A stretch of DNA of 63,399 nt, counting the filler. It is 11 parts of 11 records of this genome, joined end to end, with 100 filler letters (N's around TTAATTAATTAA, not from the genome) between each part and the next. Parts side by side here need not be neighbours in the genome. Positions count along the whole stretch, not along the records: positions 36,236 to 48,782 come from SRR20825010_4920; 10 more parts are not named here. One strand, 5' to 3'. Numbering within the stretch: position 1 is the first letter of the stretch; each line of letters starts with the position of its first letter. A program made the translations under genes and the position numbers. This document shows, one piece after another, positions 1 through 63,399 of this stretch. Below the pieces are notes generated by a model that worked only from the letters and a program-made list of their open reading frames with translations, was not told the DNA's origin and did no database searches.

Positions 1-321
1 CGGCAGCAGCTTCGGATCAAGGACAACAACCTGCGCCCCGCCAGCGGTAATGACACCTATTCCTTTTGATAGATCCGCAGGCGCAACCGACATACCGTTT
101 ACGCCGTCCGGCATCTTCTCAATCAGCACGAGTTCAATCGCCGGATCGACCGCGATCGGGCCGCGCAGGACAAACCGCCAGTCCAACAACTTCCCCTCTA
201 TCAGCTGTATGAACGGCTTGTCGCGCAAATTCACGAAAGCCACGATCAACGCCGCGCAAATCCCCAGAACGATCATCGCCTGGCTCATTCTGGTTATGGG
301 GGAAGGGAGACTTTTCGTCAT
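1..321 (-). CDS. CHASE2-domain sensor protein, N-terminal part (runs off the window start)
   Basis: Manual translation, not in the ORF track: MTKSLPSPITRMSQAMIVLGICAALIVAFVNLRDKPFIQLIEGKLLDWRFVLRGPIAVDPAIELVLIE...; a TM helix followed by the LDWRFxLRGP...DPxIxLVxI pattern typical of CHASE2 starts. Confidence 0.65.
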   Translation of the reverse strand, partial: MTKSLPSPITRMSQAMIVLGICAALIVAFVNLRDKPFIQLIEGKLLDWRFVLRGPIAVDPAIELVLIEKMPDGVNGMSVAPADLSKGIGVITAGGAQVVVLDPKLLP

Positions 322-566
322 TCTCTACAATACGAAGCTGTTGGCGATTTGTTCATTATCTCGAAGAATTATCCGCGTAATTTAAGGCCTTAGCCTATCA
401 GTATCGGATAAATTTACTACTGATTTTTTACCCTTAAGGCGAGATGACGTTACGACGCCAATGTGACGCGGGCCTTTACCTCCCTCCAGAAATTTGGAAT
501 ACTCTACCCGCCGGTGAAAAACAATCAACAACAACCGGCCTGTCCCGTCAGGGAGGGGGAGGAATA

Positions 567-1346
567 ATGCCATCCAATAATTATGTCCGGCTCCGGCAGA
601 TTTGCCTCGCCGCCGCCGATATTACCGAAACAGAGCGGGTTTTCAGCCATGTACTCGGGCTGGACGTCTGCCATCGTTCCGTGCTCGACAATTTCGGGCT
701 GGAAAATATCATGTATGCGATCAATGGCTGTTTTCTGGAAATTGTTGCGCCGACAAAGGAGAATACCGCTGTTGACCGGTTCCTCGCCCGAAATAATGGG
801 CGTGGCGGCTATATGGCAATTTTCGACTGCGCCGATATGGAGCGGCATAAATCGCTCGCCGAAGAGGCTGGCGTCGATCCAATTTATGAACGGCGTAACG
901 AAAAAGCCGACCTGTTGCAGCTTAACCCCAAGCAGACCGGTGCCACCATGATGGAGTTCGACCACCATCATGGTGACGATAGTATGCTTGGCCATTATGA
1001 ATGGGCGGGGGACGAGTGGCATAAATATGTCAGCACGGAGGTGACGGGCAATATTCTTGGCATCGAAATCACCAGCCCGGACGCAGAAGCGCGCGCAAAG
1101 CTCTGGGGCCATATCTGCGACCGTCCGGTAGGGAAACAGGACGGGATATGCGAAATCGACCTTGATTACGGCTATCTCCGCTTTGTCGATACGGCCGGAA
1201 GCGGGCCGGAACTATTTACCGCCATTGACCTGACGGCCCGCGACCCGGAGGCAATGAAGGAACGAGCACAAGAAGCCGGATGTGCGATCACATCGTCGGG
1301 ATTTGATTTTTGCGGCGTCGAATTCCGTATTACATCCGCTGCCTGA
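567..1346 (+). CDS. VOC/glyoxalase-like domain protein
   Basis: RLRQICLAA...FGLEN...FLEIVAP...RFL...GGYM pattern; ATG at 567 preceded by GGAGG. Confidence 0.75.
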   Translation: MPSNNYVRLRQICLAAADITETERVFSHVLGLDVCHRSVLDNFGLENIMYAINGCFLEIVAPTKENTAVDRFLARNNGRGGYMAIFDCADMERHKSLAEEAGVDPIYERRNEKADLLQLNPKQTGATMMEFDHHHGDDSMLGHYEWAGDEWHKYVSTEVTGNILGIEITSPDAEARAKLWGHICDRPVGKQDGICEIDLDYGYLRFVDTAGSGPELFTAIDLTARDPEAMKERAQEAGCAITSSGFDFCGVEFRITSAA

Positions 1347-1401
1347 GAAGATTAATAAACCGCGCTTCGGCGCCAATAACAACCCCGAGGAGGGGGAAAG
1401 T

Positions 1402-1884
1402 ATGACGATTTTGGATCTCGATAATTTTGAAACTGATTTCTGGAAGGATGTGGACAAACGCGCAACCTGGGATCAGATCATTCCGGGTGAGTTGCGCGAC
1501 ACAACGCCGGTGACGCTTACCCAGGAGGTCATCGCCCGCTACGCCAAGGGCGTCGGAGAGGATAACCCGCTCTATTTCGATGAGGAATATGCAAAATCGA
1601 CGATCTATGGCGGGATTATCGCACCGCCCTCCATCCATATCCTTCTTATGTTCGCCTGTACCACGACAGAAGACTGGATGCGCTCCCCCGGGACCATCAA
1701 CGCGGGGCAAAACTGGTCCTATCACGTACCGATCCGCCCGGGCGATACCATCACCATGCGCGGGACAGCACTGGACCGCTTTATCCGGAAAGATCGGCTC
1801 TTCGCCGTGCATGAAAATACCTTCACCAATCAACATGGTGAAGTTGTCTGCACCGGCCGTGGCCAGACCATCCGTCCCGCTTGA
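1402..1884 (+). CDS. MaoC-like hotdog dehydratase subunit, probably non-catalytic (MaoC_dehydrat_N/HadA type)
   Basis: YAKGVGEDNPLYFDEEYAK...GGIIAPPS; Tyr where the catalytic His usually is; GAGGAGG RBS upstream of ATG 1402. Confidence 0.8.
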   Translation: MTILDLDNFETDFWKDVDKRATWDQIIPGELRDTTPVTLTQEVIARYAKGVGEDNPLYFDEEYAKSTIYGGIIAPPSIHILLMFACTTTEDWMRSPGTINAGQNWSYHVPIRPGDTITMRGTALDRFIRKDRLFAVHENTFTNQHGEVVCTGRGQTIRPA

Positions 1885-1903
1885 TCGATAAAGGAATAAA
1901 AAA

Positions 1904-2362
1904 ATGACTGCAGAAGAACAGTTTAACCAGGTTAACGAGGGCGACGTCATCACCGGACGGCCCTTTACGGTCACCCGTGACACGATTCAGGCCTTCGCCG
2001 ATGCCTCGCTTGATTACAATCCATTGCATTTCGATGATAACTATATGAAGAACAAGTTCGGAAAGACGAGCTTTGAAGGCGTTATCATGCATGGCATGCA
2101 GAATTTCGCCCTGATCACCCGCACACTCACCGACTGGCTAATCCCGCGCGGCGGATTTCATCGTCGGCTGGAGACACGCTGGCTGAAGCCGGTACAGCTT
2201 GGCCATACCATCACGCCAGTCGTCACCCTGCAGAGCAAAAAGAGGACGGAAAAAGGCTACTGGCTGCTCTTCGATGTGGAGGTGAATAACCAGGATGGCA
2301 TGCTCGTCGCCATGGGCAATGCCATGGCGGAGTTTATCGATGTGATTCCGGGAAAACGATAA
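1904..2362 (+). CDS. MaoC family (R)-specific enoyl-CoA hydratase/dehydratase, catalytic subunit
   Basis: Hydratase-2 motif FADASLDYNPLHFD...GVIMHGM. Confidence 0.85.
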   Translation: MTAEEQFNQVNEGDVITGRPFTVTRDTIQAFADASLDYNPLHFDDNYMKNKFGKTSFEGVIMHGMQNFALITRTLTDWLIPRGGFHRRLETRWLKPVQLGHTITPVVTLQSKKRTEKGYWLLFDVEVNNQDGMLVAMGNAMAEFIDVIPGKR

Positions 2363-2372
2363 AGCGACGACC

Positions 2373-2909
2373 TTAACTCTGCGGCGGCTTACCAAGGGCC
2401 GCCACAAATTCCTCAAGCCCGCTTCGCTCCGCCTCTTCCAATGCAGAAAGCCCGTCATCGATCCGCGTCTTCAGATGCGGATCGGCCCCGCGCGCAAGCA
2501 GGATTTCCGCTGCTGTTAGATCCTGCTGCGCCACCGCATAGTGCAGCGGCGTCCAGTCGTTGATGCCGCGCTGATGAATATCGGCCCCGTGATCGAGCAG
2601 GAGCGTGAGCAACTCATATTTATCCTCCCGGTCGGTTTCTAGCAGCGTAAACAATGCCGGAAAGCCATCATCCACGCCGTAGTTGACATCGGCACCGATT
2701 TCAAGAAGCTCATGGATCAAGGAAGCTGACGACCAGCAGAAGGCATATTCAAGCGGGGTCCCGGCACAGCCCAATTCGTAGGGTTGCTGACTGTTGGGAA
2801 ACCCCGGCGGATCATCAAGAAGTCGGCGGATTGCTGCCAAATCGCCGGCGTGATAGGCGGCATGCAGCGCAACGGCCCGCCGCTGTAACTCGGATGGGTC
2901 CTCTACCAT
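2373..2909 (-). CDS. Ankyrin repeat protein
   Basis: GTPLEYA...LLEIGADVN, LLLDHGADIHQRGINDWTPLHYAV...LLARGADP ankyrin repeats. Confidence 0.9.
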   Translation of the reverse strand: MVEDPSELQRRAVALHAAYHAGDLAAIRRLLDDPPGFPNSQQPYELGCAGTPLEYAFCWSSASLIHELLEIGADVNYGVDDGFPALFTLLETDREDKYELLTLLLDHGADIHQRGINDWTPLHYAVAQQDLTAAEILLARGADPHLKTRIDDGLSALEEAERSGLEEFVAALGKPPQS

Positions 2910-2963
2910 GCGCCTATGATATCAGGAAAAGGCGACTATAGCAGCGTAAAATTCGCCTTTAGA

Positions 2964-3249
2964 TTATTCGGCAGTTGGGGCCGGATAGGCGCGGGTTATT
3001 ACCTCTTTCCAGGCCGGGTCGTTCCAGAAATCTCTGGGTTTTGAGACGGTAATGCCCCGCGCCGTCAGGTCATCGCAGAAAATATCGATGATCAGGTCCG
3101 AATTCAGATCATGGCTGTGATCGTCATAGGCTTCTGCCTCCGCCTCATCCTTGAAGCAATAACCCTTCCACAGTACGGAAAGGCGTACCTCTTCAAACGC
3201 GAGTTCGGCAAAGGGTTTGCCTTCATCATCCACCCGCCAACGATTATCT
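2964..3249 (-). CDS. Hypothetical protein, C-terminal fragment (5' end lost at contig edge)
   Basis: Open frame continues to the linker; protein-like composition; family not recognised. Confidence 0.6.
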
Positions 3250-3349
3250 NNNNNNNNNNNNNNNNNNNNNNNNNNNNNNNNNNNNNNNNNNNNTTAATTA
3301 ATTAANNNNNNNNNNNNNNNNNNNNNNNNNNNNNNNNNNNNNNNNNNNN
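3250..3349. other. Artificial contig linker
   Basis: N44-TTAATTAATTAA-N44. Confidence 0.99.
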
Positions 3350-3350
3350 A

Positions 3351-3428
3351 CCGCGCAGCTACACCGGCAAATTCCTCAAAGAACTTCTCGAGCGCCGGCC
3401 TGCGGGCAAGGCACAGGCAGCGGAGTAA
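3351..3428 (+). CDS. uvrA: Excinuclease ABC subunit A, extreme C-terminus (partial)
   Basis: Manual translation PRSYTGKFLKELLERRPAGKAQAAE*; SYTGxFL is the UvrA C-terminal motif. Confidence 0.75.
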   Translation, partial: PRSYTGKFLKELLERRPAGKAQAAE

Positions 3429-3435
3429 GAGACCC

Positions 3436-4236
3436 ATGACTACTGGCACCATTCGCGCGGGCATGGGCGGCTGGACGTTTCAGCCTTGGGAAGGAACATT
3501 CTACCCGGATGACCTGCCAAAGAAGCGGCAGCTCGAATATGCCTCACGACAGGTGCCGACGATCGAGGTGAACGGCACCTATTACGGCAGCCAGAAACCG
3601 GCGACCTATGCCAAATGGGCGAGTGAGGCGCCGGAAGGGTTTGTGTTTTCACTCAAAGGCAACCGCTTTGTGACGAACCGTAAGGTGCTTTCGGAAGCAT
3701 CTGAATCTCTTGAGAAATTTCTTGGCTCAGGCATTTCCGAGATCGGGGAGAAGCTCGGCCCGCTCGTCTGGCAGTTCGCTCCTACCAAAAAGTTCGACCC
3801 GGAGGATTTTGAGGGATTTCTGCAGCTTCTACCATCCGAGCGCGACGGGGTTCGGCTCCGACACGTTCTGGAAGTGCGCAACGAGACCTTCTGTACGCCG
3901 GAGTTTCCTCAACTCGTGCGCAAGTATGGTGCCGCGATCTGCTATGCGCATCACAACACATATCCGGAAGTCGCCGATGTGACCGGTGATTTCGTTTATG
4001 CCCGTCTTCAGCGCGGCGAGGACGATATTCCGACAGCTTATGCTCCCACAGAGCTTGATGCATGGGTCAAGCGCGCGAAGCTTTGGGCCGAGGGCGGCCA
4101 GCCAGACGACCTGCCTCTCATGGACCAGGCCTTCACGCCGGAGAGAGAGCCGCGAGATGTGTTCGTCTATTTCATCCATGAAGGAAAGATCCGCGCGCCG
4201 CATGCCGCCAGAGCATTCATGGAGCGTGCGGGCTAG
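3436..4236 (+). CDS. DUF72 domain protein
   Basis: GMGGWTFQPWEGTFYP, IEVNGTYY, LGPLVWQF, LEVRN, FVYARL motifs. Confidence 0.9.
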   Translation: MTTGTIRAGMGGWTFQPWEGTFYPDDLPKKRQLEYASRQVPTIEVNGTYYGSQKPATYAKWASEAPEGFVFSLKGNRFVTNRKVLSEASESLEKFLGSGISEIGEKLGPLVWQFAPTKKFDPEDFEGFLQLLPSERDGVRLRHVLEVRNETFCTPEFPQLVRKYGAAICYAHHNTYPEVADVTGDFVYARLQRGEDDIPTAYAPTELDAWVKRAKLWAEGGQPDDLPLMDQAFTPEREPRDVFVYFIHEGKIRAPHAARAFMERAG

Positions 4237-4340
4237 CTCACCGTGGGCAGTGCCGTTCTTAAAGTCTTGGCGCGACCGGTCACAGGTCGGGGCGCGGGCT
4301 AAATAAAAGCCTTTGATCTTTGACTTAAGGCTCGGTTTTT

Positions 4341-6782
4341 TTACGAGTTTTTATCGGGCTTCCCGGAAGTTTTCCGGGTGCGTTTGTATGGTCCCAGGCC
4401 GCGAGCGGCGCGTGAAAACTGGCGCTGCTCATGCCATGGTCGATAGGGTTCACTGATCGCAAAAGCAATCCTGATCAGGGACGGATCAGAACCATTGTGT
4501 CCTAACCGTATCTCGGCGCTCCCCCGTCGAGCCAGGGTACGCGCCGTGATTGTTTGTGCACGACCAGCCTTACACGGTCGATCGATACGCGCATCATTGA
4601 TGACGATGAGATCCGTGGCCCCACACAGTTCATGAAGAAGTAGGCGGGACGTGGGCAGCTCGGTTTTCATCACATGCGCAATGATCGCTCCACGTTCATG
4701 GCGTAGCACGCAGAAGGCATCGTTGCACAGAAAGTGATTTGTCGTCGCCCGGGCAAGGAGCGCGGCCGTCCCCGCTCCTCTCAACACTTCCGGTTTGCGG
4801 ACTGCTTCTGTTCCGGCAGCTCGCAGCCAGTTTTCCAGAGAAAACGCGTTGGGTCTCTTGCGGTTGACTGTAAGGGCGCCATCGTGCGCGCGCACAGCCA
4901 CCAGTCGCGCATCTTCGGATACTAAAACATCAGGCAGACCACGCGCTGAAACGAGGATGAGCCCCAACACAAGAAAGGGCAGCGCAGCCAACCGCAGTCT
5001 GGTCGTTGTCATGGTGAGGATTGCAAGCGCAGCGGTCAGGCTCAGCGTGGCGGAGAGTGGTATCGCGCCGGTCGCATCGAAGGGGGTTTGCTCAGAAAAC
5101 CACCGGGCGATGCCCATGACCGTCGAGATACCCCACCCCATCAAGGCCAATGGCCATCCATCAAGGTTGAGCGGCATTGTGGCTATCGCCGCCACGGCCG
5201 AAGGCATCACCACCAGAGAAACCACGGGCATTGCCGCCAGGTTGGCTCCAAGAGCAAGTGGCGATGCCCGCTGGAAATGCCACACACCATAGAGGGTTGT
5301 CGCTGTCCCGGCGATCAGCGATGTGAGCGCGATACCGCCGATAGAGATGAAGATGAGATGGACGAGCCTCGCAGTGCCTTTCCGCTCCACATACGGTTTT
5401 CGGGAGAGCCGTTTGGCGCGGTGCGCATTCCACGCCGCATAGCCGGCGATGAGTGCCGCAGTTGCCGAAAAAGACATCTGGAAGCCCGGTCCCACGACTT
5501 CGTGGGGCGTCGTGACAATCACGATCAGGGCCGCAACAGCCAGGTTGCGCATGGTTAAAGCAGCGCGATCGAACAACAGGGCCAGGAGCATGACCGCGAG
5601 CATGAGAAAGCTGCGCTGAGCCGCCACACCGCCACCGGAGACGAGCAAATAGAAGAAACAGACAAGCAGGGCGACAGCCGCTGCGTATTTGCGCACCGGA
5701 TGACGCGAAGAAAAACCGGGGAACAACGCGAAGCCCAGCCTTGCAGCGCCAATTATCGTGAAGGCCGCGAGTGCCATGTGCAGCCCCGAAATGGCAAGAA
5801 CATGCGCCAGTCCGGCCCGACGCAGATCTTCATTGTAATGTTCCGGTATGCCCCCTCTCATCCCGGTAATCAGCGCCGCAGCCACCTCTCCTTCCGCTCC
5901 TCCCACCCGGCTGCGAAGTCTCTCGGCAAGAGACTCCCGCAATCCCTGGAGCGTGGATAAAGCCCACTTCGCTCTTCCGAATGGCCGGTCGATCTCGACA
6001 CGCTCCGGCTCCCGCATGAAAAAGCCCACAGCCCCGAGGCCGTCAAAATAGCTCTCAAACGAAAAATCGTAGGCGTGCGGGCGCACCGGACCCGAAGGTG
6101 TCATGAGGCGCACCAGGCCCTGAACTCCATCGCCCGGGCTCAATCCGTCTGGGATGGAGCGTGCCGACAAACGCGCGCGCTCCGGCGCATAGCGCAAGTG
6201 CGGGCGTTCGGTGGCAACCACATCCACGGTCAAACGAGAGCGCCCGTTCGCTCGCGGTTCAATGCTGACCACGCGGGCTGTAAGCCGCGTCGTCACGTCG
6301 GCGCCGAGCATGGGTGTGGCGGCCCGCCAGGTTTCGACCTTCGCGCATGAAAGCCCGAGAAGAACGATCAATGCGGCAAGGGCGGCGACACGAAGAACAG
6401 GTTTTCCCGACGCCAGGAAAGCCACAAGGGTGAGCGCGAGCAGACCGCTGACGACAGCATAGGCTGGCGGTTCGACCGGTAATGCGAAATATGCAAGTGC
6501 GCCGCCGCCAAGCAGGACAGGGAGCCAAAGGAACAGCGTGCCTCTAGATGATTCCTGCGAGAGTGCAGCGTGTATCCCCGCACTCCACGTCTGCCAGAGC
6601 GGGGCGAGCAAAACGAGCTTTCGTGCTGCAACCGGCGCATACACGGGGCGCGCCGGCCACACTCCAATGCTCTGTGTTGCGTCTTCAGCTTCCGGCGTTT
6701 GCGTGCCGACAGCGAACTGGGCCCGCTCGTCGCTCTCTGCAACCGCCAGTTCGCCCCCCATCGCCTGGCCTCCCCGTGCCAT
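4341..6782 (-). CDS. comEC: ComEC/Rec2 competence protein
   Basis: AGLAHVLAISGLHM and GFQMSFSAT motifs, many TM helices; divergent from gltX. Confidence 0.93.
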   Translation of the reverse strand: MARGGQAMGGELAVAESDERAQFAVGTQTPEAEDATQSIGVWPARPVYAPVAARKLVLLAPLWQTWSAGIHAALSQESSRGTLFLWLPVLLGGGALAYFALPVEPPAYAVVSGLLALTLVAFLASGKPVLRVAALAALIVLLGLSCAKVETWRAATPMLGADVTTRLTARVVSIEPRANGRSRLTVDVVATERPHLRYAPERARLSARSIPDGLSPGDGVQGLVRLMTPSGPVRPHAYDFSFESYFDGLGAVGFFMREPERVEIDRPFGRAKWALSTLQGLRESLAERLRSRVGGAEGEVAAALITGMRGGIPEHYNEDLRRAGLAHVLAISGLHMALAAFTIIGAARLGFALFPGFSSRHPVRKYAAAVALLVCFFYLLVSGGGVAAQRSFLMLAVMLLALLFDRAALTMRNLAVAALIVIVTTPHEVVGPGFQMSFSATAALIAGYAAWNAHRAKRLSRKPYVERKGTARLVHLIFISIGGIALTSLIAGTATTLYGVWHFQRASPLALGANLAAMPVVSLVVMPSAVAAIATMPLNLDGWPLALMGWGISTVMGIARWFSEQTPFDATGAIPLSATLSLTAALAILTMTTTRLRLAALPFLVLGLILVSARGLPDVLVSEDARLVAVRAHDGALTVNRKRPNAFSLENWLRAAGTEAVRKPEVLRGAGTAALLARATTNHFLCNDAFCVLRHERGAIIAHVMKTELPTSRLLLHELCGATDLIVINDARIDRPCKAGRAQTITARTLARRGSAEIRLGHNGSDPSLIRIAFAISEPYRPWHEQRQFSRAARGLGPYKRTRKTSGKPDKNS

Positions 6783-6891
6783 GCTTGCGCCCCGACCGTT
6801 CTATGCTACATGACAGCCAGCCAAAGACCACCTGCGGTATCGCATACCTTTCAAAAGGCCGTGAGACCGCATCAAATCCCGGGATAGATTC

Positions 6892-8313
6892 ATGAGCAGA
6901 CCCGTCGTCACGCGCTTTGCGCCCTCACCCACCGGATATTTGCACATCGGCGGTGCGCGAACGGCCCTATTCAACTGGCTTTATGCGCGCCATACCGGCG
7001 GGAAAATGCTGTTGCGCATCGAAGACACCGACCGGCAGCGTTCGACCGAAGAGGCCACCGCCGCAATCCTCGACGGGCTTGCCTGGCTCGGACTCGATTG
7101 CGATGGCGAGCCTGTCTCCCAGTTTGCGCGGGCAGACCGGCACCGCGCGGTCGCGGAGGAGCTCGTTGCCAAGGGAGAAGCCTACTACTGCTACAGCTCG
7201 CCCGAAGAGCTGGAAGCGATGCGTGAGAAGGCGCGCGCCGAGGGGCGCCCACCCCGCTATGACGGTACCTGGCGTGACCGTGATCCGTCGGAGGCTCCTG
7301 AAGGGATCAAGCCGGTCATCCGTATCAAGACACCGCAAGACGGGGAAACGGTCGTCGAGGATCAGGTGCAGGGCACGGTGCGCTTTCCCAACAAGGATCT
7401 CGACGATTTCATTATCCTGCGTTCCGATGGATCCCCCACATACATGCATGCCGTGGTGGTGGACGACCATGATATGGGCGTCACACACATCATCCGCGGC
7501 GACGATCATCTGACCAATGCCGCACGCCAGACAGTGATCTACAGGGCCATGGGCTGGGAGGTGCCGGTGATGGCCCATATCCCGCTTATTCATGGGCCAG
7601 ACGGCGCGAAACTCTCCAAACGGCATGGCGCGCTGGGCGTCGAGGCTTATAGGGAGATGGGTTACCTTCCCTCGGCCTTGCGCAACTATCTGGCACGATT
7701 GGGCTGGAGCCATGGAGACGACGAGATCATGTCCGACGAAGACATGATTCGCTGGTTCGACATCACCGACGTGAACAAGGGCGCCGCACGCTTCGACTTC
7801 CAGAAGCTGGAAGCGCTCAACGGCGTGCATATGCGGCAGATGGACGATGCAAGGTTGCTCGACATTCTGATCGATACACTGCCGTATCTCGAAGGAGGAA
7901 AAGCACTCCTCGACGCTCTGGACGAGACGCGGAAAGACCAGTTTTTACAGGCTCTTCCGGGCTTGAAAGAGCGCGCCAAAACCTTGGTTGAACTTGTTGA
8001 TAGCGCGAGCTTTCTGTTCGCGGAAAGACCGCTCTCAATCGATGAAAAAGCCGATCAGCTGCTGGATGAGAATGCGCGTCAACTGCTTGCGGAAATTCTT
8101 CCCGTATTGCAAAATGTCGACGATTGGACCCTTGCGAATATCGAAGCAGCTGTCCGCGCTTTCGCGGAACAGACCGAACGCAAGCTTGGCAAAGTCGCCC
8201 AACCGTTGAGGGCAGCGCTCGTCGGGCGCACCACATCGCCAGGCATCTTCGATGTTCTTTCCGTTCTTGGGCGAGAGGAGAGTTTGGCGCGAATCCGCGA
8301 TCAGGCTGCCTAG
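6892..8313 (+). CDS. gltX: Glutamate--tRNA ligase
   Basis: [14 protein letters not shown] (HIGH) and KLSKR (KMSKS) motifs. Confidence 0.97.
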
Positions 8314-8508
8314 CTTCGTCCCGCAGAGGATCAGGCTTGCGGACTGGGTTTGATCACCAGGGGTGTGCTGCACTGCAATATTCAGATGCTGCACGCGCTT
8401 GGCACCACGGGGGAAATGCGTTAGCTATTTCGCGCGCTCGACCGCCGGCAATATTGTTTGGGCGACAGTTTTCTGGCGCCAAGTTCCTTGAAGTGAGAGG
8501 TGATTGCG

Positions 8509-8795
8509 ATGACCAAACCAACTGCGAAGCTGGAAATTGGCGGCCAGGAAAACGGGCACGAATTCGAGATTTTGAAGGGTAGCGTGGGCCCGGATGTCGT
8601 CAACATCACCTCGCTCTACAAAGACACCGGGATGTTCACTTACGATCCGGGCTTCACCTCCACGGCAAGCTGCGAATCGAAGATCACCTATATTGACGGC
8701 GATGAAGGCATCCTTCTCCACCGCGGCTATCCGATTGAGCAACTGGCCGAGCACGGCGATTTTCTGGAGACCTGCTATCTGCTGCTTTATGGCGA
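8509..8795 (+). CDS. gltA: Citrate synthase, N-terminal fragment
   Basis: [39 protein letters not shown]; cut by the linker. Confidence 0.95.
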
Positions 8796-8895
8796 NNNNN
8801 NNNNNNNNNNNNNNNNNNNNNNNNNNNNNNNNNNNNNNNTTAATTAATTAANNNNNNNNNNNNNNNNNNNNNNNNNNNNNNNNNNNNNNNNNNNN
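8796..8895. other. Artificial contig linker
   Basis: N44-TTAATTAATTAA-N44. Confidence 0.99.
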
Positions 8896-9188
8896 CTGTT
8901 CAACACCTTGTTCCACGTCGGCTGACGCGGTGGCGGCACCTGGGCGTTTGCTGCGTCCGGGTGCCACCATCGCTGCCGCACTGTCGCGCGACCTGATGGC
9001 TCAGGTCGCGGCAATTGCTCTGTGACAATGGAATTGCCACCCGCTGCGACCTCTTCAAGATCTATGCTGCAGTGCAGAGCCCTGCAGGGCGAGGCGTTCC
9101 GGTATGCATTTTTGGCGGTTCTCTCCGACGCCCGGCAGGCCTATCTGGGGGTCAGGGAAGAGACAACAAGGATTAAAGGCACTTCAAA

Positions 9189-9428
9189 ATGACCTACCAG
9201 ACCACCATGACAACAACTGGCTTCGGCACTTCCGCACAGACGGTGCTGGCCCGTGTCGGTGCGTTCTTCAGCATCATCGGCCAAGCCATGATCGCAAATT
9301 CGACCGGCCAGCGCCGGCTTGATGAGGTAACTGCACTGCAGGCCAAATCAGACGCCGAACTCGCCGCGATGAACATCAAGCGCGACGACATCGTGCACCA
9401 CGTCTTCAAGGACCTTTACGGCTTCTGA
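9189..9428 (+). CDS. Small DUF1127-like protein (79 aa)
   Basis: RRLDEVTALQAKSDAELAAMNIKRDDIVHHVF resembles the DUF1127 LxxxsDxxLxdxGixRxdI pattern. Confidence 0.7.
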   Translation: MTYQTTMTTTGFGTSAQTVLARVGAFFSIIGQAMIANSTGQRRLDEVTALQAKSDAELAAMNIKRDDIVHHVFKDLYGF

Positions 9429-9450
9429 AACGTAACGACATTCGCTGATC

Positions 9451-9498
9451 AACGGCCCGGTGCCGTGCCGCCCAAAAAGCCGCACGCCGGGCCGTTTT
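9451..9498 (+). terminator. Probable intrinsic terminator
   Basis: AACGGCCCGG(9451-9460)...CCGGGCCGTT(9487-9496) inverted repeat followed by T residues. Confidence 0.6.
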
Positions 9499-9554
9499 CA
9501 TGTCTGGGGGGTTGATCGCTTGACACCGCCAGTGCCAGACGCCAACGCTGCCGC

Positions 9555-11003
9555 ATGATGGATTTGCGCCCTGTCGGTTATGTTGTCGGCCTCCTTGTGG
9601 GGGTACTGGGACTTGCCATGATCGTGCCCTTGCTGGTGGATCTGGCCGAAGGCCGCGGCCATGGCATCGTCTTTGTCGAAGCCGGGCTGATCACCACCGC
9701 AGCAGGCGGCATGATGGCGCTGGCCTGCGCAAACGGGGTCCGGCAGGGGCTGACGATCCAGCAGACCTTTATTTTGACCACCGGCGTCTGGGTCATGCTG
9801 CCGATCTTCGGTGCCTTGCCCTTCATGCTGGGCGAAACCCAGTCCAGTTTCACCAATGCGGTATTCGAGGCGATGTCGGGGCTGACCACGACAGGGGCCA
9901 CGGTGCTGACCGGGCTGGACGCGCTGCCCAAGGGGCTGCTGCTGTGGCGCGGCATCCTGCAATGGCTGGGCGGGATCGGTATCATCGTCGTGGCCATGGT
10001 GTTCCTGCCCGAACTCAAGGTCGGGGGCATGCAGATTTTCAAATCCGAAGCCTTTGACACCTTTGGTAAGATCCTGCCCCGCGCGGGGCAGATCGCCACC
10101 CAGATCGCGGTGATCTACCTGTGGCTGACGGTGGCCTGCGTGCTGAGCTATCTGGCGCTTGGGCTGAACACATTCGATGCCACCGTGCATGCGCTGACCA
10201 CGATTTCAACCGGGGGTTTCGCCAATTACGATGCCTCTTTCGGGCAATTCGCCGGGGCACCGGAATATGTTGCCAGCGTCTTCATGATCCTCGCAGCGCT
10301 GCCTTTCGTGCGCTATGTGCAACTGGTCAACGGCAACCCGCTGGCCTTGCAGCGCGACCCCCAGGTGCGGGGCTTTGTGCTGACCATTTCAGTGCTGGTT
10401 CTGGTGGTCTTTCTGACCCTGCAACACGTCTTTCCAAACCACTGGGAGCAGAGCTTTCGCGAAGCGCTGTTCAACATCACCTCGATCATTTCCGGCACCG
10501 GCTATGCCTCTGTCGATTACATGACCTGGGGGCCGTTTGCCGTGGCCCTGTTCTTTTTCATCGGGCTGATCGGGGGCTGCGCGGGGTCCACTGCCTGTTC
10601 GATCAAGATTTTCCGCTATCAGCTTCTGTTTGCCTCGATCCGCGCGCAGCTGGGGCGCATCCGGTCGCCCCATGCCATCTTTACCCCGCGCTATGACGGG
10701 CGGCCCGTGGGGCCGGATGTGCTGTCTTCGGTGATGTCCTTCTTCATGTTCTTCGTGGTGACACTGGGCCTTGTGTCCGTGGCGCTGAGCATGACCGGGC
10801 TGGATTTCGTGACCTCGGTGTCCGGGGCCGGGGCGGCACTGGCCAACATCGGCCCCGGTCTGGGCGACATCATCGGGCCTGCGGGCAATTTCAGCACCCT
10901 GAACGATGCCGCCAAATGGATCTTGATCTTCGCCATGCTGCTGGGCCGGTTGGAGCTCATGGTGGTCTACGTTTTGTTTACCGTAAGTTTCTGGAGGGCC
11001 TGA
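9555..11003 (+). CDS. trkH: TrkH potassium uptake membrane protein
   Basis: FEAMSGLTTTGATV, STGGFANY, GGCAGST, LANIGPGLG, LGRLE motifs. Confidence 0.95.
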   Translation: MMDLRPVGYVVGLLVGVLGLAMIVPLLVDLAEGRGHGIVFVEAGLITTAAGGMMALACANGVRQGLTIQQTFILTTGVWVMLPIFGALPFMLGETQSSFTNAVFEAMSGLTTTGATVLTGLDALPKGLLLWRGILQWLGGIGIIVVAMVFLPELKVGGMQIFKSEAFDTFGKILPRAGQIATQIAVIYLWLTVACVLSYLALGLNTFDATVHALTTISTGGFANYDASFGQFAGAPEYVASVFMILAALPFVRYVQLVNGNPLALQRDPQVRGFVLTISVLVLVVFLTLQHVFPNHWEQSFREALFNITSIISGTGYASVDYMTWGPFAVALFFFIGLIGGCAGSTACSIKIFRYQLLFASIRAQLGRIRSPHAIFTPRYDGRPVGPDVLSSVMSFFMFFVVTLGLVSVALSMTGLDFVTSVSGAGAALANIGPGLGDIIGPAGNFSTLNDAAKWILIFAMLLGRLELMVVYVLFTVSFWRA

Positions 11004-12601
11004 TGGCTGATACGACAACGCGACCCTTGGGTGCGCAGATTTCCCATATGCTCAAGGATCGGGGCGTTGATGTGATCTTTGGCATTCCGGGGGTGCACAA
11101 CCAGGAAATGTACCGTGGCATCGAGGAAGCGGGCATCACCCATGTGCTGGCGCGCCACGAACAGGGGGCGGGGTTCATGGCTGACGGCTATGCCCGTGCC
11201 ACGGGCAAACCGGGTGTGGCCTATGTCATTACCGGGCCGGGGCTGTGCAACATCATGACGCCGATGGGACAGGCCTATAGCGACTCGGTGCCGATGCTGG
11301 TGATCTCGTCCTGTCTGGACGAACTGGCAGCACGGCGCGGCCAGTTGCACCAGATGAAAGACCAGCGCGGCGCGGCAGAAACCGTGTGCGACTGGTCGGA
11401 GGAGGCGCGCACCGCAGAGGCGGCCTATGCGCTGGTCGACAGGGCATGGGCCGAGTTCAGCGCAAGCCGCCCACGCCCCAAACATATCCAGGTGCCGATT
11501 GCACAGCTTGAGGCGACGGCGCCCGCCGCGCCCCGGCCCATGCGGCAGACCCCGATTGCCGGGGGCACGCCCATGGATGTTGAAAAGGCGCAGCGGCTGC
11601 TGGCCGGGGCGCGCAAACCGCTGTTCATATTTGGCGGCGGCGCGCGTGCGGGGGCTGACGCGGCCCGCAAGCTGGTACGCCATCTGGGCGCGGCCAGCTT
11701 TACCACCTATGCCGGGCGGGGGATCATCGACCCCGATGCACCGCTGCATTTCGGCAGCTATCTGGCGCGGCCCGACAGCGCCGCTGTGATCGCGCAGTCG
11801 GATGCCGTGATCGCCGTCGGCACGGAACTGGCCGAGGTGGATCTGTGGCGTGCGCAGCTTGGGCATACCGCGCCGATGCTCCGGGTCGATCTGGATACCG
11901 AAAGCCTTACGGACCCGGCCCGCGCGGAGTGGCATGTGCAGTCGGATGCCGCGGATTTCCTCTCTGCCCTGCACGGAGCCGTCGCAACCGACGCGCCCGG
12001 CGACAGCGGTTGGACCGTGGAGGAGGTCGCCCGCGCCCGCCTGAAATGGCGTGTGGAAGTGGATGCGGAATATCCCGGTGTCCTGCGGGTGGCCGAGGCG
12101 TTGCAGGGCTGCTTGCCGCAGGATGCCATGATCTATTCGGACATGACGCAGTTTGCCTATGCCGCGAAGGAGGTTTGGAACATGGCCCGTCCGAACCACT
12201 GGCACCATCCATACGGCTTTGGCACGCTGGGGTACGCCTTGCCTGCTGCCATCGGCGGGGCCGTCGCACGGCAGGGCAAGCCCACACTGGCGATCATGGG
12301 GGACTACGGGTTCCATTATACCATGGCCGAACTGGGTGTGGCGGTGGAGTTGGGGCTGCCGATCCCGATCATCCTGTGGGACAACGCAAAACTGGGCGCG
12401 ATCGAGGCCAGCATGATCGGCGCGCAAATTGCGCCCAATGCGGTCATCGCGCGCAATCCTGATTTCATGAAACTGGCCGAGGCATTTGGCGCGGGCGCGG
12501 AGCGGCCAGCGCGCCTGTCAGAGATGCAGGAGGCTGTAACGGCGGCATTCCAGGCCGATGGCCCGACGCTGATCTACGTCACACCCGACATCGCGGACTG
12601 A
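11003..12601 (+). CDS. ThDP-dependent enzyme, 5-guanidino-2-oxopentanoate decarboxylase (AruI)-like
   Basis: FGIPGVHN, RHEQGAGFMADGYARATG, GFGTLGYALPAAIG and ThDP motif GDYG...WDN; start overlaps trkH stop (TGATG). Confidence 0.8.
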   Translation: MADTTTRPLGAQISHMLKDRGVDVIFGIPGVHNQEMYRGIEEAGITHVLARHEQGAGFMADGYARATGKPGVAYVITGPGLCNIMTPMGQAYSDSVPMLVISSCLDELAARRGQLHQMKDQRGAAETVCDWSEEARTAEAAYALVDRAWAEFSASRPRPKHIQVPIAQLEATAPAAPRPMRQTPIAGGTPMDVEKAQRLLAGARKPLFIFGGGARAGADAARKLVRHLGAASFTTYAGRGIIDPDAPLHFGSYLARPDSAAVIAQSDAVIAVGTELAEVDLWRAQLGHTAPMLRVDLDTESLTDPARAEWHVQSDAADFLSALHGAVATDAPGDSGWTVEEVARARLKWRVEVDAEYPGVLRVAEALQGCLPQDAMIYSDMTQFAYAAKEVWNMARPNHWHHPYGFGTLGYALPAAIGGAVARQGKPTLAIMGDYGFHYTMAELGVAVELGLPIPIILWDNAKLGAIEASMIGAQIAPNAVIARNPDFMKLAEAFGAGAERPARLSEMQEAVTAAFQADGPTLIYVTPDIAD

Positions 12602-12634
12602 GGAGATTTTTTTGAAAAAATCGGGTCGGAGTTT

Positions 12635-12734
12635 NNNNNNNNNNNNNNNNNNNNNNNNNNNNNNNNNNNNNNNNNNNNTTAATTAATTAANNNNNNNNNN
12701 NNNNNNNNNNNNNNNNNNNNNNNNNNNNNNNNNN
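12635..12734. other. Artificial contig linker
   Basis: N44-TTAATTAATTAA-N44. Confidence 0.99.
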
Positions 12735-12735
12735 T

Positions 12736-14085
12736 GACGCGATCTGTGCCACCGGGCGTTCGGATTATCCGAACCAGATCAATAACGTGCTGGGCTTCCC
12801 GTACATCTTCCGCGGGGCACTTGATGTTCAGGCATCAACGATTAACGAAGAAATGAAAATTGCCGCTGCCCATGCGGTGGCGTCGCTGGCGCGAGAAGAC
12901 GTGCCTGATGAAGTAGCTGCGGCCTATTCCGGGCGTCGTTTGCAATATGGCCCGGAATATATCATTCCGGCCCCGTTTGATCCGCGTTTGATTATTGCCA
13001 TTCCCAAGGCAGTTGCGCAGGCGGCAATGGACAGCGGTGTTGCCCGTCGCCCGATCATTGATATGGCGGAATATGAAAACCAGCTGCGCGGTCGACTTGA
13101 TCCAACTGCGGCCCACCTGCAGCTGATTTCTGATTATGTGCGTGCACATCCGAAACGAATTGCCTTTGCCGAGGGCGAAGAAGAAACCGTTATTCGTGCA
13201 GCTGTTGCCTATCGCAATTCGGGCTATGGCACGCCGATCCTGATTGGCCGTGAAGATCGCATTCATGAAAGTGCCAAAAATCTTGGTATTGAAAGCCTTG
13301 AAGGTGTCGAGATCAGCAATGCGGCATTGTCCAAGAACAACACGGAATATGCTGAATTCATGTATGAACGTCTGCAGCGTAAAGGCTATCTGTGGCGCGA
13401 TTGTCAGCGCATGGTGAACCAGAAGCGTAACGTTTTTGCCTCCGTCATGGTGGCAAAGGGGCATGCGGACGGCATGATCACGGGCCTGACCCGAAACTTC
13501 AACCGCAGCTTTACCGATATTGCCAGCGTGATTGATGCCAAGGCGGGCGAAATCCCGATGGGGCTGTCGATTGCGATTGCCAAGGGGCGGACGGTGTTTA
13601 TTGCCGATACCCGGGTGCATAACCTTCCAAATGCGGAACAGCTTGCCGAGATTGCCATTCAGGCCGCGGAAAAAGCCCGTCAGCTTGGCCATGAGCCGCG
13701 CGTGGCACTTGTGTCACATTCGACCTTTGGCAATCCTTACAGCGAAGATACCGACCGTATCCGCGAGGCTGTTGGTATCCTGGAGCGTAGGGACGTTGAT
13801 TTCGAGTTTGATGGTGACATGGCTGTGGACGTCGCCCTCGATACCGAACTTCTGAAGCTTTATCCGTTCTGCCGTCTGTCTGGCCCGGCCAATGTTCTGG
13901 TCATGCCGGCCCTGCATGCGGCAACCACGGCGTCCAAGCTTCTTGATAAGCTTGGTGGTGGTACGGTGGTTGGTCCGGTGATGATTGGTCTGGAAAAACC
14001 GGCCCAGATCGCACAGATGGGGGCGACGGTGAACGATCTTGTGAACCTTGCAGCCCTTGCTGCGCATGAGGCTGAGCACGGCTAA
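12736..14085 (+). CDS. maeB: NADP-dependent malic enzyme with phosphotransacetylase-like domain (5'-partial)
   Basis: ATGRSDYPNQINNVLGFPYIFRGALDV followed by a PTA-like domain (RIAFAEGEE, FIADT, ANVLVMP). Confidence 0.95.
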   Translation, partial: DAICATGRSDYPNQINNVLGFPYIFRGALDVQASTINEEMKIAAAHAVASLAREDVPDEVAAAYSGRRLQYGPEYIIPAPFDPRLIIAIPKAVAQAAMDSGVARRPIIDMAEYENQLRGRLDPTAAHLQLISDYVRAHPKRIAFAEGEEETVIRAAVAYRNSGYGTPILIGREDRIHESAKNLGIESLEGVEISNAALSKNNTEYAEFMYERLQRKGYLWRDCQRMVNQKRNVFASVMVAKGHADGMITGLTRNFNRSFTDIASVIDAKAGEIPMGLSIAIAKGRTVFIADTRVHNLPNAEQLAEIAIQAAEKARQLGHEPRVALVSHSTFGNPYSEDTDRIREAVGILERRDVDFEFDGDMAVDVALDTELLKLYPFCRLSGPANVLVMPALHAATTASKLLDKLGGGTVVGPVMIGLEKPAQIAQMGATVNDLVNLAALAAHEAEHG

Positions 14086-14106
14086 GGCTAGCTTTTCGGA
14101 ACGTTG

Positions 14107-14144
14107 AAAATGGCGGGGATGCTTGGGCAGTCTCCGCCATTTTT
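14107..14144 (+). terminator. Intrinsic terminator after maeB
   Basis: AAAATGGCGGGGA...TCTCCGCCATTTTT hairpin. Confidence 0.7.
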
Positions 14145-14327
14145 GTATGGCTATCGTGGATCGCTTTTAAGCAAACTCCATGACATTTATTTCTGAACAA
14201 AATGCATTGATCGGGGTTTGGATGGTCATTTGGTGAAGTGTGGTTGCATTTGACCTGATTTTTGCCACATGATTTGATCATAAGGCTGGCATGTCCGCCA
14301 TTTTACCAAGAGATTAGGAAATATCTT

Positions 14328-14789
14328 ATGGGCCAGATGACCCGATTTCTCGCTGTTTTTATGTTTTTCCCGTTTCTTGCGGCTTGCGAAGACGAACAGG
14401 CCAGCGGGCCAAGCCCGGATGAAATTACCACGGCCGTCATCGAGCGGTTTCGCGATGATCCTTATGCCAAGGTCGGGCATGTTGAAAATGTCAGCAAGAC
14501 CAACAGCATTTCCGAGAATGATGACGAGGTCATCGTTATGGTCAGCTATGAACTTGTTTTTGATCGGACTGTATCGGATTTCGCCGATGACGTAACCGAA
14601 CGGGGCAAGGCAGCCGGTTCGATGGATGATGTTGGCGATACCGTCAGCGATGCAATTGATCTGGTGAAAACCAAAATGTTGGCGATGAAGGAAGGCGACT
14701 TCAAAGCCGGTGACCGTCGCATCGTTGAAAACGAAATTCGGTTGCTGAAATCCGAAAACGGCTGGATTTATCGCAAGGGCGCTCAATAG
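14328..14789 (+). CDS. Hypothetical lipoprotein
   Basis: MGQMTRFLAVFMFFPFLAAC lipobox; AGGA upstream. Confidence 0.75.
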   Translation: MGQMTRFLAVFMFFPFLAACEDEQASGPSPDEITTAVIERFRDDPYAKVGHVENVSKTNSISENDDEVIVMVSYELVFDRTVSDFADDVTERGKAAGSMDDVGDTVSDAIDLVKTKMLAMKEGDFKAGDRRIVENEIRLLKSENGWIYRKGAQ

Positions 14790-14824
14790 AGCGATCTGTC
14801 TTGATCCAGTGTGAGAAGGTCATG

Positions 14825-14851
14825 AAAAAAGGGATCCAGATGGATCCCTTT
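14825..14851. terminator. Bidirectional terminator between convergent genes
   Basis: AAAAAAGGGATCCA-GA-TGGATCCCTTT perfect stem flanked by A and T tracts. Confidence 0.75.
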
Positions 14852-14878
14852 CTGTGTATGTGGCTTAAGCGCGCTAGA

Positions 14879-15877
14879 TCAGTCTTCCAGCGATGCCAGA
14901 ACCTTTGGCGGGGGTGGCACATCGCCAGCCGCGAAATCAAGCCCATCAAGCTCGTTCAGGCCGTTAACGCGCATGATCGCATGCAGGCTGTCGACATATT
15001 CTTCGCCGCGCTCGGAATATTTGGTCAGGGTTTCAGCCAGATCCCAACCGCTGATCAGATCACCGTTTGCACGAAGTGTCGCGCGACGTTCACGCAAGCT
15101 TTGATACGCCGGATGGGAATTGATGTTACGTGCATAGGCACGCACGCTGTCCATCAGGCTGCCAAATGCCTTGATCACGTGGGTTTTGCCATCTTCGCGG
15201 TCTTTTGGAACGATGCCTTCGTCATCCCCCCAGGCCCATTGACCAAACAGCGCATTGCCCGTGCGGACAAAGCGCGATGTTCCCCAGCCGCTTTCTTCAG
15301 CAGATTGGGCAAGGATCAGCGAGGTTGGAATAAGGTCAATGCGTTCAAGCAGGGCCGTAACGCCACCATCGGTCACACGATAGCGCTTCATGAGTTGATC
15401 AACCCATTTCTGATCGCTTGCACTGACCGGGATACCGGAAATACCTTTGGCCTGAATCGCCATCAGGCGATCGCGGCGCGCACCAATTTCCTCATTCACC
15501 CGCATGGCCAGCGGCAGCATGATACGCAGGAACAGCGTTTTGCGCTCGTCTACGGATGCCAGCTCGTCAAGGCCTTTGGGAACGCGCTTGATATAAACGC
15601 GCGGAACTTCGGTGACGTCGTTCAGGCTGTAACCGATGCTTTTGAAATACTGGTTCAGGGCGACGACTTCTGGTCCGCGCCGGAAAACCGGTTTTTTCTT
15701 TTTAACAACGGGACTGTCACCGTCTGTAACGTCCGTAACGATTGGCTCGTTACCGAAGCCAACCGGTGTAGGCGAAACATCAATTCCGGAAAATATACCG
15801 ATATACAGTAAACCGATTGCTCCGAAGACCGAAGCAAGCACAAATTTCCGGTAATTCCCTGTTTTTGCGCTACTCAT
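14879..15877 (-). CDS. Bax-like glucosaminidase domain protein
   Basis: ERKTLFLRIMLP, LILAQSAEESGWGTSRF...GNALFGQW, NINSHPAY, YSERGEEY; N-terminal membrane anchor. Confidence 0.88.
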   Translation of the reverse strand: MSSAKTGNYRKFVLASVFGAIGLLYIGIFSGIDVSPTPVGFGNEPIVTDVTDGDSPVVKKKKPVFRRGPEVVALNQYFKSIGYSLNDVTEVPRVYIKRVPKGLDELASVDERKTLFLRIMLPLAMRVNEEIGARRDRLMAIQAKGISGIPVSASDQKWVDQLMKRYRVTDGGVTALLERIDLIPTSLILAQSAEESGWGTSRFVRTGNALFGQWAWGDDEGIVPKDREDGKTHVIKAFGSLMDSVRAYARNINSHPAYQSLRERRATLRANGDLISGWDLAETLTKYSERGEEYVDSLHAIMRVNGLNELDGLDFAAGDVPPPPKVLASLED

Positions 15878-16018
15878 TGTTTTCTCTCCAGGATCAGCAA
15901 CACTGTCCATCCCAAGTGGAGGTTATCTATGCCCGTCGCAGCCACGGATCGCAACGGACAAAATCCCTAAAAGTTGAAAACGCCGAGCAATCCTTCTCGT
16001 TCGGCGCAAAATAAGAAC

Positions 16019-16048
16019 GCCCGGCGCACTGAAAAGTTTGCGCCGGGC
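16019..16048 (-). terminator. Probable terminator after the NifU-family gene
   Basis: GCCCGGCGCA...TGCGCCGGGC 10-bp inverted repeat. Confidence 0.6.
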
Positions 16049-16074
16049 TTGCAAATTTTTAACGACTCGAAAGA

Positions 16075-16644
16075 TCAGTCGGCCATGACGGGTTCGACGG
16101 ATTGCACTTCAGGCACATAATAGCGCAGCATGTTTTCGATACCCATTTTCAGGGTCGCGGTGCTGCTTGGGCAGCCTGAACATGCGCCGTGCATTTCAAG
16201 GAAAACCACACCATCTTCGAATTTGTGGAAGACGATATCGCCACCATCCTGCGCAACGGCCGGCCGGACGCGGGTATCAAGAAGTTCCTTGATCTGGGTG
16301 ACCAGTTCGTTATCGCCTTCGGCAGCGGTGCTGGCACCGGTTGCGGCATCGGAGTTTTGGTCAAGAACCGCCTGGCCCGAGGTGTAATGTTCCATGATCC
16401 CGCCAAGAATCTGCGGTTTCAGGGTTTGCCAGTCTTTGGAGTCGTCCTTGGTGATGGTGATGAAATCACCGCCGAGGAAGACACCGGCAATGCCATCAAC
16501 TTCAAACAGCTTGCGGGCAAGCGGTGATTTGACGGCTTCGTCACCTTTAACGAAGTTGGCGGTGCCAAGACGGCCCATCACTTCTTCACCCGGCAGGAAT
16601 TTGAGTGTGGCCGGATTCGGGGTCGGTTCGGTTTGAATGAACAT
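16075..16644 (-). CDS. NifU/Nfu-type Fe-S cluster carrier
   Basis: MFIQTEPTPNPATLKFLPG, VRPAVAQDGGDI, GACSGCPSS. Confidence 0.95.
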   Translation of the reverse strand: MFIQTEPTPNPATLKFLPGEEVMGRLGTANFVKGDEAVKSPLARKLFEVDGIAGVFLGGDFITITKDDSKDWQTLKPQILGGIMEHYTSGQAVLDQNSDAATGASTAAEGDNELVTQIKELLDTRVRPAVAQDGGDIVFHKFEDGVVFLEMHGACSGCPSSTATLKMGIENMLRYYVPEVQSVEPVMAD

Positions 16645-16808
16645 GGTCGGCGTGTCCTCTCACTCTGATTGCCGGGGCGAATGTGCGCCCGCTCAGCAAT
16701 CTGCATTTCATTTGGTTAGGCCCTAAATGGGGCAAAAAGTAGAAAAGATCAAGTCGCAGCGCGCAAGTCAGGTATTCGCCAGCGGTGCAAGTGTGATCAA
16801 AATGACCC

Positions 16809-17783
16809 TTAACGCTGCAGGATACTGCTGATCTCACGCATTTGGGTGCGGGCACGCAAAAGATAGAAACCAAGTCCTGCCAAATGGTTGGGAAAAATAA
16901 TGCCATCCGCCGATCCATTAACGACGACAAGTGGATCAAGCGCGGCTGCAGATTGAAGGGATCCGACCATTTCTGCCCAAGCCGGGGCAATTTGCCGTTC
17001 ATTAATGATCTGTTCGAAGTCGGTCCCCAGATCACGCAGGATCAGGCTGTAGGCATAAAGGCGCCCCTTGGTGGCATAAAACACGTCATCGGCAGTGCGG
17101 TCAAAGATCGACGGGGCATCGACCTTATCGTCAAGCAGAGCGGATGCCGATCCAAGGTCATTGGCAAACCGGTTCAGGGTTTCTTGCAGATTATCGGCAC
17201 GGCGTTCAAACACCGCGTTTCCGTCAATCAGGCGCTTGTTATAATTTTCCAGCGATCTGATGGCCTGACGGTATTGCTGTTCGGACGTGACACCGGGCAA
17301 AAGCGATACACTTGGGTCAAACACCCATTTGTCACCGCGGAATTTCAACAGGCCAGCCGCATCATCAAGGTCTGGATCCACCTGACTTGAACCACGGGTT
17401 CGACCGATCTGATCGGACAGTTCAATGGAAAAGCGCGACAGGGCGTAGACGATACCGGTCTGGAAATTCGGCATGTTATCAAGTGCAGAGCCCGGCAGGA
17501 AAAACGGATCGTTTGCGGTCCAACGGTTCTGGTTGACTTCACGGTCAATAAGGCCAGCAGCAGTGCTGACAGCGTGGCTACCGCCATGGTACTTGCCAAC
17601 AAAATCGGGATTGTCGTCAATGCGATGGACCAGCGCCATGCCAGCTGGATAATAGATCACAGCAATTAGGACGATGACAGCAAGGCTGCGCAACCAGAAT
17701 TTGCCCGATCCGAAAACAGCTTTCAGACGCGATCCAAAACCCGCGATACCACCTTTTTTATACAGATAATCGTCTTCAATCAT
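16809..17783 (-). CDS. DUF2333 family protein
   Basis: LDNMPNFQTG, IGRTRGSSQVDPDL, DDVFYATKG, PLVVVNG...PNHL. Confidence 0.85.
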   Translation of the reverse strand: MIEDDYLYKKGGIAGFGSRLKAVFGSGKFWLRSLAVIVLIAVIYYPAGMALVHRIDDNPDFVGKYHGGSHAVSTAAGLIDREVNQNRWTANDPFFLPGSALDNMPNFQTGIVYALSRFSIELSDQIGRTRGSSQVDPDLDDAAGLLKFRGDKWVFDPSVSLLPGVTSEQQYRQAIRSLENYNKRLIDGNAVFERRADNLQETLNRFANDLGSASALLDDKVDAPSIFDRTADDVFYATKGRLYAYSLILRDLGTDFEQIINERQIAPAWAEMVGSLQSAAALDPLVVVNGSADGIIFPNHLAGLGFYLLRARTQMREISSILQR

Positions 17784-17852
17784 GACCTGTCCTGTGAATT
17801 AATCTGGCAATTGAACCTAGGGTGTCAGTGCCCAAACGGCAAGTGCATGATT

Positions 17853-18395
17853 TCACTGAGTGATGGTTATGAATGTTTCGTACTGTACCAGACCCAAAAG
17901 GGTCTCAAGGTCTTTTTCGGCCAATGCAACACAGCCTTCGGTACCGCTATAGTCAGGTTTGGCGATATGCATGAAGATTGCAGAGCCCTTTCCGGGGACC
18001 GGCGGGGCATCATTGTGACCCAGAACAACGACGATGTTATAGAGATGGTCATCACGGTAAAGTTTTTCGTGGCTGCCCTTAAAAGGTAGCCGCACCGGGC
18101 AGTTATAAGCCGGGTGCTTGGGATCATCGCACCAGCCATCGGAAAACGAAATGGTGGTCACCGGTAGTTTGGTCCGTGGACACGCCCGACGGTCTGCGCG
18201 GTACATGACATAGCGCAACTGCCAGCGCCCGGCGGGTGTTTTACCATCGCCTTCGGTCTTGGTTTGGGCATCGGTAATCCCGTTGATCCCGAGCGCACAG
18301 CGGAACTCATAGTCGCCCACGCGCAAAATGCCATCCGCCGAGACCGTAATCTCGAACGGGTGGGGCATCGAATGTGCGATTGCGTCGCTATGCAT
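17853..18395 (-). CDS. L,D-transpeptidase (YkuD-like) family protein
   Basis: EGDGKTPAG, GSAIFMH...TEGCVAL (His...Cys catalytic motif). Confidence 0.88.
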   Translation of the reverse strand: MHSDAIAHSMPHPFEITVSADGILRVGDYEFRCALGINGITDAQTKTEGDGKTPAGRWQLRYVMYRADRRACPRTKLPVTTISFSDGWCDDPKHPAYNCPVRLPFKGSHEKLYRDDHLYNIVVVLGHNDAPPVPGKGSAIFMHIAKPDYSGTEGCVALAEKDLETLLGLVQYETFITITQ

Positions 18396-18626
18396 TCAAT
18401 TTGCTCCGTTGTGACATTAAGTGTGGGCCGCTTTCACAGTATTTTCGAAAGTCTCGCGTGACGAAGGTGTGAAACAACAAAGGTAAATTTGTGGCGGATT
18501 GGGAAAATCGCCAGTCATGTCACAAATGTTTGATACGGCGATTCTGGCTGTTTGGTTTTCCAGCCGGCCAAATACTGATGTCGAGCACCTGAGCGACCTT
18601 ATTGTCGGTCATTTTGGGGAAAAGTC

Positions 18627-18665
18627 AAAAAAACACCGCTCTGCCAAAAAGCTAGAGCGGTGTTT
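18627..18665 (-). terminator. Intrinsic terminator after ppa
   Basis: AAACACCGCTCT...AGAGCGGTGTTT stem; A run gives a U tail on the minus strand. Confidence 0.8.
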
Positions 18666-18693
18666 GATATTATCGTAAACGGCTTTAAGCCAA

Positions 18694-19218
18694 TTACTTG
18701 CCGAGGCGGGTCACACCTTCTTCGATCAGGCTGGCGGCTTTTTCAGCGCCTTCCCAACCGGTCACTTTAACCCATTTGCCTTTTTCGAGGTCTTTGTAGC
18801 GCTCGAAGAAGTGCTGGATCTGATCGCGCAGGATTTGCGGCAGATCTTCGTGGGATTTGATGTCGGTATAGTACGGGTCGATTTTATCATGGGGAACGCA
18901 GATCAGTTTTTCGTCCTGACCAGCTTCGTCTTCCATCATCAGCACACCGATGGGACGGGCGCGGATGACCGAACCTGCAACAACCGGCTCGCGGAACATG
19001 ACCATGGCATCAACCGGGTCACCGTCTTCGCCAAGCGTGTTGGGGATGAAGCCGTAATTAACCGGATAATACATCGAGGTATGCAAGAATCGGTCAACAA
19101 AGACCGCACCGGAGTCTTTGTCTACTTCGTACTTTACCGGTCCGCCCTGCGGAATTTCGATGACGACATTTACGTCCCACGGAACATCTTTGCCGACAGG
19201 AATCTTGTTGAGATCCAT
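18694..19218 (-). CDS. ppa: Inorganic pyrophosphatase
   Basis: KYEVDK, YPVNYGFIP, DGDPVD, DEK motifs. Confidence 0.97.
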   Translation of the reverse strand: MDLNKIPVGKDVPWDVNVVIEIPQGGPVKYEVDKDSGAVFVDRFLHTSMYYPVNYGFIPNTLGEDGDPVDAMVMFREPVVAGSVIRARPIGVLMMEDEAGQDEKLICVPHDKIDPYYTDIKSHEDLPQILRDQIQHFFERYKDLEKGKWVKVTGWEGAEKAASLIEEGVTRLGK

Positions 19219-19760
19219 CTGGGAAAATCCCTTTCGCTTTTATAAAGGCATGCCCCGAACAAAACGGGGCGGCTGTTTTCGGCTTCGGAACGGCGTAAAT
19301 CGCATCCCAAAGAGAATGATGCCGCCCTTTTATCGTGAAATGTCGCAGCTTCCAAGGGGGTGCGCATGCATCCTTGGTCGAAAGTCAGGCAATCTCTTTT
19401 TCAGCTTGCGATGAGGGGGCCTTTTTGACCGAACCATTCTGGTCGTTAACGGCCGATGGCAGATAGCGTTTTGGGTCATTGAGAAGGTGCTCATTAAACC
19501 GGTGCCAGTTGCTTGCACCATCACCGCCTTCGTGACGCTGGGCAATTTTTCGATCATGGAAAAGATGCAGAACGGGCGAGCAATATTCGACATTCTTGCG
19601 TTTCAGGCCGGATCGCAACAGGCGCAGGACAAAGTCTGAATCTTCCCAGCCATGCCCTTGATATGCTTCGTCAAAGCCGTGAATCTTGTCAATATCTGCT
19701 TTGAAAACCCCAAGGTTACAAGTTTGTGCCTTGCGCCAGCATTTTTCATGCTCCCACAGC

Positions 19761-19860
19761 NNNNNNNNNNNNNNNNNNNNNNNNNNNNNNNNNNNNNNNN
19801 NNNNTTAATTAATTAANNNNNNNNNNNNNNNNNNNNNNNNNNNNNNNNNNNNNNNNNNNN
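19761..19860. other. Artificial contig linker
   Basis: N44-TTAATTAATTAA-N44. Confidence 0.99.
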
Positions 19861-19861
19861 T

Positions 19862-20668
19862 CTGGCGCCGTTCTTCTTTCGCAAACAAGAGCGCGAAACA
19901 TCCGAGGCCTTCGCCCGGGCGACCGCGGTGTCCGGTATGACCGAGTCAGCGATGGAATGGGCCTTGCGCAAGGCCGGGCGCGCCAAGACGGACAGGGATT
20001 TCTGGCACCCGTTCACCTATCCTGGCACCGGCAGGTCCGCGGCCGATGCAACTGCCGATCTGTCCGCCTACGGTTTGGAAAGGATCCCTGAAGATCATAC
20101 GGTTTTCTGTTTCTTCGGGACCCATTCCCATCGGGTGAACCTTGAAATGTTCGTTGAGGCGTTTCTGGCCGCGGAGAAGCGCGGTTTGCCGGTCTCGGCT
20201 GTCTTCTGCGGCGATGGCGAAGTGCACGCCAACCTTCTGAAAATGGCCGATGGCTCACGCAACATCTATTTTCCAGGCTGGATGAACGCGATCGAAATAG
20301 AGGCGGTTCTGGCAATGTCGGACGTCGGCGTCCTGCCTTACAACACGCCTGATTTTTTCATGAACATGCCCAATAAGATGGCGGAATATTTCTACGGTGG
20401 CCTGCCGGTTCTTTCCTGCACCTATGGCGAGGTCAAGAAACTCATCGAGGCAAGAGGCTGCGGTTTCTGGTGCGAACCTTCCGTCGATAATATTGTCAAG
20501 AAAATTGAATTCATTAGCCAAAACACGGACAAACTGGCTGATGCCAAGATCACGGCGCGGCAGGTGTTTGATGAGATCTTCGATCAGGACACCGTGTTCT
20601 CCGAAGTGAGGCGGCGTCTGCTGGAACTGTCCAACCAGGCGCAATCATCCAGAAAGCAAGTCCCTTGA
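19862..20668 (+). CDS. GT4-like glycosyltransferase (5'-partial)
   Basis: SDVGVLPY...MPNKMAEYFYGGLPVL GT-B C-terminal motif. Confidence 0.85.
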   Translation: MAPFFFRKQERETSEAFARATAVSGMTESAMEWALRKAGRAKTDRDFWHPFTYPGTGRSAADATADLSAYGLERIPEDHTVFCFFGTHSHRVNLEMFVEAFLAAEKRGLPVSAVFCGDGEVHANLLKMADGSRNIYFPGWMNAIEIEAVLAMSDVGVLPYNTPDFFMNMPNKMAEYFYGGLPVLSCTYGEVKKLIEARGCGFWCEPSVDNIVKKIEFISQNTDKLADAKITARQVFDEIFDQDTVFSEVRRRLLELSNQAQSSRKQVP

Positions 20669-21744
20669 AAATCCTGACTGTCATCGGCGCCCGGCCGCAA
20701 TTCATCAAGGCGATCGCGCTGTCCCATGCCATCGCCAACCGCGATGCCGTTGAAGAGGTGCTGTTGCACACCGGCCAGCACTATGACGACAACATGTCGG
20801 ACGTATTCTTCCGCGAGCTTGGTCTTGCTGCGCCGAAATACCGGTTCGATCTGGGCGGCGGGACGCATGGCCACATGACCGGCCGGCAACTAGCATCCAT
20901 CGAGGACGCGCTGATTGCCGAAAAACCGGACGTCCTTCTGGTCTACGGTGACACCAATTCGACTCTTGCCGGTGCGCTTGCCGCCGCCAAGCTGCACATT
21001 CCGGTGGCGCATGTCGAGGCTGGTTTGCGTTCGTTCAACCGGCGCATGCCGGAGGAAATCAACCGTGTCCTCTCCGATCACATCGCCACATGGTTGTTTG
21101 CCCCAACGCAGACGGCGGTCGACAATCTCGTCAAAGAGGGAATTGGCGGCGACCGTGTCCATCTTGTTGGCGATGTCATGTATGACGTCGCCCGGCTCGT
21201 CATTGATGATCCGTCGCGGCAAACCGACATTGCCCAGCGCCTCGGGATTGCGGGGAAAGACTACGTGGTTTCGACCCTGCACCGGCAGGAGACGACGGAT
21301 GATCCGGCACGGCTCATTGCCATCCTTGACACGCTGGCTGGCCTCGCCGGTCGCATGCCGGTGGTCCTGCCGATGCACCCGCGCACCCGCAAGACCATCG
21401 CAGCCATGCCGGAGGCGGAAAAGGCCCTCTCGGTCTTGACCGTCACCGAGCCGCTCGGTTTTTTCGATATGGCGACGCTCCTGGCCGGCGCCCGTCTGGC
21501 GGTGACCGATTCGGGCGGTCTGCAGAAGGAAGCCTTTTTCCACCGCGTTCCCTGCGTGACGGTGCGCGACGAAACCGAATGGGTGGAATTGGTGGAACTG
21601 GGCTGGAACCGTCTGCCTGCAGATTTCACAAAGCAATCAATCTCGGCAGCTATCGAAGCCGCGCTTTCCGCATCACCGGGTGTGGATGCAGAACCTTACG
21701 GTACTGGCGAGGCTGCCGAAGCAATTCTGGAGGCCCTTCTTTGA
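20665..21744 (+). CDS. wecB: UDP-N-acetylglucosamine 2-epimerase, non-hydrolysing (WecB/WbpI family)
   Basis: GARPQFIK, HTGQHYD, GDTNST, HVEAGLRS, TDSGGLQKEA; TTG start overlapping the upstream stop. Confidence 0.9.
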   Translation: MKILTVIGARPQFIKAIALSHAIANRDAVEEVLLHTGQHYDDNMSDVFFRELGLAAPKYRFDLGGGTHGHMTGRQLASIEDALIAEKPDVLLVYGDTNSTLAGALAAAKLHIPVAHVEAGLRSFNRRMPEEINRVLSDHIATWLFAPTQTAVDNLVKEGIGGDRVHLVGDVMYDVARLVIDDPSRQTDIAQRLGIAGKDYVVSTLHRQETTDDPARLIAILDTLAGLAGRMPVVLPMHPRTRKTIAAMPEAEKALSVLTVTEPLGFFDMATLLAGARLAVTDSGGLQKEAFFHRVPCVTVRDETEWVELVELGWNRLPADFTKQSISAAIEAALSASPGVDAEPYGTGEAAEAILEALL

Positions 21745-21799
21745 ACAGCTGGATATGCTGGCCGTGGGGAAGGCTGACAACGACAACAGAGGTCGTGTC

Positions 21800-22912
21800 A
21801 TGACTGCGAGATTGGTTCATGTCACAACGGTTCATCCGCGTTTCGATACCAGGATCTTTCGCAAAGAGTGCGGCTCACTTCGAGATGCTGGATATGACAT
21901 TCACCTCGTTGTCGCAGACGGGAACGGAGACACCGAGGCTGATGGTATTCAGATCCACGATGTCAGTGGGACTAAAGGCCGACTGAAGCGGATGCTTTTG
22001 CTGCCGCTGCGCGCTTTCTCTCGTGTGCGTTCATTAAGACCGGCCGTTGTGCATTTTCATGATCCGGAATTGCTTCCAATGGGTCTAACGTTGCGCCTGC
22101 TCGGCTACAGGGTCGTCTATGACGCACATGAAGACCTGCCGCGGGCCATCTTGAGCAAGCACTGGATACGGCCGGTCATTCGGGGGCTGGTCTCGTCGGT
22201 ATCCGAGTTTGTCGAAGATTTCTGCTCAAGGCGCCTGAGTGCAGTCGTTGCGGCGACACCACATATCGCCAAGCGGTTCCAAGCCATCCAAACCAATGCA
22301 ATCAGCGTTACCAACTATCCGGTGATTGCCGAGGGCAACAGTTCCCTGAAACGTCAGCCAGATCCTCGGACCTTCGTCTATGTGGGGGCGATTTCGCGCA
22401 AACGCTCGGCCGTTGAGATGGTGCTTGCGACCGCGCTGGCAGATTCGCGGATTATAATTGCGGGTCCTTATGAAGATCAGGCTTTGGCTGCCGAATTGGC
22501 GGCAATGCCCGAATGGAAAAATATTGAGTATCTTGGCATCGTGGACCATGACCGCGTATGGGAATTGATGTCGCGCTCGCTCGGAGGTCTGCTGTTTTTT
22601 CATCCCGAGCCAAATCACGTCAATTCTGTGCCAAACAAGATGTTTGAATACATGGCTGGCGGAATTCCGATCCTGTGTTCGGATTTTGATGACTGGCAGA
22701 AGATCATTGTGGAAAACGACATCGGCCTGACCTGCAATCCACTGGATCCGAAAGCCATTGCAGCACTGATGCGGCGGATTATCGATGATCCCGAAGCGGC
22801 CGAAACCATGGGGCGGCGCGGGCGGCAGGTTGTCATGGAAAAGTACCGCTGGGAAAACGAAGCCGCAAAGCTGGTTGCACTGTACGAGCGCCTGCTCGCC
22901 AGCAAGGCTTGA
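21800..22912 (+). CDS. GT4 family glycosyltransferase
   Basis: HVTTVHPRFDTRIF, HFHDPEL, YDAHED, PNKMFEYMAGGIP. Confidence 0.9.
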   Translation: MTARLVHVTTVHPRFDTRIFRKECGSLRDAGYDIHLVVADGNGDTEADGIQIHDVSGTKGRLKRMLLLPLRAFSRVRSLRPAVVHFHDPELLPMGLTLRLLGYRVVYDAHEDLPRAILSKHWIRPVIRGLVSSVSEFVEDFCSRRLSAVVAATPHIAKRFQAIQTNAISVTNYPVIAEGNSSLKRQPDPRTFVYVGAISRKRSAVEMVLATALADSRIIIAGPYEDQALAAELAAMPEWKNIEYLGIVDHDRVWELMSRSLGGLLFFHPEPNHVNSVPNKMFEYMAGGIPILCSDFDDWQKIIVENDIGLTCNPLDPKAIAALMRRIIDDPEAAETMGRRGRQVVMEKYRWENEAAKLVALYERLLASKA

Positions 22913-23056
22913 AACGGGTCGGTGATCGAGGGATCCCGTTCAGCGCATGCAGGCCGCTCTTGGCGCCAACATGGCGTTGCCCCATGGGACTCGGATCGGC
23001 ACGCTCTTGAAACCGGCCAAGATTTCCGGCAGGCCAATTGTTTCGTGCGCGATCTC

Positions 23057-24322
23057 TCACCTGTCAGGCGGGGTCCAGTCGGTTTCCACGGACTTGCGGC
23101 GGCTCAGGCGCAGGGCGAGGCCAATGGATACGCCGGCGCCTATGGCCACGGTCAGGTCGACGAGAACCGTCAGGACCAGCGTCAGAACCAGAAGCAGGAT
23201 ATCGCTTTTCCTGCCGCGCGCATATTCGCGCCATTTGTGCGGTTCCGTCATGTTCCAGGCCGTGATGATGAGAAGGGCTGCAAGCGCCGGCATGGCCAGG
23301 TAGCTCGCGGCGGGCGCGGCAAACGCCATCACCAGCAAGATGACGACCGCATGCACAAGCCCCGCGACCGGCGTCTTGCCGCCGGCCTTTATGTTCGTCG
23401 CGGTTCGTGCAATCGCGCCGGTGGCCGGAAGGCCGGTGAACAGCGCGGAACCTATGTTGGCGATGCCTTGCGCCGTCAGCTCGGCATTGGGCCTGTGCTG
23501 TCCCGCGATCATCTTGTCGGCGACCATCGCCGACAGCAGCGATTCGACCCCTGCCAGAAAGGCGATGATGAAGGCGGATGGCAGCAGCTCGATCATGCGC
23601 GAGACGGAAAGGTCCGGCAGTTGCGGCCATGGCATCTGGCTCGGAAGTTCGCCGAACCGGGAGCCGAGCGTATCGACCGGCAGCGCCATCAGCGCCACCA
23701 GCGCCGACCCGACCCCGACGGCCACGATAAGGCCGGGGAAGCGGGGGGCGATGCGCCGCAGGAAGACGATCAATATCAGCGTGACGATCGCAATTGCGAA
23801 AGTCGCGGGACTGAAACTCTCCCGCGCCTCCCACAGCACCGGAATCTTTTCCAGGAAGTCCGCCGGCTCCTTGTCGACGGCCAGGCCGAGGAAGTCCTTC
23901 AACTGGCTTGTGGCAATGATGATGCCGATACCGATGGTGAACCCGTTCACCACCGCCTCCGGCACGAACGCAATCAGGCTTCCGGCCCGGAAATAGCCGC
24001 CGACAAGCAGGATGATGCCCGCCATGAAGGTCGCCAGCACAAGGCCGTCATATCCGAACTGGGAGATCACGCTGAACACGACGACGATGAAGGCCCCTGT
24101 CGGGCCTCCGATCTGGACGCGGCTGCCGCCAAACAGCGAAATCAGGAAGCCGCCGACAATGGCGGTGACAATCCCCTTGTCCGGATCCGCGCCGGAGGCG
24201 ATGGCGATGGCGAGGCTCAGCGGCAGCGCAACCATGGCGACCGTTGCCCCGGCCAGCAGGTCACTGACAAAAAGCCGCCAGCTGTAGGTCTGAAGAGTGG
24301 TGATTATCTTTGGTTGACGCAT
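23057..24322 (-). CDS. SulP/SLC26 anion transporter without a C-terminal STAS domain
   Basis: DLLAGATVAMVALPLSLAIA, GGSRVQIGGPTGA, ESLLSA, GAIARTATN; ends shortly after the last TM at 421 aa. Confidence 0.9.
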   Translation of the reverse strand: MRQPKIITTLQTYSWRLFVSDLLAGATVAMVALPLSLAIAIASGADPDKGIVTAIVGGFLISLFGGSRVQIGGPTGAFIVVVFSVISQFGYDGLVLATFMAGIILLVGGYFRAGSLIAFVPEAVVNGFTIGIGIIIATSQLKDFLGLAVDKEPADFLEKIPVLWEARESFSPATFAIAIVTLILIVFLRRIAPRFPGLIVAVGVGSALVALMALPVDTLGSRFGELPSQMPWPQLPDLSVSRMIELLPSAFIIAFLAGVESLLSAMVADKMIAGQHRPNAELTAQGIANIGSALFTGLPATGAIARTATNIKAGGKTPVAGLVHAVVILLVMAFAAPAASYLAMPALAALLIITAWNMTEPHKWREYARGRKSDILLLVLTLVLTVLVDLTVAIGAGVSIGLALRLSRRKSVETDWTPPDR

Positions 24323-24434
24323 TTTGAGAGCCCGTTGCCAAAATTGCCAGAGTCTGTGTTTCTCTTCGTGCAGCTTCGAGCGGCAGGATCGTCGGCAGGG
24401 CTGTCGGCGGTCGCCGTCGCGACTTGACTGATGT

Positions 24435-24707
24435 TCAGTGCGGCGTTGCGGATGCCGATGCCGGGGTTTTCAGCCTGACCCCGCGCCCACCGGCGGTGCT
24501 GGCCGCGTGATCTCCGATGAGTTCGATGCCGGCCTTGTCGAGCGCCTCCGCCACCTTGGTGAGCGTATCTATGGTGCCCCGGACATTGCCATCACTGGCC
24601 TCCATCCGCTGAACCGTCGGCAGCGATACCCCGGCCATCGCGGCAAGGTTTTTCTGGTCGATTCCGAGAAGCGCCCGGGCGGCGCGCAGCTGTGCGGCGG
24701 TGATCAT
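24435..24707 (-). CDS. XRE-family HTH transcriptional regulator
   Basis: QLRAARALLGIDQKNLAAMAGVSLPTVQRME...GRGVRL. Confidence 0.9.
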   Translation of the reverse strand: MITAAQLRAARALLGIDQKNLAAMAGVSLPTVQRMEASDGNVRGTIDTLTKVAEALDKAGIELIGDHAASTAGGRGVRLKTPASASATPH

Positions 24708-24758
24708 GCTGTGGGCTCATGCTTCAAGGCTTCATATAGATGCATTCTACGCGCATAC

Positions 24759-24796
24759 TCATGCTTGAGACATCAATACTCCCATCTCAAGCGTGA
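24759..24796. promoter_or_regulatory. Imperfect inverted repeat upstream of the XRE gene, candidate operator
   Basis: TCATGCTTGAGA-N14-TCTCAAGCGTGA (11 of 12 positions pair). Confidence 0.4.
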
Positions 24797-24868
24797 TGCA
24801 AGACATCTCCGCTGGCGCCCCGTCGTGAACGCCGGCGGCAGGTCGGCTCCGGCTCGCTCCCGCGGATA

Positions 24869-25360
24869 TCACTCGCCTTGCGGCAAGGTCTGCGGGCTTG
24901 CGCCTGGCTCGGGCAATGGCTCGGGCAATTGCTTGTGCCCCCACTCGATCCTCTTGTAGTCAAAGCCGTATTCAAGCGTCGGCTTGACCACCTTGAAATA
25001 GGGAGAGAGGTCGAAATCCCGCGGCGCGAACAGCGAATGATGCCTGATGTGCAGGATCTCGCGGCGGGAATAGTCCGAATCCGCCCGCTGCCTGCCCGGT
25101 GCGCGGGTGATCTCGGGAAGGATGGGGTATTGCACTGATTGGAAAGCCTGGGCGATCATCGAGGAGCAGATGGCGCGGGTCGGGTCGCCCGATCCGAAGG
25201 CGATCATCCGTCTGCGCCAGCGCACCGGCACCGGCGGTGTCGGGAAGAAATAGCGCAACATGTCGAAAATGTTCTTCATGTCGTAGCGGACGCCGAGCCG
25301 TTCCACCATGTAGGAGACCACGGCAGCGCGATCCTCGGGGGTCAGGCCCATAGGCCGGCA
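24869..25360 (-). CDS. YiiX/YebB-like permuted NlpC/P60 papain-fold hydrolase (5'-partial)
   Basis: CRPMGL...LGVRYD...AICSSMIAQAF (C-terminal catalytic Cys of the permuted fold). Confidence 0.75.
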   Translation of the reverse strand, partial: CRPMGLTPEDRAAVVSYMVERLGVRYDMKNIFDMLRYFFPTPPVPVRWRRRMIAFGSGDPTRAICSSMIAQAFQSVQYPILPEITRAPGRQRADSDYSRREILHIRHHSLFAPRDFDLSPYFKVVKPTLEYGFDYKRIEWGHKQLPEPLPEPGASPQTLPQGE

Positions 25361-25361
25361 G

Positions 25362-25461
25362 NNNNNNNNNNNNNNNNNNNNNNNNNNNNNNNNNNNNNNN
25401 NNNNNTTAATTAATTAANNNNNNNNNNNNNNNNNNNNNNNNNNNNNNNNNNNNNNNNNNNN
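25362..25461. other. Artificial contig linker
   Basis: N44-TTAATTAATTAA-N44. Confidence 0.99.
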
Positions 25462-25462
25462 G

Positions 25463-27466
25463 CCCAAGCGCCGCACCAAGGCGATGATCGCCAAGGAAGC
25501 CGGACTGGAAGCACTGGCAGACGCTCTGCTCGCCGATCCCACACTCGATCCGCAAACCGTCGCCGCCACCTATGTCGATGAAGCCAAAGAAATCAAAGAC
25601 GCCGCCGCCGCGCTGGAAGGTGCCCGCGCCATCCTGATCGAACGCTTCTCCGAAGATGCAGATCTGGTCGGTGCATTGCGCGAGGAAGTCTGGACGCGTG
25701 GCAAACTCGCATCCAAGGTCCAGACCGGCAAAGAACAGACAGGCGAGAAATTCGCCGACTATTTCGACTTCTCCGAAGCCCTGACCAAATTGCCGTCCCA
25801 TCGCATCCTCGCGCTTTATCGCGGCGAAAAAGAAGAAATGCTCTCGCTGACACTCGTGCCCGAAGAAGTCGCGCCGGGACAGGAAACCCAGCCCTCATCT
25901 TACGAACGCCGCATCGCCCATCATTTCGGCATCACCGATCAGGGCCGCGCCGCCGACAAATGGCTCGCTGACACGGTGCGCTGGACATGGCGCACAAAAA
26001 TCATGCTGCATATCAATCTCGACCTGCGCATGCGCCTGCGCCAGTTTGCCGAGGACGAAGCCACAAAGGTCTTTGCCGGCAATCTGCGCGATCTGCTGCT
26101 CGCCGCCCCTGCCGGCACACGCGCAACGCTGGGTCTCGATCCGGGGTTCCGCACAGGCGTCAAGGTCGCCGTCGTCGATGCCACAGGCAAGGTCATGGCG
26201 CATGAGACGATCTATCCCCACCAGCCGCAAAACCGCTGGGACGAGGCCATCTCCATCCTCTCGCGTCTGTGCAAAGCCCATAAGGTCGATCTCGTCGCCA
26301 TCGGCAATGGCACAGCAAGCCGCGAGACCGACAAGCTGGCAGGCGAGCTGATGAGCCGCCACCCCGATCTCAAGCTCACCAAAGCCATGGTGTCGGAAGC
26401 CGGTGCTTCTGTCTATTCAGCCTCCGCCTATGCCAGCGCCGAATTACCCGATCTCGACGTCTCCATCCGTGGCGCGGTCTCCATCGCGCGCCGCCTGCAA
26501 GACCCGCTGGCCGAGCTTGTGAAGATCGACCCCAAATCCATCGGCGTCGGCCAGTACCAGCACGACATCGGCGAATATAAATTGTCGAAGTCGCTTGATG
26601 CCGTGGTCGAAGACTGCGTGAACGGCGTCGGCGTCGATGCCAACACCGCTTCCGTGCCGCTGCTCGCCCGTGTCTCCGGCATTGGCGAGAGCCTTGCCCA
26701 GTCCATCGTCGCCCATCGCGATGCGACCGGCCCCTTCAAGACCCGCGCAGGCCTGAAAGACGTGCCGCGCCTAGGTGCCAAAGCTTTCGAGCTTTGCGCG
26801 GGCTTCCTGCGCATCCCCAATGGCGACGATCCGCTGGATGCCTCATCTGTCCATCCCGAAGCCTATCCCGTCGTGCGCCGCATCATCGAGAAGACGGGCG
26901 ACGAGTTGAAAAACCTCATCGGCAATGCAGGCGAACTGCGCAAGCTGAACGCAAAAGACTTCACCGACGAAACATTCGGCCTGCCCACTGTCACCGACAT
27001 TCTGAAAGAACTCGAAAAGCCGGGCCGCGATCCCCGCCCTGCGTTCAAGACAGCCACCTTCATGGATGGTGTCGAAAAACTCTCCGACCTCAAGCCCGGC
27101 ATGATGCTGGAAGGCGTCGTCACAAACGTCGCCGCCTTTGGGGCCTTCGTCGACATCGGCGTCCATCAGGATGGCCTGGTCCACATCTCGGCCATGTCCG
27201 ACACTTTCGTCAAAGACCCCCGCGATGTGGCAAAGCCCGGCGATGTGGTCAAAGTAAAGGTGCTGGAAGTCGATGTGCAGCGAAAGCGCATCGCGCTCAC
27301 CATGCGCATGAGCGACGAAATCCCCGCACCGGGCGAAAAGCGCGAACGCCAGCCAAATCGCGGTCAGCAGCAGCGCGATGTGCAGCGCGCCCAGCCAAAA
27401 CCGGCAGCCCCCGCCGCCGATGGAGCCTTGGCCGATGCCTTGCGCCGTGCGGGCCTTGGCAAATAA
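25463..27466 (+). CDS. tex: Tex family RNA-binding transcription accessory protein (5'-partial)
   Basis: LGLDPGFRTGVK, VSEAGASVYSAS, IGVGQYQHD, C-terminal S1 domain. Confidence 0.95.
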   Translation, partial: PKRRTKAMIAKEAGLEALADALLADPTLDPQTVAATYVDEAKEIKDAAAALEGARAILIERFSEDADLVGALREEVWTRGKLASKVQTGKEQTGEKFADYFDFSEALTKLPSHRILALYRGEKEEMLSLTLVPEEVAPGQETQPSSYERRIAHHFGITDQGRAADKWLADTVRWTWRTKIMLHINLDLRMRLRQFAEDEATKVFAGNLRDLLLAAPAGTRATLGLDPGFRTGVKVAVVDATGKVMAHETIYPHQPQNRWDEAISILSRLCKAHKVDLVAIGNGTASRETDKLAGELMSRHPDLKLTKAMVSEAGASVYSASAYASAELPDLDVSIRGAVSIARRLQDPLAELVKIDPKSIGVGQYQHDIGEYKLSKSLDAVVEDCVNGVGVDANTASVPLLARVSGIGESLAQSIVAHRDATGPFKTRAGLKDVPRLGAKAFELCAGFLRIPNGDDPLDASSVHPEAYPVVRRIIEKTGDELKNLIGNAGELRKLNAKDFTDETFGLPTVTDILKELEKPGRDPRPAFKTATFMDGVEKLSDLKPGMMLEGVVTNVAAFGAFVDIGVHQDGLVHISAMSDTFVKDPRDVAKPGDVVKVKVLEVDVQRKRIALTMRMSDEIPAPGEKRERQPNRGQQQRDVQRAQPKPAAPAADGALADALRRAGLGK

Positions 27467-27517
27467 GACAAAAGACGGACCTAGCAGGGAAGCGCCGCTT
27501 CGCGCTAAAAGAGGCTC

Positions 27518-28222
27518 ATGAGCAAGAAAAAAACCGGCAAGACGCCCGAGCCTGTGATGAAAGATGAGCGCGAGCCCTGCCGCCTCTATCTTGTCACGCC
27601 GCCCCGCTTCGAACCCACCGCCTTTGCCGACACGCTGAAGGCGGCGTTGGACGCGGGCGATGTCGCCTCGCTGCAATTGCGCCTCAAGGCCGAAGGCGGT
27701 GCCTGTGCCAGCGACGATGCCGTCAAACGGGCGGCAGAGGCGCTGATGCCCGTCGCGCTGGAATATGACGTGGCCTTCATCGTCAATGACAGCCCCGACC
27801 TTGCCATGGAGCTGGGGGCCGACGGCGTGCATGTAGGACAGGACGACGCGTCCTACAAAAAAGCCCGTTCGATTGTCGGGCCGGATCGAATTGTCGGCGT
27901 GACCTGCCATGACAGCCGCCATCTGGCCATGGAGGCCGGCGAGGCGGGGGCGGATTATGTCGCTTTCGGCGCTTTTTTCGACACAGCCACAAAAGAGGCA
28001 AAAAGCCGCGCCGAAACGGACCTTCTGATCTGGTGGAGCCAGATGTTTGTCGTGCCATGCGTGGCCATCGGCGGCATCACGCCTGCCAATGCCCCTGCTT
28101 TGGTCAACGCTGGCGCGGATTTTCTGGCCGTCTCTGGAGGGGTCTGGGCCCATCCCCAAGGCCCCGCAGCCGCGGTACGCGACTTTAACCGTATCTTCGA
28201 CGAAGCCTTCCAAAGCTCATAA
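27518..28222 (+). CDS. thiE: Thiamine-phosphate synthase family protein
   Basis: LQLRLK, IVND, ADGVHVGQDD, VAIGGI. Confidence 0.88.
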   Translation: MSKKKTGKTPEPVMKDEREPCRLYLVTPPRFEPTAFADTLKAALDAGDVASLQLRLKAEGGACASDDAVKRAAEALMPVALEYDVAFIVNDSPDLAMELGADGVHVGQDDASYKKARSIVGPDRIVGVTCHDSRHLAMEAGEAGADYVAFGAFFDTATKEAKSRAETDLLIWWSQMFVVPCVAIGGITPANAPALVNAGADFLAVSGGVWAHPQGPAAAVRDFNRIFDEAFQSS

Positions 28223-28327
28223 AGGCTTGGCCTTTGACGCTGCTAAATGCTATCAGGGCGCGGCTTGCAGCCCTTTTGGGCGGCGTGAGCCTATGCACAA
28301 ATCCCTATAAAGCCCCGAGAGCCTTAC

Positions 28328-28894
28328 ATGTCCAAGATCAACGGTAACGAAATTCGACCCGGCAATGTAATTGAGCATCAGGGCGGCCTCTGGGCGGCTG
28401 TGAAGGTGCAGCACGTAAAGCCCGGCAAGGGCGGTGCCTTTGCACAGGTCGAACTAAAAAATCTGGTCGACAACCGCAAACTCAACGAACGCTTCCGCTC
28501 CGCCGAAACCGTCGAGCGCGTTCGTCTTGAGCAAAAGGACTACCAGTACCTCTACGAAGTCGACGGCATGCTGACATTCATGGACGACGAAACCTACGAA
28601 CAGATCGAATTGTCGCGTGACTGGGTTGGCGAACGCGCCGCCTTCTTGCAGGACGGCATGAAGGTCTGCGTCGAAAGCCATGAAGGCAAGGCGCTCGGCA
28701 TTTCGCTTCCCGATCAGGTGACACTCGAAATCACGGAAACGGAACCGACCGTAAAGGGCCAGACAGCCACCTCCTCCTACAAGCCCGCCATGCTCGAAAA
28801 CGGCGTGCGCGTCATGGTCCCGCCTTTCATCTCGACAGGCGAACGCATCGTGGTCGACACCAACGAAATCACATATCTGCGTCGCGCCGACTAA
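28328..28894 (+). CDS. efp: Elongation factor P
   Basis: [27 protein letters not shown]. Confidence 0.97.
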
Positions 28895-28931
28895 CCTTCG
28901 CTTCCGATCCGTTTCAGCAAAGATAGAATAT

Positions 28932-29732
28932 ATGTCACGTCACACCCCCGTTATGACCGTCATGGTTGCCGCAGTCCGCAAGGCCGCGCGGGGGCTTCAG
29001 CGCGACTTTGGTGAAATCGAGAACCTTCAGGTCTCGATGAAAGGCCCCGGCGATTTTGTCTCTGCTGCCGACAAAAAAGCCGAGAAACTTCTGTTTGAAG
29101 AGCTGAACAAGGCCCGTCCGGGCTATGGCTTCCTGATGGAAGAAGGCGGCGCGGTCGAAGGCTCCGACAAATCGCATCGCTGGATCATTGATCCGCTGGA
29201 CGGCACGACAAACTTCCTGCACGGCATTCCGCATTTCGCGATTTCGGTCGGTCTGGAACGCGACGGCCAGATGGTGGCAGGTGTTGTCTATAATCCGGTG
29301 ACCGACGAACTCTATCTGGCCGAAAAAGGTCAGGGCGCATTCCTCAATGACCGCCGTCTACGCGTCTCGGCACGCCGCGACATCACGCAATGCGTGATCG
29401 GCTGCGGCATTCCCCATATCGGTCGTCCCGGCCACGAAATCTTCCTCAAGGAAGAACGCGCCGTGATGCTCAATTCATCCGGCCTGCGCCGCAATGGTGC
29501 TGCCTCGCTCGATCTGGCCTATGTGGCCGCTGGCCGCTTTGACGGCTTCTGGGAGGCAAACCTCAGCCCTTGGGACATGGCAGCAGGCATCGTGCTCGTG
29601 CGCGAAGCCGGTGGCACTGTGTCGGGCATCGAAGGCGGCGACACCATGATGAAGACCGGCGGTATTCTCGTCGGCAACGAGATGGTGCATGGCCAGCTGT
29701 CCAAGATCCTGAAAGCGGCCCGCAACGCCTGA
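28932..29732 (+). CDS. suhB: Inositol monophosphatase family protein SuhB
   Basis: WIIDPLDGTTNFLHG, WDMAAG. Confidence 0.93.
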   Translation: MSRHTPVMTVMVAAVRKAARGLQRDFGEIENLQVSMKGPGDFVSAADKKAEKLLFEELNKARPGYGFLMEEGGAVEGSDKSHRWIIDPLDGTTNFLHGIPHFAISVGLERDGQMVAGVVYNPVTDELYLAEKGQGAFLNDRRLRVSARRDITQCVIGCGIPHIGRPGHEIFLKEERAVMLNSSGLRRNGAASLDLAYVAAGRFDGFWEANLSPWDMAAGIVLVREAGGTVSGIEGGDTMMKTGGILVGNEMVHGQLSKILKAARNA

Positions 29733-29906
29733 TCTTCTCAGATCAGTGTCTCTTTCACCTTCTCGGTCCAATTTCCGCCGGAATTATCCGCTCAAACTCG
29801 TCTGCCCGTTAAGGCAGTTTTCGAAAAGGCGGGCCTGCGCCCTGTTCCCCGTGGACGAACCTGCTTAGACTGGCGCAAGACAACCCAGTAATACCAAGCG
29901 CACAGG

Positions 29907-30497
29907 TTGAGCGGCGACATGACCCCAAGCTACCTGCACCAAGAAGGCTTCCTGCACAAATTTGCCCGCACCTCATGTATCGCAAGCATCACCACGACAG
30001 CTCTCTTTATCGCTGTGCTGGCCGTCTCCTCACAATCAGCTACTGCCGCTCCATATGACCGTCCGGTCGATGCCGAGCCTCTGGGCTTTCCCGATCAGAT
30101 GCGCGGCACCACACTGAGCGATCCCGACGATGCGCTTGCAGCCCCCACGCCCGTGCCACAGGCCACTGGCGATCTCCCCCCGCCATCAGCCGCCCTGCTG
30201 CGTATATCCTTCAGCCCGGAAGATGCGACCCTCGATGATGTCGCATTGGGCGATATTGTTTTCTTCGCCGGAAACCTAAAGTCACGCGGCGGTCGCCTTG
30301 CCTTGAAAGGCTATGCGGGCGAACCGGGCGCTAAAGGGTCCAACGAACGCCGCCTCGCGCTACGCCGCGTGCTGGCCGTGCGCGAACAACTGGTCGATCA
30401 GGGCATCGCACCTGAACGCCTCACCGTCTATGCATTGGGTGGCGTGAAAGACAGCGGCAATCCCGATCGCGTCGATATTGTGCAATCTGGCCGCTAG
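29907..30497 (+). CDS. OmpA-like domain protein (start uncertain)
   Basis: Signal-like hydrophobic stretch, Pro-rich linker, then LRISF...LKGYA...RRLALRRVLAVREQLVDQGI. Confidence 0.75.
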   Translation: MSGDMTPSYLHQEGFLHKFARTSCIASITTTALFIAVLAVSSQSATAAPYDRPVDAEPLGFPDQMRGTTLSDPDDALAAPTPVPQATGDLPPPSAALLRISFSPEDATLDDVALGDIVFFAGNLKSRGGRLALKGYAGEPGAKGSNERRLALRRVLAVREQLVDQGIAPERLTVYALGGVKDSGNPDRVDIVQSGR

Positions 30498-30508
30498 GAG
30501 AGCGACAC

Positions 30509-31480
30509 ATGGCAAAAGACTATTCAGACGGAACATCGCTTTCCAACGCGCGCCCCTATCTCATGCGCATGTTCATCTTTCTGGTACTGACGGGTCTGTT
30601 GCTGGTCATTCTCTCGCCGCAACTCAAGATCGCTTTCTTCACCAATCCGGGCTTGAACGGCCTCATCATTTTCGTCCTTGTCATGGGCATCCTCTATGCC
30701 TTCCGGCAGGTCATGGCGCTGGGGCCGGAAGTACGCTGGGTCAATAATTTCCGCCGCGCCGATCCGGGTATCGGTGTCAGCGGTCGTCCGCCTGCCCTGC
30801 TCGCCCCCATGGCCACCATGCTGGGCGACCGCAAAGGCCGGATGCAGCTCAACGCGCTCTCCATGCGCTCCATCCTGGACAGTCTCGGCTCCCGTCTCGA
30901 CGAACAGCGCGAAACCTCGCGCTACATGATCGGCCTGCTCATCTTTCTGGGCCTGCTCGGCACCTTCTGGGGCTTGCTCAACACCATCAATTCAGTTGGC
31001 GACACGGTGAAAAACCTCTCCGTCGAGGCAGGCGATCCCGTTGTCGTCTTCCAGAACCTCAAGGCAGGTCTTGAAGGACCGCTGGCGGGCATGGGAACGT
31101 CGTTCTCCTCCTCGCTTTTCGGTCTCGCCGGATCGCTGGTCTTGGGCTTTCTTGATCTTCAGGCAGGCCACGCTCAAAACCGCTTCTATAACGAGCTTGA
31201 AGAATGGCTCTCCACCGTCACCGATCTCAGCAATGATTTCGAGCGTGGCCCCGGCATGCTGGGCGATACGGTCAAACGGCTTGAGCGTATTGAACAAGCA
31301 CTGACAGGCAGTGCGGCGGCAGCAGGCGGTGCCAATAATGCGTCTCTCATGGCACTGGCAGGCCAGATCACGGCTCTCACCGAGCATATGCGCGAGGAAC
31401 AGAAACTCGTCAAACGCATGGCCGAAAATCAGGAAGCCATCGCCCCGCTCCTCGAACGTCTTGCCAAACAGGGCAAGTAG
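30509..31480 (+). CDS. MotA/TolQ/ExbB-like membrane protein, non-flagellar
   Basis: LIFLGLLGTFWGL...LAGMGTSFSSSLFGLAGS proton-channel signature; C-terminal coiled coil. Confidence 0.85.
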   Translation: MAKDYSDGTSLSNARPYLMRMFIFLVLTGLLLVILSPQLKIAFFTNPGLNGLIIFVLVMGILYAFRQVMALGPEVRWVNNFRRADPGIGVSGRPPALLAPMATMLGDRKGRMQLNALSMRSILDSLGSRLDEQRETSRYMIGLLIFLGLLGTFWGLLNTINSVGDTVKNLSVEAGDPVVVFQNLKAGLEGPLAGMGTSFSSSLFGLAGSLVLGFLDLQAGHAQNRFYNELEEWLSTVTDLSNDFERGPGMLGDTVKRLERIEQALTGSAAAAGGANNASLMALAGQITALTEHMREEQKLVKRMAENQEAIAPLLERLAKQGK

Positions 31481-31491
31481 GAGCAACGCCT

Positions 31492-32499
31492 ATGCCCAAT
31501 TCCAGACGTATCAGAGGACGCGCGCCCAGCGGCGACTATTGGCCCGGCTTTGTCGATGCCATGTCGAGCCTGCTGCTTGTCCTGATTTTTCTGCTGACGC
31601 TTTTCATGCTGACGCAATTCGTTCTCTCGCAACTCGTCTCCAACAAGGACGATGCGCTGCAATCGCTCCGCAGCCAGATCGCCGAACTGGTCAGCCAGCT
31701 TGCCATGTCGAAGCAGGAAAACACTGACCTGCAAACAACCATTGCAAGCCTCCAGATCGATCTCGCCGATGCGCTTTCACAAAAAGAAAAGCTCGCTGCC
31801 GCCGCAGGTGACGGCGACAAGATGGCTCTACTCAATAGCGAATTGGACAAGCAGAAGCAGATTTCCAACGAGGCTCTCTCGCAAGTCGAATTGCTGAACC
31901 AGCAAATCAGCGCCTTGCGCCGACAGCTGGCAACACTGGAAGCTGCTCTTGATGCCTCCGAGCAGCGCGACCGCGAAAGTCAGGCCCAGATTGCCAATCT
32001 CGGCAAAAGACTCAACGCCGCCCTTGCCCAGAAGGTGCAGGAACTGGCGCGCTATCGCTCCGAGTTTTTCGGACGCTTGCGTGAAATTCTCGGCAACCGG
32101 CCCGACATCGAAATTGTCGGCGACCGCTTTGTCATCCAGTCCGAAATCCTGTTCGACAGCGGCTCGGCAGACCTCAATCCCTCAGGCATCAGCCAGTTGC
32201 GCAAGATCACGGATGCCGTGCGCGAGATTGCGGCCCAGATACCCGAAGATCTCAACTGGGTCATCCGTATTGACGGCCACACGGACGCAAATCCGATCAA
32301 TACCGCACAGTTCCCGTCCAACTGGTATCTCTCCAGCGCACGCGCCATCGCGGTTGTGAATTTCATGGTTGAGGAAGGCGTCGCGCCCAATCATCTGGTA
32401 GCCGCAGGCTTCGGCGAATTCCAGCCGCTTGCCAAAGGCTCAAGCGCCGACGCCTTGAAACGCAACCGCCGCATCGAATTCAAATTGACCGAGAGATAG
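31492..32499 (+). CDS. MotB/OmpA-like peptidoglycan-binding protein with long coiled coil
   Basis: DYWPGFVDAM TM with Asp, coiled coil, then IDGHTD...NWYLSSARA...NRRIEFKL. Confidence 0.88.
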   Translation: MPNSRRIRGRAPSGDYWPGFVDAMSSLLLVLIFLLTLFMLTQFVLSQLVSNKDDALQSLRSQIAELVSQLAMSKQENTDLQTTIASLQIDLADALSQKEKLAAAAGDGDKMALLNSELDKQKQISNEALSQVELLNQQISALRRQLATLEAALDASEQRDRESQAQIANLGKRLNAALAQKVQELARYRSEFFGRLREILGNRPDIEIVGDRFVIQSEILFDSGSADLNPSGISQLRKITDAVREIAAQIPEDLNWVIRIDGHTDANPINTAQFPSNWYLSSARAIAVVNFMVEEGVAPNHLVAAGFGEFQPLAKGSSADALKRNRRIEFKLTER

Positions 32500-32544
32500 C
32501 AAAGCTATCTCTCGGTCATGCGCAGGCTTGACCCGCGTATCCAC

Positions 32545-32644
32545 NNNNNNNNNNNNNNNNNNNNNNNNNNNNNNNNNNNNNNNNNNNNTTAATTAATTAA
32601 NNNNNNNNNNNNNNNNNNNNNNNNNNNNNNNNNNNNNNNNNNNN
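32545..32644. other. Artificial contig linker
   Basis: N44-TTAATTAATTAA-N44. Confidence 0.99.
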
Positions 32645-33262
32645 TTCGGCGCGGCCTTTGTGCTCTTCGGTGCCGACATTCAGCAGACCAACCCGTGGTT
32701 TGGTCAGCGCCAGACCGTTGCGGGCATAGGCCGAGCCCATCAGTGCGTATTGTAAAAGGTCTTCGGCGTCGGCGCGGATATCCGCGCCTACGTCAAGCAT
32801 CACGTTGAACCCCTGCGGGTTGCGGGAGGGCCAGAGAATCGCAATGGCGGGGCGGTTCACACCGGGCAATTTGCGCAGGCGGATCATCGACAGCGCCATC
32901 AGCGCGCCGGTATTGCCGCAGCTGACCGCTACGGTGGCCTCACCCGCGCGCACCGATTCCAGCGCCGACCACATAGAGGTGCCCTTGCCATGCCGCATGA
33001 CCTGACTGGGCTTGTCCTCCATGCTCACGACGCCCTGGGCGTCGCGAATCTGGCACCGTTCGCTCAGCCCGCGCCGCCGTTGGACAAGCTTATCAAGCTC
33101 ATCCGCAGGACCGTGCAGGATGAAATCCAGCTCGGGATTGATGCCGGCAGACGTGTAAATACCGGCGACTACAGCCGCCGGTCCCCGGTCTCCGCCCATG
33201 GCGTCGACCGAGATCACGATGCGAGACGAGTCGGAGCCTCGGTGGTCCTTCGGAGAAGACAT
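32645..33262 (-). CDS. plsX: Phosphate acyltransferase PlsX (3'-partial)
   Basis: ISVDAMGGD, SCGNTGALM, LLNVGTEEHKG. Confidence 0.95.
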
Positions 33263-33290
33263 TCAACAGGCGTCCCGACGGGAAGATCGC

Positions 33291-33497
33291 TTAGGCGGCG
33301 TCTTCGTCCAGTTCGATGTCGTCAGTCATCGCAACAACTTCGCGCTCAGCGTAGTGGCCGCAGGACGGGCAGACGTGATGCGGGCGCTTCAGCTCGCCGC
33401 AGTTGTCGCATTCGTTCGGGTTGGCGCCGGAAAGGGCGTCATGCGCGCGACGGTTGTTGCGACGCGACTTGGAAACTTTGTTCTGTTGGACAGCCAT
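33291..33497 (-). CDS. rpmF: 50S ribosomal protein L32
   Basis: [19 protein letters not shown]...CDNCG...HHVCPSCG. Confidence 0.97.
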
Positions 33498-33651
33498 GTC
33501 TCAACCTTTTTTGTCGCCGGGGGGCGGGGCCGCCCGTGGTGTTTCGGATGGGGACATGTCGCGAAGCCTGCAAAGGCTCGCATCGACATGTGCCTGACGT
33601 AGTCTTGAGCGCGCGAAAATACGCGGTAACGCCGAATTGGCAAGCGAATTC

Positions 33652-34230
33652 TCAGCCCTCATTGCCGTCGTCTTGCATTTTTTCGCGTAGGGCCGCAAGC
33701 CCCGCAAACGGCTTGGTCTCTTCATCGGTGATGGGGGCGACGCCATCTGCGGCAAACTGCGCCTCTCCCATTTCGACGCCCGTCTTGCGCGGGTATGTGG
33801 GCAGCGCCAACGACAGTGCCTCTAGCATGATGCCCTCGACGTCGATTTCGTCGCCCAGCACCTCTATAGTGTCATCGTCGGGCATTTCGGTTTCTGACCC
33901 GGCTTCGGGCGAGTCCAGCCGTTCGGGCGGCAAGAAGTCGCGCACGACCGTCGTGTCGATCCGGGTTGTCACCGGTTCCAGCGTTACAATGCAGGCCTGC
34001 ACTGCCGTGGCGCCCAGTTCGGCCTCTAGCCGCCAGCCGGTTTTGCCCATCGGCGACAGTTTTCCATCGAATCGCAACTTGCGTAGCGCCTCGGCCCCCA
34101 GTTCGGTGGCATAGCGGGCGCGATCCTTGGGGCCGGGTTCCAGACGCACCGGCGTCGATCCGGTATGTCGGAGGCTGGCGACGCGCAGTCGCGTGGCGGT
34201 CAAACGGCCTTCGGAGGGATCGGTGGTCAT
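33652..34230 (-). CDS. DUF177/YceD family protein
   Basis: QACIVTLEPV, EALSLALPTYPRK, KPFAGLAAL; position upstream of rpmF. Confidence 0.9.
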   Translation of the reverse strand: MTTDPSEGRLTATRLRVASLRHTGSTPVRLEPGPKDRARYATELGAEALRKLRFDGKLSPMGKTGWRLEAELGATAVQACIVTLEPVTTRIDTTVVRDFLPPERLDSPEAGSETEMPDDDTIEVLGDEIDVEGIMLEALSLALPTYPRKTGVEMGEAQFAADGVAPITDEETKPFAGLAALREKMQDDGNEG

Positions 34231-34319
34231 TGCGTCGGCTTTTCCTGTGCTTGAATGGCGGGCGTTCCTTATGTAAGCGGGATAGGTGGCAGAAGGGCCC
34301 GTGACAAGAGGGGCGTGAC

Positions 34320-34778
34320 ATGATCAGTTTTGCAGGCAAGATGAAGGTTCTCGTTGCGTTAGGGGTGCTGGTGGCGCTCTCGGCGTGCGCTGCACAGTAC
34401 CGGACGCATGGTTACCTCCCTTCGGAGGAAGACCTGCAACAGATCGTGCCTGGCATCGACACCAGGGCCTCGGTCGAGGATATGATCGGTGTTCCCAACG
34501 CCGCCGGCGTTCTGAACGGGGCAGGGTACTACTATATAGAGACCGAAGTGCGCCACTTTGCCTATCAAAAGCCGAAAGTGATCGAACGGACCATCGTCGC
34601 CGTCACCTTTGATGAGACCGACGTAGTCCGGAATATAGCCACCTACGGGCTGGAGGATGGGCGCGTCGTGACCATCAACCGCCGTGTGACCCAGACAACC
34701 GACGGCGATATCAGCTTTATCCGCAAATTGTTCGGCAACGTGGGCGGCATCTCGGCGGCCGGTCTTTTCGGCGACTGA
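34320..34778 (+). CDS. bamE: Outer membrane protein assembly factor BamE (lipoprotein)
   Basis: LSAC lipobox, HGY...G.DTRASVEDMIGVP; divergent from the DUF177 gene. Confidence 0.85.
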   Translation: MISFAGKMKVLVALGVLVALSACAAQYRTHGYLPSEEDLQQIVPGIDTRASVEDMIGVPNAAGVLNGAGYYYIETEVRHFAYQKPKVIERTIVAVTFDETDVVRNIATYGLEDGRVVTINRRVTQTTDGDISFIRKLFGNVGGISAAGLFGD

Positions 34779-34885
34779 TCGCGGCCTTTTCCGGCTTTTT
34801 GCAACCGTCATTTGATTGTCACGCGGTTTTGGCATCTCGTCACAGACACGGACGTGCGAGTCGCACGCCGGGCAGGAGCGAGCGG

Positions 34886-35614
34886 ATGATCCAGTTGACA
34901 CGCGGCCGCTATCGCGCACGCATGGCTGACACAGACGCGGATATCCTTGCGGCGCAGAGCCTGCGCGGCTGTGCCTTTCACGGGGGCGGCGTGGACAAGG
35001 ATCGGTTTGATGCGATCTGTGACCATGTCCTGATCGAAGAAACCCGCAGTGGCTCTCTGGTTTGCTGTTTTCGTTTTTTGCCGCTGGCCAGCGGCGATGA
35101 GATCGGGCGCAGCTATTCGGCGCAATATTACGAGCTATCCGCGCTCGAATCCTTTTCGGGACCGATGGTGGAGATGGGGCGCTTTTGTATCGATCCCGAT
35201 TTGCGGGACCCGGACATCCTGCGCGTGGCATGGGGCGCAATGACGGCCTATGTCGACGACAAGGGCGTTGAGCTATTGTTCGGGTGTGCCAGTTTCGCTG
35301 GCACGGACGCGCACGCCTATGATGATGCGTTTGCCATGCTCAAGGCGCGTCATCTTGCGCCGCGTCGATGGCTGCCACGCGTTAAGGCACCAGATGTCTT
35401 TCGTTTTGCCCAACGTCTGCGGCTCAAACCGGATGCAAAACAAGCCATGCTGCGGATGCCGCCGCTGTTGCGCACCTATCTGATGATGGGCGGATGGGTT
35501 AGCGATCACGCTGTCGTGGATGCGCAGATGAACACGCTGCATGTGTTTACTGGGGTCGAGATTGCAGCCATTCCTCCGGCCCGCAAAAAGCTGCTGCGCG
35601 CGGTTGTGGGCTAA
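34886..35614 (+). CDS. GNAT N-acyltransferase, OlsB-like (ornithine lipid synthesis)
   Basis: DKDRFDAICDHVLI, EMGRFCI, LLFGCASF, PPLLRTYL. Confidence 0.8.
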   Translation: MIQLTRGRYRARMADTDADILAAQSLRGCAFHGGGVDKDRFDAICDHVLIEETRSGSLVCCFRFLPLASGDEIGRSYSAQYYELSALESFSGPMVEMGRFCIDPDLRDPDILRVAWGAMTAYVDDKGVELLFGCASFAGTDAHAYDDAFAMLKARHLAPRRWLPRVKAPDVFRFAQRLRLKPDAKQAMLRMPPLLRTYLMMGGWVSDHAVVDAQMNTLHVFTGVEIAAIPPARKKLLRAVVG

Positions 35615-35679
35615 GCCTATTGCACAGCGGTTTCGCTTGTCCGCTTGACGCCGCGCCCGCGCTTGCCTAGCTGGCCTGC

Positions 35680-36135
35680 ATGGCAACACCTCCTCTCCTT
35701 CAACTCACCGATGTCTCGCTCACCTTTGGCGGAAACCCTGTGTTCGACAACCTGTCGTTGACCGTCCATCAGGGCGACCGTGTCGCGCTGGTGGGTCGCA
35801 ACGGGTCCGGAAAATCCACCTTGATGAAGGTCATGGCCGGGTTGGTCGAACCCGACCGGGGTGCCCGCGTCGTGCCGACCGGCTCTTCGGTTGGATATAT
35901 GGAACAAGAGCCTGATCTGTCGGGGTTTGAGACTCTGGGGGACTTTGCCGCCTCGGAACTTGCGGCCTCGGAAATGTACCGGGTCGAGCGCGCCTCCGAA
36001 GGGTTGAAATTCGACCCCGACCGCCCGGTTTCCACTGCATCAGGAGGCGAGCGGCGCCGCGCTGCTCTGGCCAAACTGATGGCAGAGGCACCCGACCTTA
36101 TGCTGTTGGATGAGCCGACCAACCACCTTGATATC
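35680..36135 (+). CDS. ABC-F family ATPase (Uup-like), 3'-partial
   Basis: GRNGSGKST, SGGERRR, LLDEPTNHLDI. Confidence 0.9.
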
Positions 36136-36235
36136 NNNNNNNNNNNNNNNNNNNNNNNNNNNNNNNNNNNNNNNNNNNNTTAATTAATTAANNNNNNNNN
36201 NNNNNNNNNNNNNNNNNNNNNNNNNNNNNNNNNNN
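36136..36235. other. Artificial contig linker
   Basis: N44-TTAATTAATTAA-N44. Confidence 0.99.
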
Positions 36236-36236
36236 C

Positions 36237-37064
36237 GACCATCGCTGCACCTTCTGCATCATTCCATTCGGGCGAGGAAATTCTCGTAGCGTCCCAGCAG
36301 GTGAGATCGTGCACCAGATCCGTGTGCTGGTGGAGAACGGCTATCGCGAAGTTGTCCTGACCGGCGTCGATATCACTTCTTACGGCTCAGACCTACCCGG
36401 CCACCCGAGCCTCGGAAATCTGGCAACCCGCATCCTGAAACTGGTACCCGAGCTGGACCGCCTGCGCATCTCGTCAATCGACTCGATTGAGGCCGATGAT
36501 GCATTGATGCGTCTCATCGCCGAAGAAGAGCGTCTTATGCCGCACCTGCATCTGTCGTTGCAATCGGGTGACAATATGATTCTGAAACGCATGAAACGCC
36601 GCCATGCACGCGAAGACTCAATTCGGTTCTGCGAAGACGTACGCCGTCTGCGACCGGACATTGCCTTTGGTGCCGATTTCATCGCCGGCTTCCCTACCGA
36701 AACCGAAGAGATGTTCGAAAATACATTACGGCTTGCAGACGAATGTGGCCTCACCTGGCTGCATGTCTTTCCCTTCAGCCCGCGCCCCGGCACACCAGCA
36801 GCGCGCATGCCACAGCTTGACCGTAGCCTTATCAAATCCCGCGCTGAACGTCTGCGCACCAAGGGTCAAATGCGCCTTAGCGCCCATCTCGATGCAGGAT
36901 TAGGACGGACAGTGCCCGTGCTGATGGAAACAGAAATACTCGGACGCACGAATCAGTTCACACCGGTGCGCCTTAGCGCGGCAGGGCTCAATGCCGGAGA
37001 CATTCTGCCGGTCCATCTGGCAGCCCATGACGGACAAAGCTTTGAAGGTCAGCTAGCAGTATGA
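36237..37064 (+). CDS. mtaB: tRNA methylthiotransferase MtaB (5'-partial)
   Basis: DHRCTFCIIPFGRGNSRS radical-SAM motif, LHLSLQSG, HVFPFSPRPGTPAA; upstream of ftsY. Confidence 0.9.
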   Translation, partial: DHRCTFCIIPFGRGNSRSVPAGEIVHQIRVLVENGYREVVLTGVDITSYGSDLPGHPSLGNLATRILKLVPELDRLRISSIDSIEADDALMRLIAEEERLMPHLHLSLQSGDNMILKRMKRRHAREDSIRFCEDVRRLRPDIAFGADFIAGFPTETEEMFENTLRLADECGLTWLHVFPFSPRPGTPAARMPQLDRSLIKSRAERLRTKGQMRLSAHLDAGLGRTVPVLMETEILGRTNQFTPVRLSAAGLNAGDILPVHLAAHDGQSFEGQLAV

Positions 37065-38050
37065 GTGAGACAGATACAGGCACACCGGAAGAACAAAAGA
37101 AGCGCTCTCTGTTCCAGCGGATGAAAGAAGGTCTGTCGCGTTCGACACGCACGATTTCCGATGGCATCACCGGCATTTTCACCAAAAAAAAGCTCGACCG
37201 TGCCACGCTTGATGATCTGGAAGATCTTTTGATAAGCGCCGACCTCGGCCTTGAAGCCTCCGCTGAGATTGTTGCGGCCGTTGGCAAAGGCCGCCATGAC
37301 AAAGAAGTCACGGCTGAAGAAATCCGCGAGATCGTGGCCGACGAAATCGAGAAGGTATTGGCGCCTATTGCGCTCCCCTTCAAAATCGATGAAGCCCGCA
37401 AGCCCTTCACGGTCTTAATGGTTGGTGTCAACGGAGCAGGCAAGACAACCACTGCAGCCAAAATTGCAGCACGGGCAAAAGCCGACGGAAAGTCTGTCAT
37501 GCTTGCCGCCGGCGACACATTTCGCGCCGCAGCCGTCGAACAGCTCAAGGTCTGGGGCGAGAGGCTCAACGTACCTGTCGTTTCCACAAAAATCGGAGGA
37601 GACGCCGCAGGCCTTGCCTATGAGGCATTGGCGCGGGCACGCAGCGAACAAACAGATCTTCTACTCATCGACACGGCAGGTCGATTGCAGAACAAGACCG
37701 ACCTTATGTCGGAGCTTGAGAAAATCCTCCGGGTAATCCGCAAACTCGACCCCGACGCACCACACGCAACTTTGCTGGTGCTTGATGCAACCACCGGCCA
37801 GAACGCGATCAATCAGGTTGATATTTTCGGCAAGACAGCAGGCGTCACCGGCCTCGTCATGACAAAACTCGATGGTACGGCGCGCGGCGGCATTCTAGTG
37901 GCAATTGCAAAGCGCTTTGCTCTGCCAGTCCATCTTATCGGTATCGGCGAACAGATTGATGATCTCCAGCCCTTCGACGCCAAGACATTCGGTCGTGCGA
38001 TCACTGGCGTTGCTGGCACCGCAGGCGAAATCAAGAACGGAACAAAATGA
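37061..38050 (+). CDS. ftsY: Signal recognition particle receptor FtsY
   Basis: GVNGAGKTTT, DTFRAAA, DTAGR, TKLDGTARGG. Confidence 0.97.
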   Translation: MSETDTGTPEEQKKRSLFQRMKEGLSRSTRTISDGITGIFTKKKLDRATLDDLEDLLISADLGLEASAEIVAAVGKGRHDKEVTAEEIREIVADEIEKVLAPIALPFKIDEARKPFTVLMVGVNGAGKTTTAAKIAARAKADGKSVMLAAGDTFRAAAVEQLKVWGERLNVPVVSTKIGGDAAGLAYEALARARSEQTDLLLIDTAGRLQNKTDLMSELEKILRVIRKLDPDAPHATLLVLDATTGQNAINQVDIFGKTAGVTGLVMTKLDGTARGGILVAIAKRFALPVHLIGIGEQIDDLQPFDAKTFGRAITGVAGTAGEIKNGTK

Positions 38051-38670
38051 GCGAGCAAACAAAAAACGGAAATGAGCCACTACTTCGTATGGGGCTGGAA
38101 ATCGGACCGCTAATTGTTTTCTTTCTGGCCAACTCGCAGGCAAACCGGATTTTCGGAAACGACCCATCGCAGAACATCTTTTATGCGACGGGTATCTTCA
38201 TGGTGGCCATCACACTCTCGCTGGTCGTCTCATATATGCGATTTCGCAAAATACCCACTATGCCGCTAGTCACAGGTGTCTTCGTGCTTGTCTTTGGCAC
38301 GCTCACACTGGTTTTGCATGACGAGCTTTTCATCAAGATCAAACCGACGCTCGTAAATTTGCTCTTCTCAAGCGCTTTGCTCGTTGCGGCCTATTTAGGC
38401 AAGCCGCTAATGAAGGTGCTTTTCGACAGCGCCTTCGATCTGACCGAAGAAGGCTGGATGATCCTCACAAAGCGCTGGGGGTTCTTTTTTCTCTTCCTCG
38501 CCATCATAAACGAAGTGCTATGGCGCAATTTCTCGACAGATTTCTGGCTTCAGTTCAAGATCTTCGGGATCATGCCAATCACCATCATTTTCGCGATGGC
38601 GCAGGTCAGCGTACTAACCCGCTACGCCACCCAAAAGCCGGACAGCTCGGATTCCGATAACGCCGCCTGA
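38047..38670 (+). CDS. yciB: Inner membrane protein YciB/IspZ
   Basis: LEIGPLIVFF, FIKIKPT, FKIFG. Confidence 0.9.
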   Translation: MSEQTKNGNEPLLRMGLEIGPLIVFFLANSQANRIFGNDPSQNIFYATGIFMVAITLSLVVSYMRFRKIPTMPLVTGVFVLVFGTLTLVLHDELFIKIKPTLVNLLFSSALLVAAYLGKPLMKVLFDSAFDLTEEGWMILTKRWGFFFLFLAIINEVLWRNFSTDFWLQFKIFGIMPITIIFAMAQVSVLTRYATQKPDSSDSDNAA

Positions 38671-38687
38671 CCAGATCACCCGTCCCG

Positions 38688-40343
38688 TCAGTCAAGAATA
38701 TTGCGATCTTTTGTTTCCGGCAGGAAGGCAATTCCGACCACGAAACAAACTGCCGCAATAATGATCGGATACCAAAGCCCATCATACATACTGCCCGTTG
38801 CCGCAATTATCGCAAAGGCAACCGGCGGCATGAATCCGCCGAACCAACCATTGCCTATGTGATAAGGCAATGACAGTGATGAATAGCGGATACGGGTCGG
38901 AAACAACTCGACCAGCATCGCCGCGATTGGCCCATAGGTCATTGCACCGAAAATCACCAACACACCGATCAACAAAACAATCATGGGTTTGTTGATCTCG
39001 TCATCAGCAGCCGAAGCGGGATAACCGGCATCTTTGAGGGCCACACCAAGCGCCTGATTGAACACGACCATCTTTTGCGCTGCATCTACATCGGTGGCGT
39101 CGTAGGAAACAATCACGGTGCCACCCACATGTATCTCAGCGACACCACCGGCGACCGCACGATTATCGTAAGGCACACCACTTTTGACGAGTGCTGTCTT
39201 GGCCACATCGCAGGGTGTGGTGAAAGCAGATGTACCCACAGGATTAAATTGCAATGAACACGTATCAGGATCGGCCACAACAGTGACTGGCGCTTTTGCC
39301 TGCGCCAATTCCAGAGCCGGATTGGCGTAATGCGTAATGGCTTGAAAAATCGGCATATAGGTAATAGCGGCCAGCAAGCAGCCCGCCATGATGATCGGCT
39401 TACGCCCGATCTTATCCGACAGAATGCCGAAAATAACAAAGAAGGGTGTTCCGATCACCAATCCTCCGGCTACCAAAATAGTGGCGGTCAGGCCATCCAC
39501 CTTCAATACTTGAGTCAGAAAAATCAGAGCATAGAACTGACCTGTATACCAAACCACGGCCTCGCCCATCGCCAAACCGAACAGGGCGATCAGAACGATC
39601 TTGAGGTTAGACCAGCGGGCGAAGCTATCGCGTAGCGGCATCGAAGAACCTTTGCCCTCTTCCTTCATTTTCTTGAAGGCAGGGGACTCATCCAACCGCA
39701 TACGAATCCAAACAGAAATAGCCAGCAAGACAACAGAGAGCAGGAAGGGGACGCGCCATCCCCATGCTTCAAATGTTTCCGGTTCCATAACCGCGCGACA
39801 CGCCATGATAACGATCAGAGACAGAAACAAACCTGCTGTCGCCGTCATCTGAATCCATGAAGTGTACGCCCCACGTTTACCGGCTGGTGCATGTTCGGCC
39901 ACATAGGTCGCCGCCCCGCCATATTCGCCGCCAATGGCCAGACCCTGCGCCATGCGCAAAATAACAAGCGCGATCGGGGCAAGTATTCCGACCGAGGAAT
40001 AGGTGGGCAGCAAACCGACCAGAAAAGTCGAGAAGCCCATGATCAGGATGGTGACCAGAAAAGTGTATTTTCGACCAACCATATCCCCCAACCGCCCGAA
40101 GACCAGCGCTCCGAAGGGACGCACTGCAAATCCAGCCGCAAAGACGAGAAGCGCAAAAATGAAAGCCGTCGTGTCATTAAGACCGGAGAAAAACTGTTTC
40201 GAGAAAATCGCCGCCAATGCCCCATAGACGAAAAAATCGTACCACTCGAACATCGTGCCCAGAGAAGAGGCAAATACAACACGGCGTTCGTCGGGCGTCA
40301 TGCGCCCCTTGTCGCCACTTTCCACTACTGACGTTTTTATCAC
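38688..40343 (-). CDS. MFS transporter, metabolite:H+ symporter family
   Basis: SSLGTMFEWYDFF, GRLGDMVGRK, GGEYGGA, ELFPTRIRY. Confidence 0.92.
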   Translation of the reverse strand: MIKTSVVESGDKGRMTPDERRVVFASSLGTMFEWYDFFVYGALAAIFSKQFFSGLNDTTAFIFALLVFAAGFAVRPFGALVFGRLGDMVGRKYTFLVTILIMGFSTFLVGLLPTYSSVGILAPIALVILRMAQGLAIGGEYGGAATYVAEHAPAGKRGAYTSWIQMTATAGLFLSLIVIMACRAVMEPETFEAWGWRVPFLLSVVLLAISVWIRMRLDESPAFKKMKEEGKGSSMPLRDSFARWSNLKIVLIALFGLAMGEAVVWYTGQFYALIFLTQVLKVDGLTATILVAGGLVIGTPFFVIFGILSDKIGRKPIIMAGCLLAAITYMPIFQAITHYANPALELAQAKAPVTVVADPDTCSLQFNPVGTSAFTTPCDVAKTALVKSGVPYDNRAVAGGVAEIHVGGTVIVSYDATDVDAAQKMVVFNQALGVALKDAGYPASAADDEINKPMIVLLIGVLVIFGAMTYGPIAAMLVELFPTRIRYSSLSLPYHIGNGWFGGFMPPVAFAIIAATGSMYDGLWYPIIIAAVCFVVGIAFLPETKDRNILD

Positions 40344-40438
40344 CCTGCCCCCTCAGATTTTTGTTTGCAGGCAGAATGCAGCGAACGGACAAACTGGTCT
40401 AGACCCGATCGTCCATTAAAAATGGATGGTTCATGGAT

Positions 40439-41044
40439 CTATAGCGGCCTTTGGACCCAACGATCTCCCAACTCACCAATGGGATTTGCAAATGGCGTGA
40501 TAATGACCTGACCCTGAACGGAGCGAAACTGTTCCAATGCCCAAATGACGCTGGGGAAAGCGAGCTCCTGCCACGGAATTTCCTCCCACTCAAACAAGGC
40601 AACCTCCAGACTTTCAACGCCGGGCGAAAAATCCGGGGTACGCATTTCAGCCCGATACATGATCTGCACCTGAGCAATGCGCGGGATAGAATAGATAGCA
40701 AGTAGATCACGTATCTCTATTTCGACATTCGCCTCTTCACGCGCCTCTCGTTGTGCGCCTGCTTCCACCGTTTCACCATGCTCCATGAAGCCTGCAGGCA
40801 ACCTCCAGAACCCCTTGCGCGGTTCGATTGCACGTCGGCATAGAAGAAACTTTCCTTCAAACGTTACAACCGACCCGACAACAATTTTTGGATTGTCATA
40901 GCTGATGAGCCCGCAGTGATCACAAATATCACGCGCAATGCTGTCACCGGCCGGAACCCTTTGTGAGAAAGACAAATCCTGCTTGGATCCTGGCTCACGA
41001 TGTTTCATTGGTCCCGGTTTTGACATTTTCCATCTCCGCGTCAA
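40439..41044 (-). CDS. NUDIX hydrolase (start uncertain)
   Basis: Nudix box GFMEHGETVEAGAQREAREEAN. Confidence 0.9.
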   Translation of the reverse strand: MTRRWKMSKPGPMKHREPGSKQDLSFSQRVPAGDSIARDICDHCGLISYDNPKIVVGSVVTFEGKFLLCRRAIEPRKGFWRLPAGFMEHGETVEAGAQREAREEANVEIEIRDLLAIYSIPRIAQVQIMYRAEMRTPDFSPGVESLEVALFEWEEIPWQELAFPSVIWALEQFRSVQGQVIITPFANPIGELGDRWVQRPL

Positions 41045-41347
41045 CTAGTGGACAGCTTTTCCCGTCTGTCATTAGAAAGTTTATCCCACATTCTCAAGAC
41101 CAAGGTCTATTTCCATACATATTTATATCAATTTGAAAAAGCTCATCGTTTTACTTATCAATCGCCTTTCATCAGTTTACGGAATTCATCTGCATTTCAT
41201 GGTTACGAAAATTTCACTTTGACTGCATTATGCGCAAATTGCACAAAGCCCAATATATTCCGCCTCCGGAAGGCGTGCTGCGACACTTTCCCTATCTACT
41301 GGAGCTTGCAGAGTCTGAAACAAGAGTGCATATGAAGGCGATCAATA

Positions 41348-41394
41348 TGCTGACAAAATGTCGACCCCCCATTTCAAAATTGAATTTGTCAGCA
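41348..41394. promoter_or_regulatory. Perfect 10-bp inverted repeat upstream of marR, candidate operator or hairpin
   Basis: TGCTGACAAA-N27-TTTGTCAGCA in an AT-rich divergent intergenic region. Confidence 0.4.
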
Positions 41395-41461
41395 CGTCCT
41401 TTCAGTGGAATGCGGTCCAGCTATCTGTGACCCAACCATTTTTCATCCGGAGGTTTTTACC

Positions 41462-42004
41462 ATGGCAAGCAAGAAGTCGGCGGGAAGCTACGATCTCGAA
41501 ACATCCCTGAGCCACTTGCTACGTCGCGCCCAGCAATTTGCGTATGACCAGTTTGTTCAGCAAATGGGTGACAGCACAATCACACCGCGCCAGTTCATTG
41601 TTCTCTTTGCCGTAAATGAGGAAGAAGGTCTGAGCCAGACCGACCTTGTCAACCGCACAGGTATTGACCGGTCGACACTGGCCGACATGATCAGCCGTAT
41701 GATAAAAAACGGCCTGCTTGCCCGCAAGCGCACCGCCGAAGATGCCCGTGCCAATGCAGTACGTTTGACCGCCGCAGGTCGCCGCGCACTCAACAGCAGC
41801 CTGCCCCGCGCCATCACGGCCGAGAAGTCCTTGCTGGACCTGCTCCCCAAAACAGTGCAGGCCGACCTGGTGAAGGGTCTGACCCAGCTCGCCACAGCAA
41901 TTGTGTCGTCCAAGGTTGAAGAAAAGCCTGCACGTGCCCCGCGCCGCGCCGCGCCTGCCGCACGCAAAAAAGCAGCCCCCAAAAAGGCTGCCAAGCGCAA
42001 GTAA
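41462..42004 (+). CDS. MarR family regulator with a basic Lys/Ala/Arg C-terminal tail
   Basis: LSHLLRRAQQ, ITPRQF, SQTDL...IDRSTL, DARANAVRLT; GGAGG RBS. Confidence 0.9.
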   Translation: MASKKSAGSYDLETSLSHLLRRAQQFAYDQFVQQMGDSTITPRQFIVLFAVNEEEGLSQTDLVNRTGIDRSTLADMISRMIKNGLLARKRTAEDARANAVRLTAAGRRALNSSLPRAITAEKSLLDLLPKTVQADLVKGLTQLATAIVSSKVEEKPARAPRRAAPAARKKAAPKKAAKRK

Positions 42005-42047
42005 GCTTGAACACCAGAATAAGCGGCGTCCGCACCTTGCGGAAAAG

Positions 42048-42611
42048 TTAGGGAACGGACGCCGCCTTCAAGGCAGGTAAAATTTCAGTGTCGATCATGT
42101 CCGACGTCAACGGGCCAACATGTTTGAAGGCGATGCGCCCCTTGCCGTCGATGACATAAGTCTCCGGCACCCCGTAAACACCCCAATCAATAGCAACCCG
42201 TCCCTTGGCATCAACACCAATGCGATCAAACGGATTGCCCAGTTCACTCAAAAATCCTCGCGCGCTCTCTTCTGTGTCCTTGTAGTTCAGGCCATATAGA
42301 AGTGCGTCGGTGCGTTTCTTGAGTTCGCTCAGCACGGCATGTTCCTGACGACAAGGCACACACCACGACGCCCAGACATTTACAACGGACGCTTTTCCCT
42401 GACCAAAATCACTACTGGATAACCCCGGAGTATTCAGGCCCACAACAGGCGGTAATTCAAATTGCGGCACTTCCCGCCCTATGAGCGGCGAGGGCACACG
42501 CGATGGGTCACCCCCGAAAACGGCGACAAGAAAAAGAACGGCAACAACCAGAAAAACAAAAACCGGAATCAAAGCGCTCCAGCGAACCTGTCTTTTTACG
42601 CCATTTGTCAT
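42048..42611 (-). CDS. ccmG: Thiol:disulfide oxidoreductase CcmG/DsbE
   Basis: WASWCVPCRQEH, GVYGVPETY. Confidence 0.95.
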   Translation of the reverse strand: MTNGVKRQVRWSALIPVFVFLVVAVLFLVAVFGGDPSRVPSPLIGREVPQFELPPVVGLNTPGLSSSDFGQGKASVVNVWASWCVPCRQEHAVLSELKKRTDALLYGLNYKDTEESARGFLSELGNPFDRIGVDAKGRVAIDWGVYGVPETYVIDGKGRIAFKHVGPLTSDMIDTEILPALKAASVP

Positions 42612-42823
42612 GCGCCTAGGTCCGTATCTTTCGCCGCATCCTTCATCGGCGCGCGCTTCCGCGATCCGTCCGAGTTGAGTTTTTCCAAAACGGCCAGCAA
42701 TGTTTTTTGCCGCCTGAGATCACGCCAAGTCGCAAGGATCAAAACCAGCATGACCAAACCGACGATGGCGTAGGAAGACCATACAAACCCGGCATATCCG
42801 CCCATGGCAAAAAAATCAGCCAT
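42608..42823 (-). CDS. ccmD: Heme exporter protein CcmD (71 aa)
   Basis: MADFFAMGGYAGFVWSSY + TM + basic tail, between ccmC and ccmG. Confidence 0.9.
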   Translation of the reverse strand: MADFFAMGGYAGFVWSSYAIVGLVMLVLILATWRDLRRQKTLLAVLEKLNSDGSRKRAPMKDAAKDTDLGA

Positions 42824-42825
42824 CC

Positions 42826-43572
42826 CTATGCCTCCACCTGCGCCAACCGCAAGGCACGGATACGGCGACGCAGTATTTCGGCACGCATGCCCGCAAACAG
42901 CATCACAACAAAGAAAACCGTGAAACCCAGCGCCATCAGCGCCAAAGGTATAAGCATTGATGGAGCGATCTGCGGACCATCCATCCGGAACACACTTGCA
43001 GGCTGATGCAGCGTATTCCACCAGACAACAGAGTAATGCACGATCGGCACATTGATAGACCCCACTAGCGCAAGTACAGCAGCAGCACGCCCCGCCCGCG
43101 TCGGTTCCTCTATTGTTTGCCAGAGCGCCATATAGCCCAAATAAAGAAAAAGTAGAATCAGCATGGAGGTGAGACGCGCATCCCATTCCCACCACGTACC
43201 CCACATAGGACGGCCCCAAAGCGATCCTGTGACAAGTGCCAGAAAACAAAACGCCGCACCAATGGGGGCCGCAGATTTGGCACAAACATCTGCAAGCGGG
43301 TGGCGGAATACCAACGCGACAAGCGATGCAACAGCCATCACCATATATCCCATCATGCCAAGCCAGGCCGAAGGCACATGCACATACATGATGCGCACTG
43401 TCTCGCCCTGCTGGTAATCAGGCGGAGAATTCAACAAACTGAACCACAACCCGCTGCCGATCAGCCCGATCGTCAGAAGAGCCAGCGGCCACATCAACCA
43501 GCCAGATAGCGCCATAAAACGGGCCGGATTGGCAAAGGCGTGAAATCTTTGTGTCAGTGTAAGCTTGGACAT
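42826..43572 (-). CDS. ccmC: Heme exporter protein CcmC
   Basis: YVHVP, WGRPMWGTWWEWDARLT, WWNTLHQ. Confidence 0.97.
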   Translation of the reverse strand: MSKLTLTQRFHAFANPARFMALSGWLMWPLALLTIGLIGSGLWFSLLNSPPDYQQGETVRIMYVHVPSAWLGMMGYMVMAVASLVALVFRHPLADVCAKSAAPIGAAFCFLALVTGSLWGRPMWGTWWEWDARLTSMLILLFLYLGYMALWQTIEEPTRAGRAAAVLALVGSINVPIVHYSVVWWNTLHQPASVFRMDGPQIAPSMLIPLALMALGFTVFFVVMLFAGMRAEILRRRIRALRLAQVEA

Positions 43573-43646
43573 TGTGCCATTTAGCTGTCTGTGAACCATT
43601 TGGGCAAGGCGCTGGCGTCAATTCGGGCCGCGCAATTTGCCGCGTA

Positions 43647-44321
43647 TCAGGATTTGAGATTGGCTCTGAGCGCCGCCGCCGAGGCCCAAGGACCAACCAC
43701 CAAAGAAACCAGCGTCACGGCCGCCAGGAGCAATAAAGCCTGCTCTGCTGCACCGGGCATTGCATCTGCTCCGCCACTAGCTGCAACACCAAAAATCAGC
43801 ACCGGTATATAGAATGGCATCACAAGCAGGGATGCCAGCAACCCACCTCGTCTGACGCTCACCGTAAGAGCCGCACCAATTGCCCCCAAAAGACTCAAGG
43901 CCGGTGTGCCGATCATCATGGCGGCCAAAAGCGGACGAAAAACCACAGGATCAAGATTAAGCAGCAATCCAAGAAGTGGGGCGACAATAACGAGCGGTAA
44001 ACCGGTTGTCAGCCAATGCGCAATCACCTTGGCGCAAACCGTCAACTCCAACGGCAAAGTACCCATAGTCAGAACATCTAGCGTCCCATCCTCGAAATCC
44101 GCTTGAAATAAACGGTCGAGTGTAAGAAGCGATGACAAAAGCAGCGCCACCCAGAGAAATCCGGGTGCAATCTGCCCCAGAAGCTGCAAATTTGGCCCTA
44201 CACCCAAAGGCAGGATGGCAACAGTAACAAGAAAGAAGAAGACAGCCATGCCGCCGCCACCGCCAACATGCACGGCCAGCGCAACATCCCGACGCAATAG
44301 CGCGACGAATGCACTCATCAT
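43647..44321 (-). CDS. ccmB: Heme exporter protein CcmB
   Basis: LDRLFQADFEDGTLD, KVIAHW, PFYIPVLIFG. Confidence 0.96.
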   Translation of the reverse strand: MMSAFVALLRRDVALAVHVGGGGGMAVFFFLVTVAILPLGVGPNLQLLGQIAPGFLWVALLLSSLLTLDRLFQADFEDGTLDVLTMGTLPLELTVCAKVIAHWLTTGLPLVIVAPLLGLLLNLDPVVFRPLLAAMMIGTPALSLLGAIGAALTVSVRRGGLLASLLVMPFYIPVLIFGVAASGGADAMPGAAEQALLLLAAVTLVSLVVGPWASAAALRANLKS

Positions 44322-44965
44322 GTCGGCACCTGCACTTGTGCGGCACCTATTCTAAGGCTGGTCACAGGCTCCAGACCAAGCTCCTGATGCGTAGCAGCAA
44401 TGATCATACCGCCATATGCCAAATGGCCCTGCATCGCACTCACAAGCCGGGAAAGACTTGCGGCATCAAGGGCCACACTGGGTTCATCCAGCAGCCAGAG
44501 CGCGCGTGGGGCAATAAGCAAACGCGCAAGACTGAGCCTGCGCCTTTGTCCGGCCGAAAGATAAGCCACCGGTAATTCGGCAAGATGGACCAGATCGAAC
44601 ACCTCAAAAGCATGCGCCACACTGTCAGGTGTCCCCCCTAGAAAATCCGACCAAAAGCGGGCGGTCTCCGCCACACTCATAGCCGCCTTCAAAGCATCCG
44701 CATGACCGACATAGTGGGTTTGCTCTGCAAGACTGAAATCCTCTTTCCCACCTTCGAGCACCAATTCGCCACCCGCCGGATCAAGCAACCCGCCAATCAA
44801 TCGCAATAAGCTCGATTTACCTGCTCCGTTTGCACCAGTCACAACCATGGCCGCGCCACCTGCCAAAACAAATGACAGATCACGAAACACCATTCGTCCG
44901 CCGCGCTGGCAGTCAAGATGTTCGGCCCGCAGGCTCAGACTATTTGGGTAGGTAGATGTGATCAC
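44318..44965 (-). CDS. ccmA: Heme ABC exporter ATPase CcmA (start uncertain)
   Basis: GANGAGKSSLLR, LSAGQRRR, WLLDEP. Confidence 0.93.
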   Translation of the reverse strand: MITSTYPNSLSLRAEHLDCQRGGRMVFRDLSFVLAGGAAMVVTGANGAGKSSLLRLIGGLLDPAGGELVLEGGKEDFSLAEQTHYVGHADALKAAMSVAETARFWSDFLGGTPDSVAHAFEVFDLVHLAELPVAYLSAGQRRRLSLARLLIAPRALWLLDEPSVALDAASLSRLVSAMQGHLAYGGMIIAATHQELGLEPVTSLRIGAAQVQVPT

Positions 44966-44975
44966 AAACAGACTT

Positions 44976-45803
44976 TCAGATTTCGTCAAAGCGTCCGCCG
45001 CGCCCTTTACCAGCGGCAAAGCGCGCGGCGCCTTTTACTGTCTCGCCAGTTGATAGCACACGGCGACCATGCTCGAACTCATTTGCCACGGCCTGATCAT
45101 AAGGCAAATCCCATTGCTGATAGGCCGACATACGATCCCCCTTGAGACAATTTTGAGGAAAACGGGCGATTTCAGCAGCCAACTTCTCCGCTTCCACCCG
45201 CCCCTGACCTTTGGAAACCACCCGATTGGCAAGCCCCATGCTCAAAGCCTCTGCCGCGTGAACAGCGCGACCCGTCAAGATCAGATCCATAGCACGCGCA
45301 TGTCCGATCAGACGCGGTAGCCTCACTGTACCGCCATCAATAAGTGGAACGCCCCAACGACGGCAGAATACGCCCATCACCGCGTCTTCTTCGACCACGC
45401 GCATATCGCACCACAGAGCAAGCTCCAATCCGCCAGCCACAGCAAAGCCTGAGATCGCGCCGATCACGGGCTTGGAAAGCACCATGCGCGACGGCCCCAT
45501 AGGGCCGTCTGTCGCCATACGATCAAATTCGAGTCCGATGCGCGGATTACGGATGAGATTGCTATGCTGCGCGTCCGCGCTATCTGTGCCGCCTGCTGCC
45601 ACCGCTTTGAGGTCAGCACCTGCACAGAACGTTCCGTGATCACCCGCAAAGACGGCCACCAGCGCGTTCTCATCCTGTTCGAAGGCAAGAAACGCATCAG
45701 CAAGTGCCGCTGCTGTCGATCTATCAACGGCATTGCGCACCTCCGGACGACTGAGGATCACTGTTGTGACGGGACCATTCCTCTCGATGCGCACCGTTTC
45801 CAC
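44976..45803 (-). CDS. Crotonase/enoyl-CoA hydratase family protein
   Basis: RNAVD, FCAGADLK, AVAGGLELALWCD; GTG start at 45803 with AGGGAG RBS. Confidence 0.92.
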   Translation of the reverse strand: METVRIERNGPVTTVILSRPEVRNAVDRSTAAALADAFLAFEQDENALVAVFAGDHGTFCAGADLKAVAAGGTDSADAQHSNLIRNPRIGLEFDRMATDGPMGPSRMVLSKPVIGAISGFAVAGGLELALWCDMRVVEEDAVMGVFCRRWGVPLIDGGTVRLPRLIGHARAMDLILTGRAVHAAEALSMGLANRVVSKGQGRVEAEKLAAEIARFPQNCLKGDRMSAYQQWDLPYDQAVANEFEHGRRVLSTGETVKGAARFAAGKGRGGRFDEI

Positions 45804-46058
45804 GCCTATCTCCCTTGTTACTTTTCGCTCTGGTTTCTGTGAGCAATTATCACTTGATATGAATAGGTCAAACCATAGCCTTCGTGTGGGAAAGACCTTA
45901 TAGTGCGGGCCGTCAAGCATACAGGCCCAATGGCACGGCATGCGGCGGCGATTTGCGATAACCGGCCTTGCGTATTTACTCCGCTCGGACGGCTCGCCAA
46001 AACGACCCCCTCACCCCCCGCCACATCTGCCAGGGCACGCATCATCGAGGAACATTCC

Positions 46059-48782
46059 ATGGCGAAGAAGGCCCCGGCTAAGGCCAAAACCAAAGCGAAA
46101 AAGGCAAGCGCAAAAGTTGCGAAGCCTGTAGCAAAGAAAGCAAAGGCAGCGACAAAAACCGTCGCCAAAAAAGTGAAGGCTGCTGCAAAGCCTGTCGCTA
46201 AGAAGGCAAAAGCAACTGCAAAGCCTGTAGCGAAAAAGGTCAAGGCGACAACAAAGCCCGTCGCCAAGAAGGCCAAAGTCGCCGCTAAGCCGGTTGCTAA
46301 AAAGGTGAAGTCGGCTGCAAAGCCCGTCGCTAAAAAGGCGAAGGCTGCTGCAAAGCCTGTAGCCAAGAAAGTTAAAACAGCAGCTAAAAAGGCCGCGCCA
46401 GCCAAAAAGCCGGCGGCGAAAAAAGTAGCTCCGAAAAAGGCAGCTGTGAAAAAGACCGCTACGGCAAAAAAAGCAGTCGCAAAGAAAGCCGCCCCTGCAA
46501 AAAAGATAGCTGCGAAGAAGGCGACACCCGCGAGGAAGCCTACGGCCAAACCCGCAGCCAAGAAAGCCGCTCCCAAAAAGGCAGCATCGAAAGCCCCCGG
46601 CAACAGCTTCGGTGCCAAACAGACACTGAAGGTCGGCAAGCGCAGCTACACGATCTACAGCATCAAAGCTGCAGAAAAAAACGGTCTGCCCGGCACAGCC
46701 CGTCTGCCTTTCTCGTTGAAGGTTCTGCTCGAAAATCTTCTGCGTTTTGAAGATGGCCGCACCGTCACTGCCGATGATATCAAGGCTGTGAAGGGCTGGC
46801 TCAAGTCGCGTAGCTCGACACGCGAAATCGCCTATCGCCCCGCCCGCGTTCTTATGCAGGACTTCACCGGCGTCCCCGCCGTGGTCGATCTTGCCGCTAT
46901 GCGCGACGCTGTGAAGACGCTCGGTGGCGATCCGACCAAGATCAATCCGCTGGTACCAGTCGATCTCGTCATCGATCACTCGGTCATGGTTGACAAATTC
47001 GGCACACAGACCGCGTTCCGCGAAAATACGGAAATTGAGTACAGCCGCAATCGCGAGCGCTATGAATTTCTGCGTTGGGGTTCCAAGGCCTTCAACAACT
47101 TCCGCGTTGTCCCGCCTGGAACAGGCATCTGCCATCAGGTGAACCTCGAATATCTCGCCCAGACTGTCTGGACAAAGACAGAAGGCAAGGAAGAGATCGC
47201 CTACCCCGACACCTGCGTCGGCACAGACAGCCACACCACCATGGTAAACGGCCTTGCCGTTCTGGGTTGGGGCGTGGGCGGTATCGAAGCCGAAGCTGCA
47301 ATGCTCGGCCAGCCGGTTTCCATGCTCATTCCCGAAGTCATCGGCTTCAAGCTCACGGGCAAACTTGCTGAGGGCGTGACCGCCACCGATATGGTGCTCA
47401 CAATCACCCAGATGCTCCGCAAACGCGGCGTTGTTGGCAAATTCGTCGAATATTTCGGCGGCGGCCTCGACAATCTCACGCTCGAAGATCGCGCCACTGT
47501 CGCCAACATGGCGCCTGAATACGGCGCGACTTGCGGCTTCTTCCCGATCGACAATGAAACCCTCAAATTCCTCAGAGCTACAGGTCGCTCCGAAGAACGC
47601 GTCGCTCTTGTCGAAGCTTATGCAAAAGCACAGGGCATGTTCCGCGAAAAGAACACGCCCGATCCGGTCTTCACCGACACGCTGGAACTCGACCTCTCCT
47701 CGGTTGTGCCCAGCCTTGCCGGTCCCAAGCGTCCACAGGATCGTGTTGCACTCACCGATGTCGCAGCAAGCTTTGCCGGTTCTTTAGCAGGTGAATTCGG
47801 CAAGCCCGGTCAGGCTGCTAACCGCGTTGCCGTCGAAGGCAAGGATTTCGATCTCGGTCATGGCGACGTCGTCATTGCAGCAATCACGTCCTGCACCAAC
47901 ACGTCGAACCCCAGCGTGCTTGTTGCCGCCGGTCTTGTGGCGCGTAACGCCCGCAAGCTTGGTCTGCAGGTAAAGCCTTGGGTCAAGACTTCGCTTGCTC
48001 CCGGCTCACAGGTCGTCACTGACTACCTGACAAAGTCCGGCTTGCAGTCAGACCTCGACGCACTGGGCTTTGACCTAGTCGGTTATGGTTGCACGACCTG
48101 CATCGGCAATTCCGGCCCTCTGCCGATCGAAATCAGCCAGACGATCAACAAGAACGACCTCGTCGCTTCGGCTGTCCTCTCGGGCAATCGTAACTTCGAA
48201 GGCCGTGTCTCACCGGATGTGAAGGCAAACTACCTCGCCTCACCCCCGCTGGTCGTCGCCTACGCGCTTGCCGGTTCCACTCAGATCGACATCACCAAGG
48301 ATCCGATCGGAACAGGCAGCAACGGGCAGCCTGTCTACCTGAAAGATATCTGGCCTTCGACACAGGAAATCGCCGACACGGTGCGCTCCTGCGTTACACC
48401 GGAAATGTTCCGCAACCGCTATGCCAACGTGTTCGATGGCGATGCGAACTGGCAGAGCATCAAGGTTACGGGTGGCCTGACCTACGACTGGGACAATGAA
48501 TCGACCTATGTCCAGAACCCGCCCTACTTCGAAGGTCTGAAGCAGGAACTGACGCCGCTTGAAAATGTGAACAAGGCACGGATCCTCGGCCTCTTTGCCG
48601 ACTCGATTACGACCGACCACATTTCACCTGCCGGCAACATCAAGGTCCAGAGCCCTGCTGGCTCTTACCTGATTTCCAAACAGGTCGGTGCACAGGACTT
48701 CAACGGCTATGGCGCACGCCGTGGCAACCATCAAGTCATGATGCGCGGCACCTTTGCCAATATCCGCATCAAGAACCAGATG
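46059..48782 (+). CDS. acnA: Aconitate hydratase AcnA with histone-H1-like N-terminal extension (3'-partial)
   Basis: [47 protein letters not shown] 46059 after GAGG. Confidence 0.95.
46119..46382 (+). repeat. Eight tandem 33-nt coding repeats (11 aa, consensus AKPVAKK[A/V]KAA)
   Basis: [88 protein letters not shown]. Confidence 0.95.
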
Positions 48783-48882
48783 NNNNNNNNNNNNNNNNNN
48801 NNNNNNNNNNNNNNNNNNNNNNNNNNTTAATTAATTAANNNNNNNNNNNNNNNNNNNNNNNNNNNNNNNNNNNNNNNNNNNN
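48783..48882. other. Artificial contig linker
   Basis: N44-TTAATTAATTAA-N44. Confidence 0.99.
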
Positions 48883-49283
48883 CGCTGGAACACATTGTGC
48901 CAGACCGTGAAGAAGGTTTCGGGGATCGCTGCCGCCTCGGTCATGGTCAGCGCCGCGGGAGCCAACAGGGCATTGGTCTCGTCAACGGTGCAGTACTCGG
49001 CATATCCGCCGCCCGCCACCAGGGCGCAGACATGATCGCCCGGCTTGAACCCCTGAACGGAGGCGCCGACCGCTTCCACCTCCCCGGCAATCTCCAGCCC
49101 CGGAATATCGGATGCGCCCGGCGGCGGCGGGTAGGCTCCCTGCCGCTGCAGGCAATCAGGGCGGTTCACCCCCGCGGCCGCCACCTTGACCAGCAGTTCC
49201 GTCGCGCCAGGGACGGGCTTGTCGCGTGTTGTCGGGGTAAGGACTTCGGGACCGCCGGGCTCCCGGATTTCGATTGCACGCAT
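48883..49283 (-). CDS. NAD(P)H-quinone oxidoreductase, PIG3 family (3'-partial)
   Basis: PGGPEVL, AAGVNRPD..QRQGAYPPPPGASDIPGLE, PETFFTVW. Confidence 0.92.
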
Positions 49284-49436
49284 CAGATCGTTCTCCTGCT
49301 CACACTTTTCCACAACTTAGGCACGGGCTAGGATAACGGCAATGCCGGCCAACGGCCTGACCCAGGACAATACACGGGAAATCCCGGACCCCGGCACATG
49401 CGATGCACGAGAAGACCGAAACGCGAGGACAAGACC

Positions 49437-49628
49437 ATGTTTGCAGATGAAGACCGTCCCGAACCCGGACAACGCCATGAAATCGGCTGCGATCTGACAT
49501 TCCTGTCTGCCGGAGAACTGGAGGAGCGAATCGCGCTCCTGCACGAAGAAATCCGGCGCCTGGAAGCAGAAAAATCCTCCAAGACATCCAGCCGGAGCAC
49601 CGCCGAGAGCTTCTTCAAGCAAAAATAG
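49437..49628 (+). CDS. DUF1192 family small protein
   Basis: HEIGCDLTFLSAGELEERIALLHEEIRRLEAE...AESFFK. Confidence 0.85.
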   Translation: MFADEDRPEPGQRHEIGCDLTFLSAGELEERIALLHEEIRRLEAEKSSKTSSRSTAESFFKQK

Positions 49629-49666
49629 AGCTTAATTCGCAAGGCGTTACAGAAATGACAAAATCC

Positions 49667-49682
49667 GTTAAGCTTCGGTTAA
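49667..49682. promoter_or_regulatory. CtrA binding site
   Basis: GTTAA-GCTTCGG-TTAA = TTAA-N7-TTAAC on the minus strand. Confidence 0.75.
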
Positions 49683-49706
49683 GCTTTACAAGTCTTTACT
49701 ATACGC

Positions 49707-49802
49707 ATCCAGGCTTCCTGGATTTGACAGTCTGACCTGCGGTCATTCTGTTTGACGCCTCCCTGTTAAACTCTTGAGAGCCGCTGATGCGGCTCTTTTT
49801 TT
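49707..49802 (+). ncRNA. Candidate trans-acting small RNA (~95 nt)
   Basis: Hairpin ATCCAGG-CTT-CCTGGAT, hairpin TGACC-TGC-GGTCA, CCTCCC anti-SD motif at 49758-49763, terminator AGAGCCGC-TGAT-GCGGCTCT-T6; TACTAT -10-like hexamer at 49697-49702. Confidence 0.65.
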
Positions 49803-49953
49803 GCCTTGCTCCCGAGCGGCAAATGTCCCTAGGGTAAAACGTCTTCATTCATATGCATTTTGCGGGCGGGAACGAACCGCATGAAGGGCCCCGGATCCGT
49901 GCCGACCGGCCACCAACAGGATGTTTCATTTGCGGTTTCACCGCGGTTTTGAC

Positions 49954-49969
49954 GTTAACCCTTTCTTAA
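49954..49969. promoter_or_regulatory. CtrA binding site upstream of rcdA
   Basis: GTTAA-CCCTTTC-TTAA = TTAA-N7-TTAAC on the minus strand. Confidence 0.75.
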
Positions 49970-50082
49970 GAATACACTTGCCGGAACAGGGTCCGCGGTC
50001 CATTCTGCCCGGGCAAGGCAGAGACCTTTCCCGCCCTGCGAAAGCCGCCTACCCAGTATTTTGTAATCAGGATATTCCGGCC

Positions 50083-50601
50083 ATGTCTGAAACCAGCCTC
50101 AACACAATCAACCTTGCGGACCGCATGGCCAACTCGGCCCAGTTCAAGGCGCTCTATGCCGAAGGGATGGGTCTGGTCGAGGAAACCGCGAACTATCTTG
50201 ACGGCCCCGGCCGGGTGGCCTCGAAGGGTTTGCCGCGGCTGGCCGGCGTTCTCTACGCGGCGGAGTCCATGCGCCTGACCACAAGGCTGATGCAGATGGC
50301 GTCCTGGTTGCTGCTGCAGCGCGCCGTCAACAATGGCGAAATGAACCGAGATCAGGTTCTCGCCGAAAAGAACAAGGTCCGTCTCGACAGCTTCAATTGC
50401 GATCGCACCGCCCAGGGCTGGAGCGACCTGCCGGAAAGCTTCCGCGATCTGGTCGAGCGCTCGCTGCGGATTCAGAACCGGGTGGCGCTGCTCGACCGCG
50501 AGATCTACCGTCCGGTGGAAGCCGCGTCCCTGAAGCCGGACAACGAAAACTCGGTCCAGGCCCAGCAGCATCTCCTGCAGACGGTTTTCACCAAGCGCTG
50601 A
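50083..50601 (+). CDS. rcdA: Regulator of CtrA degradation RcdA (DUF1465)
   Basis: EGMGLVEETANYLDGPGR...YAAESMRLTTRLMQMASWLLLQRAV. Confidence 0.92.
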   Translation: MSETSLNTINLADRMANSAQFKALYAEGMGLVEETANYLDGPGRVASKGLPRLAGVLYAAESMRLTTRLMQMASWLLLQRAVNNGEMNRDQVLAEKNKVRLDSFNCDRTAQGWSDLPESFRDLVERSLRIQNRVALLDREIYRPVEAASLKPDNENSVQAQQHLLQTVFTKR

Positions 50602-50632
50602 AAGCCTGCGCTGCAGCCAAGTCAGATTTCTC

Positions 50633-50662
50633 AAAGCCCGCGCACCTGCCGCGGGCTTTTTT
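50633..50662 (+). terminator. Intrinsic terminator after rcdA
   Basis: AAAGCCCGCG...CGCGGGCTTTTTT. Confidence 0.8.
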
Positions 50663-50704
50663 ACGTTGCTGTGCCGGACGCCACGGTTCCGGTTTGACGA
50701 CAAC

Positions 50705-50730
50705 AAAAAACCCGCCGGGAGCGGCGGGTT
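50705..50730 (-). terminator. Intrinsic terminator after rpmE
   Basis: A6-CCCGCCG-GGAG-CGGCGGG-TT. Confidence 0.8.
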
Positions 50731-50756
50731 CTGAGTGTCGGCGATTGCCGAACGTC

Positions 50757-50978
50757 TTAGAGGCTGAGGCCTTCGAAACGCTTCTTGAACTTCGAAAGAC
50801 GGCCGCCACGGTCCAGCATCTGCTGGTTGCCGCCGGTCCATGCCGGATGCGACTTCGGATCGATTTCGAGGTTCATGGTGTCGCCTTCGGCACCCCAGGT
50901 GGACTGGGTCATGTATTCGGTGCCGTCGGTCATGACCACCTTGATCATGTGGTAATCGGGATGGATGTTCGCCTTCAT
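50757..50978 (-). CDS. rpmE: 50S ribosomal protein L31 (73 aa)
   Basis: [10 protein letters not shown]...[13 protein letters not shown]...[11 protein letters not shown]. Confidence 0.97.
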
Positions 50979-51184
50979 CTTCTTCTTCGTCCTGCCGTTG
51001 GGAGGCCCCTGCGCAGCGATGCTTGCGGCATTTTGGCCAAACACATAAATGAAGCCGGTGTCCCTTGGAACAACGACTTCCCAATTCGATGGCGAGCCTA
51101 TACATGAAGGCACTGTCGATAACAAGGGCCGCATCCGTTTTTGCCGGTCTGCCTGTCCATTGAATGCGCATACCAGGAGCAGAC

Positions 51185-53014
51185 GTGGCTGAACAAACCG
51201 ATACACCCAAAACGGCCCGCCTTTCGGTACGGCCGCTCGCCCGGCTTTTTCCGTATATCCGGCGTTATCCGCATCTGGTGATCGGAGCGCTTGCCTTCCT
51301 GCTGCTGGCCGCCGTCACCACACTGACCCTGCCCATGGCCGTGCGCCGGATGATCGATCACGGTTTCTCGGCCCAGGACGCGGGTTTCATCAACACCTAT
51401 TTCTCGATGCTCGCGGGAATCGCGGTCATGCTGGCGCTTGCTTCGGCCTGCCGCTATTACTTCGTCATCACGCTGGGCGAACGCGTCGTCTCCGACATCC
51501 GCCGCGATGTCTTCGACCACGTCACCCAACTGTCCGCCGCCTTCTATGATGCCAACCGCTCGGGCGAGATCGTCTCGCGGCTGACCGCGGACACCACCCA
51601 GATCAAGTCAACCGTGGGCGCCACCGCCTCGCTTGCTTTGCGCAACACCATCCTGTGCATCGGCGCAGGCGCCATGATGTTCATCACCTCGCCCAAGCTC
51701 TCCGCCCTGGTTCTCGTTGCCATCCCGGTCATCGTTTTCCCAATGGTCGGCTTCGGCCGCAAGGTGCGCAAACGCTCCCGCATGGCCCAGGACAGCCTGG
51801 CCGAAGCCATGACCTTTGCCGGAGAGGCCATCGGCGCCACCCGCACCGTGCAGGCCTTCAATACCGAAGCCCGCGCACAGGCCCGCTTCAGCCAGGCCGT
51901 CGAAGCGGCCTTCTCAGCAGCCCGCCAATCCATCCTTGCCCGCTCCATCCTCACCGGTTTTGCCATCGCCATGGCCTTCGGCTCCGTCGTCGCGGTGCTC
52001 TGGTATGGCGCCCAGTCGGTGCTGTCAGGCGAACTCTCGCCCGGCACATTGGGCCAGTTCCTGCTCTACTCGGTCTTTGCCGCTGGAAGCCTCGGCGCCT
52101 TGTCCGAGGTCTGGGGTGAACTCTCCCAGGCCGCCGGAGCCGCAGAACGCCTGAGCGAGCTTCTTGACGAGGTGCCCGAAATCCGCGCGCCGCAATCCCC
52201 GAAGGCGCTGCCCTCCCCCGCGATCGGCGATATCCGGTTCGACAACGTGCATTTCGCCTATCCGTCGCGGCCCGATACATCCGCGCTGACCGGAACCAGC
52301 TTTCACGTCCGCCCCGGCGAGACGGTGGCGGTGGTCGGCGCGTCCGGCGCCGGCAAGTCGACCCTGTTTTCGCTGATCCTGAGATTCTACGACACCACCG
52401 CCGGAACCGTCTTCATCGACACTGTCGATGTCCGTGAAGCCGACCCGGCCGATGTGCGCTCCCGCATAGCCCTGGTTCCGCAGGATGTGACGATTTTTGC
52501 AGGCAGCGTCGGCGACAACATCGCATTCGGAAGATCCGGCGCCAGCCAGGAGGACATCGAGGCAGCGGCCATGGCGGCCCAGGCGCATGATTTCATCATG
52601 GCGCTCGACAAGGGCTACGACACCCAGGTGGGCGAGCGCGGCATCACGCTGTCGGGCGGTCAACGCCAGCGCGTGGCAATCGCCCGGGCAATCCTGCGCG
52701 ACGCGCCGATCCTGCTGCTCGACGAGGCCACCTCGGCACTCGACGCGGAAAACGAAACGCTGGTGCAGAAGGCTCTCGAAGGGCTGATGCTCCACCGCAC
52801 AACGATCGTCATTGCCCACCGTCTGGCGACCGTGCTGCGCGCCGACCGTATCCTGGTGATGGACAAGGGCCGGATCGTCGAGGAAGGCACTCATGTCGAA
52901 CTGGTCGCCCGCGGCGGGCTCTACGCTCGTCTCGCGCGGTTGCAGTTCGAGCACGGGGCGGAGGCGCTTTCCGCCGAGGCCTTTACCCCCGCCGAATCGA
53001 CAGCCGGCAAATAA
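51185..53014 (+). CDS. ABC transporter, fused permease/ATPase (MsbA-like exporter)
   Basis: TM domain, [31 protein letters not shown] start after AGGAG. Confidence 0.93.
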
Positions 53015-53150
53015 TTCGGAAATCCGCCGGCCGGATTATTGTGAAACCAGTCAAATCAGGGTAATTGTCTGGCGTTCGTCTGGAAGCCACGCGGGGGGCG
53101 GGACCTCTGTCCGCGGGCTATAACAGGAACATTCAGAAGGTGTATCCACG

Positions 53151-54059
53151 ATGCGGAATGACGCGGAGTGGCGGACCCTGCTTCTGGCAGGCGTTTGCTA
53201 TGCTGTGTGGTTGTTGCTGGCGTTCGGGTGGGCTGACCTGCCGGACATATTGCGTGTCCTGCTGCTGATCCCCGTGATCACGCTGCATTCCTCGCTCCAA
53301 CATGAATTTTTGCACGGTCATCCATTCAGGAACCAGAAGCTAAACGATCTCTTGATCTCACCGCCAATTGGAGTGCTGGTGCCCTACCTGCGCTTCAAAT
53401 CCTGCCATCTCACCCACCACATCAACGAAAACATCACCGATCCCTATGACGATCCGGAGAGCTATTACCTCGACCGGGACATATGGGCGGCGATACCCGG
53501 ATGGCTCAAAGGCCTGCTCATTGCCAACAATACCCTTGCCGGACGGATCACCATCGGACCGGCACTCGCCACGATCGGCTTCCTGCGCAGCGAGTTCGTT
53601 CGCGCCAAGGCCGGTGACACAACCATCCTTAAGGTATGGCTGCGTCATTTCATGGCAGTAGCCTTGCTGTTCGGGCTGATCGGCATCTTTGGCAGCCTGC
53701 ATCCGGCAGCCTACTTCGTTGCCGCCTATTTCGGCATGGGATTGCTGATGGTGCGCTCCTTCATCGAGCACCAGGCCGTCGAAAAAGCCAACCAGCGCTC
53801 GGTGATCATCGAAACCAGGGGGCCGTTGAGCCTGTTGTTTCTCAACAACAACTTCCACTCGGTGCACCACGCCTATCCCTCGCTTGCCTGGTACCGGATT
53901 CCCGCTTTCTTTCGGGAGAACCGCGCCCGGTTCCTGCGCATGAACGGCGGCTATCGCTACCAGAGCTACTGGGAAGTGTTCCGCCGCTTCGGCTTCCGGC
54001 CGAAGGAGCCGGTGGCGTGGCCGATCGAGCCCCGCAAACGGCGCGGCGACAGCGCGTGA
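53151..54059 (+). CDS. Membrane fatty-acid-desaturase-superfamily di-iron enzyme
   Basis: Three His boxes: HEFLH, HLTHH, HSVHH. Confidence 0.88.
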   Translation: MRNDAEWRTLLLAGVCYAVWLLLAFGWADLPDILRVLLLIPVITLHSSLQHEFLHGHPFRNQKLNDLLISPPIGVLVPYLRFKSCHLTHHINENITDPYDDPESYYLDRDIWAAIPGWLKGLLIANNTLAGRITIGPALATIGFLRSEFVRAKAGDTTILKVWLRHFMAVALLFGLIGIFGSLHPAAYFVAAYFGMGLLMVRSFIEHQAVEKANQRSVIIETRGPLSLLFLNNNFHSVHHAYPSLAWYRIPAFFRENRARFLRMNGGYRYQSYWEVFRRFGFRPKEPVAWPIEPRKRRGDSA

Positions 54060-54087
54060 AGGACCTGCACCAGCCGGAGGCAGCTCT

Positions 54088-54873
54088 GTGACCGGCGCTG
54101 TCTCGCTGCCCATGTATGACTGGCCGGAGGTCCGCGAGGCAACCGACAGCCTTTGGCAGACGATCCATCGGCACTTGGCGCAACGAGGCATCGACGCACC
54201 CGGCGCTCTTGTGCGCAGCGCCGATCCGGAAGCGCTGTGGACCGACCCTGCCCTGCTCCTGTCGCAGACCTGCGGCTACCCCTACGCCAACAGGCTTGCG
54301 GACAGGGTGGCGCTCGTCGCCACCCCGGCCCATGCCTTCACCGGCGCAGCCCCCGGCAAATATTTCAGCGTGCTCGTCGCCCGCAAGAGCCAGATACCGC
54401 GCCATCTTGGTGAACTCAGCCAGATGCGCTTTGCCTACAACATGGCGCACTCCCAATCCGGTTTCGCCGCCCCGGTCCGGCTGCTTGCCTCAAGCGGCCA
54501 AGCATCCTTGCCACAACCAGTGGAAACCGGCGCCCACCGCGCCTCCATCTGCGCCGTTGCGGCGGCACAGGCCGACTGGGCCGCCATCGATGCAGTCACC
54601 TGGGAACTGGCCAGGCGCCATGAACCGGCGGCGGATGATCTGGTCGTCTTTGCAGGAACGCCTGAAACGCCGGCCTTGCCGCTGATCACAAGCGCTGCAA
54701 ATGCCGGACGCGCCGGCATCATCGCCGATGCGGTCGAGGCGGCAATCGGGGAGCTGGATGATGACGTTCGCAATGCGCTGTTTATTACCGGATTAATGCG
54801 TTTCAAGCCGGAGGACTATGCGCCATTGGCACGGCCGCTGCTGGTGCGACGGGCGTTTCCCCATCTCGGCTGA
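54088..54873 (+). CDS. PhnD/SsuA/transferrin-fold substrate-binding-like protein
   Basis: SLPMYDWPE, LLSQTCGYP, SQSG, TGAHRAS, AAIDAVTW, PALPLIT. Confidence 0.8.
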   Translation: MTGAVSLPMYDWPEVREATDSLWQTIHRHLAQRGIDAPGALVRSADPEALWTDPALLLSQTCGYPYANRLADRVALVATPAHAFTGAAPGKYFSVLVARKSQIPRHLGELSQMRFAYNMAHSQSGFAAPVRLLASSGQASLPQPVETGAHRASICAVAAAQADWAAIDAVTWELARRHEPAADDLVVFAGTPETPALPLITSAANAGRAGIIADAVEAAIGELDDDVRNALFITGLMRFKPEDYAPLARPLLVRRAFPHLG

Positions 54874-54912
54874 TATCGGCGGCCGCCTGATCGGTGCTGC
54901 GCCCGACCCAGA

Positions 54913-55944
54913 TCAGCGTTCGGTCAGCTTGAGCTCGATGCGGCGGTTGGTGGCGCGGTCGGCGTCGGTGTCGCCTTCGGCTATCGGCTGGAACTCGCCG
55001 AAGCCTGCTGCCACCAGGCGGTTGGCAGGCACACCCTCGCCGATCAGGTACTTGACCACAGATGTCGCGCGGGCGCTGGAAAGCTCCCAGTTGTCGGCGT
55101 AGCGCCCTGTCCCGGACAGCGGCACGTTGTCCGTGTGGCCATCGACGCGCAGCACCCAGTTGATCTCCTCGGGGATCTCGCGGGCAAGCTCGATGATCGC
55201 GGCTGCGAGCTTGGCCATCTGCTCCTTGCCCGCGGGATTGAGCTCGTTGCCGCCTGACGGGAACAGCACTTCCGACTGGAACACGAACCGGTCGCCCACC
55301 ACCCGCACGTCCTCGCGGCTCGCCAGGATCTCGCGCAGGCGGCCAAAGAAATCGGACCGGTAGCGATTGAGCTCCTGCACCCGCTGGGCCAGTGCGACAT
55401 TCAACCGGCGGCCAAGATCGGCGATCTTCGCCTGGGTTTCCCGGTCCTTGCTTTCGGAAACCTCGAGCGCATCTTCAAGCGCGCCGAGCTGGGTCCTGAG
55501 TGCTGCGATCTGCTGATTGAGCAGATCAACCTGGTTCAGCGCCCGCTGCGAGACCTTCTTCTCGGCATCAAGCGTTTCCGACAGAGTGCCGATCCTGGCT
55601 TCCGCAGCCGCACTTGCACCCGAACCGCTGGCCAGCAGTTCCTGCAGCCGCGACCGGTCGGATTCCGATTCCGACAGCGACGCCTGCAGATTTGCCAGCG
55701 TATCCTCGAGGTCCTGCTTGCCTGAGCGCTCGAGCGCCAAGAGCTGGGTCAGCTCATTGATCTGGCTGTTGAGCCGGTTGAGCACTTGGTCCCGGCCCGA
55801 TATCTCGCGCGACAGGAAAAACTGCGCCAGAACGAACACCGTGAGCAGGAACATGATCGCCAGCAGCAATGTCGACAGCGCATCGACAAATCCCGGCCAG
55901 TAATCGACCGTCCGCTCCCGCCGCCGGTTTCGTGCCAGCGCCAT
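54913..55944 (-). CDS. MotB/OmpA-like peptidoglycan-binding protein (homolog of 31492..32499)
   Basis: DYWPGFVDAL TM, coiled coil, VDGHTD...NWELSSARA...NRRIELKLTER. Confidence 0.9.
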   Translation of the reverse strand: MALARNRRRERTVDYWPGFVDALSTLLLAIMFLLTVFVLAQFFLSREISGRDQVLNRLNSQINELTQLLALERSGKQDLEDTLANLQASLSESESDRSRLQELLASGSGASAAAEARIGTLSETLDAEKKVSQRALNQVDLLNQQIAALRTQLGALEDALEVSESKDRETQAKIADLGRRLNVALAQRVQELNRYRSDFFGRLREILASREDVRVVGDRFVFQSEVLFPSGGNELNPAGKEQMAKLAAAIIELAREIPEEINWVLRVDGHTDNVPLSGTGRYADNWELSSARATSVVKYLIGEGVPANRLVAAGFGEFQPIAEGDTDADRATNRRIELKLTER

Positions 55945-55947
55945 CGC

Positions 55948-56064
55948 CTATTTTTCCCCGATCTTGTCGCTGAGCTTGTCGAGGGTTTCGCGCATCCGCC
56001 GCGATTCCACCTGCTGCGCCTCGATCCAGTCCCTGAGCATCTGCTGCTCGTTGCGCATGTTCTT
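55948..56064 (-). CDS. C-terminus of a MotA-like partner (5'-partial)
   Basis: Manual translation KNMRNEQQMLRDWIEAQQVESRRMRETLDKL..., similar to EHMREEQKLVKRMAENQ of 30509..31480 and in the same relative position. Confidence 0.7.
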   Translation of the reverse strand, partial: KNMRNEQQMLRDWIEAQQVESRRMRETLDKLSDKIGEK

Positions 56065-56065
56065 G

Positions 56066-56165
56066 NNNNNNNNNNNNNNNNNNNNNNNNNNNNNNNNNNN
56101 NNNNNNNNNTTAATTAATTAANNNNNNNNNNNNNNNNNNNNNNNNNNNNNNNNNNNNNNNNNNNN
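56066..56165. other. Artificial contig linker
   Basis: N44-TTAATTAATTAA-N44. Confidence 0.99.
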
Positions 56166-56226
56166 TAGTCGACGCGCACAGAAGAACACCCACAGCGCAA
56201 AAAAGAGTTTTAACCCACGATTTCAT
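56166..56226 (-). CDS. N-terminus of a probable exported protein (3'-partial)
   Basis: MKSWVKTLFCAVGVLLCAST signal-peptide-like; AGAGGA RBS upstream. Confidence 0.55.
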
Positions 56227-56687
56227 ATTTTCCTCTATCGGAGATCGATATCTCTCAGGGATCGTGAAATCAGTACTTTTTATGAAAGAAATCGCCCCAG
56301 AATATGCCCCTAGTCCGACGATGGCTAAATTGTAGTGAAGCAGACCTTATTCCGTCAATTAATGAGAAATCAGGGGTATCATGGCAAAGGTATGGCCAAT
56401 TTGTGGCGAAAACAGGTAAAAATATAACAAAATTAAAGAGTTAGACGCCTTTTTCTCTGGTGATGCAGGCCAGACTATTCACGAAAATGTCAAGAGCGTG
56501 CGGCTCTTTTCAGGGAGGCATGGTTAATGAATATGGTTAATTCGATCCGAATTCAGCTTATTTTTTGTGCAGTGCGGCAATGTCGTAAAATTTATGCGAA
56601 TCAGATGATTGCCTGATGCGGAAAATTAGTAGAGGCCTTGCAATGAACATCACGCAACTCATCAAACCGGTGATGCTGAAAATCCAA

Positions 56688-56855
56688 TTATTCAGACTTT
56701 ATCTTCTCGCCCGCCTTAATGACGGCATCGCCCGCTTTGTTCATATTCTTGCTTGTGTCCTCTTTTACGCCTTGCCAGGTATCGCTGCAACCACTGACCA
56801 TCAGAGAGGCAGACAAAAGGATTGCAGTCAAAATTGCACGCGAAAAGAAAGTCAT
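56688..56855 (-). CDS. Small entericidin (EcnA/B)-like lipoprotein, 55 aa
   Basis: Manual translation MTFFSRAILTAILLSASLMVSGCSDTWQGVKEDTSKNMNKAGDAVIKAGEKIKSE*; lipobox VSGC. Confidence 0.7.
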   Translation of the reverse strand: MTFFSRAILTAILLSASLMVSGCSDTWQGVKEDTSKNMNKAGDAVIKAGEKIKSE

Positions 56856-56961
56856 TGCGGATCACCCCGATTTGTCAAATTGATAAACGTAAATTAGTCA
56901 GCGCAATCTGAATTTGCAACCGTTTCTCGATTTCCACTAAGTTGAATAGTATGATCACACG

Positions 56962-57765
56962 TCAAAATGATTTGGCGGTCCCGAAGGTTTCCAACAGCGT
57001 CATAAGCTTCGGATGGAAATGGAGGCCCGATGAGATGACGTTCCGTTGATTAACAGATTTCCTGTTATAGACAAGTTTGTCTCCGGTTGTGGTGGTTGTA
57101 ATCCCGCCGGCTTCGGAAAGGATGATATCTGCGGCGGCAATATCCCAGTCGCTTTTTTGCGTCAGGGACAGGGACGCATGTGCTTCCTTTGAGGCAACCT
57201 TCACCATCCGGTAGGCAATGGAATTCACATGGCTGAATGTCGCGCCCTTGACCGTATCGAGCCAGCCGTGCCATTCGAAGGATTTGCGGCTTGCAATTAG
57301 CTTGGCGTTCAGCAGATCGGATTTCTTACTGCAGGTAATGGTTTCGCCATTCAGCTTGGCACCTTCGCCGCGCACCGCCTCATAAAGCTCCTCCAATATG
57401 GGATTGTAAACAATCCCGAGAACCGGCTTTCCGTCTTCCACAAGAGCGGCGCAGATCGTAAATTCCGGTTTTCCGGCAATGAACGAGCGTGTGCCGTCAA
57501 TCGGATCGACGATCCACACTCTCGATTTTTCAAGACGCGCGCGATCATCCGCTGTCTCTTCGGAGAGCCAGCCATAATCCGGTCGCGCGGCCAGCAGCTT
57601 CTCCTTAAAGTGGGTATCGAGGGCGAGATCCGCCTCACTCACCGGATCGCCCGGCTTTTTCTCCCAGCTTTTCAGGCTGCTCTTGAAATATCGTCGGGCG
57701 ATATCCCCTGCCTCCTGCATGGTGTGGGAGAGCAGAGCGAAATCAGTGTCAAATTCAGTCGTCAT
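56962..57765 (-). CDS. cysQ: 3'(2'),5'-bisphosphate nucleotidase CysQ / inositol monophosphatase family
   Basis: PVSEAD, WLSEE, WIVDPIDGTRSF, WDIAAA. Confidence 0.85.
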   Translation of the reverse strand: MTTEFDTDFALLSHTMQEAGDIARRYFKSSLKSWEKKPGDPVSEADLALDTHFKEKLLAARPDYGWLSEETADDRARLEKSRVWIVDPIDGTRSFIAGKPEFTICAALVEDGKPVLGIVYNPILEELYEAVRGEGAKLNGETITCSKKSDLLNAKLIASRKSFEWHGWLDTVKGATFSHVNSIAYRMVKVASKEAHASLSLTQKSDWDIAAADIILSEAGGITTTTTGDKLVYNRKSVNQRNVISSGLHFHPKLMTLLETFGTAKSF

Positions 57766-59117
57766 GTACCCGCAACCATCATCCCGTCAATACGCAGGCT
57801 CGGGGCGTTAGTGCCTTGACGGAACTCCAGATCATCTGCGGGCGTGAGGTTCAGGAACATATCCTTCAGATTGCCCGCAATGGTGAGTTCGGAAACCGGG
57901 AAGGCGATCTTGCCGTCCTCAATCCAGAAGCCCGACGCCCCACGGCTGTAGTCTCCCGTGATGCCATTCACCCCGAAACCGATCAGGCTGGTGACATAAA
58001 GGCCCGACTTAATGTCAGAGATTATTTCTTCAAGGGAACTTGTCCCGGCCTCCATATATAGGTTGGTCGTCCCGGAACCCGGCGGGGAGGCTGTGCCGCG
58101 CGTTGCCCTGCCATTCGTTTCAAGGCCGAGTTGCTTAGCGGACGCACTGTTGAGGATCCAGCACTGCAACATGCCTTTCTGGATCAAATCCAGCCGGCGG
58201 TTTGCGACGCCTTCGCCATCGAATGGCTTCGAAGCGGGTCCCCTCGATCTGTGGGGATCATCAATGACATTGATATGTTCAGAAAAAATCTGCCCCCCCA
58301 TCTGATCTTTCAAAAAGCTGGTCCCGCGCGCGACGGATGCCCCGGAAATGGCACCTGAAAAATGCCCGAGAATACTCCCCGACACTCGGTTGCTGTAGAC
58401 AACAGGGAATTGCCCGCTCGGCATTTTCCGTGGATTAAGAAGTTTGACTGCACGTTCCCCGGCAATTTTGCCAATCTCCGAAGGCGAGCGCATATCAGTA
58501 TAATAATGGCGGCTGTCATAATCATAGTCGCGCTCCATCCCCTGGCCTTCACCGGCGATCACGGACGCGCTGACGGAAAAACTGCTGGAGCTATAAGCTC
58601 CCCTGAAGCCGCATGAGGTGGCCAACGCGATTGAGGCACTTCCTGTTGAGGCGCCGCCCCCTTCCGAATTAGTGACGCCTTCGACACCAAGGGCAGCGTC
58701 TTCAGCCTCCTTTGCAATAGCGACAAGATCGTCCGGCGTGAGCGTTGTTTCGTCATAAAGGTCAAGGGCCAGCGTGTCCTTCGCCAGAAGGTCAGGATTG
58801 GCGAGGCCGCAAAATTCATCCTCCGGGATGTTTCGCGCCATGGCGAGAGCTCGGTCCACGAGCTCTTCCAGCAGTTCCGGTTTCGTATCGTTGGAGGAAA
58901 CAAAGGCCTGTTGCTTGCCGATCAGTACCCGAAGGCCGAGATCATGCGCCTCGGATCGTTCGATTTCTTCAGTTTCTCCCTGACGGACGGAGACATTGAC
59001 CGACGTCCCCTGAATGCGGACGGCATCCGCAGCCTCAGCGCCTTTCCGCCGGGCAATAGCAATAAGATCATCGAGGATACTGAGTGAATTCTGCTCATCA
59101 GCTGTTTGTTTGGACAT
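57762..59117 (-). CDS. pmbA: TldD/PmbA family protein (PmbA/TldE type)
   Basis: GMERDYDY, PFDGEGV, GVNGITGDYSRGASGFWIE, TIAGNL. Confidence 0.9.
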   Translation of the reverse strand: MSKQTADEQNSLSILDDLIAIARRKGAEAADAVRIQGTSVNVSVRQGETEEIERSEAHDLGLRVLIGKQQAFVSSNDTKPELLEELVDRALAMARNIPEDEFCGLANPDLLAKDTLALDLYDETTLTPDDLVAIAKEAEDAALGVEGVTNSEGGGASTGSASIALATSCGFRGAYSSSSFSVSASVIAGEGQGMERDYDYDSRHYYTDMRSPSEIGKIAGERAVKLLNPRKMPSGQFPVVYSNRVSGSILGHFSGAISGASVARGTSFLKDQMGGQIFSEHINVIDDPHRSRGPASKPFDGEGVANRRLDLIQKGMLQCWILNSASAKQLGLETNGRATRGTASPPGSGTTNLYMEAGTSSLEEIISDIKSGLYVTSLIGFGVNGITGDYSRGASGFWIEDGKIAFPVSELTIAGNLKDMFLNLTPADDLEFRQGTNAPSLRIDGMMVAGT

Positions 59118-59178
59118 AGACACCCTGACTGAAAAATAATAACCCACCATACATAGGTGGCGGAGGCCGAAAATGGAA

Positions 59179-59331
59179 TCAGAAAAGCAAATTCATTCCC
59201 GTAAGGCCATCCCAGAGCAGCTTTCCGCCAATTAACAACACCAGCACATAGGCGATACGATAAAAGAGGACCTCTGAAACCATTTTATGAGCCTTGACGC
59301 CCATCCAGATACCGAGCGGCGCGAGCGGCAA
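59179..59331 (-). CDS. TauE/SafE (sulfite exporter) family, C-terminal fragment
   Basis: Manual translation LPLAPLGIWMGVKAHKMVSEVLFYRIAYVLVLLIGGKLLWDG. Confidence 0.7.
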   Translation of the reverse strand: MPLAPLGIWMGVKAHKMVSEVLFYRIAYVLVLLIGGKLLWDGLTGMNLLF

Positions 59332-59333
59332 CA

Positions 59334-59433
59334 NNNNNNNNNNNNNNNNNNNNNNNNNNNNNNNNNNNNNNNNNNNNTTAATTAATTAANNNNNNNNNNN
59401 NNNNNNNNNNNNNNNNNNNNNNNNNNNNNNNNN
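59334..59433. other. Artificial contig linker
   Basis: N44-TTAATTAATTAA-N44. Confidence 0.99.
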
Positions 59434-59434
59434 C

Positions 59435-59674
59435 GCGGGCACCATCACCTGCAATTACGACGGTGCAAACAAACACCTCACCATCATCGAAGATGATGTA
59501 TTTATTGGTTCTGACACACAACTGGTTGCACCTGTCACCGTAAAAAAGGGCGCAACCCTTGGCGCAGGAACCACCTTGACCAAAGACGCGCCCGAGAATG
59601 CACTCACCGTGTCGCGCGCCAAACAAATCACGATCACGGGCTGGAAACGCCCGGTCAAATCAACCAAAAAATAA
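59435..59674 (+). CDS. glmU: GlmU C-terminal fragment
   Basis: [34 protein letters not shown]...GWKRPVK*. Confidence 0.95.
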
Positions 59675-59690
59675 AGGAATACCTCACACC

Positions 59691-61532
59691 ATGTGCGGAA
59701 TTGTCGGCGTACTTTCTAAAACCAACAGCGTGCCAGTGTTGATCGATGGCCTGAAAAAACTCGAATACCGCGGATACGATTCCGCAGGTCTGGCCATTCA
59801 ATCCGACGCGGATCAATCCATTCTCCGCGCCCGCAGTGTGGGCCGCGTGGTCGAACTGGATTCCACCACCAAAACCCTCAGTGCCCGCATGGGAATTGCC
59901 CACACCCGTTGGGCCACGCACGGTGTGCCCAGCGAACGCAACGCGCATCCGCACATCAGCGAAGGGCAGGGTATTTCAGTCAGCGTGGTGCACAACGGCA
60001 TCATTGAAAACCACGAAGAAATTCGCAGGGCGCTCACCGCAGAAGGCTACGTTTTCCAGTCCGATACCGACACCGAAGTCATTGCCCACCTTGCCCACAA
60101 ACACCTGGCGCTGGGCATGTCCCTGCTGCCGGCAGTGCAGGCCACCGTCAAAAAGCTCGAAGGTGCGTTTGCCATCGCAGTGATTTGCAATACAGCCCCG
60201 CTCACCATCGTAGCCTCCAAGAAAGGCGCACCCTTGCTGGTGGGGCATGGTGAAGGCGAATTCTTTCTGGCCTCCGATGCCTCCGCATTGGTGGCCTATA
60301 CCAAACAAATCACCTACCTCGAAGAAAGCGACGTAGTGCAATTGCAAACCACAGGGGTTTCATTTTTTGATGGCGCTGGTCAGCAGGTCGAGCGCCCCAT
60401 CATCGAAAGCCAGTTGTCCGCCGATGCCGTGGAACTTGGTCCCTATGCGCACTACATGCAGAAGGAAATCTACGAACAGCCAGGCGCCATTGCAGCAACC
60501 CTCGAAATGGTCAGCAATGCTTCTGCAGTAAAGCCAGAATTGTTTGGTGCCGAAGCGGGCAACATTCTTCCCGGCATTCAACAGGTGCTTATCCTTGCCT
60601 GTGGCACCAGTTACCACGCCGCACTGGTTGCGCGTTACTGGTTTGAATCCATTGCAGCCTTGCCCACCAGCGTTGAAATTGCCAGCGAATACCGCTACCG
60701 CACCAGTGTCAGTTTGCCCAATACTTTGGTCATCACCGTTTCGCAATCGGGCGAAACAGCCGACACCCTGGCCGCACTGGAGCACGCAAAATCCCAAGGC
60801 ATGGTCAATGCCCTGTCCATTTGCAACGTGCCAGAATCTGCACTGATTCGCGCCAGCAATTTGAAGTTTCTAACCCGCGCTGGCCCTGAAATTGGCGTCG
60901 CTTCCACCAAGGCATTCACCACCCAGCTGGCGGCGCTTTTTACCTTCACACTGGTCATGGCAAAACTGCGCGGCAAGCTCTCTGCAGATCAGGAAAAAAC
61001 ACTGCTCACGCAACTGCGTCACCTGCCATCAGCCATGCAGAATATTCTGGCTCTCGAGCCTGAAATCAAAGCACTGGCCGCCAGTTTTGCAGAAAAGCGC
61101 CATGCGCTTTTTCTGGGGCGTGGTGTGCACTACCCCATTGCCATGGAAGGCGCATTGAAGCTGAAAGAAATCAGTTATATTCACGCTGAAGCTTATGCGG
61201 CAGGCGAGCTGAAACACGGCCCGCTTGCATTGGTCGATGCAGACATGCCTGTGGTGGCGGTCGCGCCCAAAGACACCTTGATCGAAAAGCTGAAATCGAA
61301 CTTGCAGGAAGTGCGTGCCCGTGGTGGCGAGTTGTATATTTTCGCCGACCGCGACACAAAGATCGATGCAGCCGACGGCGTGCATGTCATCAACTTGCTG
61401 GACCACGCCGGGCACCTGTCGCCGATCTTGCACACCTTGCCATTGCAGCTGTTGTCCTACCATGTTGCCCTGGTCAAAGGCACCGATGTGGACAAACCAC
61501 GCAACCTGGCCAAATCAGTGACCGTCGAGTAA
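59691..61532 (+). CDS. glmS: Glutamine--fructose-6-phosphate transaminase
   Basis: [35 protein letters not shown]. Confidence 0.98.
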
Positions 61533-61543
61533 CGGCAGCCCGA

Positions 61544-62572
61544 TTGCGCATGCCTGCCCGCCGAACTGTAGCCAGCGTCAAAATTCTTTGTGAACTGGGT
61601 GTTCGCCTGGGCTCGAGTCTAAGTGCCTTGCTCACTGGCTCATCCATTTTGCCTGCGCAACTGGATGACCCCCACCTGGAAATCGATCCGGATCAGGAAT
61701 TACAGGTCATTCACAACCTGGTACGCCTGCACGGCAAGGTTCCGGGTCTGGGGCTGATGGCAGGCTCTGAATATCACCTCACCACCTACGGCATCTGGGG
61801 CTACGCGCTTATCACCAGCCCCACATTCCGGCAGGCCGTAGAGCTGGGTGTGCGCTACCTCGACCTTACTTTTGCATTCTCGAAAGTCGAGTTGACGCAG
61901 GCCAACGGCATTGCATCCATTGTTCTGTCTGTTGATCATTTGCCCCCCGCCGTGCGCACCTTTGTTGCAGAACGGGACAGCGCTGCCATTCAGGTTTTGC
62001 AACGCGAACTGTTTGGTGTCAGCCTGCCCCTGCACAGCATGGAATTCGCCTTCCCGCTCACGGGTGATTTGGCCCAATACGAAATCATGTTTGCTTGTAC
62101 CCCGCGGTTTTGCGCAGCATTGAATCGTGCCAGCTTCGACGAGCAATGGCTAAGCCTACCCTTGCCCAAGGCCAATGAAACCAGTTCAAAGGTTTGCGAA
62201 ACTCAGCTTGAAAGTCTGTTATCTCGGCGCATGCAGCGTGGCGGCGTGTCGGCCTGGTTGCGCAACAAACTGCTGGCAGACATATCATCCTCGCCCAGTC
62301 TCGATCAAATCGCCACGGATCATTTCACGACAGAACGCACCTTGCGCAGGCGGCTCACCGAGGAAGGCACCAGCTTTCGGGACCTGCTTGCCGAGGTGCG
62401 GCAAACCATGGCCGAAGAACTGTTGTCCTCCACCGGACTCAGCGTGTCCGAAGTGTCGACCCGTCTGGGTTACTCATCGCCTTCGGCGTTCATTCACGCC
62501 TTTCAAAAGTGGCACGGTTGCTCACCTCGCCAGTTTCTGGATACTCGTCCGAAGCAGGTAAAGGGCAATTAA
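61544..62572 (+). CDS. AraC family transcriptional regulator
   Basis: YGIWGYALITSPT N-domain; TERTLRRRL.EEGTSF...LGYSSPSAFIHAFQKWHG HTH. Confidence 0.92.
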   Translation: MRMPARRTVASVKILCELGVRLGSSLSALLTGSSILPAQLDDPHLEIDPDQELQVIHNLVRLHGKVPGLGLMAGSEYHLTTYGIWGYALITSPTFRQAVELGVRYLDLTFAFSKVELTQANGIASIVLSVDHLPPAVRTFVAERDSAAIQVLQRELFGVSLPLHSMEFAFPLTGDLAQYEIMFACTPRFCAALNRASFDEQWLSLPLPKANETSSKVCETQLESLLSRRMQRGGVSAWLRNKLLADISSSPSLDQIATDHFTTERTLRRRLTEEGTSFRDLLAEVRQTMAEELLSSTGLSVSEVSTRLGYSSPSAFIHAFQKWHGCSPRQFLDTRPKQVKGN

Positions 62573-63399
62573 ACCGGGTATGGCCGCAATGGTTGAAAAG
62601 ATGAAGAAATCGCTCCAGCCAAACGCATCCACCACATAGCCTGCGGGTGCCGCCAGGTACACCCTTCCCATCGCCGCCAGCGAAGACAACAGCGCATACT
62701 GAGTCGCGGAAAATTCCTTGCTGCACAGGCTCGTCAGCAACCCCACAAAAGCGGCCGTGCCCATGCCGCCGCAAAGGTTCTCCACAAACACCGCACCCCC
62801 CATGGCCCAAATGTTGGGTTCAATCACCGACAGCAGCCAGAACGACAAATTCGACACCGCCTGGAAAATTCCGAACAGCATCAATGCCCCGTACAAACCC
62901 ATGCGTGTCATCAAAGCGCCGCCCAAAAATGCACCCAGCAGGGTCGCAATCAGGCTGACTGTCTTGTTCACCGCGCCCACCTCGGTCAGCGTGAACCCAA
63001 GACCCTTGAGTAGAAACGCAGTGGTCAGCGACCCCGCAAACGCATCGCCCACCTTGTACAACACAATCAACACCAAAATCCAGATTGCTGCCTCCTTGCT
63101 CATGAAGTTGCGGGTCGACTCCTTCACAATATCGAACAGTTTTCGCTTGATCGCCCTTTTCGCAATATCCTCCGGAGTGTCGGCAGTCGGGCTGATGGCC
63201 GTAATCACGGCACAAACCGCGATCAATCCAGCCATTAGCAAGTACGTACCCGACCAGCCCAGGAATTCCCCAGCAAGAATCAACGCCAAACCACCCGACA
63301 CCAGCATGGCAACCCTGTAGCCCGTCACATAGTAAGCAGCGCCCAGGCCCCTTTCCTGCGTGGGTAGCAGGTCGGTTCTGTACGCATCAATAGCCATGT
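62522..63399 (-). CDS. ampG: AmpG family muropeptide MFS permease (5'-partial)
   Basis: AIDAYR, GYRVAM, LYKVGDAF, GGMGTAAFV, FSATQYALLSSL. Confidence 0.92.
   Translation of the reverse strand, partial: MAIDAYRTDLLPTQERGLGAAYYVTGYRVAMLVSGGLALILAGEFLGWSGTYLLMAGLIAVCAVITAISPTADTPEDIAKRAIKRKLFDIVKESTRNFMSKEAAIWILVLIVLYKVGDAFAGSLTTAFLLKGLGFTLTEVGAVNKTVSLIATLLGAFLGGALMTRMGLYGALMLFGIFQAVSNLSFWLLSVIEPNIWAMGGAVFVENLCGGMGTAAFVGLLTSLCSKEFSATQYALLSSLAAMGRVYLAAPAGYVVDAFGWSDFFIFSTIAAIPGLIALYLLRTSIQKLAR

Follow-up and report, generated by a model that had tools for sequence, protein, structure and literature searches.

Aconitase A with a long lysine-rich N-terminal tail in Parvibaculaceae, a possible nucleic-acid tether

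Organisation of the acnA locus

The window (the whole stretch of DNA analysed, 63,399 nt) is a chain of draft contigs with 10 junctions between them. Translation of 46059-48782 gives a single open reading frame, which starts at ATG 46059 and codes for a polycationic tail followed by aconitase A (AcnA).

Table 1. Features of the acnA locus, in window coordinates
Feature	Position	Strand	Remarks
Conserved upstream block GAAAGAC.TTATAGT...CAAGCATA.AGG	45890..45925	+	Candidate promoter/operator, 135-170 nt 5' of the start codon
Shine-Dalgarno site GAGGA	46047..46051	+	7 nt 5' of the tail ATG 46059; read from sequence
N-terminal polycationic tail	46059..46601	+	181 codons, net charge +66, K/A/P/V-rich, predicted disordered
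Tandem repeat within the tail	46118..46371	+	33-nt unit x7.7; 66-nt super-unit x3.8 (Tandem Repeats Finder)
AcnA (aconitate hydratase A / IRP1-type) core	46602..48782	+	Residues 182-908; 3' end missing at contig end
SCTN motif, first Fe-S Cys	47889..47900	+	Residues 611-614; Cys corresponds to C639 of P0003
GCTTC motif, second and third Fe-S Cys	48087..48101	+	Residues 677-681; Cys correspond to C705 and C708 of P0003
Artificial contig junction N44-TTAATTAATTAA-N44	48783..48882	.	Ends acnA in this window

The first-pass annotation had described an ATG preceded by a GAGG ribosome-binding site and opening 181 codons with 65 Lys, 1 Arg and neither Asp nor Glu. Retranslation agrees, the other residues being A64, P17, V17, T11, S3 and one each of I, G and M. 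It also bears out the described run into AcnA, uninterrupted by a stop or an internal ATG: there are no in-frame stops within the tail, the NSFGAKQ motif begins at residue 182 (nt 46602) and the first internal in-frame ATG does not come before residue 266. Other in-frame codons suitable for initiation are GTG at residues 39, 83 and 130 and CTG at residue 190, none of them with a Shine-Dalgarno site, which leaves ATG 46059 as the sole start having one. Residues 131-219 contain no ATG, GTG or TTG, therefore an intact AcnA N-terminus requires at least 51 tail residues. GAGGA or GAGGAG stands directly ahead of the tail ATG in all eight aligned DNA loci, and the ATG itself is kept too. The upstream ATG is the favoured candidate for the true start, being the only one both equipped with a Shine-Dalgarno site and conserved across the aligned loci. 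Our preferred model, which as a whole we regard as evenly balanced between right and wrong, accordingly places the probable translation start at ATG 46059. Two minus-strand ORFs (45818-46639 and 46011-47234) cross the tail; these reverse frames are open because AAR and GCN codons yield no stops there.

The NCBIfam AcnA models pick up the enzyme part at residue 182, their position 5, and score it above their cut-offs despite the missing C-terminus (NF006757, 1213.5 bits with a cut-off of 686; TIGR01341, 1144.6 with a cut-off of 945), while scores for the AcnD, mitochondrial and LeuC-type aconitase models stay under theirs. It matches Pfam Aconitase at E = 3.9e-173 and the human IRP1 structure 2b3x at E = 5.3e-251. 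The SCTN and GCTTC motifs, which had been called intact, are both present, and their three Cys are invariant in a 55-sequence alignment; in aconitases, these Cys are the [4Fe-4S] cluster ligands. The swivel domain (Pfam PF00694, Aconitase_C; substrate-binding Ser-Arg motif) is absent because the contig stops at 48782. Compared with the homologue P0003, whose core is 99 % identical, the protein lacks about 161 residues at its C-terminus; P0003 has a precomputed PF00694 match and continues for 161 further residues. Judging by these matches, what the contig contains of the enzyme resembles an intact aconitase of the AcnA/IRP type.

The neighbours of acnA (enoyl-CoA hydratase, ccmABCD, redoxin and MarR) are plain housekeeping genes and do not point to a role at the nucleoid or with RNA. 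The upstream block is nearly unchanged in an alignment of the window with five related loci (L001, L003, L004, L017 and L026). A promoter scan found no match to the sigma-70 consensus, and an Rfam scan of the contig found no RNA element. For six 5' regions, the covariation term returned by RNAalifold was positive, hence unfavourable, and compensatory changes occurred in only two of 27 pairs, so we claim no structure there. Eight minus-strand "terminators" were discarded, their T-runs being made by Lys codons.

Composition, repeats and predicted disorder of the tail

The 33-nt repeat encodes two 11-residue units. Lysine autocorrelation peaks at lag 11 in the window tail, whereas in 38 of the 44 long tails of homologues the peak is at lag 5; the 11-residue period is seen in two of the 44, in the sub-lineage of the window only.

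Lysine-rich stretches were defined as those with at least 11 Lys and at most two Asp/Glu per 40 residues. In a six-frame scan of the 63-kb window, the tail was the single such stretch, and in 708 kb of related loci equally long ones were confined to the 5' ends of acnA. The lysine-rich stretch is therefore far from a chance occurrence.

AlphaFold gives pLDDT values of 29-38 and no secondary structure for residues 1-205 of P0003, so the tail is predicted to be intrinsically disordered. The composition count reveals no hydrophobic or aromatic anchor residues in the window tail.

The tails of the window protein (181 residues) and of P0003 (208 residues) differ by two in-frame indels (10 and 17 residues) and about 15 substitutions. 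Across the 44 long tails, the Lys fraction is 0.37 +/- 0.04 (range 0.28-0.46), Asp and Glu together number from none to two, and the net charge ranges from +38 to +130. Sequence comparison thus indicates that the tail turns over quickly via in-frame repeat indels while its composition is maintained. We also looked for a compensating charge in the core and found no clear signal (-7.5 +/- 7.5 with long tails vs -13.7 +/- 15.8 without).

Distribution and origin of the tail

Lysine-rich N-terminal extensions of at least 100 residues (109-347) are present in 46 of the 120 best-listed homologues, and most of the long tails open with MAKKAPAK or MAKKATAK. Precomputed annotation combines PF07382 with aconitase domains in 22 of the same 120, one homologue being already named "histone H1-like repetitive region-containing protein". 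At the DNA level, the tail was found in seven of the 73 genome loci that contain an acnA 5' end among the best 80 stretches listed. All seven are independent loci of Parvibaculaceae, one of them from a cultured isolate, and in each the reading frame of the tail is opened by an ATG with a Shine-Dalgarno site. Misassembly at the junction, raised as a possible artefact, is excluded since so many independent assemblies carry the fusion, and the proposed search for AcnA orthologues with long basic N-termini has found them in number. The fusion is genuine, in frame and conserved across Parvibaculaceae.

In the core tree, all 44 long tails fall inside a single 57-row clade (SH-like support 95), within which the cores diverge to about 70 % identity. 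Thirteen rows of this clade are shorter. For four of them (P0064, P0055, P0056 and P0019), DNA reveals a start-call truncation: their annotated starts, CTG or GTG codons, lie within or after the tail of an ORF that runs on unbroken from an upstream ATG with a Shine-Dalgarno site. Two other members starting with MAKK, P0039 and P0036, have tails of 41 and 50 residues, therefore a long tail is not indispensable. Sister clades possess short basic extensions (13-99 residues), and tail-less relatives have 3-12 residues ahead of the conserved AcnA start.

No lysine-rich ORF was found in the roughly 10-kb neighbourhoods of the tail-less loci. Fusion with an adjacent gene was set aside as the origin of the tail for this reason, and in-situ repeat expansion appears likelier.

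Relation to histone-like and other lysine-rich proteins

The extension had been labelled a "histone-H1-like domain". The label holds for composition, which is like that of the C-terminal domain of eukaryotic linker histone H1, and fails for the fold: the tail is predicted to be disordered, and Pfam Linker_histone, the globular winged-helix domain of H1, finds nothing in it even at E <= 10. Pfam HC2 (PF07382) matches the tail alone with 18.8 bits (E = 0.0018), below its gathering threshold of 40, and gives no match at E <= 0.01 on the whole protein. A trait of HC2, short lysine-rich repeats in variable number, is present, as the periods of 5 and 11 and the indels between the window and P0003 illustrate.

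A phmmer search with the 181-residue tail against 1.84 billion representatives returned 53 matches at E <= 0.001. One is an aconitase fragment and the rest are, by Pfam, a mixture of proteins with low complexity or 11-mer repeats (apolipoprotein-like, ankyrin, Ig, trigger factor C-terminus with HC2). A word-based search among longer proteins gave six matches: three aconitases, one DksA zinc finger protein with HC2 (P0176) and two GH57 proteins with HC2. The tail-only searches yielded no coherent set of partners; HMMER applies a composition correction, therefore such searches are uninformative on other tail-bearing proteins. Look-alikes of the tail in the atlas were HC2-type clusters with a score of 0.84, under the level for anything more than leads.

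Among characterised enzymes, the closest are those of the AcnA/IRP1 type (E. coli AcnA, B. subtilis CitB, human IRP1), which share the core models, the IRP1 structure match and the Fe-S Cys motifs with the window enzyme. RNA binding by these enzymes occurs via the opened cleft of the apo-enzyme, not via an appended disordered region, and we know of none, the degradosome aconitase CC3667 of Caulobacter crescentus included, reported to have a long polycationic N-terminal tail. Aco1 of yeast, an aconitase associated with mtDNA nucleoids, belongs to the mitochondrial aconitase subfamily and, to our knowledge, also has no polycationic tail. CC3667 and the window enzyme share their bacterial class (PMC3045602).

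The repeats of Hc2, AlgP and PhaF, as described in the respective reports, resemble the aconitase tails in Lys/Ala/Pro composition, strain-variable repeat number and predicted disorder (PMC2848022, PMC9239181, PMC12818456), and share the pentamer periodicity of most of them. Unlike these, the aconitase tail precedes a large metabolic enzyme, to whose N-terminus it is joined; the window tail is under the PF07382 cut-off, and the window protein lacks the N-terminal domains of AlgP and PhaF. PhaF of P. aeruginosa is credited with 22 KPAA motifs (PMC12818456), whereas the window tail has two KPAA and seven KPVA, i.e., nine KP[AV]A; for regions of this kind, no motif count is agreed on as a threshold. 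Lysine-rich low-complexity regions are likewise attached to folded proteins in Streptomyces DdbA, where an H1-like N-terminus precedes a DksA-like domain (PMC3643593), and in Cobetia PhaC2, a PHA synthase with a basic C-terminus (PMC8686332), but the partner here is a Fe-S enzyme of the TCA cycle.

Possible functions of the tail

The explanation that we favour is that the tail is an electrostatic nucleic-acid tether on AcnA, and on analogy we give it, taken as a whole, an even chance of being correct. In such a model, one polypeptide would combine a catalytically competent AcnA with a disordered tail of about 180 residues and a charge of about +66, which by residue count would make it about 18-20 kDa larger than an AcnA lacking the tail. 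Selection would hold the length and composition of the tail (about 37 % Lys with Ala/Pro/Val spacers and almost no acidic residues), which gain and loss of tandem repeats would remodel. The tail would bind polyanions electrostatically, chiefly nucleic acids, concentrate aconitase in the nucleoid or a transcript-rich phase and reinforce the RNA-linked second job of AcnA. From the behaviour of similar regions, we infer that the tail binds nucleic acid and that binding shifts the location of the enzyme. More speculatively, RNA and DNA would be about equally likely as the dominant polyanion, and Fe-S status may matter for the tether. Polycations also bind polyphosphate and acidic lipids.

Several published cases serve as analogies. 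The KPAA tail of AlgP is reported to bind DNA and to localise to polyphosphate granules (PMC9239181), the disordered KPAA-repeat C-terminal region of P. aeruginosa PhaF to bind RNA directly (PMC12818456), and Hc2 is described as a DNA-binding protein built of lysine-rich pentamers (PMC2848022). With AlgP, PhaF and Hc2 as models, the roles proposed at first pass (a nucleoid, RNA or polyphosphate tether, or a redox-sensing chromatin component) are plausible candidates. A link to the aconitase-containing RNA degradosome of alphaproteobacteria is also possible. In Caulobacter, both the RNase E degradosome and BR-bodies contain AcnA as a stoichiometric subunit. The enzyme is reported there to bind residues 675-725 of RNase E (PMC3045602) and to colocalise with it in BR-bodies (PMC9882336). 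No RNase E gene was found among the window ORFs scanned.

Could the tail be outside the protein altogether, with translation starting downstream or the region belonging to one of the two minus-strand ORFs? The four records annotated from inside or behind the tail, the in-frame GTG and CTG codons and the open reverse frames would fit this, but the annotated CTG/GTG starts sit in ORFs having their own upstream ATG and Shine-Dalgarno site, the internal codons of the window lack such sites, no ATG, GTG or TTG is available at residues 131-219, and it is the lysine-rich frame with its MAKKAPAK start that is conserved, not the reverse frames; we find this barely credible. A more serious, though still unlikely, alternative is a tail with no specific binding partner. 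Replication slippage would have expanded an N-terminus that was short and basic into low-complexity sequence, which would be largely neutral and tolerated or would serve as a generic solubility bristle. The conservation of composition rather than sequence, the tandem repeats and in-frame indels separating near-identical genes, lengths spanning 41 to 347 residues, the short basic extensions of sister clades as possible precursors and the likelier in-situ origin all agree with such an expansion. Neutrality would, however, predict decay of the repeat, whereas the 44 tails keep their narrow Lys fraction and near absence of acidic residues, the frame stays open over 109-330 codons and the MAKKA start is retained while the cores diverge, and an abundant enzyme would hardly carry a charge of this size without consequence.

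Other alternatives accept a binding role and change the ligand. Tethering to storage granules (polyphosphate and/or polyhydroxyalkanoate) instead of nucleic acid is improbable without being negligible. The K/P/A tail of AlgP is reported to be required for association with polyphosphate granules and their spacing (PMC9239181), and PHB granules of Herbaspirillum seropedicae are reported to contain an HC2-type H1-like protein and AcnA as two distinct proteins, together with a CYTH-CHAD protein (PMC3783465). Fusing an HC2-type protein with AcnA would suit the logic that fused genes act together, and basic extensions with weak HC2 matches have been described, in silico only, for Cobetia PhaC2 synthases (PMC8686332). 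The authors of the granule study nevertheless allow for non-specific sticking of apo-aconitase (PMC3783465), nothing ties the Parvibaculaceae aconitase to storage granules, and no ppk, pha or phasin genes were found on the acnA contig or among the other window ORFs scanned. Binding to acidic phospholipids of the inner face of the cytoplasmic membrane, by a polybasic or amphipathic 11-mer repeat that would bring aconitase near the respiratory chain, is suggested by the 11-residue period of the window tail, a weak Pfam Apolipoprotein match (E = 0.2) and the apolipoprotein-like proteins among the phmmer matches. That match scores 11.8 bits against a cut-off of 90, though, anchor residues and AlphaFold helices are absent, and period 5 prevails in the long tails; the amphipathic 11-mer was rejected because its period is lineage-specific, and membrane binding appears very improbable.

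A bolder form of the tether explanation is that the Parvibaculaceae aconitase has itself turned into a major polycationic scaffold, either for the nucleoid or for RNase E RNP bodies, with the tail driving RNA/DNA co-condensation tuned by the Fe-S state (holo/closed vs apo/open). This is a long shot. If true, RNA decay or chromosome compaction would respond directly to iron, oxidative stress or the state of the TCA cycle, and the protein would be the bacterial equivalent, in a single polypeptide, of IRP1 regulation and of the Aco1 associated with mtDNA nucleoids in yeast.

Significance

The locus had been put forward as the best candidate for an undescribed system. Our literature search for a fusion of AcnA with an H1-like tail found no paper describing it, but the architecture is visible in public databases in the PF07382-aconitase entries mentioned above, so the fusion is undescribed rather than unseen. 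Since homology-guided start calling strips the tail at CTG or GTG codons in some public records, the number of housekeeping enzymes with such extensions is probably underestimated.

Among moonlighting enzymes, aconitase is the textbook case, a Fe-S dehydratase turned RNA-binding regulator. The RNA degradosome of alphaproteobacteria has it as a fixed subunit. Here, a whole bacterial family has joined to it a tail of about 200 residues with a charge of +40 to +130, of a kind similar to those recently shown to bind DNA, RNA and polyphosphate. The tail thus offers a natural and genetically tractable handle on why aconitase stays near nucleic acids. Should it prove to be a neutral expansion, it would still be a clean case in which selection acts on composition and not on sequence.

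An AcnA-type aconitase with a lysine-rich N-terminal extension

The acnA reading frame 46059-48782 (plus strand) translates without a stop into 908 residues. The first 181 of them (the tail, 46059-46601) comprise K65, A64, P17, V17, T11, S3 and single M, I, R and G residues. Asp and Glu are absent and the net charge is +66, so both composition and translation bear out the first-pass annotation of an acid-free, K-rich opening running into AcnA. The core begins at residue 182 (NSFGAKQ, nt 46602), which pairs with position 5 of the NCBIfam model NF006757 (1213.5 bits, cut-off 686). The core also matches TIGR01341 (1144.6, cut-off 945), the protein matches the Pfam Aconitase domain (E = 3.9e-173), and the nearest solved structures to the core are human and rabbit IRP1 (2b3x, 3sn2; E about 1e-250). 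The cysteine motifs SCTN and GCTTC, annotated as intact Fe-S ligands, are both present and invariant across 55 aligned relatives. By all features testable in the window the enzyme part can be assigned to AcnA, the swivel domain lying beyond the contig end.

Position 48782 is the end coordinate of the first-pass annotation. Against P0003, a homologue with a 99% identical core, the protein lacks 161 C-terminal residues (the swivel domain), and a contig junction starts at 48783, so 48782 is the contig end and the gene runs into the junction. The window is not one molecule: ten artificial junctions join eleven draft contigs, gene adjacency across them is therefore meaningless, and edge genes including acnA are truncated. 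The tailed acnA shares a contig with nothing outside 36236-48782. The junction that ends acnA also cuts, on its other side, a PIG3-family NAD(P)H quinone oxidoreductase gene, of which an N-terminal fragment remains (48883-49313, minus strand). Elsewhere, the ORF 12787-14085 (plus strand) matches NADP-dependent malic enzyme just over its C-terminal, phosphotransacetylase-like half (model positions 323-761); as it begins directly after a junction, it is probably a truncated maeB.

Features of the acnA region and contig junctions of the window
Feature	Position	Strand	Remark
Shine-Dalgarno GAGGA	46047-46051	+	7 bases before ATG 46059
Tandem repeat in tail	46118-46371	+	33 nt x 7.7 copies; better described by a 66-nt unit (22 residues)
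Upstream block GAAAGAC.TTATAGT...CAAGCATA.AGG	45890-45925		135-170 nt before acnA start; near-identical in six Parvibaculum-type loci
Contig junctions N44-TTAATTAATTAA-N44	3250-3349, 8796-8895, 12635-12734, 19761-19860, 25362-25461	.	
Contig junctions N44-TTAATTAATTAA-N44	32545-32644, 36136-36235, 48783-48882, 56066-56165, 59334-59433	.	

Genomic context

acnA is divergent from an enoyl-CoA hydratase gene. Further along the contig lie ccmA, ccmB, ccmC, ccmD and a redoxin gene, then MarR, NUDIX, MFS transporter, intracellular septation protein A (IspA-family), ftsY and radical-SAM genes. This is an ordinary housekeeping neighbourhood which gives no functional hint. The upstream block conserved among Parvibaculum-type loci may be a promoter or operator; it has no consensus promoter match. 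No supported RNA structure was found in the acnA upstream region and no Rfam match on the contig.

The other window ORFs scanned are housekeeping genes (gltX, trkH, ppa, efp, glmS, msbA-like, pmbA, ampG) or have no NCBIfam match at E <= 1e-30. Two paralogous genes on different contigs, 31492-32499 (plus) and 54913-55944 (minus), match the NCBIfam 'peptidoglycan-binding protein' PRK09039 models (MotB/OmpA-like C-terminus).

The fusion recurs in independent assemblies

Among the 120 best matches to residues 1-330, 46 carry a K-rich extension of at least 100 aa (109-347 aa) ahead of the conserved AcnA start, mostly beginning MAKKAPAK or MAKKATAK. Precomputed Pfam places HC2 (PF07382) alongside aconitase domains in 22 of the 120, and one fragment is named 'histone H1-like repetitive region-containing protein' by NCBI. 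The best 80 genome stretches gave 79 loci, of which 73 were assessable (five lack the 5' part of acnA and one starts inside the gene). An uninterrupted in-frame tail of about 175-220 codons is present in seven: L001, L003, L004, L017, L026, L031 and L037. By record title these are five Parvibaculum MAGs, an uncultured Rhodobiaceae MAG (L003) and an isolate (L037); NCBI taxonomy assigns Parvibaculum and that isolate, the cultured Mf 1.05b.01, to Parvibaculaceae. The tail is absent from 60-odd of the assessable loci (Phenylobacterium, Methyloceanibacter, Sphingomicrobium, Elioraea, Micavibrio and others). Finding the same junction in many independent assemblies excludes misassembly, and the annotated fusion stands.

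Scanning for segments with at least 11 K and at most two D/E per 40 residues found the tail as the sole match in the window. In 708 kb of loci it found the seven acnA 5' ends and three spurious matches of 41-44 residues, nothing else. The tail is far from chance.

Translation start

ATG 46059 is the sole candidate start with a Shine-Dalgarno sequence; the in-frame GTG codons (residues 39, 83, 130) and CTG (190) lack one. The ATG, GAGGA and first codons (ATG GCG AAG AAG GCC CC) are conserved among the aligned loci. Between residues 131 and 219 the frame contains no ATG, GTG or TTG, so a product that keeps the AcnA N-terminus whole must carry 51 tail residues or more. That the tail is untranslated is barely credible.

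Four public proteins owe their seemingly short or missing tail to start-call truncation: P0064 starts at a CTG, and P0055, P0056 and P0019 at GTG codons within the tail ORF. They correspond to the loci L031 (P0064, exact), L026 (P0055, exact; P0056, 99.9%) and L003 (P0019, exact), in whose DNA the K-rich ORF is unbroken and opens upstream at an ATG preceded by a Shine-Dalgarno sequence. The public proteins start after or inside the tail (locus coordinates L031 4010, L026 4169 and L003 2975). Judging from these loci, homology-guided start calling trims the tail in public records.

Two minus-strand ORFs over the tail (45818-46639 and 46011-47234) stay open for no other reason than that the reverse complements of AAR (Lys) and GCN (Ala) codons contain no stop in two frames. 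Eight terminator-like minus-strand matches there are T-runs from Lys codons.

Structure, composition and evolution of the tail

AlphaFold2 modelling of P0003 with a 55-row alignment scores residues 1-205 at pLDDT 29-38 and predicts no secondary structure there; the enzyme part is mostly at 80-95. The tail is best described as a predicted intrinsically disordered polycation. Of the 'H1-like domain' originally proposed, the composition holds; Pfam searches of the whole protein and of the tail found no linker-histone globular domain, and PF07382 scores 18.8 bits against a cut-off of 40, so the tail is formally not a member.

A FastTree phylogeny built on the 727-residue core (114 matched proteins and the window; six fragments with cores below 700 aa left out) places all 44 long tails (at least 100 aa) in a single 57-row clade (SH-like support 95). 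The other 13 rows include the four start-call artefacts, several more that begin with Val inside K-rich sequence, and two that begin MAKK... yet have tails of only 41 and 50 residues. Among the sequences compared, the tailed aconitase is restricted to Parvibaculaceae.

The 44 long tails share K 0.37 +/- 0.04, A 0.32 and P 0.10, with net charges of +38 to +130 and no D+E in 22, one in 17 and two in 5. Lysine periodicity is 5 in 38 of them; the 11-residue period of the window is common to just two. About 15 substitutions and two in-frame indels, one of 10 and one of 17 aa, separate the window tail from that of P0003. Such divergence beside near-identical cores, with composition kept, points to selection on composition, charge and open frame, not on sequence.

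Sister groups of the clade have shorter basic extensions (13-99 aa), such as the 34-residue MATQRVSKTAVKK... group; these may be forerunners of the long tail or small versions that arose independently. Short extensions outside the clade occur in P0080-P0113 (that group), P0058, P0065, P0098 and locus L042 (31 residues, upstream of locus position 4001). Together with the tandem repeats and the lack of any K-rich ORF near acnA in tail-less loci, they favour an origin by stepwise growth, in situ, of a short basic N-terminus rather than by joining to an H1-like gene that already existed.

Possible role of the tail

One ORF with a conserved start is established to join a polycationic tail, conserved across the clade and predicted to be disordered, to intact enzyme motifs. 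A function can plausibly be proposed by analogy. A disordered tail of +66 would bind polyanions and could act as a nucleic-acid tether, concentrating the enzyme in the nucleoid and transcript-rich phase while reinforcing its RNA-linked role; we give this proposal an even chance. In mode of action, the tail may resemble Hc2, AlgP, PhaF and H1 C-terminal-domain-type regions. Experimental analogues cover all three candidate partners, DNA, RNA and polyphosphate. Hc2 is DNA-binding and made of a variable number of lysine-rich pentamers (PMC2848022), the AlgP KPAA tail is part of a DNA-binding protein localising to polyphosphate granules (PMC9239181), and the KPAA-repeat region of P. aeruginosa PhaF binds RNA directly and activates translation, DNA being the presumed ligand of P. 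putida PhaF (PMC12818456). We consider RNA and DNA about equally likely as main ligand. Asking why the tail sits on aconitase points to RNA: AcnA of Caulobacter crescentus is described as one of the principal degradosome components, binding RNase E at residues 675-725 (PMC3045602), and as uniformly colocalised with RNase E within BR-bodies (PMC9882336).

Tethering to polyphosphate or PHA granules is a rather unlikely alternative, although the H. seropedicae PHB-granule proteome is reported to hold both an HC2 protein and AcnA (PMC3783465). A tolerated neutral expansion or a solubility bristle, set beside the retained composition, seems slightly less likely again, and membrane binding is very improbable.

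H1-like regions occur on other partners: DdbA has a DksA-like domain (PMC3643593), Cobetia PhaC2 is fused to such a region (PMC8686332), protein P0176 combines a DksA zinc finger with HC2 (precomputed Pfam) and P0174 a trigger-factor C-terminus with HC2. Aconitase as the partner was not found in print, in a search covering a minority of subscription journals. Both parts, a known enzyme and a known type of disordered polycation, are familiar; their pairing is unreported. The tailed acnA reveals a bias in annotation, by which such N-terminal tails are trimmed off, and the tailed aconitase is a natural experiment on why aconitase sits near nucleic acids.
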